A DNA stretch of 64,000 nucleotides from Phoronis australis (Eukaryota; Animalia; Phoronida). The position numbers and the translations under genes were made by a program. Position 1 is the stretch's first letter. Every line of letters starts with the position of its first letter. Of the stretch, positions 1 to 64,000 are shown piece after piece. The notes beneath the pieces are model-generated. The model saw only the letters and a list, made by a program, of their open reading frames with translations, had not been told where the DNA came from and searched no databases. The stretch covers positions 83,544-147,543 of the forward strand of contig NMRA01000390.1 of the NCBI GenBank assembly GCA_002633005.1, written 5' to 3'.

Positions 1-2596
1 TGCGCCGTGTTCCGAATTTGACACTTGAAATTGGATCTGAGCCCCCCCTCCCCCCAAACACACTAAAAGTGCACACATTCAAATCTTGTTTCAGCAGTAT
101 AATGTTAATTACCTGGGTTCATTAATAAACTCCACATTTCCCTTCGCTCTTGCTGTTTTGTTTTTTTTTGCGGCAGCCAAGGGGGGGAGAGGGGGTGCCC
201 CCCTAAATCTGCCTATGAGATCGACTCAAATTGACGGGCATTACGGCCTTTAAATAAAATAACTAACTAGAGAAGATTCTCGCCGTAAAATCCAACGCGT
301 ATTTCCGTAGGTCGGAAGGCCTATTTATTGACAAAAATCGCTGTAGAAAAACCTTCCCAATGCCGGGCACTAGTCAATTTTAATTCCGTCAGTGGCCGGG
401 ATAACATGGGTGGCGCACCACACGGGGATATAGCCCCACTTTTTCAGTGCTGCGCGGCCCATGGATACAGTACATGGTTACAAATAAAATTCACGAATGC
501 GTTCGATTTTTAAAACGCAACTTTTTGTTCACAGTTTAGTGTTGCTTTCTCACGTATCGCTTTCCTTTCGTTTTTTCATCTACATAAAACTCCATACGAC
601 CCAAAACAGTGTCAAAGCTAATTAGTCCATCAGAACATGAACACAAGCTCTTTTGAAAACTAATTAGTTGTCGTCCACGCCACTACAGGCCAGGTATAAC
701 AACGAAAGAGTTTGCAGCTAAGTTACATTTCAGTGATGGAATAGACTGCAGTGAATACGGGGTATTCAAAAAGTTTTATTATACAAACTAAGTAAAATGA
801 TAAAGATGATTGGCTTTGTTTTCGTTTTTTAGCAACTTTGCTACGAGTCAGGCATTTTAAAAACAGAAGAGGCGGCAATTCTCCTAATTTAACGATTGAT
901 AAATAACTGAAAAGAATTTCCTGGAACGCGATTACATTTTCAAGGCATTGATCAGTGATTAACATAACAATGTTGGAAATCAGTGTAGCCTACCGTTTGC
1001 ACAGCAATGGCATGAAAGTCCACCACACGAAAGCACGAACGGAGATAAACGCGATTGAAGTTGAACGAGTAGCTGGTCTAATTGGCCTTTACTGCAACAA
1101 ATTCAGTCACAGAATGGCCTTTCCGTGATGGGATTCTACTTCCGTTGAACGAGAACACCGAATCAAGGAATCCCTTGCAAATTCATAAAAGCAAGTATGA
1201 GATCCGCAGATTTTATCAGCGTGAAAGGTCCAAATCAAATTTCGTTTTTGGCTACTTTAAAGAGGCGATGCATATTCCACAATTTAACATGGCCGCTAAA
1301 CAGTGACGAATGATCGCGTTATTCAGCACTACCGGGATATAGGCCTGCTACTTCACTGTTTTATTTCTCGTCTTACACTATTAGGCCGCTAAAACAAAAC
1401 AGATAAGTCAATTACACCTGTGTCAGTATCTCGTTTTGCTTTTCAGGGAGTACAGTTGAATAAAGGATCTCAGGCGCCAGTCAAATCTTACAAGGGGCAG
1501 CCAATCGGAATGTAAAATAGGCCGACGTGTATTTTGATGTAAAGACCAACGTGAAGCCTTCAAAAGTTGGGCGAATGAGGGGTTTAGGAATGATAACGGT
1601 CGAGTCAGTATCCAGTAGCCAGGTCGCTATATATAAACCTCATTCTTCGACGTTAAAAACGACTTTCTTCAAAGGAGCATTGAAGTTTCCTAAGCAACGT
1701 CACAAGTTCTCAATCATTCATTACAATAAACACCATCACAGTGCATACAATGAATGGCCGTCCGGTATTCTCACGCTTAGAAATCAGCAAGAAATAGTTT
1801 TCGAGCTTTGGCATACAAATGTGTTGACCCGCGGGGCCAGCCACTTGAATAGGAGACCACATCCACATAGGGCCTGTATGCGAAAGTTTACCGTCGACCC
1901 GGCCGCAAATCCCGGCTGGCCCCGGGTCACCGTGTATTTCGAACGATGGCCAGAAACCGTGGACTAATAAAACCAAGTTACTTTTAGACAGAAAGGACAC
2001 GTTGAAGGTTATGTAGGACCTTATTGACAATTCGACGCATTTTGCAAAGTATCTACATATTATTTTGTATATTTTCTGAAAATAGAAGCCTGTCGAATTT
2101 GATTTTCGTCTCTTTGCCAACCTGTCATTTATTGGGTCATGCGAGCATATTTTTTCAGTAAAATTCAGTTTAAAAAAAACTGACAGCAGAACTCCCAATG
2201 AACATATCAGATTTTATTTCACATAAATGCTCAGCCACGATGGGATCTCAAAAACACTGTTACAATTTTGTAAAATATCATTTCGTTTCATGCAACATTT
2301 TATCACAAAAATCATAAAAATACTACTTTAGATAGCTCTTGCAAAATGGAAAATTTTAAAAACAATTTCAAATCACTTTGGAGAATATTACATAGTACCT
2401 GAAAGTTTCATATGAATCCGAACCGCCATTCCCACGATATGGTGTTCCGAAATAAGCCACATCAGTCTGGGCGTTGTTCATGAATTTAAACCAACTCAAG
2501 ACAGAAATTTGGGTTTGCGCTCCGCACAACTCTCACTAGAGCAATTAAAAGTCTCTTGGACACGTAACTGCTAGTCACTGGCTTCTAGATTTCTAG

Positions 2597-2887
2597 ATTG
2601 TGATGCGCTCATAACTGCCGGATAAAATCTTTATTGTGATGCGCTCATAACTGCTGGATAAAACCTTTATTGTGATGCGCTCATAACTGCTGGATAAAAC
2701 CTTTATTGTGATGCGCTCATAACTGCTGGATAAAACCTTTATTGTGATGCGCTCATAACTGCTGGATAACCCCTTTATTGTGATGCGCTCATAATTGCTG
2801 GATAAACCCTTTATTGTGATGCGCTCAAAACTGCTGGATAAAACCTTTATTGTGATGCTCTCATAATTGCTGGATAAAACCTTTATT
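2597..2887. repeat. 36-bp tandem repeat, about 8 copies
   Basis: unit attgtgatgcgctcataactgctggataaaaccttt repeated head-to-tail with no spacers. Confidence 0.95.
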
Positions 2888-3104
2888 TAGCAACTGTGAA
2901 GTAGGAGCGTCACACCAAATTCTTGTCTTACGTCACTTTCATGAAACAAAACTACACACCTCAGTGCTGATCTGAGAAATTATCCAAACCTTCTGTCTTC
3001 CTGCTTTCTAATTTTGTTGAGCCCATTACAAACAAGCAAATCCATGGCAACAGATTTGACCCCAAAAAAATAAAAAACAATACTCAGTACATACACGTTT
3101 TAAG

Positions 3105-3110
3105 TTTATT
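3105..3110 (-). terminator. probable polyadenylation signal for PDE9 (implies a ~2.3 kb 3' UTR)
   Basis: AATAAA on the minus strand followed about 25-45 nt downstream by a GT/T-rich tract (tattgttttttattttttt). Confidence 0.5.
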
Positions 3111-4408
3111 AACACTGAAAAACAAGAGATTTACAAAGGCTTTGTCACATACACATATAATATAGTAGAAATGGTGTGGAACAGTGATGTTGGAAGGTAG
3201 ACACAGGTATGCAACACATGACAACATAAACAAAGCAAAACAAGTTATCATTAGCTTAAACATTGAATGATAGCCAAGTGAGGAGAATATATTCAACTGT
3301 AATCATGTGACCATGAACTTAGAAGGAAAAAGAGCTCTCACAAACAGTGAATAAATTAGTACACGTTTACTCATTAAAAGAAATAAATAGTCCTTGTTTA
3401 AAAATATAAAATATATATTATGGTACACTTAACTGTTTTACACTAGATTTTCACACGTTTTAACAAAAATATAGAGCAAGAAATAAATAACTCCTTATCT
3501 CACACTCGTGTGATGCCTTGACATCCATCACTGCTCAGACAGTCAAAAGTTGTATACATGGCTGACATAAAGATGGACATAATCTGGTGACACTTAGTGC
3601 AGACTAACCTGATCTCAACATATAAATATGTGACAAGTACAGTGTTGTATGAAAAATATCAGATACTAGGAAAATATCGCCTCTTAATGAAATACTCAAC
3701 ATTTATTTGACAGTGCTAGTTATTTTCTTAACACAAAATAAACCACACACAGGGTATAGGGAAGTAATACTGAAACAGTATAACACACCAAACCTTGTTA
3801 ATAAGTGTTAAACGTGGTACAACATTGTCCTGTAAGCCTACTAGCTGTCTACTCATGTAACCCTAGATAAGGTGAACACAGCAAACATCTTGACAAACTT
3901 TGCACAACGAGTCATTGCAATTGCAGTGGAAGGTAACATTGCTTTAAAAGATGTTAGCAATTTCTTTGCAAAACCAGTACCTAAAATCATTTAAAGAACG
4001 AATCCCCTGTTTTGGTGCGCTGAGAAGCAAACATCTTACAACCTCAGAATTGCCATATACTTGTGTTATTCATCATAATTGGAACTACTGCAATGCGGGA
4101 AATGCCGAATGGCTGAAACTTGGAATAATTAACGACAACAACATGGATGTAAACAGTGCAAGATTCCCCTATCACTCATTGAGTTTCTAGTAAACAAGTA
4201 ACTATAACAGAACTGCTCTCCTCAATCAATTAAAGGGATACTAAGCTCAGATTTGGATTTTTGACGAAGATCAACACAGACTTGACACTTAAATCTTTGA
4301 AAGACAACACAGTTCTGCGGACTCATGCCAATTCTTAAGTTTAGTTGAAGTTCAACAACTACTTTGAAAATATGTAAGTGTAAGTAACACCTCAGCAAGT
4401 TAATGTTC

Positions 4409-4523
4409 AGCTGTGGGGAGAGGTCACAGCTGTGGGGAGAGGTCACAGCTGTGGGGAGAGGTCACAGCTGTGGGGAGAGGTCACAGCTGTGGGGAGAGGT
4501 CACAGCTGTGGAGAGAGGTCACA
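4409..4523. repeat. 19-bp minisatellite, about 6 copies, inside the putative 3' UTR
   Basis: unit cagctgtggggagaggtca. Confidence 0.95.
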
Positions 4524-5402
4524 CCTCTCCAACCAACAATTACATTTTGTTACTGTGTGAGAAGGGTTTCAACTGAATAATGATTTTATCATTACAAGTA
4601 AGTATTAATTACAGGTGACAGAAGCAATTTTCAGTAAAATCACCAAAACAAAACTTCGTATCCTTTTAAGTTGGGAATTTTCCTAGTTAAATTTGCTTGC
4701 AAATTTGGCAAAACCAACTTCATATTTCGTTCCAGGGATGGAACCTTTGCCCTGAACTCAAGATATTTTGTGCAGTTTTCATCGAATTTTTACAGATGGA
4801 CAGCACATAATGCAAAAAGCTGATTACACTTAAAATTAAACATTCATTCCAAATGACAGCAGGATCGTCCATGAAAAGTTTGGTAGAATTCATTAAAAAA
4901 CCCAGTTCTTCAGGATTCCTTTCATATCGCCACGACAACAAGTAGACACACAACAAGAATAGAATATTTAATGCGTACGCATAGTCCCAAAGTGTTCTGC
5001 ACTGTATGAAACCATAAAAAAATTACTCGAGTTGTAATACTTGCCGATAATTATCAAAGTTTCAATGCTAATTCAAAACACGACATTCAATTTTGAGCCA
5101 GGAAGATTTACAATATTTCAATACAGTAACCTACTTGTTTTTCCCAGGTCGAAAATTGCTCGAATGCCAGGTTGACTGAGTTCAGTTATGTCATCTAGTA
5201 GTATGATTTTTAACACTGTGGTCCTTATTTCAAACCCTGCTTTTGGAGAGACTTTATGAGTATTTCCACAATCACCCTAAGAGTAAACGACAAATTTTAC
5301 CAATTACTAAATATTATGTTAAGAAATAACACCCAGTTCATCTAATTCTTCGCATACAGGAACACGGTCTATGTCTCCTGAAATACTGACATCCAGGACT
5401 TC

Positions 5403-5555
5403 TCATGACGTCTTGGTCTTCCCTGTAGTGATCCCATTTTTATGTCCATTCATCATGTCCTTAGAGTCATTTTTCTTTGCTGTTTGTTCTTCCATAGCCT
5501 TTTGCATCTCCGTATAATACGCCAAGGCATGCTTCACAGGGTCTAGGACATGTTC
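5403..5555 (-). CDS. PDE9: PDE9 last coding exon ([24 protein letters not shown]...KTS*)
   Basis: ttttcag acceptor, phase 0, TGA stop at 5403-5405; resembles the PDE9 C-terminal helix. Confidence 0.88.
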   Translation of the reverse strand, partial: EHVLDPVKHALAYYTEMQKAMEEQTAKKNDSKDMMNGHKNGITTGKTKTS

Positions 5556-8500
5556 CTGAAAATATTTGACATGAAATGATACTTCACAGAAGCAAGTATT
5601 ACACAATGTTTGCACTTGTAATTCTAGCTCTAATTGCAAGCCAAGTATTACATGATGTAATTCTAACCCTGATTACAAGCTAACCACTAACTATTGCAAG
5701 CTAACCACTAAGTATTACAAGCTAACCACTAACTAACAACTGCACAAAGCCCTATACAAGCAAACACATCAACTGTTCTACCAATCCATTATGTCACATC
5801 AAGATGTTTACAAATAATTTATTACTATCAAACTGTATCACAAAAACCCTCCACATTTCTTAAGAGGTCGAAGTTAGTAAGCAAAGTTTGCCATTACCAA
5901 ATCAACTTTACAGTCTGTTGTAGTTGTCTTGGAATTTGTGGAATTGAACGTTATCACTGAATGTCTTAAACCAGATTAATTGTAATGCAGTTTGACTCTA
6001 TTGTATCAAACAACACATGGACGTATCAGGGCTCAAACAATTTACACCAAACCAATGAAGTAGCTGAATACCTACATCGACAATATATATCTTATTTGAT
6101 ACTGACTTCATTCTGCAGAAATGTACTATTGCATGAAAACAATGTTCAGTTGAGTTTGCAGCTTAAATGGGAAGAGTAATCTCAAAGGCACTCTTTTAAA
6201 TCATAACACAGTTCTCAATTAACATTTTCTGGAAACCACAATTTCTTTAAAACACATCACCAAAAACGTTTGAGAATCACTTTCATGCAGCCTCTGAAAA
6301 AAATCTGTTTTCATAGACACTTTTCATCAATTAAAGAATGTAACCCTTGGTAACCAAGGTATTCAGTCTGCAGTACACTGAGAAACTATCTAATGGCAAC
6401 ATTCATATACAGCATTCACATACAACAATTATTGCACAACAAATTTAGCTAATGAAAAGAGGAGCCTCCACAAATCCCATACAGTCAACAGGCACTGAGC
6501 ACAGTTAGGCAAGGATGGGTTTTGTGCTTTGTTAAACAATAGAAATTCTGTCAGACTAGTTTGAAGATGTACAACTCAGTACGGGTTCATTTACACTGTC
6601 AGGTTCATAACAGGAAAAATAGTCAAAGAGTTGTGCATTGTTCAACGTCAACTATCGACTATGCTATATCACTGTCATCGAAGGAAAACTTACAAAAATG
6701 CCAGTGAAAAATACAAACTTTCTCCTACCATCAAAGATCTATGTCTAGTACAAAAATAAACAACAGTCACTTAAAAGTTCTGGACTTATTTCGAACCGGT
6801 TCGATATCAGTTTTAAAAAATATTTTTGTGGAAAAATACTTCTCAACATGCGAGACCCCTGTTAGTGACCGTATCCCGAAAATATACATACCACTATATT
6901 GATTTGGGGATGAAATTTAAGGAAAAGGTCCCAATCCTACACAAGTGTATTTGTAGATTATAATTATTCCATAACACTGCTTAAACCTTGCTGTATTTTT
7001 GTCATACATTCGATAAATTATTTATCAACCTTATGTAGAAGGACTGTCAGACTCTTGAAAAACTGTCCAGTTATAGAGTAGTGACAGGACATACATTCCA
7101 GGGGAAGAGAAATCAACATGGAAAAATATATTTCCAAGATTATCAAGAATGTGTATTTACTACTAAATATGACATCGGACACAGCAGTGCAAGGCTGAAC
7201 AGTCATGGTAGAAGAACATAACACTACTGGGAGTTAGAACTAAGGAAGCTTTAAAAAAGCTGACCAGTCCTTTTGTATCAAGAAAAACATCTTTTGAATG
7301 TAACTCAAGTGCAGTTATCAAAAATTCCACATTTTCCTCGACACGTTTCAACATCTCAAATATCCTTAGTTATACAGTAGCCAGTCATATACCTCTAAAC
7401 ACAACACATACTGGTACACAAACTACAACAAGGTACTAATAGGTACCCTAAATGATTTTTAAATGATTTAAACAAGAATTTTGATGAAGCAATATGACAG
7501 AACTACTAAGCTGAAGAAAAATGATACTTTGTTTAACAGAATTGGTTGATAAATAAGAAAGTTATGTGACACTTCAGGCTGCATTGGCCACATAAGCATG
7601 TTAGGGACCACTTCAATTTCAATTCTAGAATATTCCATAAAAACCCAAATGCTTTAAATGATGTAACCACCATTCATCCATACTATCATCACAGCAAAGA
7701 CGAAAATCCCGTGTTCATTAGTTTTCTAATCACTGGTTTAGAGAAAAACAGTAAAACAATCAAATTTGCTCCTGAAGAATTATCAGTCAATTATAAATGA
7801 ATATTCATGCAGGTAAAAGTACATTTTTGCACAATTTTTCAATTGAGTTCTACATCTAGGATAAGTCAATTTTTACTGGCCAATAAGACCTCTGAAATTT
7901 GGGAGAAATATTGGTCTGGTAATGCTTCTGACTCAAAGTACCATAATGATAATACAATTCTGGTGCAGTTTTTTAAAAATGATACCATATTGATTATTAG
8001 ATAGCCTCTTTCTGCAGTTCTCGTATTGTCTAAACAATACTCCTTGTGTGCGGACCGCATATGTGTAGTAACTCTCCGAGTCACATGGTTAAAACAACAA
8101 ACGATAGAAGTTGTTTTAAAAATTATATTTGATCGCAGTACTTCAAAATTGTACACTACATTCATTATATTAGATCGCAGTGCCATTTACACATTACAAA
8201 AGTTGACAGGGATCAGCTTACACAGAACTAGTTGTTCCAGCGCAAGTATGTGTGTAAACAGGACTGAACTGGAGCAAATTGACACCGCGGTGCCAACTTT
8301 TGCCACCCGTTTGTGAGGTAGAGCAATTTGCGCTAGAACATCTTGCTCCGTGTCATTATGTGTCTTAAAACGAAACTGGGGCAAGGCGGAAAGGATCATC
8401 TCTACTGTGCTAGTGTAATGACCTCTTTGTCACTTCAACTCCTGTGATTTGTAAACCTGCGCGTGTGTGATACACTCTCCAGCCTACAACTTCAGTCATG

Positions 8501-11500
8501 CCACAGTTAGTGAGTTGTGTGTGTAAACGGAAGCTTGACACTGATCAATTTGCTCCGTGTCAGTTGTGCCGGGCCAAAACTTGATGTCTAAACAGGACTG
8601 TCTTATGATGCACAGATTCAAAATGGTACTTGAAAGCACCATTTTGTAAGTGATAGGACAACCTGTGCGAAAGTGAACACAAAGTCTGGCCAACGTAACA
8701 CTGTCTATTGGCAGAATGAAGACATTCATTCTCAGGGGATGTAAATTGGTAACCAACACTACATTTGCTTAACATTCCCTCTGGTCTTTTACTCATTTGT
8801 TCTTTATGACAACCCTATGAGTTTTAATATTCTGGTAAATACACAAATATTTTAAGTCTATCACCAAATTTAACAATTATAATGTACAATTTTCTTAATG
8901 ACTCTCTCTGACTTGTACCTAATTATCACCCATATGGTAGCGGTAGTATACAGTTTGAGTTTTAGCACCACTCACTGGTGGCTCTGAGACTAATTTACAC
9001 ATAAACTGCTGGATTTGCCTGTCTGTCATTCTCTTAGACTAACTGTTGTTTACAAGACCTATTTAAAGCAAGATCATAGTTCATTATTAAATAAATCCCA
9101 GCAAAGAACAACTTGAGTAAAAGACCAGAGGGACTGTTAATCAAATGTAGCATTTTCTACCAATTTCTGCATACCCTGAGAATGAATGTTTTCATTTTAC
9201 TTATAGACAGCGATATGTTGGCCAGACTTTGTGTTCACTTTCGCGCAGGTTGTCCTATATTTCATAGAAAGGTGCTATCACATACCATTTTGAATCTGTA
9301 CTTCATAGAAGAGTGTCATGGAAAGAGAAGATAACATTGTTGTCAGGTACAATAGAGAATGATATACAAAGATTGTTATTACTTGAGTCATTATCATATT
9401 GATGTACAGGCTGCAGTAAGGCACTGGTATTTAATTATTCAGTATTAGTCTCATCTGCTGTGCCCACTGGCTGGCTGTTGTCCTATTGATGTTATAGGCT
9501 CTGATCCCTTGCTATGCCAAGTACCCTGTTGCTATGTTGTGAAGTACTGTAATCTACTAAAATTTTTAAAACAAATTTTGGATCGTATGTTGTTTTAACG
9601 ATGTCGCCCAGGGAGGTCTGCACAGATGTGATCTGCACACAAGTAGTATTTTTAGACAATACAAGAAATGCATCTACTCCACAATCAAAGTCATATCGTT
9701 TTGAACAAACTCTGCACCAGAGACACACTTTAACTGCCAAAGTATATCAAGATAATATAACTGTCCAAAAACTGCAAGACTTAGAAATTACAGAAATAAA
9801 ACCGTATTATGAAATTTTCAGTGTTTATACTTGATAATGTGCAGAACCATACAAAATAAAGCTGTCAACACAACAGTCACTGGGACACAAACTACAGTCA
9901 GGCACTATAGTAGTCAGGCACTATAGTAGTCAGACATACCACTCTAAGCACAACACACACTCTAGGACACCTTCTACTAACTGCTAATTGCAATCATCCC
10001 CTACAGCTTGGAAAAGAACAAAACATCTATCAAAATTGTCTTTGAGAAACCACATTGTGTATCAGCTGCAAGCAGATTACTTTATGAAATTGACTCAAAA
10101 CTACATTTAAAAATTTTTTCAACATTGTGAACTGGTGATTAAGAAAGAGATTTTGTTGAAAGCCACAAGTTATAAAGATCCCTGAAATATCAGACTGCTG
10201 CAGATCACACTGAGGTAATAGACAGACAGACGGACAGACAGAAAGGCAGAGAGAGAACAGTGCAAGAGTGTACACATCAAAGGGTAATACCACCAATAGT
10301 TGACACATTGTTGGACAATTTTGGTGTTATGAATTTGACAATACATTGTTGGAGTGTTTTGGTGTCATGAGGTTGACAGTTGAACAGAAAACTCAGCATT
10401 CCCTAAAGCATGCATCACATCAGTCCGCGGCACTTTTGAAAATGTGAGCCAAGGGTTGGAGCAAAAACTAGTTGCACTTAGATAAAAAACATTCACACAC
10501 CATTTTGTCAGTTGCTTAAAATTAAAACGGAATCAGTCATTGTGCCATTTAAGTGAGTCCGACACAATTTAAATTTGTCATACACATTTTTTGAGGGTCT
10601 TTGGATACACTACAAAAATGTAGGTCACCAAATTGCTTTTTCATTACAGCCGCTTAAACAGACGACCATCTTGTACAAATGTGAGCCTGTCATGGATTAC
10701 TAAAAATGTGAAACTCTCGTGGATAACTGAAAAGTCGCCTCTAATTAAATTAGTGACAGACATCATTTTGAAAACTGATTAAATTCATAATATGAGGTCA
10801 GCTTTATGTTTTAACGGCTTTAAAGGAGCATGCCACCCAAAAAACAACCTAATTTGTATCAATTTAGATAGAGTAGTTCTACTCCATAACAACGCGTACG
10901 GTTGCGTTACCTGACACCTGACGGCAGACGGAGGTGTTGAAATTATACAATGACGTCATCGGTTTCACATGCAGTCTGTTCAGCAGTTCACAACACGGGT
11001 TACTGGTGTCAGCTTATCGCTTGAAGTCATCGTTTAACACCAATAAATCACCAAACTTCGATGTAAAACCCTTAAAAATACACCAAGTTCTTATAAAAAC
11101 GTGTTGTTTTATTTCGCTCTTACGGATTTATTGGTATTTGGACACACCGTAGCCTACAAAGTTCGGCAGGCCAATAAGGTCCGTAGCAGGAGTTTGGGGT
11201 CTGTTCAGAGATAATTTCGAAGTATTTTCCGTGAGATACAGACAGGAGAACCTAGATCGGTGTTCTTTAGACTTGTGATTTTTTGAGTTCTAAACACATA
11301 ACGCTTGTTATACTGGCCAGTGGCTCGGAAACTGATCAGACATCACAAACATAAACCAGCCAAAGTTCAGTGGAAACTAAACTTCCAGTCAAGAAAATAC
11401 TATACTAGTGCACCTGATTATGTTGGTGAATTAGCCACGAAACTGCAAATCTACTTACTCGTCGGGGGTCGAGAATTTAGGTTCCGCTTTGGCCACAGCA

Positions 11501-14500
11501 CCGTCAGGGCAGAAGAGTGTACACTGACAATCATTATTTGAGTAATGTAAATGTAAATAAAGATTCCCCTAACACCTGGCCGTGGGATGAAAATCGAGTT
11601 GTTTCACAACAGTTTCTGCCAGCAAACACTAAATTAGCATGAGCTCACGCGGCCTCAGTGTCCTGTCAATTAGTTTTATTGCACCTAAAGCCGGTAACGG
11701 AGTGATTTATTCATTGCTGGCTTCTCAAATCATTTGCACTCACGAACACTCCAAAGGCATTACAAATTGCATCTAATGAGACAGGCTTTCTTTCAGTTTT
11801 ATATAAGTATTGGTTAGGGTAATAATTCATTTTGAAACAGAACACTCAGTAATAAATGCCGACATGTCAACTCGCAATCCCGACTTAGGACGAGCTAGAG
11901 CTCATCAGTCCCGACTTCGCAGGTGGATCATTAAGTTTTACAGGCTATCAATATCAATATTCAAACAGGAATACAGTGATGAAGCAATACTAGAGAGGCG
12001 CCGTGAACAAGCTCAGACAACGAAACGTATGGAGTTATTTGGTAAGCCGACATTCGTTAGTAGGCACTGTCGACGTCTGCTGGCCACAGACATGGAGAAG
12101 TTTCACGGCCTCATACTTGCTATTTACAGCGTACATTTCATTCTTCACTACCATGAGCCACTTCCTAAGCATTTCGGACTCTCGAAAAAGTAAAAAACGA
12201 TATACCCGCTTTCCGGGCAGCTGCTTAGTTCAGACAAGCGGGAACGATGCACTGCAGCATAGCGGCATTCACTCTGCATATGAACCACTGAGGTCGCTAG
12301 CGTCGTTTCTCACCTTCCTCACAGGTTAACGCGGCACCTCTTGGCAAGGTAAGGTCGACCGTATGCGAGGCGATGTGGATATAGACCAATTAAGACGGCA
12401 AAAAAAGACTAATTAAATCGGGTGGCATTCTCCTTTAATCCATCTACCCAGTTTACTGACTTTCGACTAATCACCATAATTAAAACATTTCTCTGGATGT
12501 TGAGTATCCCAGTTTCAGTGTTTTGGCTTCTAGACAAAAAGTTACACTTTGTTTTACTTCGATGCACATTGTGTTTTCTATGAAATAAGACAAAATATGG
12601 GGGGGGGTCATTGACTCAGTTTTTGAGCTATTTTAGCTCAGTGTCATAAAAGAATGTGCATGTTGGCCTTCTCAAAAACCCATTAATTTCAGGACGATGA
12701 GTACTCCCACCACATTTCATTTGGTGGTGATCATGGCATGTGGTTGGGATTGTGACATGAGTTCTGTTAGCTCTTAAAATCTATCACAATAAGTTTCTTC
12801 TTTAATAAATTCGAAACTGCAGTTTGAATTAAGCCATGTCTAATGTTTACATTTGGGGTTACCCATTGCTGAGTACGTCATTATGAAATGCGATGTTGCA
12901 AACTATTATAATTTAACACCAAAATAACAAAAACTCAACACAAAATAACCATTTTCGAAATTTTTGTAATTTGAAATAAAAAATCACATTAAGTAAGTCG
13001 ATGCCACCTCATAGGTTTTTGGCAAACTGTATTGAACTCCTTGATAGACTTTATGATTCACGACAAATACAATTTGGAAAACATGTCCATGAAACCATGC
13101 ACAGTGCATGAAGTGTGTGATGAAACCATGGAATAACCAAGCCCGCAAATAACAATGATCGTCTGGTTTTTCATAACGATGAGAGAATCATGTGTCAACA
13201 AGGTGGTATAACCCTTTATCAGGCAGTGCAGCAGTGTGTGATCATCACGGCAACACATGCACCTTACAGGCAGCAGCTAGGCGGGGATTAACTGCATGCT
13301 TGGGCCATCTGTGTGTAGTAATCAAGGGCCTGCTCAACGGGCTGGATTAAGTGAGCCTGGAAAATGGCAAACAGATAAGTGCTGACTGCTCAGCTAAGTT
13401 ATACACACATTATGGATTCAACTGTCCAGGGCGTCAACTGCGCAGGGAGTGAACTGCCCAAAGGGCCAACTCTCCAGAGCGTTAAATGTTTAGAGGGTTA
13501 ACTGTTCAGAAAGGCAACTGACCAAGGGATCAACTGTCTAAAGGGTCAAGAGGGTCAATTGTCCAAAGTTAACTGTCTAGCTGGTCAAATGTCCAAGGGT
13601 TGATTGTTCAGAGAGTCAACTGCCCAAGGAGTCAACTGTCCAGAGAATCAACTGCTAAAAGAGTCGACTATTCTCTCCAGCTGGTCAACAGTCCAAAAGG
13701 TCAACAGTTCAGAGTGTGCATTGTCTAGAGGGTCAACTGCTCAAAGGGCTGACAGTTCAGAGAATCAACTGTCCAGAGGGTCAATTGTCTAAAAGGTTGA
13801 CTGTTCAGAGCATCAACTAGAAAAAGGGTCCACTGTCAAGAGGGTCAACTGTCCAAATGGTCAACTGTCCAAACGATCAACTGTCCAGAGGGTTAACTCT
13901 TTAAAGGGTTATAACTGTCCAGAGAGGCAACTGTCTTGTCGGTTAAATGTCCGAAGGATCAACCCTTCAGAGTCTCAACTGCTCAAAGATTGAAGTGCCC
14001 AAAGGGCCAACTCTCCAAAGGGTTAACTGTCCAGATTGTTAATTGTTACCCAAAAGTTCACCTGGTCTCATTGTCAAACTATTCAAAGAGCCAAACCGTC
14101 CAGAGGGCCAATGGTTCTGAAGGTTCATTGGAAAGGACCTGACAGTTTCGTCTTACTGGCAAAATTTGAAAATAGATGAAACATTATTATCAGTATTAAA
14201 GCGTACTATGAGACAACCAAACTAAATGTGACAGTTGAATACCAGGATGAAAAAAGAATTATACAATTAATAAGAATTGATCCTGAAGGCAATATCAGCC
14301 TGAGGTTAGATTTAGACTGAGGGGTACATATGATCTTATAAGACTGAGGGATTGGTCTATTTTTAATTGTTATTTGACCACTGACTCATCTTTCCTCTGA
14401 CTTCCTTCATCTGTTGGATTGATATACTTTAACAAGGTGTGAATGCAAACACAAAAGTATAACATGGTTGACTTATGATTTGCTGGCCAGTCTTGGCCCT

Positions 14501-17500
14501 TAAATTCACAATATCTTACAGTGCAAAACATTCATCCAAAATCACTCAGCATCTCCTTAAGACACATTTGATTACTTGCAAGCGATCAGTGGGCAACGTG
14601 ATAGTCAGATTGTACAGATGACAAGTAGCGACATCTGATGTCCAGCCAGACTGAATGAAGTTCTTATGCATGGCTAGCTAGGCAACATCATACCATAACA
14701 GATTAACGTACTGTGCTTTAGTCAATAGTAGGAGAAATGTGTCAGAGGTCATATAATACACAATGGATGTAAGTTTCAGAAGATGGCAGGAAGTAACTGA
14801 GCAAGAATACAAATTAATATCAAGGCCAACTACAGAGCATTCAAACAGATGATTGAACATTACCACTTCTACATCAAGTTGAACATCAAGCAGGCATGTT
14901 TTGACAAGAACCTACTGACAGCAATATAGGCAGGTACACTGACAATGTGTGGTCCCTGTCCCCCAGGCTGCACAGTCTGCCTCATAGTGTGTGGTCCCTG
15001 ACCCCCAGGTTCCACGGGCTGACTCACACTGTGTGATCCCTGCCTCCCAGGCTGCACAGGATGACTCACATTGTGTGGTCCCTGCCTTCCAGGTTGCAGA
15101 GGCTTCCTCACAGTGTGTGGTCCCTGCCCCCAGGCTACACAAGATGACTCACACTGAGTGGTCTCTGCCCCCCAAGCTGCCTCACACTGTGTGGTCTCTG
15201 CTCCCAGGCTGCCTCACACCGTGTGGTCTCTGCTCCCCAGGCTGCTTCACACTTTGTGGTCTCTGGGCCCCCAGGCTGCACAGGCTGCCTCAACCACTGC
15301 TTTATCAGTAGGAGGCTCATTACTACAGTGAGTGAGCAGTGACTAGGATTCATTCATAGCAATGCAGGGTGTCTACTACACGAGACAAGCTCAGATACTG
15401 TCTGGTAGGTTTTAACAAACATCAAGTGCAAAATACAAAATTAGTTGTTTATGTATTGGGTATTTCCAAGGCTCGATTGTGTTTAAACCTATCCTCGCAG
15501 GGAAAACTTATCACAACCACTCTCATGCTAACAGAGGGCAAGTCAACCTGCAAACTTTAAAAAAATAAAAATTAAATATGTCTGGCTGGAATGTTCAGAA
15601 ACTGATTTGTAACTAAATGAAGTTAAGCAGTTCACCACACCATGAGGTGATTACAATAACATTAGGTCATGACTAACAGAGCCAGTTGAACAAATGGCAA
15701 ACATCTCTTTCTAAAAACATCAATCAAATCTTATTGAAGAATAGGCAAATATAGCAGAAAGTAGGTAGAGGACTATATCTAAAACCTATGGGACTATATA
15801 TACATGTATGTATATGCATATCCTTGATTGAAAGCACGACTGTACTTTTTCTTATACAGCTTAACAATATTACTCGTTCAAAGTCTCATACAATCTCATA
15901 TCTTCAGACCTTATGAGCCAAGACATCAAGAGTCATAACATACAAACAAGTTAAAACATATTTTGAGGCAACATGTCTCATCACCACGAAATAAGTTAAA
16001 TGAACAAAGAGGGAGCGAAATAAACAGTAAAATAACTGGTAACAGCAAGTACAGGGGCATACAAGCAGAGAGGTAACAGTAGGTAGAGGGGCATACAAGC
16101 AGAGACTGAGGTAACAGTAGGTAGAGGGGCATAAAAGCATAGAGGTAACACCAGGTAGAGGGGCATACAAGCAGAGACTGACGTAACAGTAGGTAGAGGG
16201 GCATACAAGCAGAGAAGTAACAGGAGGTAGAGGGGCGTACAAGCAGAGACTGAGGTAACAGCAGGCAGAGGGGCATACAAGCAGAGAGGTAACAGTAAGT
16301 AGAGGGGCACACAAGCAGAGACTGAGGTAACAGTAGGTAGAGGGGCATACAAGCAGACAGGTAACAGGAGGTAGAGGGGCATAGAACCAGAGAGGTAACA
16401 GCAGGTAGAGGGGCATACAAGCAGAGAGGTAACAGGGGGTAGAGGGGCATAGAACCAGAGAGGTAACAGCAGGTAGAGGGGCATACAAGCAGAGAGGTAA
16501 CAGGAGGTAGAGGGGCATACAAGCAGAAAGTGTAAATGTATCACATATTCATTTCACCTCCTGCCTGATGAAGAGACATGTTGTCTCAAAATATAGCAAC
16601 TATTTCAACTTAGTTGTTTGTAACTATGTAGTGTCTCTTGATGTTTTGCTTCTTAACTGCATGTCTGAAGATATGACATAGAATAGGGACTATGCGCTTG
16701 TAAGCTGTCTAACACAAAGTACAGTAATAGTATTGTCAGCCAAGTCTGTGTGAATGAAGAGCTGCTACCCAAGTATATGTATATGCAATCATAATAATTT
16801 ACATATATGGTATATGTGAATGACAGGTGTAAGACAGTGTATGTTAACTTTGTGTAATTTATATGTATATAATTCATACTTTGGCTTAAATTTGGGTAGA
16901 GTAATCTTCATTGTTTGATGTGTACAAACAGCATCCATTTGATGATCTCACAAATTAAAATAATTGTATTTTTGGGTATAAACTTTACTAAATTCTGAAA
17001 AGACTTGGACAATGTTTGGAAACTGCATACTCCACAATGAAAACCAGTTGACATGAACAGACCCACTATAGTACAATTGCACTAGTCTCAGATACGGCTC
17101 ATCACCAGCTCAGGTGGGAGCAGTGCCACCTACCTCCATGATGGGGAATAAGTCAGCCAGAGCCTGGAACAGTGGTAGTAGAACAAACTTGATGAAGCCC
17201 ACCTGTGATGATGGTTTGTTCACCTTCTCACGGTCCATGAACGGAGCCACTGGCAGACCTTCCAACTTCTCAACGTCACTCTAGCAAGGAACAGTTAAAG
17301 GCCTCAGACAAATTATACTCAAAAGCTCACACATTTAATCCCATTGACAGTAACCACGGAAGGTTATAGTTCCGCCAAGTTCTTTTAAATAATATTTGAA
17401 CTGTTTCAAATAGACAAAGCCAGCTTATAACCTACCAAGCCTTGACAGGAGTTGAAAGTTTCACCCTTGATTCAGGTACAATACACTCCATGTCTTCTCA

Positions 17501-20500
17501 TAAGGACCCAACATGAGTGCAAAAGAATCTCAAGGCAGCAACATTTTGACTGGAACTTATGTGTTGAGGTCACTAAATCAGAAATTTTAATCAAGTGTTA
17601 ACAGATTTGCTCAATGTGGGGCACGTTTCACTAAAATACTGAATAAAGCATTAGCCAAGTAAAGACGAGTCCATCACGGACTAAAAATAATTTACTTAAT
17701 TATCTCTGTCGGTATCCACAGTGTGGACGCTTAGCTAAATGCCAAGTTTTTTTGGCGACCTCGTAATGGCCAAAATCCCAGGTTGCCAAATGAAATCTGC
17801 GGTCACCAAACCAACTGAAAATCTCTGGCATTGAAATGAATTGCAAGGGTTCCTATCCAGCATCAAAATTTGTAGGTCAACCAGAAAATTAAACGTGGTG
17901 GAAATGCGCTGAATGGAACAATTCCGAATCAAAGGTAATAAATCTAGGAAAAATGTCAGTGGTTTAAAGTTTGGAAGTGAACACGAACTTTGAAACAAAT
18001 TTAGAGGAAATTTTTGTCTGACTTAAGATACTTGCAGTGGCCACTTCAAGGTAACTTGGAATTTTTTCCAGGTCACCAAACACAACCTCACCTGCAGGTC
18101 ACAAAACACAATCTGACCTGCAGGTCACCAAACACAATCTGACCTGCAGGTCACCAAATTGAGTGTTGAACCAGCAGTTACCTGTTTTCAGAGACTGCAT
18201 TTTTGCTCAAGTAAGATTTAATTGTTTTCAGAAATAGCTGTGTGGAGCGTAAGAATAAATTTTGGACTTTGCTCTTTAGTCAATTTTCATAAAATAGACA
18301 CCAGTAATTGCCGATTTAGTGCTGACAAGAACATACATATAAAAGGCATCACAGAGCCTACCTGGCGGAAAAACTCCTGCAGTAGACAATCAATCCAAGG
18401 CTCAGCTACTTCCATTGGACGACACTCATTGGAGACGTCTGCCACTTTGATTAATATCATCGTCAACTGAGTACAACAGAAAAATGAGCACAACATCAAA
18501 TACAGTACAACACCAAATACAGAAAGAAAGAGAAAACCATGGTGTCTGATCACATGACACTAGAGAACCCTACTGCCACCTCCCTACTGCCACCTACTGT
18601 TGAAGTACACTGTACCGCCACAGTAGCCAAAATGACAATGGACCATATTACCAGTTATAAAAAGCCACTCTTTACCAGTGGATAACATGAGTTATAAACT
18701 CATTTGTTAAGGTGACACCACTTTGTGAAAGGTAGCTAGTTTACTGACTGGCATGCTTAGAGTAATGCAGAAAATGTACAAAACTCATGTATCTACTACT
18801 TTTTGCGAATTTTTCTTACTTTAAGGATTGTCGAGGCCTGAAATAGCAGCGTGTCAGTCAGTATAATGGATTACTCTGAACCATTCAAAAGTATTGTGGG
18901 AGTTGAGAATAGATGACCACGTGTAAATTAGGCAGACGGACATGTGAAACGTAGGCAGACAACCACGTGACATGTAGACAGACGACTACGTGACATGTAG
19001 GTAGACAACCACGTGACATGTAAGCTACCTGATTGAAGAACTCTTGTAGCAAGCAGTCAATCCAGGGCTCTGCAACCTCCATTGGCCGAGCCTCATTCGA
19101 TATGTCCGAAACTTTCATTAACACCATCAGCAACTATATCATTATGGATAAACATACAGTAAAATTTCCGCAAACTGAAAAACTTTAGATTTTTTTTCAG
19201 AAATTATAAGTCCTATCTCTAATTTTGGAACATAAAGTATTCTTGGAGAGAGAAATGTTAATGAACAGTGTCAGACTTTGCTTCAAGGATTCAGTCTAAA
19301 ATAAAACTTTTTGAAAAAAAATTATTTTCCCAAAAGTGTGAATGTCCCAAACTGAAGACATTCATCAGGCATTTTTCTATAAATGAATACAATCAATCTG
19401 ACTACAAAGTTCGCAAAAGTAGTTTAAAAGCATAGTTAAGTGAAGTCAAAGCTACAAAATTGGAATAGGTTCGACAAAGGGAATTGTATAAAACTGAGAC
19501 TGCTGACTTGCTTCAATGAAACCATATAAAATCAAAGAAACCAAGACGACGTGTGTTTTGTGGCTTTAAGATTATTTCATCACCTAAAATTTGTTTCCAT
19601 TAAAACGATGAAAACCATCATTTTCCTTGTTTTGACAAGTGCCTACACTGTCAGCATCATTAAGCCTTCCATTATGCCACTGCATCACGAATTCAAAATC
19701 CCAAAAACCAGAAGAAAGAAGAAAAGAAAAAAGCGACTTCAGTTGTAAGTTTCTGAACTCTACGGACATGAGTGTGATGTATGAACGAACCAAGAGCTAG
19801 TGTTTCATGTCCACCAACACGTGAGATTTTTTGCACTAATGTGCCAAATCCGCACTTTTCCGATGTCCCACAAGAAAGTGAAAAGAGCCACAGCAAGGTC
19901 GCATAATAAGTTGGGACAACCACCACCAACGCAACACCACAAATGCAACACCACAAATGCAACACCACCAACGCAACACCACAAACGCAACACCACAAAT
20001 GCAACACCACAAATGCAACACCTCACAATTCCTTATTGTACCATTAACCATGGGAAAATGAGCAACAATATTTGATGACTTATCATACTAAACGCAAAAA
20101 TAGAGAAAGATAACTAGCGCTGTTATTGGTTGTCCCAATTTTACGGAGTACGTTTCGACCGCTAAGTGCTCGCAACTCGATATCAGCTAATTAACATATC
20201 ATCAGATAGTGTTTGCGGGTGTTTTAATTTGATATATGATTGACTGGTGGGGTTGTTTTTGGTGTTTTTGATGTAAAATTGGTGATTTCAAGCTCTTTAA
20301 AGACACTCTTTCCTTTATGTTCACCAACTTGAACACTAGAGTTTCAACAACTGAGAGGCGTCCCTAACACAGGAATATTTCATTTCTATGTATTTTCTTT
20401 TACTACTGACAATTCATATAAGGCCAATGCCGTTAAACTGCGGTGGCCATTTTGTTCATGCACACACCTCCATAAATTCAAAAATTATTTCGAGACTCCT

Positions 20501-23500
20501 GCATTTAATTTAAATGCAGAAAAGAATTGGAAAGAGCATAACAAAGATTTTCACCAAAGATGGACGAGCAAATGGTAGAAAGTTTCCAAATAAATAACGT
20601 TCTAAAAAAGAGTTCTCTCTCTCTGTATGGGTAGGACTGCTCTTTCTACCAACAGCTAGGGGATCTTTGCTGGAAGGGTCTCTCTCAAATGAGGGTCTCT
20701 GCCAGACAGGGTGTTCCTCTCTGCAAGTAGGGTCCTACATTTACTGTGGAGATTCTCAACAGTTATAGTGAGCATCTTCTCAGTAGGGTCCCTACCAGCA
20801 AGGGGTTCGGACAGTACACCACTACAGTCTGTGGTAGGTTAACTGTCTCTCAATAGAGGCTCTCCCTTCACAGTGAAGGCCTCTCTGTAGAAGGGGGTCT
20901 CTCCTCTCCACAGCGAGGATCTTGCTCTACAAGGTAGGGCCTCTCTCTACAGGGTAGGGTCTCTCTCTCTACACACAGAGTGCCTCTCTCTGAAAGGAGC
21001 CGCTCTTTGTCTCACTACAGATAGGTGACACTTACCTGTCCCCTGTGGTCTTTGTTACCAAAGTCAAAGTGTGGTACCATACTGCGAAAACTGCCTAGAA
21101 TCTCTGAGTGTTTAGCCATGTCTGTAGAAAGAATACACCTAAAAAGGATACCATACACAAATCATTCTTTGATATATTGTGTTTAAGATGGCCATGTTGC
21201 CAAACAAAGAATTCTGTTCTATATTAACAATTGTAATAGCAATAAACATAGAAAGGATCATGATAACTGACAGATATTAAAATTACAAAAGGCAATTTCT
21301 GATATAACATACATTAGGCGATATTAAACGATCTAGTTACAAATACACAGACAACACACACATAAACACAAAACACAGAAAGGTTATATCAATGAGCCTG
21401 TTATCAAGTAATTAAAATTTAAGTTTGCCATAAGATATCACAAAATTAATGAACGTGGATACTATATCTATTAGAAAAATATTCAGATGTAAGTTAAGTT
21501 GTAGCGAACCATGAAGTAAAAATGAAGGACATCGGCAACTAGGTAAGGTATTTCTTAGTAAATGAGGAGCAGATACAATTTAAACCTACCTAGTGCATGG
21601 CAAAATGTGATATCAAGTATTAGATAAACACCATACAATGATGCATAAACCGGGTGAAATCATACATGAGCATGAAATGTATTACCTTATCATTCCCTCA
21701 CGAATCTTTTTAAATATGTCTGTGGGAAGATTGCGAAATATGTTGCAGTTTGGCTTCTTTAGAATCTCAAATGCCACAGCACAATGGTGGTTTTCAAGGG
21801 GTGAAATATCGTTGTACCTGAGAGCGAGTTCTGTTCGAGCATTTATCTACAAAGCAATTCATTTCATTACAACACTGCAAAGGTTTAGTACCAAACAAAC
21901 TGTAGTTAATACATAAAATTTAATTACACTAAAACGCATACAAAAAGATTGACTCTTTAAACAATTTAGGACAACTGATAATACTAAAAAGGGCTTCTTG
22001 TAATATCTTTCAACCAGACTGGTGTACTGCTCCAGTTAACACAATATTTGTAATGGTCAAAGTGACAGAATGAGTGCAATTTAAGGCCATACCTGATATG
22101 CATTGTTGTACCCAGGATGGTCCAAGTCATGACTTATGGCTGACGTGAGTAGTATCAGAATGTCAAGGTCATCCAGATGACCTCGTAGGTCTAGTAACCA
22201 CGTTAACCCGTACATCTGTAGCAGGCATTAGGAGTTATGAACAGGCTGTGGCAAAGATAGCTTATTGCTCAACATTTTAAACGGGGTTTATTACCGTTGC
22301 ATGGCTATTAAATTTCTCATAATATTCAAACTGTAGGCTAATGCAACACCTAGGCAATTGGTTACCCAAGGCAGTAGCAAAACTGCAAGACAAAACCTAG
22401 CAGCAAAAATAGCTGGATTTAGCAGAAACTCTCTAACAACCACATCCTAATGGAGCTGTTTATTGTGAATTGCTCTTTGAACAAGTTACTAAGAGCAGTT
22501 ATTATGACTTACCATTTGTGAGACCATGAAGCAGTGTTTAAAGTTGTGGAACGGCACTTGATTGTAGTGAGAGTAGACTTCATACAACCAGTTGTGAAGG
22601 ACTTCCAGCTGAAACAACAAAAGACCTATGACAATACGTCAAAGGTGCTTGGCAGAGGTTACGGTAAAATTCCCAAATTTAGGACAGTCTCCCGCATTTC
22701 GGGCACCTAAATCCAACCCCAAATTAAATTTTTTTGATTCTGAAATTTGGGCCATGGTAGAATTTGGCATTCACCATATTTCTCAAATTTCAGACATGTT
22801 GATTTAGTGGCATTGGTCGTCATTCTCACATTTTGGACAGTGCGCTTTTTCGCATGAGGGAAGTTCATCAAGTAATGGTGATTATTTACACATCGTTTAA
22901 AACTGCCGCCAGCATAATGTATTGCCTAATGTTATCGATGTGGATAGTTTGTGTATATCTCGCACGTTTTCTTGGCAGTCGTAATCACCGACTCGAAATA
23001 TTTGCCATGCTTGATTGTGGTTTCACTATAGGTCTACAAATAAAATGTATGTTCTCAGACGTTCACATAATCGCCAGTGTCACGCTTTGTATTTGGATTA
23101 AAAGCCAATTAGTAAGCATCGGTGATGAGACCGTTGTGTTACCAAGTCAGATCCCAGGTTTATGGTTTTTCTGCGAACCTACGGTCCACTTACCATCCTC
23201 CCAGAGCCCAGACCTTCGCTATGCCATGCACTATCGGTGAAACGATATTCAGTGTCAAGTTAAAACAGATTTTATGAAAAGCAATCGTCCATGCCCTAGT
23301 TTGTCATGCAGTATACACTAAAAATGTTCATGTTGTAAATATATCTTTATGTCTCCCTTATTTGACATTCTATTTACTAGCCTATTTTGTATTCTACACG
23401 AAATGTTTGGAGTCTCTCGCAACAAGATTAAGAATTTTGAAGCCATCTAAAATAGAGTGTGAACCTAAGAATCTTTAGTCCAAGTTGCTCCATTTCCACC

Positions 23501-26500
23501 CATCCCCACACCCTTTCATGGGTCGTTTGACTCATGGTGGGCGATTTGTAAAATGAAACTTGGGCCTGTAGTGGAGATCGATCTAAATCCGCATCTATAG
23601 TTATTACGCGCATATCATGAATTCACAGACAGGAACTGAAGTCGCCAAATCAAGGAATAGTCGACAGCTGAAAATGAAATGAATGACAGAAATAAAACAA
23701 TTACCCGATGTTTTTTTCTTCTTTTTCGGGTCTGTTTACTTCTTGTAACATTTTGAGTGCGTTTTCTGATGTGTGTATCCGTGTGTGCGAGGAGATTTTG
23801 TGGCCACATAGAGTGCTTGTGATGATCAATGACAAAAAGGAGAAAAAATTTTCCAGGTGATGTGTGGTTTTACCCGAGTAGAGTTATGTGATGTATGGGT
23901 CTACCTGAGTAGAGTTATGTGATGTATGGTTCTACCTGAGTAGAGTTATGTGATGTATGGGTCTACCAGTAGAGTTATGTGATGTATGGTTTTACCAGTA
24001 GAGTTATGTGATGTATGGGTCTACCAGTAGAGTTATGAGAAAAAAACATTTTGTAACAATTACAAGAAACATATTTGATCATGAAAAAAACAAAACAATG
24101 ATAAAAAAGAGAGAAAAAAAGAAGGAACTGGAAGTCAAATAAGAGGAAGTAAAAACCAAAAAAGTGGATCCTTTTAACAGAGGAAAACTTTACCAAGAAG
24201 CATCTGTGGTCGCACTTGCCAAATGGAGCCCTGATCAGTTAAGAGCATCTTGCACAGAGCCAGTTAGTTTACACTAACCATTGTACACTAATCAAGAACA
24301 TCTTGTAGAGAGCCACTCAGTAGCAGAGTCTGAACACAAAGTTAATGAAAAAACGTAATCCCACTTGTATCTCAAGGTGTCCACTTGAGATGAGCACAGA
24401 AAGGTTTCAAAGTGGAGATCAATACTAAGTCATTTAATCAGGCCTGCTGCAGTAGTTATTCTGCGATACAATGAACTACAGATATAATGTAGTTCATGGG
24501 AAATGACTCAACTGATTGAAGTGGACTTGATGCTAATCACGTGAAAATTCTAACATTTCCCTTAACAACCAACAAAATTGTCATAATGGACTTTCTAAGC
24601 TGAAATAAACTAAATTGAACAAAGAACAAGTCAAGAAGAGACAGAGGTAGTGATATTTCAGTGGACTGAATGATGTTGTTAAAATTAACAAATTGTGTTC
24701 AGAGCTAGACAACACCTCTTTTATTCCTATGTAAATATAGTCACATTGATATTCTATTTCACATACAGCTAATCCCATACCAGGGTTTAGCAGACTCCAT
24801 TACAGGTCAGCTAGCCAAGTTCAAACAAGCTAACACTTAACATTATTTTAGTTCCACATTTGTCTATCTATACATCTACACAGAGTTGACAACAGCTAAC
24901 AACTGAGGGCCTTCCTAATGATTCACCCCCAAGTCCTTCCCATACCAATTAGTAAATCAACTAACAACTGTCAGAAGACAGTTATGTAACTTCCAAGAAG
25001 TAAAGGAGATCTAAGGGTCACAGACCAGGCAACATTTGTTTCCATCCACTGCCTCTGGACCAGAGTACAATGCATGCACAGTCAACATAGTTACAAGTGT
25101 TTCTATTAACCCATCGGTAAAATACACATTTAACTCAATGCAAGCATATCTGAGACGATACACACACAGTGACATAAATGCATTTTTTGAATTGGCTGCT
25201 TCCACTGATGTCTCATGAAATGTTGCCCGAGTTCATTGAAGCCATTGCATAGCAAGACACGATATGCATCTTCCACACAGCTATCATCACATGTCAAACA
25301 TAAACTGTTACCATATTCTACTTTCTCACACCACCTTTCCTTTCTTAAAACCTACAGTTGGAACAACATAACTCAGTTGAGGTCATGAAAAATGTCTAAT
25401 TTTGGTCAACTTCAGAACATCTTATCTCAGAGATGGCTGATCGGTTTCACATGAAACTACCAGATACCATGCTTTGTACAATGTTCTCCAAAACGCTGCT
25501 GGGAATATTGTTAAACGGAGACGATATTTATAAAACCGTAACAGCATTTTTGAGATTTATTGTGAACATTTATATCATACGGAATTTGGTAATGCTATTT
25601 AACTTGTTGCTTTGCNCACTTGAGATGAGCACAGAAAGGTTTCAAAGTGAAGATCAATACTAAGTCATTTAATCAGGCCTGCTGCAGTAGTTATTCTGCG
25701 ATACAATGAACTACAGATATAATGTAGTTCATGGGAAATGACTCAACTGATTGAAGTGGACTTGATGCTAATCACGTGAAAATTCTAACACTTCCCTTAA
25801 CAACCAACAAAATTGTCATAATGGACTTTCTAAGCTGAAATAAACTAAATTGAACAAAGAACAAGTCAAGAAGAGACAGAGGTAGTGATATTTCAGTGGA
25901 CTGAATGATGTTGTTAAAACTAAGTGACAAATTGTGTTCAGAGCTAGACAACACCTCTTTTATTCCTATGTAAATATAGTGACATTGATATTCTATTTCA
26001 CAACAGCTAATCCCATAGCAGGGTTTAGCAGACTCCATTACAGGTCAGCTAGCCAAGTTCAAAGAAGCTAACACTTAACATTATTTTAATTCCACATTTG
26101 TCTATCTATACATCTACACAGAGTTGACAACAGCTAACAACTGAGGGCCTTCCTAATGATTCACCCCCAAGTCCTTCCCATACCAATTAGTAAATCAACT
26201 AACAACTGTCAGAAGACAGTTATGTAACTTCCAAGAAGTAAAGGAGATCTAAGGGTCACAGACTAGGCAACATTTGTTTCCATCCACTGCCTCTGGACCA
26301 GAGTACAATGCATGCACAGTCAACATAGTTACAAGTGTTTCTATTAACCCATCGGTAAAATACACATTTAACTCAATGCAAGCATATCTGAGACGATACA
26401 CACACAGTGACATAAATGCATTTTTTGAATTGGCTGCTTCCACTGATGTCTCATGAAATGTTGCCCGAGTTCATTGAAGCCATTGCATAGCAAGACACGA

Positions 26501-29500
26501 TATGCATCTTCCACACAGCTATCATCACATGTCAAACATAAACTGTTACCATATTCTACTTTCTCACACCACCTTTCCTTTCTTAAAACCTACAGTTGGA
26601 ACAACATAACTCAGTTGAGGTCATGAAAAATGTCTAATTTTGGTCAACTTCAGAACATCTTATCTCAGAGATGGCTGATCGGTTTCACATGAAACTACCA
26701 GATACCATGCTTTGTACAATGTTCTCCAAAACGCTGCTGGGAATATTGTTAAACGGAGACGATATTTATAAAACCGTAACAGCATTTTTGAGATTTATTG
26801 TGAACATTTATATCATACGGAATTTGGTAATGCTATTTAACTTGTTGCTTTGCTGTGAATGAACCTTTTTTGCTAAATTTTCAAAAAAAGCAAGGTTATG
26901 TGACCTAATTAGTGGCAGATTGGCATCACGTCAACAATCAAATTCAGAATTTCTACTTTCAGAATATTTAATTATGCTTTTGCCAAGTTAAATTCTATAG
27001 TTTTGTAGATATTTTGTTAAATATAGAGACTTGAAGATAAGGTCCTACATAGTAACTTTAATGCTTGAATCATGGCAAACTTAAATACATGGTTCGAGTC
27101 TTTACCTTTTCCCAAAGGATTAATCCAGTAATATACGTAACATTGGTATGATATTTTTGCTTTTAAATACAGTTTTGTACCTAGGGCAATATGAGAATAT
27201 CATCCGATTCCTGAATTGGAAATGGGTCAGAATGTTGCATTGTGGGTATAGAGGTATAATTCAAGTGAACAGGAGAAGCGGTCAAAGGAAGATTGTATGT
27301 GTTGTATGCCTGGATCATTTAATATTACAGTAAGCAAGATAAACGAGTTTAGCTTACAATTTTCTGGGGATCAAGAACTTTGTAAAAATGGCTCAAAAAC
27401 ATTGGTGTGGCTGAAAACAAAGGGCGGTTTAGAGGAATTCGTTCTGACCTTGGAGAGTGTTTTAAAATATTTCTCCTGGAAGAAGTAACGACAAGCACTC
27501 CACGATCGATGGAGTATTGTTAGTGCTAGAACAAAACTCAGCTGAGCTGAGCATCACGTTCATTCTGCATCTCGGAACAGGAAGCAAAACTGGACAGCAG
27601 AGCAGCTGCAGTCAGTGGTCAACTAGCACAGCTATAGTGTTTACTAGATGGCAATGATAGCAGCCTGTAGGATATTATTTAGAAAATTATGAAATTATTG
27701 ACAGTATGAGGTCACGAATAAGTGAGCAGAGGAGGAGTTCTCACAGGTGAAGAATGAGCTTTTTACATGTAAACAAGTAGAGCTGTATCATACAACCAAG
27801 AATGAGCTTTTTACATGTAAACAAGCAGAGCTGTATCATACAACCGAGAATGAGCTTAGTTTTTACATGCAAACAAGCAGAGCTGTAACATAAAACCAAG
27901 AATGAACTTTTTACATGAAAACAAGTAGAACTGTATCATACAACCAAAGGTGAAGAATGAGCTTTTTACAACAAGTAGAGCTGTAACATACAACCAAGAA
28001 TGAGCTTTTTACACGAAAACAAGCAGAACTGTATCATACAACCAAAGGTGAAGAATGAGCTTTTTACATGTGAACACAAGTAGAGCTGTATCATACAACC
28101 AAAAATTGATCAAGAAATGAGGAAGTGGCAAAGACAATATAACCTGCTTAAACTAGAGTTAAAAAAAGAACAAAAATTAATTACAATTGGCTTAGACAGT
28201 TGTCATTTTTATTGTACTACGAGAGAAAGAGCATTCATTCCCTCTTTTTTTGAAAAGTTTATGTTTTGAAATTCTTTGTTTTTAGTCATGGCTTTACACT
28301 CATTTTTTATTAAGTTCAACCTCCGGGTGATGAATTGACACTTTGGAATAATTGAACTTATAATGAGTTTGAAATTGTTTTGTATGCAGGGAAAAATGCA
28401 AATTTGGGTAATAAATGCTTGTATTACAGTTGTGACATCAGTTCTGTGGGTAAGCAAGCAATGAACCCATATGTTCACACACACATCTGACAAAAAGTGT
28501 ACGGTGGCTAGGTGTACACCTATTGCAATGATGTCATTAGGATGTCTGAGAGTAATAAGTTTCACAATTGGCAGTTGTTCTGATACTGTTAACACATTGT
28601 ACACGCGTCATGGTCCTCTGATCTGATTAGAACAACATTTTGAATTCATGTCAGTCATGGTCTTGTGTATCGTTGCGCGAGAAGGCCGATAGGTGTAGGT
28701 TGTGTACGCTTAATGTCATTGTGCAGGAGCCGCAGTCCAATGAAACATGGTTTTTCTTCCAGTTGTATTGAGGTCGGGATGCCGTAATCGCAAAAAACAT
28801 AACATGATAGAATCACAGGGGTTACAGGGATTATAAACTTGACACGCTTTTATCAGCGATTTCAATAGTTCATTACCCAGTTGCTATGTGGATGTCAGAA
28901 CACTGTAATCGCAATACAAAAAGAATTTTATGCCAATAGCAGTGGCTTTTTGTGCAGACGTTGGGACACCGGCCGGCGTAATTGCAACAAAGGAGTTTTT
29001 ATTTCAATTGAAATAACAATATCTCAACGTATTTTAATTGAACTTGCGTTGCTTAGACGTTGATATTTTGTCAGACTCGGCGAGGTTGATTACATTGGTA
29101 TTGTCCCTAAGTCGATACTATGTTGGACCCACACTGACAGGCAATAGGCCATTCTTGCTACCTCTAGACAAGTGCCTAATTGCATGTTAATATATGCATC
29201 AATGCGACTACCACTATATAGTGCCAAACCCTATGATAATACATGTGTCAAAGAATTTACCTCTATATTAAACTTGGCAACAAAGCCAAGATCTATGTAC
29301 ATCTGTCGCAGTAAGACCAACATCTCTGGATCGTCCCACTGCCAGTTGTCAAATGTTGGCTTCTTCAGGTAATTCCGCACTTCTTCCGTTACTTGAACGC
29401 CACTGGAAAACAAAAAAGGTCATCATAATTATCAACAGGAGGCGCTACAAACAGCGGAGAGACTGGACAAACACCTAGCAAACAATCAAATGACTACAAA

Positions 29501-32500
29501 CATGTCATTAAGGATATCTCAAACCTTATTCACAACAATTGGCTATTTTCACAATATTTCAGACTCTAGCTAAATTCCTTATCTTCATTCTCGGGAACTT
29601 CAAATACAAAATAAATACCAAGTAGTGAGAAAAAAGATTTAGCAGAACCACCTTGGAACTGCACAACCGCAAGGAAATTTATTCACTACTAATCCGAGGT
29701 CAAAGGTTATAGGCCTGTCACTCACATCGAATCTCTGGCAGACCAGCTCCATATGTACCCTCAGTCCATTTAATCACAGAGTCGCCACAATATTGAATCA
29801 ATGACATGTTCATATGATAGAAAGATGCTAGGGAAAATGAAGACAAAACAAAGTTTGATCCTAAGGGAGTTGTCTGTGTGTGTGAATACATACAACTGCT
29901 GAGAACAAATGTACGAGTCGCCTCACGCCTCTGTGTTCACGAACACAGCAAGTTGTGAAAAGAGATAAATCTTCACCAAAATTCCTTAATTTGATAATTA
30001 GGTAATTTGACATTTCGCTGTTTCAATCTCAAGCTCACGACGTGCTTTAATCACCGACTTCTGTTATCCATTTCCTGGCTTCATATCAGTCTTCCGGTGT
30101 GTGGTGTATAACAATGAACTGTTGAATACAATGCACCAGCTTGACCCACTTAATATGTTGGCTTCGCCCATGACCTAGTTGGATGCATTGGAAATCGATT
30201 TGGCCAAGTTAATTACGCACTGCAAATTCAAATGAAATTGCACGTGAAAGCTGAAATAATGAACACAAGTAAGGGGTGTATAGGTTATGTTGACCGAAAA
30301 TGAGTTTTCACCGAAAAATTAATCCAAAACCTTGAGATTTTCGCAAGTCCCAACTTAATCGACCTTTTCTCGGCTGCAACAAATCAATTTAACTAGAACT
30401 TAGCAACACAAGTTCTCGAAAATGGCTTGGTGGATTTTTCTAATACTTTTCAAATTTAATATTGATCCATCGATCTCAAAAACGCAGTTAAGATTTTCAA
30501 TATAAAGGCCTAGTTTTTGCGTAATGTAAAAAAAAAGGTTTCATTAAAATTGACCGAAAGGTTATTTTCTTAAAACGAAATTTTGACTTAAGAAGGTGTT
30601 AAATTTAATAACAATAACAGCACATTAATGTACAATTATTTTTACTAGTTGAAAAAGTCTAGCGTTTTTGATATCGGAGTTAGAATGGGGGCTACTTTAA
30701 ACTAAGGTTTGAGATAACCTTACGTCAGACAGTTTATCAACCACAAGAATGGCCATCCACACATTCACCAAACTATCTTAATGACTAGAAACAAGTCATT
30801 AAGTAAATAGTTTATCAACCACAAAACTATCAATGGTTTGAGCACAGCATCAAGCTACACATGCATCACTGGTTCAAGATGGAGTAAGCCCGCATTCAAT
30901 CAAAGAAATTAACTTTTCATTTAGACCATTAACAGCTAATGCAGTTGGTCTCAACTTAGCATTCAAGTGATTTTGGTCTGACAGTTCTTATTGTTCGAGA
31001 CCATATTTGTCAAGTCATATTGTGGGTCCAAGTCATATTGTGGGTCCCAGTCATATTGTGGGTCCAAGTCTCAAGCAATAATGAGCTGTTAGTTCCTTCT
31101 AAGCCCACAAATCCCACCTATTTAGACAAAGGAACAATTCGAGAGCAACTTCATAATGGTAAATGATCTAACACATTTTTTTGCTTTTGTGACAGAAGAC
31201 GGTTTATAAGACGCTTTACAGCCAACTGCAGCATTGGACAACACCTAGACATTCATTCATCATTAACTACGTCCCACATACTATAGGCCCTTTCATATTG
31301 ACTTAACTCCCATCTGAGGGAGCGTCGACGTATACTGCGAAGTTAACTGGACCGTTCATACTGGCTTCGGTAGTTAATGAACATCGAAATAAACAGTAGG
31401 TGACACTGTCGTTATTGCAAGATTTTTTTCAATGTGACAATTTAGGAATATTAACATGTGCTAATTGACATTTTTAAATCGACTGGTGATTATTAAAGCA
31501 AAATTACTACTAGTGACGGCACTACCCTGTAATTTTGGACGATATCAGTGGCACCTGGCGATATCTTCGAAAGGACCGAAGTTGACCATTAATACTGCAC
31601 CGCAGCATCGACGCTCCACTCTTACATCCACCTGTTTACTGGCGCTGTTAACTTCAATCCAGGACCGAAGTTAAGCGTTCATACTGACCGCAACTCCCCA
31701 AAACATTGACGCGTCAACGTTAGTATGAAAGGCCCTTATGCTATGGAAGATCATCCTAAATTGAGGAACTCCTTTTCACTATAAGTGAGACAGTGAAACT
31801 TGTCGGTATTTTAAAGTTATCAATGTGTACAGTAGATTTCATCATGACATCACCTTCAAATTTTGCTACATTGTTGCTCCGACACTAAGTTTTAGGACCA
31901 ATTGCTTTGAAATTTTTCATGTGTTAGTTTCTGTACTCAGCTATTATCGAGTGCAGCATAACCATAAGTTGCTTAATTTCAAGATGACGGATATGACAAG
32001 TTTTCATCCATTTTCAATCGTGCTGGGGTGCCATTTTAAACAGGAAGGGGCAATGATGTGAATTTTTGCATGTGAATTCTCTGATGTATATTCGAAAATT
32101 TTACGGAATTATGTGAAACTATGCTGTTAGATAAAGTTTTGAACGGGCTTTCAGAAGATATCCTCCATTTTTTACTAAGACGTCTGCTTTTCGAATTATT
32201 CCAGAATTTCTGATAATGTTTGTTTGTTGATTGATTTCCCTGCACTTATGTTGGTTTACCTTATATAAAACAAGACTGCAGCCTATTTCTTACTCATTTC
32301 TGACATCTTCACTCGTTATATGAATGTTATCGTCACGCTGATCATGTTCATCATGTTCATCATGTTCATCATGTTCATCATCGTCATCGTTGTCATCATC
32401 TCCATTGAGGTCTTTTCAGTTTCGCCAAGCGTCGCTCCTCTGAGCGCTCGCTTTCATTAACAAGTTGCTAATGGTAATTTCAACAATTTACAATGTTGTA

Positions 32501-35500
32501 AACAAGTAAACTAAGGATTGAACTTTCCAATACATACCACATTCTTGTAAACTTGTCATAAACCTTCTTACTGGGGTCCTTGCTCTGCATTGAATCCCTC
32601 TTGTTCCAAAATGGCTGCAGAGAGCCAGTGGTCATGTCCTTAAACAGACCCAACCAACTGAGGTGCTCAACACTCTGCAATCATCACCAATACATTAGTT
32701 TGAATGAAGCAACAATTGATAACTACCAAACATACATCATCAACCAAAACATTCAAAAACAAACCCACAAATTCACACACAGAAGTGATATTTTTGCAAT
32801 TAAATGCTTATTTTTGTCAAGACCCTATAGAATGCAAAGCAAATCAGTTTGCTTGCTTTGTGGTTCTGTAGAGAGAGGTCACGGAGTCACAAATGATGTC
32901 ATGCCAAAGGATAATAAAACATTTTATGATAGCAGAGCCCATCATGAGTAACCAACAGTGTTACACAATGTGCGTTTACATTTCATGTTCCGAAAGTATT
33001 CTTGGATTTTTGGCTAGGTTTGCAGATGTTCTATGGAAAAAACATAAAAAACATTTGGAACAAGCAGTGATCAGAGAATTACGCAAAATCAATGAGCCAA
33101 CAAATAATGAAACATTCGTCTCACACAAACATCACAGGTCTTAAGTTCCATGCAACACTGGCTGTCCTTAAAATATTTTCACCATGGCCTAGTCTCAGTC
33201 CTAAGATGGGTAAGTAACTTTGCAAAATGTTTTAGTTTCCCACAAAATACCACCCGTACTCAAATGCACTGGGACAACCCCAGTTTTTGTTAAAATACTT
33301 CTTTAATCTTCACGGTTTTCATCATCATGGATCTTTTAGGATCAACCAACCTCCAATTTTTCCCTGAACAGTTCCATCTTTTGTTTAATATCAAATACTG
33401 CCACTGGCATTTCTCCATTGTCCACAACAATCTTCTTCTCGAGAGTCTGTATCCTAACAAAAACACATAAAACACAATTCACAGCTCCGTCCAGAACACT
33501 TAAGGAAGCAGAGACAATATATCAATTAGGCCAAATTTATTTAAAAATATGAGACATTTTTCTAGGGTCCTACATTGAGATACAACTACAGGTGAAAGGA
33601 AAATTGTTACTAGGGGACCTCACTGTAGTTGCACCCATGTCACTCGTGATCTTGTTATCCATTGATTTTCATTAGGATCCTTTGAGTAGTTCGGCAGATA
33701 GAGATACGGTGAATGACAAAAACTGACTTGAAAATAATAGACATGGCAACTAGGTGGCACAGAATATGTTAAATACATCTGAAAATCGAAAGGCATTGTC
33801 ATCTCCGTTAAAAAAACTATTTGGAAAAATTAGTGAAAAGCAATCATGGAATTCTGAAGATACAGATCAGTGCAAAAGTAAAAAACTAAAATTGTCCTCA
33901 GGGCGCAGAATACATTGAATCCATCCAAAAACTAAGAAGGTATCGTCGCACCCGAACAGAAAGTTATTTGTCACACTCCAAGAAAATCCATCAGCTAACT
34001 TCCAGGATTGAGGATAACTAACTTAAAGGTAAAAAAACTATAATTAGCACTAAGGGGCACAGCGTTAGCCAAATAGGTATGAAAGGCATTGCATCCATCG
34101 GCAGCATTATAGAAACACATTTGCCACATTTTATAAAGCTCCAGCAAGGTGTTAAAGAGATAACACAGGGGACGCAGGGCTAGGCACCCAGAAAGAGATG
34201 ACAGAAATATGCACCCTCGTAAATGTACATGAGGGCAAATAAAAAGCAAGGAAAACGATTGACTTTCATGTGGTGTGAAGGCTATCATGAGAGGTTTATC
34301 TTTAAATAACAAAAAGATTTAGGTCAATCTACAAAGAGAATGTGATAAGCATTGCCTTAATTACTAAAACGTACATCACTAAGAGTCACATGACCTATCC
34401 ATCTCCACATTAGTGGACATGAGTATGATGGACACATTCTTATCAACCACAACCATGCCGTGAATAATACGCTTACAAGAAAGTCACGCATTTCTAAAGA
34501 TATGCATGACTCTTCACCGCTCTTACTTCTGAGCGACTTTTACTGCGATCAAAGAGAGCGCGACGCCAGAGTCGGACTCAGTTGCGATGACCGCATTGTC
34601 CGGTGCGAGCAAGACCCAATTAAGTGTAATTACCCGACCATAACCTGTAGTAAACATCTCTGCCTGTGCATTAACCAACAGTTTTCATTAAAAACAAATA
34701 CCATGACAGCTGTATTCAGATGGAAAAAGCAACCAAGTTTGGTTTTCAATTTTTAAAAATCGATGAACTATTAAGCTAAAAACTACAAACATTGGGTCCG
34801 ATTGAAGACAAACGACTGTGTGTACTGATATACTCGGTAATTATCTCTGATCAAGAGTTAACAATATCACATGGATTATTCTTTTAGTATACAACTAAGC
34901 TACATTGAAACATCTATAAACAACACACAATGACTAAATTATAGAAGTCAATAACTTTTAAAACATCACTTATGGTCCAGTGTATGCCGAACTACTTTAC
35001 TCCAGGAGTAGTAAAACTAACCAAAAACTGATATTCACAAAAATGCACCAATTTCGATAGATAGCTTGTAGTTGTAATGGAACACCTGTGAAGACAACTA
35101 AGATGGCTAGCTTTGTAGTCAACGAGAGAATGCAAGCAGTGGATGAGGTTGGTCGGTGGGCAAGAGGTGTGATTTCATTTTCTATGACTGAGGAAAAGCT
35201 AGAATAGTTAATGTAGTTATTGCAATCAAAATTTCCAGAGGTTCCAAATCTTCACTTTGGCTATCACCATATTATTTTGCACTTTTGTATAAATTTTATG
35301 ATTTGAGTTCTAATAAAGATTGAACTTGAACTAATTGCACGTGTAGTTTTGTTTGTTGTGACACGTTGGGTTCACAATTAACTGACTTCTGAGTTGTTTT
35401 GATACTTCGTTTAAACACAAAATAAAAAGATAGCAACCATAACCTGTAAGAAAAAAGTAGACAGGAGTATTAAAATAAAGTAATGAAAACAGGTATGAAA

Positions 35501-38500
35501 CATATTTAAAACCAACATTCATTTGGGAAATGGCCCTTTGTCAAGATCAACGCAAATTAACATTTTAGTCTTTTTGTAAAATTTAAAATGTACCAAATTA
35601 AAACTGCAGGCTTTTTTTGCAAATGCCAGAGAAAAACAATTTGGGTGTAATAACGACCACCATTGTTAAGAAAGTAGTGCTAGCTATTACCTTTCCACTC
35701 ATTAGCTCAGATCTGGATCAATACAATGGGCGTGCTGAATAGGCATCACCAATTGAAAGTTGTCTGGGGCTTAGGGAATCAGAGCAGTGACCAGCGTAAG
35801 TGAGAAATCCTGCACATGACTTAGAAAGAAAGCCTTGTAATCTGCTTTAATTCACATATTGCATTTGACCAGGTGATGGTTTGCAGCTTGTCATTGTTCA
35901 CCCTTTCTATATCAACGGCAACGTTTAGCTTTTGAAAATCTGCTAAGAAAAACATTGTTTCCACCAGGAATATGTGAACTGTACATGAGCATTTAATATG
36001 CTGTAGTTTGCACATTTTGAAAGTATATCATTCTGCTTTTACCACCACGATTCAGTTTTAACCACCGAGAGTATGAGTTGTTAAACTGAAGCCAAGATCA
36101 GTGTCAGTCTACTGTAGTACAAACGGCACTTACCTGCGATGTTCTTTTTGTCAAAGTTTGTCACAATCTCTTATTAGCAAAAGTCTTTTATTAACTAGCA
36201 ATTGCCAATTGAGTACATGGACGCATGATGGGAATACTGTTAATATTGTAAATGCATACAAATATCTAGGATTAATGTTTACTACTACGAAAGGTTCGTG
36301 GTCTTGCGCACAGAAAACTCTATCATTACAGGCTACTAATGTAGTGAATTTAATGAGAAAAAATGTCAATGGTTTTAATGCACTCCCTGTTAAAGTTAGT
36401 TTAAAATTATTCGATTGTAAAATATTGCCGATACTTCATTATGGCTGTGAGATCTGGGGTTTTAGTGATTACGAATGTATTGAAATAGTCCACACAAAAT
36501 TTTGTAAAGAAATTTTAAATTTGCTTAGCACGGCAATTTCATCGACTGCTAGAGGTGAGATGGGTCGTTACTCCTTGATTGCTTACCGACTTCCTAGAAT
36601 TATGAAATATTGGTTCAAGTAAAACTATTAAGAACCGATGAGTAAAAAATTACATGTCATTGCTATGAATGGCAGTACAATGTGACAGAAAATGTTAATA
36701 AACCGTGCTGGGTTAATGATGTTAAGAAATTGCTATTTCAGTTTGGTTTTGGAGAAGCATGGTATAATCAGGGCGTAGGTTCCGAGACAAGCTTCATATC
36801 ACTTTTTAAACAAAGATGCAAAGATATTGATCAGCAAAAATGGCAAGATATTTTGAACAATTCGATTAAGCCGGAAGCGTACAGAACTTTTAAGTTAAAA
36901 ATGTTTTGAAAACTATTTAGATGTAATTGACAATGTAATGTTAGATCTGATATGGTAAGATTAAGATGTTCAGTGCATGCACTAATGACTGAAAAGGGTA
37001 GACACTTGAAACTTAGCAGAACAGAAAGGTTATGCCCTCTCTGTGTTAGGACATATGTCGGGTCAGAATATCATTTTGTTATCGAATGCCCATTCTACGA
37101 TGACCTAAGGAAACGACATTTGCCTGCATGGAGCTACAACAACCCCAATGTTACAAAATTCAACAGACTCATGAGTATGGATGAAAAAGATCTTATATGG
37201 TCAACATAAAAAATATGTTCATTTCGCATTCAAGCGAAGAAGAATTCGGTTTACTTCTAGTGTTTGACACTTACCTTTATTGTATTTGATGATTTGATTG
37301 TAACAAGGGCCGGAGGCCTAGTTATTGAATAAATATATAATATACAGTTGCACATAATCCGAATCGGTCATCAGTGATTGGCAACAACTTGGGTTTCTGA
37401 CCCCAGAGACTACCGTAATGGGCACTGAACTAATGACTCGTAACAGACTACTACCTGACAGTTCCGAGTCGGCTCGTTGTCGGCCACTCAAACAAAAATT
37501 CAACAAAGGTCATTTTCTGCACCACTAAAAGCACTAATATCAGCCAACAACGTACCTGTGGATACAACAACGTACCTGTGGATACAACAACGTACCTGTG
37601 GATACAACAACGTACCTGTGGATACAACAACGTACCTGTGGATACAACAACGTACCTGTGGATACAACAACGTANNNNNNNNNNNNNNNNNNNNNNNNCA
37701 ACAACATACCTGTGGATACAACAACGTACCTGTGGATACAACAACGTACCTGTGGATACAACAACGTACCTGTGGATACAACAACGTACCTGTGGATACA
37801 ACAACGTACCTGTGGATACAACAACGTACCTGTGGATACAACAACTTATGTAGCACTAACCTTTTGTCAATATCAGAGACGTCAAAACCAAGTTGGGCGG
37901 CTAAGAGACCACCTGAAACATAGCAGTTAAGTGGTCAGATAAAGCGTGTACTTCTCCACTATGCCATGTTGAGAATTAAGTAATAAGAGCATTGTAAACA
38001 CTTGTTGGCTCTTCCTGGCTGTCACAAAGCTGCTGCTGCAACACATGAATGAAGCAAGGTTAACCACAACATGTAGTGACAATGTGACCGCCCAATAGTT
38101 TCATTCTTACCAGTCCTGTAAAGACGGTCTTATAGACTACATTTACAAGAAGCATTCACCACATGACTAACAGACTGTACTGCCAGATGAACAAAATTTG
38201 AATGTTTCAAGCAAATATGATTTTCTGTTGATGTGACCTTGAAAATAGAGTCAAGGCCACCAAATTCGACAGGCGCCAGGAAAAGTATCACACACACCTT
38301 ACTGCAAACTGTGAACACAATTTGAAGCTTCCTTCTTTAGTGATCATGTCAACACTTTCGAAGTACAAAATGAACTTCTCACTTCAGTATGACCACTTGC
38401 AATCGGCGAGTAGGGTAAAATCTCAGCTCGCCATTTTGAATTTGAGGTTGTCAAATTTTTAGTACCCCGGACATCCGATATGTGTCGCTTGCAATGCGGC

Positions 38501-41500
38501 CCATTGTGATGCTTACGCGGCCCAGGTCTAGTAGGTCACGACCAAAAAATAGCAAAGAAACGGGATTGTTAAAATGAGAAACTGGGGATTTTTAATGTAG
38601 CGTTACTTATTCATAAACTTGTTAATAAAGTAAGCATGCGTATCATTCCTTTGTATTCCACAACTTTGAAATTAGTAATGTTGGAATAAAGTGTTTTTCA
38701 GAATTGCCACAGTTCCCTCAGACGCAGTGCTACAATTGATCATTTTGCCTATGCAACTAAGCCCTGTTTTAATCCTCTGCTCATGACTGAGCTAGTCATG
38801 ATATATCGGTATTACAAGCTATCACAACTTATGTGCTATTTGCATGCTGTTGCTGAAAGACACCGATAGCGTAATAAAGGTGCAAAACAGACAATTGCGC
38901 CCCCTGTGTAGTAATTGATGCCGAAAACGCCTGCGTCGCTCGTATATATATTTCTGAGAAACCTGGCCAACTTGCCACAAATCTTCAAGTAGATCTTATT
39001 TCACATAATTGTAACAAGCTTGTTTTGGAGGAGATTTATAAAACAATTACCTACGCAACTCGAAATGCATTTTTTGTTAATCACTACTAAACAAAATACA
39101 AATAAAACGCGATTGGCAACTTTAGCAAGCCATTCACACCCACAAACCTACCTGCGGTAGGGGTCATTTGCACTTTTACTCCTGAAGTTATCTCGAAATA
39201 AAGGGGCCAACTTTCATTGAAATCCTCAAATTAATAATTTTTGTAAAATTTGTCTTTTTCAATTCAGAAATAGTCAGACTTCCTTTTTAAAATATTCGGA
39301 ATTGTAATTTGTATATTTAAGTTGTTGCCAATAGATACAAACTTTTCCTAAAGGTAAATTTAGATTTATTATATTTTTATTGTCAAATTTGCCAAATTTG
39401 TTTGAAGATTGGACTGAATTATGAAGTTTCGTCGAGGCACCTTTTATCGTGAACTATCAGTCCATGATTCACAATGATACAACTGCTACTGCTGCAGAGT
39501 AGCTGAGGGGTCCTCTCCAGACAACAGTCCCAAAGTGAGGTGGGCGGCAGGGCTATGACCTAATAGATGAGGGCAAACCACAGAGGGACAGCGCAAACCG
39601 TAGTGAGGGGGAGAGGTGGCTTCAGGCTGCGTGACATGGCTGGTGACTTGGGGATCTGTGGCGCTTGAAATTTCTGGCGATCGGGGGAGAGAATAGCAGC
39701 TGTGCCACTGAGGTACTGTAATATTTTCAGTGAACCTTTATGAAAATGTAAACCATCACTAGTTAGAGTTAACAAACAAAAAGTCTAGGGGTTTTACGAT
39801 ATACGTCAATAAAAAGAGGAGTTTGTCTTCGAATAAAAACAAATATATTATGTTTCCAGGTACATAGGAACTTCAAGGTAAACGCAAACTATTGGGAGTA
39901 CATATCATTTCCTCTTGGCTTGCCACCAGTTTCGTCCCGCTGCCACTCTCTGCTTGTTGCAACTGTTTTGTTCCCTGGCGATCACCACTATCCCCTGATT
40001 ACCCCCATAGCCTCTACTTTTCCCCTTGCAGTCATTATTGTCTCCTCCTCCTGTCGCCACTATTTCCCCCAGCTAATACTATTCCCTCTGCTGTCTTCAA
40101 TTTGTCTTCAGGCGCCGTATTAGGCAACAATCCTACACCTAATAAACTGGGGACTGCAGATTCTTTCCTCGCCATGAAAAGCAGACGAGGAAACAAGAGA
40201 CACTCAAATCTCAATTTCCCAAAGTTCATGATCTCTAGAGAGTCACTAGCTTGCCTGTGTAGGAGGTGCTGTTCGAGCATGTTATTTTTCGAGCGCCTGT
40301 AGATTAACAAGATCGACAGATGGCGACAAAAGTTGACCGGCACTGAGCACTTTTTGCAACTGTTTTTTGTTGCTGTTCTGTTAGTGAGTGTTAGCTGACC
40401 TGTTTTGCAAGTGTGTGAAGGGCCTTGTCTTAAACTAAGAATAAATATATGGAAATAAAACAACAAAAATGGATCACTGAAATTTTCGAATATAATAACA
40501 TCCTTCGTCAACAGAAACAGAAATAAAGTAAAATCAAACACTATATGACAATTGAAAAAGTAAAGGATATAATTTAAGAAGTCTGAAGACTTCTTAAATT
40601 ATATCCTTTACTTTCATAAAGACCTACCATAGGGAATATTATGTTGGCCTTCTGGCGCTGACGTGGTGGAGGACAAAAACACAGTGAGCGTGCTGTACAG
40701 GAAGTGAATGTTGGGAAGCACTGCTTTCTGTGTTGAGTGGATGTTTGCAAAATAATACACATGTTTCTACACTTGAGTGGATGCAGTAGCCTCCACTGGA
40801 TGCAGTAGCCTCCACTGGATGCAGTAGCCTCCACTGGATGCAGTAGCCTCCACTGGATGCAGTAGCCTCCACTCTTGATAAGGGACAAGTTTAAGCATCC
40901 CCCTCTTGTGGTACAAAAATCTGTTCTCAGCGACATCTGCATGTAGCAAATCTGTCTGATCCATATATGTATATAGATAACAAATTCTAAATTGCGCTGA
41001 CAACCACACTGAGCAATGACAAGGAAGTGGATGTTGCAGCCAGTGGTAATACAGGGTCTTCACTTAATGACAGTGATGATAATACCACTGCAGATGACAA
41101 CATTTGTGAGCCATCAATGGCAATGAGAACTTTGACATTGGTATCAATACCAGAGCCACAGCTGTCAGTGATGATGAAAGTGATAGCCAGCATAAACACG
41201 CAACAACTAAAAGTGATCGCTAACGAGCTGAAAGTGCATCTGACGGCCACAACGACACCACACTGCCAGCATTGTTCACAGGGATCGACATAACGAGCTG
41301 CAGGTCGCATTTGCGACCTGAAATTTGGAAATGCGAGCTGAGATTTTTGTCAGCTCGTATCAAGTCGCAAAATGCTACCTGGAATTTCCAACGAATGCGA
41401 GCTGAGTTTTTACACTTCTCGACAGATACCTGGCTTATACAAAGCAGCTCTTGATAATCCGACCGTTATTTGGTTGTTGCCAAATCCAAGTTCAAAAGAA

Positions 41501-44500
41501 CACTAACCGAGAACAGCCCTCCCGATGACTTGTAAGCAAGTCGCGTGAACATGGGATATGCAGAATCGATCTTTGACGCGTTTCATTGGCTAACACTTTC
41601 GGCCACTTTTGTACATTCCCGGATTCGCCGAAGAAAGTTTCGGGCCACTGCTTAACACGTGATAAAACTTCACAAAACAACGGTGTTTCTACTAATTCTT
41701 AAGCGATCAACTTACCAAACTTTGTGGTGGACAAAAATGTTTATTTTTCACATAAGATGTCCTTATTACATGTACCAAATATCCACGACAATATCCCTGA
41801 TATCGCACTGCGGCACCGTTAGCGCGCAAGCGGTCCCAGCAGACAATCGTGACTTAGACTGAGATGTGGTTCTCCTTTTTATCGTATTAAGACAGCCAAA
41901 GTGAAAATGACAATCTTATTAATCGCCAAACGGCGGTCACGTCTTTACTTTCAGTTGCCAAGAAATTCTCAAACCCTTTATTTGTTTCTGGGGCTACATG
42001 CGCAAAATATGGTCTTTCACACGTTGTTGCCAAGTTCGTAAAGTGTAGGCCTACTCCAGCGATTCAAGTGCGTGAACTCACGCGTGCGCACCACTTCAAT
42101 GAACAGCGACAGTCCTAAATGAAAGAGTATACCGGTTTGGCTCTGGTTTATTTGAAAATGAACTCAGATTCCCAGCGGTTATAAAAGACTCGATGTCCCG
42201 GGACCGATATAACCCAGAACTGACGTTTTCCTGTTCCGATGTTTCCCGAGGTCGATGTTCTATAAACCTTGTATTCTATGCCCGTAGCCAGCTATTGCAA
42301 CAAAACTAGCACTAGATGCGAAATTGTGGTTCAAGTTAGCGAACTTTCCATTCTTCTCTTTATACACCCCCCCTCAGCAACTTTTCGCTCCCCGAACCAC
42401 CGTCGCCGTAAAGTGTTCAGACTCCTATAGAAACAACCTTTTTCCGGCTGAAAGCGGGCAGTTAAAAGCAAAATCATTCTGGGTGGCTAAAAAGGGTACA
42501 ATTTAAGTGGTAACGATATCCAGAAAGTGACCCCTACTAGATGGAGTTTGCCTCGCAAAATCGTATTATTACAACGTTTCTTACCAATGCAAGGTTTTAA
42601 TATCTTATTACCGCAAACACTGAGGTTAATGACTATGCTCACGCACAAGCCTACTCCCTACCTTTAAAGGGTTTCATAATAAGCACTCACTGATCTATTA
42701 AAAGTCCCCCCTTAAATTTTGAGAATTTCCACTTAAGCGCCCACAGTTCAAGCTAGCGCCCATCATAGCGCACTACAATCGACCGCGGGTGGTTAAAAAT
42801 TGACACGCAGCTTATATGATGTGTCACTTTCATTTTACACAACTTCAGTTTTCAAAAATGTCTTTTCACAATATGTAAAAACCAAATCCCGACTTTGTTC
42901 TATACCTCGAAAAGAAAGTTAACACTAGTGACATGCGTGTCGTTTTGTGACTGGCCTACTAGTATTTTACCCGTACTTGGAAGGTATTGAGGAGCAAACT
43001 CGCCATTACCCGAGTTAGTTTGAATCGTTGACGACTTTGATGACAGCCAGTAGCAGGCCAGATCTAACAAAATCCCGGATACTTTTTCAACGGGCATTTT
43101 CTCCCTTTTCACATCGCAAATTTAGCTACTCGAATGCACAAGTCAGTTAGAGAGCACTGATTCAACTTTCACGTCGGCAACTTGCTTTGCACTCTAGAGT
43201 CTTTCAATGGCAGTCGTGAAGAACAGTAAGGCCGTACCTGCATGAATGAAGTCAATTTCGAGATCCGAAATTTGTGAGTATTTAACGCTGCAGGTAAGAG
43301 CATAATCTAAACATTTTCTCGATGATCTAAAAAAATTATTTCGGCGCGTAAAAATGGCGGGAAAATTTTGCGACCTGGAATTTACGAATGCGAGCTAGAT
43401 TTTGAAAATGCGACCTGGGATATTGGCTAGGTCGCAAAATGCGACCTGGCGATTTTAATAGTGTCGAGCCCTGGTTCAACAACGAAAACGTCGACTCAGA
43501 GACGACAACGGACACACTACATGGGACACTAGCAATGGCAGTGAGTGACCATCTCAGGATGACCACAATAATAATGCATAGCAGCTTAAGCTGATGCTGG
43601 CATTATGACATAATCCTGAGAATGACCACAATGATGATGGATGAGAGAATGCACTAACATCTGGAACTCGTGTCAAGCCATGTAATCATATAATTAATGA
43701 ATGAACAATGAATTTAATTCAATTCATTTTCAAAATAACGACTGTTCAAGAATCACTGAAAAGCACTCTAGACATGAAAAAATTTCAATTGGAAAATCAT
43801 GAAAAACTTCACTATGCCAAGGATTGAAGTTGCGATCAGATACCATTCACAGTGCTGAAGGTGGCACTGTACAGTTAGACTGTAGCTGCGGCCAATTTGC
43901 ACTCCTAGAAATTAAGTAGTCCAGGTGTGGCAGTAGTTTTGTGATAAACACTTGTTTGTATTGGTGAACATGTGCAAGCCAAGAATTGTACGATGACCCT
44001 TGGCTTACCTCAAAATCCAACTGCTGCCTGGTGGTTTGGTAATTGGCCCAGCAAAAATACTGAGGAACATTTAATTTAAACAAACGTTTTGGGTTGTAAA
44101 AGACACATTTCCTGCCCAATTTTCAAAATTCAAGAACTTAATCACGTGTGCTTTTCACAAACTATTCAAATATGCTAAATACAAAATCTTACAACAAAAA
44201 TTTAAAAATACTATTGTCGCCCCCCAATCTGTTTATGAAGAGTCTGACATATCCAGAGAAGAGCAACATCAGCAGCCACACATGATTTAATTAACCACAA
44301 CAGCATGGTGTCTTTGATCTAAACCGGCATATTATATGGTGCGAAAACCAGTCGAGTTAGGTTCTCAATGAAGGATTCTTTTCTTGTTGGCAATGAGCAA
44401 AATCTGATAGTTTGGTTGTAGATACTGTTTTCTTCAAAATGGGAACCCCTTTAGCATTTTAGTATTGCTACCTTAGAAACATGCTCTGATTTCAGGTAGC

Positions 44501-47500
44501 AATCGAACAACCAGAGCAAGAAATGGATGGATACCGCTGCAGTATTATCAATCAAAGGCAGTCGGAGATACCGGCAATCACACAAAATCCCTTGAGCTAT
44601 TAACAAGACACGTATTGAGTGTAAATTTCAGGAAGAGTGGATAAGCAATGCGACCTGCGACATGAAAGGACCAACAAAAGCGAGTAATAAGCCAATGAAA
44701 GAACAGTAAATCTCAGATGTCTTGAGAACGTTTAGTCAGAGCAAGACATAATGTGGAATTGTTGTGAAAACTTGATAGGGACCTCAGGGGTCTCACGCTC
44801 AACTGGCTTATCTGCACTAATTTGAAAAGGCTTTGCCCAGTCACTCACACGTTGTGTGTCATAAAAGAGATGATACCTGTAGCTGACGCGGCAGATAAAA
44901 CTACTCTCGTTTATCCCATTGGTGTAGACTCACAGTAGAACTGTGGTTTTCTGCTGAGCACAGACGGTCGTCACGACGATTTAGAGTTATGAACGAGTTT
45001 CACAACGCAGATAGCTGTAGACAAAATCTATCCATTGACCAAATTTCAAACACATCCGTCATAAGGGACAACTGTGATACAGTGAGCAGTCATTGGAAAA
45101 TCTTGAATAGGTGGAGAACAGTAAGTCCTAACATATCAGGTGTCAAAATGCTGATAGGCTCTACAACATCTATCTACACCCCAAATTTCAAAAAGATCTA
45201 TTAAGGCATGTCAGAGATATGGCTCTGCAAAACTAAAATCTAAAATCTAAAAATGGCTCCCACCACGCCATCTTTCATCCAATTTCAAACAAAAACAATA
45301 GATCCCCGCTATATTAACGAAACACAAATTTCAAATCGACGAAAACTATGACTCGTAGTGTGCGAAAAAATACACAAGAGAAAGAAGAAACTTTATGGAC
45401 AAGTTAAGATACTAGTCTTTCGCCAAGTAGCAAACTCATTTCATGAGAGAGCAGCATAACTGAACAAAATTTCTTTTCGGCAAGTAACAACTTTATGGAT
45501 TAGTAAGACAGACCTACTTGGCGACAAAAACAGTTTATGAAAATTAAATCTGTGTCAAACCCCCTTACTCACGATGAGTATCAGTTTGATTGCTTGATTT
45601 TCCATTGAAAACATTACTATAATCAAGGTGTCCACTAAAACTGAGGCCATGACTTGAGGAATGTAACCTCCTGGAATGGGAAAGCAGCACTGCATGATGT
45701 AGACAATTCTACTGTAGTCAGGCAGAACAGAAGCACTGCATGATGTAGACAATTCTATTGTAGTCAGGCAGAACAGAAGAAACATTGCACAAAGAGTTTT
45801 TCATTAAGAAAGCATTCCAATAATTATAGACTATGTTGACACTTCCTGGTGATTGATTATTCTCAATCTAGAAAAAGAACCAAGTCATCACAGTATTTGA
45901 AAACTAATTCTCCATGAATTATTTAGAGCAGGCACTACACAAAGGGTTTGACAAGAATGCTATGAGCTGATAGGCACTATCTGCTACATCAAGATCATTA
46001 ACAGCACACATTATTAGATGAATATTTCAATAATTGCCTATTAACCATTGCGTGTTGCAGCTGAAAATTCAATATCATGGCAAATTTTGATGCGACTATG
46101 AAATCTGGCGATCTATTGGGAAATACACTGTGAAGCAGTTTGAGGAGTCAGAGACTAGATGATCAACTGATGTGCTAAACCATACTTGCCGGTTCTAACT
46201 ATTAAATACTTAATTCGTCAGACAACCACATAGGAAGACCGAATGAAAGGAAAGGTGGATTTACTCTGAGGTTCACATCCGACCATTAATTGCTAGTGGA
46301 ATATATTAAGAATACATCAAGAATGTTTCAACTACTCTTTTTGCAGCAAAAGATAAGCACTAGAATGTCTTTCTCAGCACAGTAAACATTTGACCAACTA
46401 AGGCTGGCAGATGTCCAGTTTCCGATTTTATCAATGACAAATTAGGATAATGGATGGACATAGGAGTTAACATATGTTGGAGGTATTTATAGCCAGACTC
46501 AATTCAGAACTTAACTCAGTCTACAGGATCAAAGTGCAACATCACCAGGTCAGCAAACCCAGTTTTGGACATCTAAGAATAGTGCTACAGAAATGGACAG
46601 TTTTGATTTTCTTAGGTTTAAAAACAATGCAGCAACCAAAAATCCAACAAGAGTAATTCTCCACTTATTTTGCTCACTCATTTCATTCCTTACACCAAGT
46701 TATTTCAAAAAAATAATTTATTGTCCATCACTTAATTACAGGTGGAAATCTGACCAATTAAAAATTTAAAAAATCAAGTCAATTTTAGCGCAAGTTCCCA
46801 AATTTAATTACGTAATGGCAGCACTTTAAACTTCTGTCCTGAACACAAGTTAACAGCTCGAGTTACTTTGGAATAAAGAGTATTTAACAGCGAAGCGTTG
46901 ACACTACAATGGTAACACTTAACTTCGATGCCATCAGCCGGAGTTATCGGCAGGGGTCACTGCCTGCGTTTGCCAACAGCGGGCAGTGACTGCTTAATAT
47001 ATAATATTTATTATTATGGGAGTTCAACCATTCTGTTTCATTGCATCAGTGTTTTGCTGGATTCTTTGCATTAAAACATTCACCAATGTGTACAAAACAA
47101 GTTCCCACCAAGCCACCTTTGTTCGAATCGGCTTACACAAGAATTGGCTTCTTTCATCTTCTAGTACATCGACATCATCCTGATGTGCTAACCATTGGCT
47201 GCCTTGTGAAGTGACGTTCTAGTTTTCATGTGGGGAGACAACAATATTGTTTGGTGTTTTTGTCCATGCCATCAAAAATGGCAAGGACAAAAACACCAAA
47301 GAATATAACCAAACATATAGCACCACCTTGTAATAACTTCAATGAACTAGTCTTCTGAAAGACTACGAAGCTGATGGGAATACCAATGCTTAACTTCGCA
47401 GTTAACCACAGTTAACATCGAAGCTTCAATAGTAGCCCAGTTAACTGTGTGGAGAAGGGTATTTAACAAGTAATCTTGTCATAGCTTCCAAAGAACAGAA

Positions 47501-47697
47501 TGAATTCTAAACATGCACCATTGTAATCACTACCATCTAATACTTACCACTACAATAGGCAGCAATAACTTCTAACTTGTAGCATGTATCAGGAGTGTTC
47601 TCTGCTAATTTGGGCGATATGTTCACTATGTTTCCTTTGGCATTATACAGTTTCAGCAGATCATGGGGACCAGCTTCAGCTGCTGCACGGAATATGT
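5403..47697 (-). CDS. PDE9: PDE9-family cGMP phosphodiesterase, spliced gene (5' incomplete in this window)
   Basis: 12 exon positions with GT-AG boundaries and compatible phases give about 490 codons. The product has the class I PDE motifs [29 protein letters not shown], KVxDxSNE.RP and [17 protein letters not shown], which closely follow human PDE9A as I recall it. Confidence 0.93.
8560..9330. mobile_element. Penelope-like element relic: GIY-YIG fragment (-) with an adjacent inverted partial copy (+)
   Basis: The minus-strand ORF at 8560-8796 reads [12 protein letters not shown]...[22 protein letters not shown]. The same sequence recurs inverted at about 9110-9310, and both resemble the endonuclease at 48738-49076. 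Confidence 0.8.
10824..12434. mobile_element. non-autonomous Kolobok-like DNA transposon
   Basis: TIRs AGGAGCATGCCACCC / AGGAGAATGCCACCC (14/15), both flanked by TTAA, with 5'-RR termini. Confidence 0.8.
13415..14120. repeat. degenerate ~19-20 bp tandem array
   Basis: many diverged copies of a gggtcaactgtccaga motif. Confidence 0.85.
14945..15292. repeat. GC-rich minisatellite (~35-45 bp units)
   Basis: repeats of cacactgtgtggtccctgcccccaggctgc. Confidence 0.85.
16037..16527. repeat. purine-rich minisatellite (~33-37 bp units)
   Basis: repeats of gaggtaacagcaggtagaggggcatacaagcaga; explains the three overlapping repetitive ORFs. Confidence 0.95.
16562..16598 (+). ncRNA. degenerate minimal hammerhead ribozyme of the Penelope-associated type
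   Basis: TGC-CTGATGA-A-GAGAC atgtt GTCTC-AAAA-TATA-GCA; the GAAA box reads AAAA, so it is probably inactive. Confidence 0.55.
17134..17280 (-). CDS. PDE9: PDE9 exon ([49 protein letters not shown])
   Basis: tgctag/gtaggt boundaries, 147 bp; invariant substrate Gln and clamp Phe. Confidence 0.96.
18069..18158. repeat. ~26-bp tandem repeat x3 within a degenerate TIR-element relic (~17720-18175)
   Basis: caggtcaccaaacacaatctgacctg units. Confidence 0.7.
18362..18466 (-). CDS. PDE9: PDE9 duplicated exon B ([35 protein letters not shown])
   Basis: tttttctgttgtactcag/gtaggc boundaries, 105 bp, phase 0-0, intact frame. Confidence 0.9.
19029..19133 (-). CDS. PDE9: PDE9 duplicated exon A ([35 protein letters not shown])
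   Basis: atatag/gtagct boundaries, 105 bp, phase 0-0, intact frame. Confidence 0.88.
19917..20022. repeat. 14-bp minisatellite
   Basis: caacaccacaaatg repeats. Confidence 0.9.
21036..21138 (-). CDS. PDE9: PDE9 exon ([14 protein letters not shown]...NKDHRGQ)
   Basis: tttttag/gtaagt boundaries, 103 bp, phase 2-0; TDM motif. Confidence 0.95.
21686..21846 (-). CDS. PDE9: PDE9 exon ([26 protein letters not shown]...GMIR)
   Basis: ttgtag/gtaata boundaries, 161 bp, phase 0-2. Confidence 0.96.
22093..22215 (-). CDS. PDE9: PDE9 exon (MYGL...[17 protein letters not shown])
   Basis: ctacag/gtatgg boundaries, 123 bp; class I PDE signature HDxxHxGxxN. Confidence 0.96.
22513..22608 (-). CDS. PDE9: PDE9 exon ([32 protein letters not shown])
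   Basis: tttcag/gtaagt boundaries, 96 bp, phase 0-0; catalytic HNxxH motif. Confidence 0.95.
23877..24036. repeat. ~29-32 bp minisatellite x5
   Basis: agtagagttatgtgatgtatgggtctacc(tg) repeats. Confidence 0.9.
24382..26853. repeat. 1.24-kb near-identical tandem duplication (24382-25615 / 25617-26853) joined by a single N
   Basis: the copies differ only by a few SNPs and small indels; N at 25616. Confidence 0.95.
27747..28102. repeat. ~48-bp tandem repeat, about 7 copies
   Basis: gaatgagctttttacatgtaaacaagtagagctgtatcatacaaccaa units. Confidence 0.9.
29261..29402 (-). CDS. PDE9: PDE9 exon, start of catalytic domain ([18 protein letters not shown]...KFNIE)
   Basis: ttttccag acceptor, gtaaat donor, 142 bp, phase 2-0; matches the PDE9 'LRKPTFDVWLW' segment. 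Confidence 0.93.
29512..30719. mobile_element. non-autonomous Kolobok-like element
   Basis: TIRs GGATATCTCAAACCTTA / GGTTATCTCAAACCTTA (16/17), flanks TTAA/TTAC; its right half (30207-30719) has a diverged copy at 56174-56862. Confidence 0.65.
31285..31736. mobile_element. MITE, PIF/Harbinger-like
   Basis: imperfect TIRs AGGCCCTTTCATATTGAC / AGGGCCTTTCATACTAAC with a 3-bp flanking duplication (TAT). Confidence 0.65.
32538..32674 (-). CDS. PDE9: PDE9 exon ([14 protein letters not shown]...KVYDKFTRM)
   Basis: ttgcag acceptor, gtatgt donor, 137 bp, phase 0-2. Confidence 0.88.
33351..33453 (-). CDS. PDE9: PDE9 exon, coiled-coil region ([35 protein letters not shown])
   Basis: tttttgttag acceptor, gttggt donor, 103 bp, phase 2-0. 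Confidence 0.85.
36200..37340 (+). mobile_element. 5'-truncated, degenerate LINE 3' end (ORF2 C-terminus; RTEX/CR1-group-like)
   Basis: [14 protein letters not shown], and the C-terminal zinc knuckle CPLC...[11 protein letters not shown] across broken ORFs; ends in aataaa plus an AT-rich tail. Confidence 0.85.
37545..37845. repeat. perfect 20-bp minisatellite spanning an assembly gap
   Basis: caacaacgtacctgtggata units; Ns at 37675-37698. Confidence 0.95.
37861..37912 (-). CDS. PDE9: PDE9 small exon ([18 protein letters not shown])
   Basis: tttcag acceptor, gttagt donor, 52 bp, phase 1-2; exactly bridges the flanking exons. Confidence 0.8.
40778..40872. repeat. 19-bp minisatellite x5
   Basis: tggatgcagtagcctccac units. 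Confidence 0.95.
41279..43473. mobile_element. non-autonomous TIR DNA transposon with 5-bp TSD (hAT-like termini)
   Basis: Termini are CAGGGATCGACA...TGTCGAGCCCTG with subterminal caggtcgc/gcgacctg repeats, flanked by GTTCA on both sides. A diverged partial copy lies at about 52314-52835. Confidence 0.8.
47548..47697 (-). CDS. PDE9: PDE9 exon, N-terminal domain ([50 protein letters not shown])
   Basis: ttgcag acceptor, gtaagt donor, 150 bp, phase 1-1, open frame resembling the PDE9 N-terminal region. Confidence 0.85.
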
Positions 47698-47861
47698 CTG
47701 CAAAGAAGTCAAGACAACATACAATACCATCTAAATTTATGGTAAAATTTCACCAATTGAGGACACAATATGGAACAGATGTGGAATTTATTCTAAAAGA
47801 CTTTTATTTATTTCATAAAATACAAATAGCCCCAAATAAATCCTTCATCACTTTAAGGTTG

Positions 47862-48175
47862 CAGGGTCCAAGGAGAAAAAGATGCCTGTGCCTTCTGAGA
47901 GGGGAATATTTTGGGGAGGGGAAAATTCTACCCTCCCGATCACCCCTACCCTGTCACAAGCCCTCACAGGCTCTGCCTCAAGTAGCCCTGATTGTACTCC
48001 TCCAAATTGTCACCTGTGTGAGTTACAAGTGATTCGAAAACTTGAGGAGAAATTTTTAATTATTTGAGGGTAATTTTTGGACATCATGATGGGAATAATT
48101 CATGTGATTTTTCAATATTTTTCAGAGTGGAATGGGTTTGGCATTCGGCCCCCATATTGAGAGATTGAGGCCCTG
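47862..48175. mobile_element. short TIR element with 5-bp TSD
   Basis: CAGGGTCC...GGCCCTG flanked by GGTTG on both sides. Confidence 0.65.
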
Positions 48176-48405
48176 GGTTGTGTAGGACATTATCGAAAAG
48201 TATGAATTTAAGTGAAAATCAACAAAATTATAGGTTTTATCTCTGTAAAAGTAATGATTGACTGTACTTCGGGAGTAAGTTTTCGGTTATACAGAATTTG
48301 TTAAATGCACAACACTTTTCATTGTTCACAATCTATTCCGTTACGTTCGTACTTTCGGAACAAAACTCTACTCTCAACTGAACATAGATACAGTAACTGA
48401 CCTAG

Positions 48406-50243
48406 CGACATAACTAAAAGACACACGATATTTCGAAACATACTTGTTTCATTCTCAAGTGAAGATAAAATGACGCAGTAATGCCACCACAGAGTATAAG
48501 CTGACGACACACACAGTGAGACACGGCGGGTGTGACATACTGCAAAGAATGACTAATGAAGGGGGGTAACAGGAAAGTCACGCAAACAAGTGTAACGTGC
48601 GGCGCGACCCTGTTTGCTGCTCATTCAAAACAGGCTTCTCAAAAGTAACTAAAAGGGACTCTAATACTTTCAAACGCAGCACATCTTGCTCCACGTAGCG
48701 AATTGACGTGTTTTCCACAATTTCTTGACAGGTGATTTTACGTGTGGCATTGCAGAAAATGATCTTGAATGGCGCCATTTTGAAGATGCATGAATAACCG
48801 ACGAGAAAGACTGCAAACCGTTTGACCAATGTAACATTGTTTGACGTTTGAACGAAGACATTCGTTCATAGGGCATACAAACTCATAAACAACACTACAC
48901 TGTGCAACGGGGCGGACTTTCACTTTAGAAATGTTATTTTTCGTGACCAAGTTGGAGGACTTCCTATTCCGATAATAAATAATAACATCGAGGTGATCAT
49001 CAGGCTTAAAAACTTTAACATTGTCCCTTATAATTTTCTTAATGGCGTGTTCGTCCTGGAGGTAATTATTAGACATGACATTTTTCTAAAATATCTTTTT
49101 GGTGACACCGGTCTGACGTGCAGGGACTTCATTGCTAATTCTGGACACAAATCGCTTAATATGGAAATCCACAAAAGCATTGGTATACCCATTATTCACC
49201 AATGTTTGTCTTATGCGATCTTCCTCTTGATTGAACAATAGCCAGTTGGACGACACCGAATACGCCCTCTTTAGGAAGTTGACCACAACAGCGACCTTAT
49301 ACCGCTCAGGGCACTCACTTTTGGCGTGGAAACAGAAACCTTTATCAGTAGGCTTGTGGTAAACCGATGTAGAAAATTCAGATGGAGAATGGTTCACAAG
49401 AACGTCCAAAAATGGAATCTTGTCATTACAGGAAGCTCGTGGGTAAACTTCAATACAGAGTGACGCTCAAGTTCATCACGTACTGATAACAAGTCATCAA
49501 AGGCACAATAAACAAAAATATCATCTACATAACGTAAATAGATAGGAATACCACCAATCACATTGCTAGCTCTTTTTCCACTTCAGACATATAAAATTCC
49601 GAGAAAGTGGGACCCAGAGGAGAGCCCATGCTAACACCATCTTTTTGCAAAAACAATTTTCCATTTATATGGCGAAATGGTACTTTGGTTGTGCAGATGG
49701 TTAACAACTTTCTCATATGAGCTGGTGAAATGTCGGGTGGCTTTAAACGTGGGTGACGGTATACACTATCCAAAATGATAGTAATGGTCTCATCCACCTG
49801 TACGTTGGTGAACAAAGTCTTAGCGTCAAGCGACATAGGTTGATAATGGGGGGATGGCACTTGTGTGCGCAAAATGTCAATGAAATCCTCACGACATTTA
49901 ATGGAATAACGGCTCTGAATGTACGGCTTTATGATGTTATCAAGATGCTTCGCTGTCTTGTACGTAGGCGTCAGTACTTGGGATATTATCGACCGTAGAG
50001 GAACATCTTTTTTGTGTATTTTGGGGTTACCATAGAGATAACCTTCGGAGTAATCACCTTCAATTTTGGAGAAAATGCGACGTCCAGCCTCAGCATTTAT
50101 AGCCCTAATGTGACGATTCAATTCACGTTTAAGGCCAACGAGGGGTGACCGACTAATGCTGGTAAACTTGAAAGGGTCACATATTAATAGACTAAGTTTA
50201 TTGGAATAGTCATCTTTGTTTAAAATAACATACTGGGCAGACA
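48406..50243 (-). mobile_element. Penelope-like retroelement, 5'-truncated and frameshifted (RT plus GIY-YIG endonuclease)
   Basis: YGNPKIHK, SLDAKTLFTN, GVSMGSPLGP, LRYVDDIF, SVYHKPT, and VVYEFVCP...CYIGQT..L..R..H motifs in broken minus-strand ORFs. Confidence 0.93.
48424..48461 (-). ncRNA. minimal hammerhead ribozyme variant (U3-A8 core) in the Penelope 3' terminal repeat
   Basis: the minus strand reads CAC-UUGAGAA-U-GAAAC aaguau GUUUC-GAAA-UA-UC-GUG. Confidence 0.65.
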
Positions 50244-50249
50244 CACTTG

Positions 50250-51130
50250 ATGATCATGGAGGAGCTGGAGAGTTACCTGCATGGGATGTTTCTTTTTGGA
50301 GATACGAACAAAGAACAGGGATGACTATGAACCCGATTCGCTTACAAGTATCTACCAATCGATAGATAGGCACCTGAAAAATATTGGTCGACAGAATTCA
50401 ATCCTGACGGATCACGCCTTCCAAGGATCAAGGGCATCTCTAAAGGCTAACAGATGGAACTGAAACAAGCAGGGAAAGGAAACAGACCTAAGAAATCTGA
50501 ATTACTGACACTCGAAGAAGTAATCACATTAAGAGAAAAAGATATTATAGGACTTAAAGATCCATAAGCGCTACCGAAGTTCATCTGGCTGAACAATACA
50601 AAGATATTAGGATTTCCTGGATGCCAGGAAAACAGACAACTTCAATGAGGCAATATATGTCTCAAGTCGTCGTCACAAAGGGAATATTCAAAGTTCAGAG
50701 ACAGATTAACTAGGACAAGAGTTGATGGCTCAACAGGCCGTCCCTTTAAACCCAAGCTATTCCCTACGCCAAATGAGCCAGAATCATATTCAGTAGAAGC
50801 TTATAAATTATACAGACAAAATCGACTGGCACAAATGCTCACCGACTCCTCACCGTCTTACATTAAACTCAACATGAATTCAGAAAAAAAGAAGGGCTAT
50901 TGTTCGCGGCGCAACCCTGAGGAGTGAACACTAAGCAAAATGCTATGAGCAACAGAGCTAATCCAAGGGAAAAAAACAATCATAGCCTAAGAAAATCAAC
51001 CTGCAATAGACTCTTGAAATCTGGCTTTCACCCAAACAGTTATACAGCTCACCGGACACAGAATTCTTCAATCGTAAACATCTACGTATAACCAAGCCGA
51101 TATGGAAGAGCAGAAAGCAATGAGTAACGT
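50250..51130 (+). mobile_element. degenerate Crypton-type tyrosine recombinase (DUF3504, ZMYM/KCTD1-like)
   Basis: FFLEIR...YEPDSLTSIYQSIDRHL, LKQAGKGNRP, NHSLR (about 50978) and QLTGH motifs, with stops and frameshifts. Confidence 0.8.
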
Positions 51131-52904
51131 ACTACCGTCAACCATAACCAGCTACTGGCCCCGGCATCAGACGCTAGTACTGGGGTGGTAGCACATCCAG
51201 TCTGCCAAGGCCTGCAACCAGTAGTTGTTTATCTCAACATCGCTATCAGTATCAGCATCATTCGTCTGAGCAAGCATTGCAAGCAAGCAAATCCCATCCT
51301 TATTTTCAAGAGCCGCAATCTACGGCGGTAGCATCAGCATAAATATTTAGCTATCCAGAAGTGAAACGACCGCGCATGGACAGCGATTCCATTTAACCAA
51401 GCTGTGAACGAACGCGAGTGTTCATTTCCTGACATTCCTTGTTGACTTACCTGTAGCTAATTTGACTGATTCCGCGCCAAATATTTGTCTTTGATGTTAT
51501 TTATACTATTTCCGTGTTTGAAATTCATTCAATTTGGGTTTAAGCGTTTTTGATAGTTTGAAATAAAAATTTGTTTTAAAATCTATGGTATTCTTAAATC
51601 TGTAGCTGTTGTAGCCACCGTCTCATACAGCCAGCAAAACTTGATTCATGAAAATATTGGGTGCACGTATACGTGCCACGTGATCTGCGATCATCATTGA
51701 TAAAAGATGACAAACGACATCAAAACAAGTGGAGCATCTGTGTAAACCCGCATCTTTAAAGAATCCTCAGCGGGGGCGCATAAGGATTAATAGGTTATAC
51801 AACGTACGTATTTGTACCAGCGTGTTATTATATCTCGATTCGCCCTTGTTCAAATACTTTTGGGAATGCTAATGTTCTAGACTCCATAACCTAATGTATT
51901 GCCAACGTATGGTTTAGTCCGGCTGTCTTATCTGGAACGTCTGGCATGGCTAACTTCACTTGCTATTGCGTGAAACATGCTACGTAATGAAGATGAGAAT
52001 TGGAGGTAAGCAGACATGAGCTTGTCGTCAATCAAAAGTTAGTGCAAGGGCATTACTCAACAGCAAGTAATTTTGCTTAATATTTTCTGACTCTGACTCG
52101 GGATGAATCTAAAGAACCCGTACAGTGGTGGTCCTAGGGAAAGAAACTTCAAAAAATAGTTCTTTGTCGGTAAAAATAACTTGTAAACAAATCGCCAATT
52201 ATTCGGGTGTTCGGTAGCTGTGGTAAGTTAGTGACTAACTCTAACAAGCAATGCCTACTCAGCGAGTACGCGAAAGTTTGGTGTCAGTTGTAATCAGCTT
52301 GGCACTAGACCTCCGTGACCTGAAATTTGGAAATGCGAGCAGAGACTGGTCATTTCGTATTAAATCGCAACACGCGACCTGGAAATTCCCAAGTACGCGA
52401 ACATAGGCTAGCTTTTGGCGGCAAGTAGATTACCTAGCACTTCTGCAAATCAGGAACTTATTTGGTTGTTTCCAAATCAAGTTGAACACTCAGCCCCCTT
52501 CATTGAGTTGTAAATGTGTTGCCTGAAAATGGGATAACGTCTTTGGGATAATACAGAACCGATCTTTGATGCGTTTCATTGGCTGGTAAAGGACAGCTGC
52601 TTCATTCACGAGTGACCAACTTACTGAATTTGTAATGACAAACATTATTTTTCATGCAAGATGTACTGATTAGCCTATTACAATATCCCCAACAATATAA
52701 TGTCACTGCGGCACTGGTCTATCCCGCTGTTCGTGCGCAATGTCCCGACAGACCGTGACTTGGAAATGCGTCTCTTTTTTATGACAAGACAGCGAACAAA
52801 TTCTCCAGCCCTAACTTTAATACTTTCTGGGGGTGAGCACGCACGCGTACATATGAGTCACCTGTCACTCACATATGTTGCTGCCAATGTAAAATGCACT
52901 CCAG

Positions 52905-53300
52905 TGGTCTCAAGAGACCATTCCTCACCAGATTCAAAGAACATCAGAAGCTAGACAGACCAAACCAAGAGACCGTTCCTCACCAGATTCAAAGAACATC
53001 AGAAACTAGACTGACCAACAGCTGTGGGGGAACACATATTGGCGACTGGGCATTCCATCTCTGTTGCGTCATCCAGGATCCTAGCCAAGGAACAGAACTG
53101 GTTTTCTTGCAAGCTATGAGTCAATAAACATCAGCATTCAGTGCCCCCACTTGAACCGGGACCAAGGCCTCCACTTACCTCCCATGTATTCAAACATTCT
53201 TAATCAGCGAAAGGCCGGAAATCCCTCATTTATTGACAAAGACCTGACAGACCAGGTTGAAACGTCTGCAACCAACCTACCACGTCTGCAAACCTACCAC
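52905..53300 (+). mobile_element. Penelope-like 3' fragment (GIY-YIG C-terminal part) with a hammerhead-like motif
   Basis: KRPFLTRFKEHQK (internally duplicated) then TAVGEHI; UUGACAA-A-GACCUG acagac CAGGUU-GAAA-CG-UC at 53233-53266. Confidence 0.65.
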
Positions 53301-53916
53301 GTCTGCAAATCTAACCTATCACGCCTCTAAGTAAGTGATCATCTTATACTGCAATGGAGAATTTTTGCGCAATTAATTTTTGAAATTCATGTTTAGATAT
53401 CTGTAAAACTGATGGATAACTGTTCTTGTTTATAAGAAGATCTGGTTTAAGAAAAGAGGTTGTAAAAGTGATGACAATTTATTGTTTAGTTTATGATCTT
53501 AAGTGATGGTGTGGTAGTTTACACCAGCTTTACTTTATATCAGTAAGAATGTATAAGTGACAACATATATCAATAGTCTATTTCAGTTAATGACTATGAA
53601 GCAGATTATAATAGTGGCAGTACCCAGGTGGTTAGAGTCATGACATAATGCTTTTGATTTAAAAATCTTGAGGGACTCTGACATGTATGCTATGAGTGTT
53701 TTTCTCAAAAGAAATGTGTGTGTTGTGAAAATTAGTTGCATACTGAGTAAGCCACTGAATGATCTCAGTGCTTAATATGCTTAAAGGGGTTTTGATTAAA
53801 GAACAATATTTTACTTGGTTAGACTGATACATACCAAGGGAACTTGTGCCATACGATAAAATTTTATTGTTTGATATGTTTGACTGTACTTCAGGAGCAA
53901 GTTTTTGGTTATACAG

Positions 53917-54114
53917 AATTTGTTAAATGCACGACACTTTTCATTGTTCACAATCTTTATTCCGTTGCGTTCATACTTTCGGAACAAAACTCTACTCTCA
54001 ACTGAACATAGATACAGTAACTGACCTAGTGGAGAGTAGAGTTTTGTTCCGAAAGTATGAACGCAACGGAATAAAGATTGTGAACAATGAAAAGTGTCGT
54101 GCATTTAACAAATT
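53917..54114. repeat. perfect 83-bp inverted repeat with a 32-nt spacer
   Basis: 53917-53999 is the exact reverse complement of 54032-54114. Confidence 0.95.
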
Positions 54115-57100
54115 TTGATATGTTTAGGAAAAAATACATGGTGTAAGAGACCATGAAACGTTACAATTTTGTCTTTAGCAACTAACATCAATGTACAGCA
54201 CAGGATCACTTTTACATAAACATTTAAAATGTTATAGATTTTGCATTTCCTATACATAGTTACGGTTAAGAATGCATGCCTACATGATGTTCTCTGCACA
54301 ATTGTTGCTTTGATAACACTATCACTGATGGTATCACTCTATCAAAAATTATAGGGCAATTTTGACAGTGAAGTCTGATCCATGAAAATCTTAATTTAAT
54401 GATGTGAATTTCAGACTCTGCCCCAATTTTTTGTACTTCAGGTTGACCTAAGAGGGCTGCTAGGTTCCCTGTTAATTACAGGTTGTCGTGTCTTTTGGGA
54501 GGCATTTTTTATTTCTTATTTAGAGCATCTGAGTTGAATAAATGTATGTTTTAGATTACTTTTTGGCATCTTTCCCAGATTTCCGTAAAACTTCCAGGCT
54601 CAGATTTGGAAATTCTGGGTATTCAAAAAGGCATAATAACTTGGTGCTGTGAAACCTGTTGTGATACGGATACATATAATTGAAAGTAGTTTTCGTCTGC
54701 ATTAAACTCACCATTCTAACACAATGTGTCCTTCGCCGATTACCACAATTGCCACGTTGGAAGCTAATTCTTTGTTTTGAAAGCGTTTCAGACCGTCACT
54801 TGCTGATGTCAGAGCCTGGAGGTGAGCATACACTACTTGATAATTTCCTTTTAATTATATCACTAATCGGAACAGAACTACAAAACGTCACCATTAGTTT
54901 CTTCGTCATCAATGTTGTGAAAGTGCTTCCGGCTATTACACCCCTAATGTCTCCTGAAAAAATTGTTATTGTTCTGGCATTGTAATTAGTACACAGTCAA
55001 GTACGGGGCTAATAAGCAAACAAATTGCAGTTCAGTGTGGGAATGTCAATAGCGCAGTTAGTTGACCTGTCAATTGTACTTCTTCTGCTCAAAATGTTAT
55101 TTCATTTTAATCGCACAGTGAACACTTTATGTTCACTTAGTGATGACGAAACCGTTTCAATGATGTTTTTCATTTTGAAATTGCTTCAATTAGTACTAGT
55201 TCCCCCAATATCGTCCGCACTTATATGTCGCTATTCTACTCGGGGATTCCATCGAAAGGGCATTGTCCAAGTATGCCAAGACAAGACAAGGGAGATAAGT
55301 CTGTAGTTTGATACATAAATGAGTCGACAAATACGGACTTTGTCGATTACTTAGATTATAATTACCATTTTTAAAAATACTATCCTAATTATTACAAAAG
55401 TCTTTCAAATTACAACAATAACAAGCCGTTTTCTGTGGTTTATTTGGCGCCGATACGAACCGATATGATCTCGCGTGATCCAGCCTCATCACCCGTTTTT
55501 CGCGGTATTTTGTAAAAGTGATGTGCCATATGTGAAAGACTAGTCGCCAACCGACTAGAGTGACGTCTTTCGTGAAAATGTAGAAAAATGGGTAAACAAG
55601 CAATAAACTGAAAAGTCAAGTTGTGTATTTAATGAGACCTTTAGAAAACTGACAATACATAAGCTCAGTAATTTCATTCATCTCCAAGACTGGTTGGTGA
55701 CGGAGATACAGCACTGCAGCTGCAAATAGAGTTTCATAAGCCTATAATGTCACATTTCACAGGAAAGATAGTGCTTTCAGTTGAATTGAAATCAAAAAAC
55801 GATCAACAACAATATCAAACAATAACAATAATAGTAACAAGAGCAATTGCGTACCCTTGATAAGTGCCCACAGTGTGCACATATACTTATAGGGATGATC
55901 ATTATTACTTGGCGAAATAAAATTTCGCTGACACCAAGATTTTAAATTTTTGTTGCACGATACAGGTTGCAATTTTCATCCGATCAGCACGAAATTTACA
56001 AACAGCCTGTAGTTCCTGAAGTACTGGAAGCCTATTGTTTTCGTCATGATTGGATCCACGATGGTAGATGTGGAGGCCATTTTGTTTTCGATTTCAGATT
56101 CAAATGCAAAAGTAGGTCAAATGGTCGTAAACAACGGTAGTTAGCTAGGAACGGTACGTTTTTAATGATAATTAAGTTAATTACGCACTGCAAAATCAGT
56201 TGACACTGAGATTGAATGTTGAAATAGCGAACATATTTAAGGCTTGTATAGGTTATGTGTACCGAAAATAAGCTTTTACCGAATAATCAAGCAAAGACTA
56301 AGATTTTCACTTGTCCCAGTTTAATCAACTTTTTCTCAGCTTCAGCAAATCGACTTCGTTTGAACTTAGGAACATGAGTTCTTGAAAACGGCTTGGTGAT
56401 TTCGCTGAAACTTTCCAAATTTAACATTTAGTCATCAGTCTCAAAAACGCTGTTAGGATTTTTGATAAGGCTAATTTTTTGCGTAATGTAACAAATACGA
56501 CTTCCGATTTTTACAAAGACACCTTATGTTTTGCGAGTTGATTTGTCATAGAAACCAAACAAAAAGACTAATCGAAAATTCCTAACAGCATTTTTGAGGT
56601 AACTGGTGAAGTTTTCATTTAAAAAATTTTCGTTAAAATCGACTGAGGGGTTATTTTGCTATGAATGTACCTTTATTAAAAATAAAATTTTGACTTAAAA
56701 AGGGTTTTTACAAAAAATAATAATGGTACATTAACACAAAAAGTATTTTCATATTCCCTGATCTTATTTCTTTTAGAAAATATATACTTCTATTAGTTGA
56801 CAAAGCTGTTTTTTTAACATACGAGTTAGAATAGAGGCCACTAAATAAGGTTGGAGATAACCTTAAGGCACATGTTTCTAGAAGACAAAAAATAAAATAG
56901 TCACTAGGTCGAGCAGCATTAACAGATTTCTCCAAACATTGAGGGCTGCTTTCCCAACCCCAGTACAAACATACAACATGAAAGCCCTTTCAAAACTCTA
57001 TCTAACCTGGCAGTTTTGCAACATTCCATAAATTTTTCGAAAAAATTTAATTTTTTTTTGAAATTCAAAGTCAAATCCAGTGCGATCTAGAATCGCTTAC

Positions 57101-57630
57101 AGATGCCGAGATTATACAACAGCAGGAGAGATGGGCAACAAAGAGCCTCATAGAGCGAGGATGGCAATTCGGAGATACAGCGAAAACTCGTATCAGGGGA
57201 AAAGATCGAAGAGTATGTAACCAGCACGAACTTGGTTGCATCTCCAAATTTACATTGCGTGCGATACTGAAAGGAGGAGGGCCAGAGACTATCCCGGTGC
57301 CTACCCTCTGACATCACCACAGAAACAGAAACAAAGTCAAATAACTCGAAAACAGTAAGTCTGTGAGAAAAACGTTATCGCAGAACTTTTGAAATAGCTT
57401 ACTTCAAGGAATCCACATGCAAAAATTCATGTCATTTGCTCTTCCCGTTTAAAACGAGACACCAGAACGATCGAAAATGGATATAATGCACCACAGCTGC
57501 CATCTTGAACGAGACTTCCGCCAAGGAGTGTAGTAGTATAGGAGAGTTCACTTGTGAGTTCGCTGTTACCGCTACTACTAGCGCCGCCAAGTGGTGAACA
57601 AGCAACTGTCAACGAGGAAGCGCCAAAACA

Positions 57631-57728
57631 ATGGGGAAGGACAAATTTTGCAGTGCGATAACTTTCATGAATTCATCCAGGAAAACCCCAGACGTGTCAT
57701 TTTTTAGGTTTCCTAAGGATCCAGAAAG
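57631..57728 (+). mobile_element. THAP-domain first exon, likely of a transposase (Kolobok/P/hAT type), in an element starting at about 56867
   Basis: ATG...MGKDKFCSAITFMNSSRKTPDVSFFRFPKDPER then a gtaagg donor; typical THAP N-terminus with the second Cys replaced. Confidence 0.7.
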
Positions 57729-58371
57729 GTAAGGATTATCTATTATTCAATAAAATGATACATTGGCTTTCATTTTGTGTGTTCTGTTCACGGTTGTTAG
57801 ACAAGTCGATCACAGTCCCGTTGCCACTTTTCAGTAGTTTTCTGTTGTCTGCAGTGTAGGCTAGGCCTACTGTACAACCGGGCTGCCGGCGGAAGGACTA
57901 TGATGAATGTACGATGTGATTGTCAGCCTTTTGGATACTTGCAGTCCATCAATTCTAAATCAAAATGTCACCCGTATGATCGCAGGGACAATTTTAGGAA
58001 AACATACCCATGCCCATGGCCATGAGTAATATGACTAGTGACACAGCCACGACACAATCACAGCCACAGGGCCACTAAGTCTGTCATGAGTCAAGTTAGC
58101 AAATCTGTGGGTCTCGGTGAAAAGGTGAAAAATCCGAACATAATTTTAATGTGCCAGTTGGACCAATTAAGTTAAGCAGTGCGTCATCGAAAACTTAATT
58201 CTATGTGTCAATGATGCGGAGGCGCGGCCCTGTTAAAATATCCGTGGATCAACATTTGAGTCCGAGTTTTTTTCAGTTGACACCAAAACGCTTTTGTCTC
58301 TATCACAATCACAGTACGACAGGAATTCTGTAGTGTAGTGTACTTTAGTGTAGGCTACCAGTCTTCTGTGA

Positions 58372-59014
58372 NNNNNNNNNNNNNNNNNNNNNNNNNNNNN
58401 NNNNNNNNNNNNNNNNNNNNNNNNNNNNNNNNNNNNNNNNNNNNNNNNNNNNNNNNNNNNNNNNNNNNNNNNNNNNNNNNNNNNNNNNNNNNNNNNNNNN
58501 NNNNNNNNNNNNNNNNNNNNNNNNNNNNNNNNNNNNNNNNNNNNNNNNNNNNNNNNNNNNNNNNNNNNNNNNNNNNNNNNNNNNNNNNNNNNNNNNNNNN
58601 NNNNNNNNNNNNNNNNNNNNNNNNNNNNNNNNNNNNNNNNNNNNNNNNNNNNNNNNNNNNNNNNNNNNNNNNNNNNNNNNNNNNNNNNNNNNNNNNNNNN
58701 NNNNNNNNNNNNNNNNNNNNNNNNNNNNNNNNNNNNNNNNNNNNNNNNNNNNNNNNNNNNNNNNNNNNNNNNNNNNNNNNNNNNNNNNNNNNNNNNNNNN
58801 NNNNNNNNNNNNNNNNNNNNNNNNNNNNNNNNNNNNNNNNNNNNNNNNNNNNNNNNNNNNNNNNNNNNNNNNNNNNNNNNNNNNNNNNNNNNNNNNNNNN
58901 NNNNNNNNNNNNNNNNNNNNNNNNNNNNNNNNNNNNNNNNNNNNNNNNNNNNNNNNNNNNNNNNNNNNNNNNNNNNNNNNNNNNNNNNNNNNNNNNNNNN
59001 NNNNNNNNNNNNNN
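58372..59014. other. assembly gap
   Basis: run of Ns. Confidence 1.
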
Positions 59015-60254
59015 ATTGCCTTGCTTTCTTCTTCTCACTTGTGTAACACCCACTGCACAAAACAATTGTCTGCATTGCCAGTAGCCTCATGCATTGAATA
59101 GGGAACACATGCGAAATTGTTGGGTGGAGATGAAACCAGCAGTGAGCTGGGAGCAACATGTTTGTCAATGGTCAGGGGAGCAACCAAAATGTGTGACTAT
59201 GGGAGGGGCTCAACACCCATGTGGCATACATACCCATTGGTTTTTACCTGTTTAGCACTCCTCCCATATAACCCCCCCTGGGAGGGGGTCAACACCCATT
59301 TGGCGCCCACCTGCCGGTTTTTGCCTGGTACCCCTTTAGCTGGCACCTGGGGGGAATTCCCCTCTGAACCCCCAGGAGCAATCATTCAAATTATGTAGTC
59401 CATGGAGGTATGAACTGTTATAAGGAACGATAATTGCCTTGTTAAGAACTCAAACATGAAACAAAACCATGATGGATTTTGAAGGGGAGCTTCAAGAGAA
59501 TAAAAACAAATACACTTTAATATTGATTAAAGTACACATTTTCTTTCTCATTCTATTGTAAGTGGATGTTAGTTTATGTATTCTAACCATTTTCAATCAC
59601 ACAGTAATTTTATTGCACGTTGAATGTCATTAAAGTACGAATTTATGAGCGTGTACATTGTTCGGACTGCGCGCCAAACTAAGTGATTATTCACCGCTTG
59701 GAGCGCTAGTGTTTCGACCAGTAACCATTGCGGCAAATGGTAAAATGGCAGAGTGAACTCTCCTATACTCGTACACTCCTTGCTTCCGCTTAAATAAAAT
59801 TTTATAGTAGCCGGTTAAAAGCAAGGAATACGTGACGAGTTTGAAAATGATTGGTTCGCCAATTGCACCCTCTACAGGAGAAAACGTTTTCAGCTAGATA
59901 TGGAGGTGCGCATATGCCATTGCCGATATTTCTGCCATCTTTACTCAGAAGTTAATGATTTTTTGCACAGTTTTAGTACTTGTTGGCTATAATAACGTAC
60001 CGATTTTCAGCTCTGTACATCCAAAAATGCGGCCTCCATGAGCATTTGAAACTGAAACCGGAAACCAAATGGCCGCCACGTCCGCCATTTCGAATCCAAT
60101 CATGACCAAAAACAATAGGCTTCCATGACTTCCGGATCTACACGTCATGTGCGAATTTCGTCACGAAATTCTGCAAGTGAAATGCCTTCTTGGAGAAGCA
60201 CAGATGTCTCACGGACCATCATGATTTTGCATCGCATCTAAACAGAAGTGTGTG

Positions 60255-63200
60255 TGAAGGAGGGAAGACTGAGGCAGTTCGTAAAACACTTTTGATTTAT
60301 TGAAACATTGTGAGAACACTGAAAGCAAGTAAAAACTACAGAACGTTATAAATTATGACGAAAGGAAAGCTGGAACAAACTGATTGGAAGAATATTAGAA
60401 ATGTAAGAAGAAAATCAGGGAAAACATAATGGTAAATCTTATCGCAAAGTGAACGTGAAAACAATGTTAATGTCACGATATCCTCCCCAGGACAAACGAT
60501 TAATTCCAAACGCATCTACAGATAGTTCATGCTAGTGAAGATTCCAGGGGATATAACTTTGTAATGGGTTTGTTGGTTAGATCGGATTTTGTGCGCAGTG
60601 ATACAGATCGAATAGTATTGTCACGTTCAACGTTTAACTCACCAACCTTTCCTAGTTGCCAAAGTATTCTTGGTAAATTGTCATTATGTATTAAAACAAT
60701 GTCTCCAATCTGTATCGAAGTTAAGGATTCCGTTTTCATCTGACTGTTTGAAATTTCCCTTAGTGACGTCAGATACTTGTGTTTCCACCACTGCACAAAT
60801 GTGCTAATCAAATGAGAACATTTGTTGTACATGGCTTCGAACGCTGTTTGGTGGAAGTCAGGATCGAAGAGTTCATCTTCTTAAACATGCCGAAACGGTA
60901 AATTTCCAATAGCATGACCATAGATGAGTTGGTTTGGAGTGAGTCGATCTGCGTCAGAAATGTCACGGGACAAAATGTCAGTGGGCGGCTGTTGGGCATC
61001 ACGAATAATCAGGTCGGTGAAACGATGTTTAGATGGTAACAATATTGGAAACTTTGTTCCGATTGGAAGATCCGTGTTATGTATACGTCCTGCTGTGCGA
61101 ATCAGACCACCTCTGACAAACAGTCATAACTGACAAAGCAGTGGCGATCTATGACGTCTTCCGTTCATGAGCTGTACTAATTCAACCATTGGGTTTCTGC
61201 AAGAGTGATTTCTGAGGCTGTTAAATTGACCGATGGGCATGGTTTGTTGCTTAACATGGGAAATGAAACGATTAACATAGGCTGTGACGCAGTATAAACG
61301 CTTTATTGACGTGAAATCTGTAATGTCCATCACTTTGTGTATTCCAAAATCTTCGTTGTCTTGGTTAGGCGCGTCCTCGTTCATCAATAGCTAAAACTTC
61401 TACTTGTGGTAGTGAGTTATGAGAATTCCATGACTGAGATGGCCAATCTTCAGATCGTATCCAGTCTGGTCCATGCTACCACAGGGACGAATTTTCAAGT
61501 GCGGCAAACTGTGCACCTCGCGTCGATAAATATGCGGGATTGTCTTGTGTTGGACAATACAACCAGTTTTCCAGCAGCGTTTTGTCATTTATTTCGTTGA
61601 CGTGAATTCTGATGAAAACTGGCAATGTTTTGCGACTGTGTAGCCAGTGTAAAATGACTTGACTGTCAGACCACATGAAAACTTTGTCTATGACGACATG
61701 TGAAAACGCATTTTCGACAAACCTCTTTAGTCGGGATCCAAGTACACCAGCCAACAGTTCCAACTCTGGAAGAGTGTGACGGGATTTCAAAGGTGCTGCT
61801 CTGCACTTTGACATCACAGTGGAGGTAAACACTTGCTCCATAAGCCATGTCACTAGCATCGCAAAATACATGCAATGTTAAGTTGTTGACAGATGAAAAC
61901 CCAGTGAAGTATTGTCTGGGAAGTGTAAAAGTTGAACAGAACTTCAAGTCCGCAAGTACCTCTTTCCATTGGCTATGTAAATCTGACTTTAGAAGTTCAT
62001 CCCAGTCGCATTCCAAAGACCATAACTTTTGAATAAATAACTTGGCACGTACTGACACTGGATTTACTAATCCAAGAGGATCAAAAAGTTTAGCAGCAGA
62101 ACTTACAATTTCTCTTTTGGTGGCATTCCGTGCGTTGTACTCGCGTGGATCATGGTTGACTAAGTTGACTTATCAAGAACTGGGTTCCAGTTTATTCCAA
62201 GAATTTTGACTTTTGATGATGTGTCGTCAACATCAAGTTCAGATGCGCATTGCCTAACCGTAACATCACTCGAACTCCATGATCGTAAATTGAAGCCCGC
62301 CTCCATCATAATGTCCCTTGAGTTGTGAAAGAAATTCTGTGCAGTGGTTATATTTTTGCAACTCATAAGAACGTTGTCCACATAGCAATCTCTGGAAAAA
62401 GTACTGGTTATCTCACAGGAGTATGACCTTAAGTGATGCTTGATTGTGGCGTTCAAAAGGAATGGAGGTTTACATACAGCTCCAAACAGTACTGTGCTGA
62501 AGCGATAAACGATAAAGTCACTCTCAAGGTTGTTGTGATCTGACAGCCATAGAAACTTCAGATAGTCTCGATCAGACTCGTAAACTTGCACTTGATGAAA
62601 AGCTTTCTCAATATCCGTTCCAATTTTGTGTAAACGAATGCGGAGTAAGGATCTCGCACAAATCATCAATCATTGGTGGACCAACTTTCAAACAGCCATT
62701 CAGGGATGTGTTGTTTGAATTAGCCTTGCAACTACAGTCATACACTGTCTTAATGGGTGTCGTTTTAGAGTCTGGCTTGTACACGGGTCTGTGTGGGATG
62801 AAGTGACCACTTGAGATGGGCGAATCGGCAAACTCAATAATACCATCGCATAATTGCTTTTCAATGATCTTTTGATAGCGATCACGAGTGTCGGAGTCGA
62901 GTCTTCTGACCATGGCACGTGTGCAGGAAAGAGCTACACTATAGTTTGTCGGTAAGTGTGGATGGTCAGTCTTCCAAGGCAGTCTCGCAACATATATGCA
63001 GGTATCTGCCTCATGGATAATGGTGTTGTAAAATGAATGTAGATCGTTTTGATTACTTTCAGTAGACTTTACTTCTGTCTTGTCATGTTTTATGCCGATG
63101 TGCTCTAAATCCCAGTAACGTTCCAGGTCCAGCGGGTCCGTAACAGCCAAGTGCTGTACACAGGTAGTGGACTGACTGCCGGGATCACTTTGGTACAGTG

Positions 63201-63800
63201 AACCCGAAACCAGATATCCCAACTTGGATTTGACGGCCGTAGGTCCATTGCCACGAATGACTAAGTCTTGAACAAAGTCCCTCTATCTATCTGCACCCAT
63301 TAAAATGTCTACCATAAAGTGACCATCTTGGTTAGGGGAATGAGCCAGACGTAGACCCTTAAGATGTCCACAGGCACCAACGGTATCCAATTTAATGTGA
63401 AGGGGACCGGCAACACGAGCAACAACTAATACCTCCAATGGGATAGTGGTGCCATCGAATGTAGTCACAAATACGCGGCATATGTCAAATGTGTTCGATG
63501 ATCTGTGTTCCGCACCAACTGTGGTGATGCTTAGGTTTTCCTGTCAAACTGAGGTGTAACTTTGAGGCGAGTGATGAATTTATAAACGATCGTTGAGCAC
63601 CCTCGTCGAAAAGAATGTTCGCTGTGTGTGTCATCTGGCTACCGTCACTGACTGGCGCAGTGGCTGTTTTGAGTAAAACCGAGTTCGCAGAGGAGACATG
63701 CATCGTCATTGAGGTATTGTTTGCTTGAATGGCAGGGTTTGTCCTTGACGGTTGCGGGTTTTCTGATAGGTCACTCTGAGGTGGATGCAAATTGCACTGT
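60255..63800 (-). mobile_element. degenerate BEL/Pao LTR retrotransposon (protease-RT-RNase H, integrase core deleted, 3' LTR)
   Basis: Motifs ILFDEGAQRSFI, DIEKAFHQV, CYVDN, LHVFCDASDMAYGA, LPELELL, WSDSQ and QIGDIVLI...PR..WQLG. PPT GGGGAGGA at 60481-60488, then a ~226-bp LTR (60255-60480) containing AATAAA and ending in CA. Confidence 0.92.
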
Positions 63801-64000
63801 TTTTAGGACCGGGAAAAACTGGCGAAAACATCCTACACCCAGAGGACCAAACAGAAGCCTGACAAACAAGTAAGTCACCAAACAGTTTATACCATATAAA
63901 ACGGTATGTTTTCATGGCCAATTACAATTCTCCATAATCAAAAAGTTCAACAGCTGAACCACGTTTCTTTGTCTCCTGCCTGCCGAACACAAACACACAG

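What the first reader, a model, noticed from the sequence alone, without database searches (positions are those of the whole stretch)
18362..19133. Tandem duplicated, probably mutually exclusive exons in the PDE9 catalytic core
Seen: two 105-bp phase 0-0 exons, 562 bp apart, each with an AG acceptor and GT donor, encode the same 35-aa segment. 28 of 35 residues are identical, yet 13 of those 28 codons differ synonymously and the flanking intron sequence is unrelated. This points to an old duplication with purifying selection on both copies, not an assembly artefact or dead copy. Known: in class I PDEs this segment carries a metal-coordinating Asp and pocket residues (human PDE9A2 D402, I403, N405, E406, Y424). 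Inference: including both copies would duplicate helices of the fold, so they are likely mutually exclusive. The resulting isoenzymes would differ next to the active site (VSDISNEA vs VADVSNEC; N vs R near the end). The PDE isoform diversity I know of is mostly N-terminal, and I am not aware of catalytic-core exon swapping in PDE9.
Basis: partly seen in the sequence, partly recalled or inferred. Interest (0 to 1): 0.85.

Follow-up and report, generated by a model that had tools for sequence, protein, structure and literature searches.

The report
Swappable active-site exons in invertebrate phosphodiesterase
A gene for an enzyme that likely breaks down the messenger cGMP carries two old copies of the exon for part of its active site; gene models of snails, clams and worms show the same pair, and this animal mostly splices in the second copy and likely swaps in the first in some cells to make a slightly different enzyme.

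Summary
Observation confirmed: two 105-bp phase-0 exons, A (19133-19029) and B (18466-18362), share 28/35 residues with synonymous sites saturated. RNA reads splice B (20 and 27 junction reads); one read fits spliced A, its partner exon unknown. The pair, in the same order and with class-specific residues, appears in gene models of 16 of 23 named lophotrochozoan species, so it is ancient. The gene is not the orthologue of human PDE9A but of a PDE9-like sister paralogue. Strict mutual exclusion is not shown: 20 of 65 models join both exons, 6 have A alone, 36 B alone, and no steric, frame or U12 barrier exists. Named pocket residues are the same in A and B except I403/V. The true PDE9A gene of lophotrochozoans has the neighbouring exon duplicated instead. 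The scan found this PDE9 pair before on other DNA (e1-7275413). Not found in ten literature searches. Verdict: new member of a known kind (homologous alternative exons).

The parts
19029..19133 (-). Exon A, upstream copy, 35 aa (human PDE9A2 393-427); minor form; weak acceptor (11 of 20 pyrimidines, TAG)
   Evidence: one RNA read covering exactly 19029-19135 and running on unlike
18362..18466 (-). Exon B, downstream copy, 35 aa; major form; stronger acceptor (15 of 20 pyrimidines, 77-nt AG-free zone)
   Evidence: junctions 21036->18466 (11/9/0 reads in X1/X2/X3) and 18362->17280 (13/6/8)
18467..19028 (-). 562-nt GT-AG intron between the copies; too long for steric exclusion; no convincing docking/selector pairing
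21036..21138 (-). Upstream constitutive exon (TDM motif), single copy in this gene
17134..17280 (-). Downstream constitutive exon with the invariant substrate-binding Gln (human Q453); Pfam PDEase_I
21686..21846 (-). Catalytic-domain exon
22093..22215 (-). Catalytic-domain exon with HDLDH metal motif
22513..22608 (-). Catalytic-domain exon with HNFKH metal motif
29261..29402 (-). [quoted passage not shown]
32538..32674 (-). N-terminal region exon
33351..33453 (-). N-terminal region exon
37861..37912 (-). N-terminal region exon (weak tblastn hit, keeps the frame)
47548..47697 (-). Most 5' exon found, typical of the PDE9-like N-terminus (donor at 47551 or 47548, both in frame); the first coding exon was not found in the window
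5403..5555 (-). Main last coding exon
   Evidence: loose read ends at 17133 match its start
13288..13356 (-). Candidate second, homologous last exon (22 codons and a stop); use not shown

Best explanation
This is a lophotrochozoan PDE9-like phosphodiesterase gene with two tandem copies of the exon for the metal-binding Asp and part of the substrate pocket; reads show copy B spliced in alone, and copy A is likely a regulated, minor replacement for B (leaky mutual exclusion) that would give a second isoenzyme. Steps. Shown: two intact copies under purifying selection; B is the default in three RNA runs; the same A-then-B pair is in models from annelids, gastropods, bivalves and a nemertean. Inferred: one duplication early in Lophotrochozoa; A is skipped by default because its acceptor is weak, and is chosen in some tissue or stage by splicing factors that also suppress B; exclusion is imperfect, so some A+B transcripts arise. 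Predicted: the isoforms keep the same catalytic residues and differ by second-shell changes (human numbering 398, 401, 403, 407, 426) that would tune affinity, turnover or stability rather than switch chemistry.
For: Intact, frame-keeping copies with pS 0.82 and pN 0.125. B-only junctions 20 and 27 reads. One read covers exactly exon A plus the 2-nt AG shared with the end of the upstream exon. Pair in 16 of 23 named species; 6 full-length A-only models in 5 genera, 36 B-only. Class-specific residues: position 6 Met in 12 of 13 A and 0 of 13 B; position 9 Ala in 13 of 13 B, Ser in 11 of 13 A; positions 15 and 34 invariant in A. The upstream/downstream labelling is the best of 64 over 7 lineages. 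A is as conserved as B or more in both halves (0.85/0.80 against 0.80/0.76), which fits use of the whole exon. All 5 transcript-like Logan proteins hold one copy, B-type. Nine further short proteins from Logan, ENA, JGI or NCBI contigs hold an A-type exon followed by a Val codon, as read-through into a GT donor would give.
Against: No A->17280 junction was seen; the single A read fits A->B equally. 20 of 65 models join both copies, more than the 6 A-only ones. No enforcing mechanism was found: 562-nt intron, both copies 0 mod 3, GT-AG donors without the U12 consensus, no convincing complementary elements. No transcript-like contig with A alone was retrieved (0 of 5). Gene models are automatic and I could not see the reads behind them. 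7 of 23 species show only a B-type exon. 2 of 26 copies (Aplysia B, Physella B) are on average closer to A copies. The pocket residues named in the papers read are identical in A and B apart from I403/V, and that Val is seen in 1 of 13 B copies.
Confidence: 0.68

Rival explanations
1. B is constitutive and A is a cassette in front of it: the alternative product is A+B, a protein with a 35-residue tandem insert that either folds as a chimera (first half of A, second half of B, the rest looped out) or has reduced activity.
For: 20 of 65 models join both. The frame is kept, so no decay is triggered. The AlphaFold model of the Mya A+B protein matches PDE9A at TM 0.97, rmsd 0.9 A, with 407-437 below pLDDT 50. 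A's class-specific residues 6, 9, 15 lie in its first half.
Against: 6 full-length A-only models in Owenia, Mercenaria, Mya, Haliotis (2) and Pomacea; Pomacea has A-only and B-only but no joined model among 6. The second half of A is conserved (0.86 over positions 20-35). The looped stretch in the model copies the gap of my alignment (405-439), so the model shows only that such a fold is possible. Automatic annotation is known to concatenate homologous exons (recalled).
Confidence: 0.22
2. Exon A is a relic in this species: it was useful in ancestors and is now spliced only as noise.
For: 1 spliced-looking read against 27 for B at the 3' junction (about 4%, 95% interval 0.1-18%); weak acceptor; 3 related models end in the intron after A.
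Against: The window's A has no stop or frameshift, keeps both splice sites and is 29.2/35 identical on average to A copies of other species although its synonymous sites are saturated against B. Only three runs of one study, tissue unknown, about a fifth of each read.
Confidence: 0.08
3. Assembly artefact or a recent neutral duplicate.
For: The window does hold a 1238-bp tandem duplicate at 99% identity (24382-26853) and N gaps.
Against: The copies are only 73% identical, flanks are unrelated, RNA reads at 99+% identity lie on A and its flanks, and the pair is shared across phyla.
Confidence: 0.01

Closest known systems
Homologous mutually exclusive exons from tandem exon duplication, including those at enzyme sites (PKM1/PKM2, fly CRMP zinc ligand, fly CG42249 catalytic residues; PMC7954323, passages and abstract seen)
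   Same: Same length and phase, same fold segment, variable residues near a functional site, fold kept.
   Different: That survey lists 9 events touching catalytic sites and mentions no phosphodiesterase in its text or in 6 text supplements. Here the catalytic residues themselves do not change, and joined models are common.
Human PDE9A (PDB 3qi3, 6lzz and others)
   Same: Best structural and sequence match; metal ligands, Asn405, Glu406 and Gln453 are conserved.
   Different: A paralogue, not the orthologue; Phe for Tyr424 and Ser for Ala452; one copy of the exon in all 120 listed PDE9A-type proteins.
PDE9-like paralogue of fishes, sharks, lungfish, echinoderms, arthropods and sea anemones (e.g. 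medaka si:dkey-219c10.4, as named)
   Same: Same clade (100/99) and same N-terminal type; its single exon has the Ser9/Ala15/Asn34 state of exon A in vertebrates.
   Different: No tandem copy in any non-lophotrochozoan model held; no enzymology of this paralogue was found in the searches.
Scan finding e1-7275413 (annelid PDE9 exon pair, another genome)
   Same: Same 105-nt pair, also reported in molluscs and ribbon worms.
   Different: Only a few lines were visible. It states one-or-the-other use; here A use rests on one read and co-inclusion stays open.

Membership tests
Homologous mutually exclusive exons | Neighbouring exons from one ancestral exon, same length and phase, valid splice sites | tested here: met
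Homologous mutually exclusive exons | Each exon is spliced in | tested here: inconclusive
   B: 20 and 27 junction reads. A: one read with both ends at the exon limits; A-only models in 5 other genera.
Homologous mutually exclusive exons | The two are not included together | tested here: inconclusive
   No A->B junction listed in the window's runs, but listing needs 3 reads; 20 of 65 related models join both.
Homologous mutually exclusive exons | An enforcing mechanism (steric, U2/U12, decay by frameshift, RNA pairing) | tested here: not met
   562-nt intron, 0 mod 3, ordinary donors, only short inverted repeats. Regulation by splicing factors cannot be tested here; this feature is usual, not obligatory.
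Class I cyclic nucleotide phosphodiesterase (PF00233) | HNxxH and HDxxH metal motifs, Asp in the exon, invariant Gln | tested here: met
PDE9A proper (orthologues of human PDE9A) | Groups with vertebrate PDE9A in a catalytic-domain tree | tested here: not met
   Window lies in a separate clade, 100/99; forced grouping with PDE9A has p-AU 0.016 (group named after the first tree was seen); the same species hold a second, PDE9A-type gene.
PDE9A proper (orthologues of human PDE9A) | Tyr424 in the pocket (PMC13529921, passages) | tested here: not met
   Phe in both exons
PDE9-like paralogue | Groups with fish, echinoderm, arthropod and Exaiptasia PDE9-like proteins, duplicated exon left out of the tree | tested here: met
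   lophotrochozoan subclade 99/93 and 98/95
PDE9 family | High-affinity, cGMP-specific hydrolysis | not testable with these tools
   Glu406 and Gln453 are kept, but specificity is inferred from database names and likeness only.

The most novel reading that the evidence does not exclude
Lophotrochozoans tune cyclic-nucleotide breakdown by swapping parts of the catalytic core: each of their two ancient PDE9 paralogues has independently duplicated a different core exon (the metal-Asp exon in PDE9-like, the neighbouring TDM exon in PDE9A), and the alternative exons, and perhaps the A+B chimera, give isoenzymes with measurably different affinity or cGMP/cAMP preference in particular cells.
Probability: 0.25. 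Interest if true: 0.72.

Novelty: new member of a known kind. Interest (0 to 1): 0.52.

Why it matters
In the review passages read (PMC13095499) phosphodiesterase splice variants differ by N-terminal domains or by truncation; an exon pair that replaces a metal ligand and a pocket wall, kept across three phyla, would be a different way to diversify these enzymes. It gives a ready natural experiment: two or three proteins that differ in 7 second-shell residues can be assayed side by side, in a paralogue for which no enzymology was found. It also shows that many public mollusc and annelid PDE9-like protein models with a doubled segment are either annotation errors or an unrecognised isoform. The splicing mechanism itself is of a well-known kind.

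Tried and rejected
No genome is held for the window, so copy number elsewhere in the genome was not checked. Run search: no RNA holder listed; four runs came by species label; the contig run X4 covers none of the exons. RNA-pairing search between the introns gave only short or repeat-derived inverted repeats; no cross-species intron DNA was available. Steric, frameshift-decay and U12 mechanisms rejected. The idea that exon B replaces a lost PDE9A gene was rejected: lophotrochozoans have PDE9A. Scan of 150 representatives at 50% identity found no tandem copy of the segment (a profile hit was listed for most, not all, rows). The first coding exon was not found. The phylum of the window was not resolved. 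dS could not be computed because pS exceeds 0.75. The AlphaFold model was not taken as proof of the A+B fold because the loop follows my alignment gap. Literature searches listed no paper on this exon pair; subscription journals and most supplements are outside the library. Look-ups of earlier findings by sequence and by place were blank.

Full report
Observation. A (19133-19029) and B (18466-18362) are 105 nt, phase 0-0, bounded by AG and GT and 562 nt apart. They share 28 of 35 residues, 13 of those codons differ synonymously, and nucleotide identity is 77/105. Synonymous divergence is saturated (pS 0.82) while pN is 0.125, and the flanks do not align. The segment maps to human PDE9A2 393-427. 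With ten other exons found by tblastn either copy gives an open reading of 489 codons, both together 524, neither 454. The first coding exon was not found in the window.

Expression. Three stranded raw-read runs with the same species label, one study, were laid on 17000-21300; about 18-19% of each was read. Junction 21036->18466 had 11, 9 and 0 listed reads and 18362->17280 had 13, 6 and 8. No junction of A reached the listing threshold of 3 reads. A narrow lay on 18900-19259 found 6 reads: four in X1 that are contiguous with intron, one in X2 that runs through A's acceptor into the intron, and one in X3 whose depth covers exactly 19029-19135 and which runs on unlike the genome. The two extra bases are the AG that also ends the upstream exon, so this read fits splicing on both sides; it cannot tell whether A joined B or the next exon. 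One read against 27 is about 4% (95% interval 0.1-18%). B is the default; A is rare in these samples.

Conservation. A search with exon A returned lophotrochozoan proteins with doubled scores that hold the segment twice, or three times in Paralvinella. Cluster members and a second search gave 65 models with the segment from 23 named species and 5 unnamed transcript-like contigs: 36 B only, 20 both, 6 A only, 3 A-type and cut short (left out: P0128, no segment, and P0008, partial). Sixteen of the 23 species show both exons; seven show only a B-type exon, which does not prove that A is absent from their genomes. The order is always A then B. Position 6 is Met in 12 of 13 A copies and in no B copy; position 9 is Ser in 11 of 13 A and Ala in 13 of 13 B; positions 15 and 34 are invariant in A and variable in B. 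24 of 26 copies are closer on average to same-position copies of other species. Over seven lineages the true labelling is the best of 64. This supports one duplication before annelids, molluscs and nemerteans split (over 500 million years by my recall). No tandem copy was seen in the 12 echinoderm, hemichordate, cnidarian and crustacean models checked, in the fish proteins, or in 150 representatives. These are automatic gene models; I saw neither their DNA nor their reads.

Which gene. In catalytic-domain trees with the duplicated segment removed, the window falls in a lophotrochozoan group (99/93) within a clade (100/99) of fish, shark, lungfish, echinoderm, arthropod and Exaiptasia proteins, apart from the clade of vertebrate-type PDE9A and Actinia. 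Forcing lophotrochozoan rows with PDE9A has p-AU 0.016 (the group was named after the first tree). Owenia, Dreissena, Haliotis, Littorina and Lingula hold a separate PDE9A-type gene. So this is a PDE9-like paralogue older than the cnidarian-bilaterian split; no mammal was among the listed hits. Its substrate preference is inferred only.

What changes. In human numbering A and B differ at 394 (L/T), 396 (V/I), 398 (M/I), 401 (S/A), 403 (I/V), 407 (A/C) and 426 (N/R). Asp402 (metal), Asn405, Glu406 (holds Gln453; PMC3069055, passages) and the hydrophobic-pocket positions 417, 420, 421 (PMC13529921, passages) are the same in both, and both have Phe for Tyr424. The conserved class differences flank Asp402 and Glu406. 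A tuning effect is plausible and untested; the E406A mutant itself lowered cGMP affinity and activity only 2-fold, so small effects are the likelier outcome.

How exclusion might work. The intron is too long for steric exclusion, both exons keep the frame, the donors are ordinary, and no convincing complementary elements were found. A has a weak acceptor (11 of 20 pyrimidines) and B a strong one with a 77-nt AG-free zone, which fits B by default and A by regulation. Without a hard barrier, leak is expected, and joined models are common. An AlphaFold model of the Mya A+B protein keeps the PDE9 fold (TM 0.97, rmsd 0.9 A) with 407-437 at low confidence, but that stretch is the gap in my alignment, so it shows only that co-inclusion need not break the fold. 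Against a pure cassette: six A-only models in five genera and conservation of both halves of A. I put leaky mutual exclusion at 0.68, cassette A+B at 0.22, relic at 0.08, artefact at 0.01.

A parallel. In the PDE9A-type gene of lophotrochozoans this exon is single in all 120 listed proteins, but the exon before it is doubled in Tegillarca, Magallana and Capitella models, and each version occurs alone in oyster-like proteins and in Lineus isoforms. The two paralogues thus seem to have duplicated adjacent core exons independently. This rests on protein models only.

Known and new. Homologous alternative exons near enzyme sites are a known kind: PMC7954323 (abstract, outline, passages, 6 text supplements searched) lists nine events at catalytic sites and no phosphodiesterase; its image supplements and web database were not seen. 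PMC13095499 (passages of the first 300,000 characters) has no 'mutually exclusive'. PMC7430754 (passages) reports inserts but no exon swap in schistosome PDE9s. PMC10248080 and PMC12630818 (passages) only list Pde9 genes. Ten searches listed no description of this pair. The scan itself noted the same pair in an annelid genome (e1-7275413) and a similar arrangement in GFAT (e1-8074426); I had reached my reading before seeing these and they are not independent support. Verdict: real, ancient, new member of a known kind; interest 0.52.

Noticed in passing
P0401 (Tegillarca), P0402 (Magallana), P0428 (Capitella); single-copy forms P0406, P0438-P0440, P0444, P0455, P0437, P0457: In the true PDE9A gene of lophotrochozoans the exon before this one (TDM motif) is doubled in 3 of 118 new proteins, and the two versions occur singly in oyster-like proteins and in Lineus isoforms: a second, independent catalytic-core exon pair. 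No DNA was seen.
   Followed up: partly
window 13288-13356 (-) and 5403-5555 (-): Two homologous last exons; reads from exon 17134 go mainly to 5555 (consensus agreement 0.82-0.88); use of 13356 not shown, and no such pair was seen among the related isoforms.
   Followed up: partly
P0003 (Paralvinella): Three tandem copies of the segment; copies 2 and 3 carry Tyr at the place of human Y424.
   Followed up: no
P0475 (Branchiostoma lanceolatum PDE9A-type model): A short doubled stretch at the start of the last helix, possibly another duplicated exon.
   Followed up: no
P0140, P0211, P0216: Three models read exon A-type isoforms that stop in an intron after the following exon (searches list them as truncated or short-tailed), hinting that A-containing transcripts are often incompletely processed.
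   Followed up: no
window 24382-26853: 1238-bp tandem duplicate at 99% identity inside an intron, with an N near the joint: recent duplication or assembly artefact.
   Followed up: no
window 60500-63800 (-), 48700-50250 (-), 36077-37209 (+): Decayed retrotransposon reading frames (by eye: Pao/BEL-like protease, reverse transcriptase and integrase pieces; non-LTR reverse transcriptase pieces); names recalled, not tested.
   Followed up: no
window 20600-21031, run X3: Intronic read depth 1.7-4.3 just after exon 21036 and no listed 21036->18466 junction in this run, the one that holds the exon A read: slower splicing of this intron or sampling noise.
   Followed up: no
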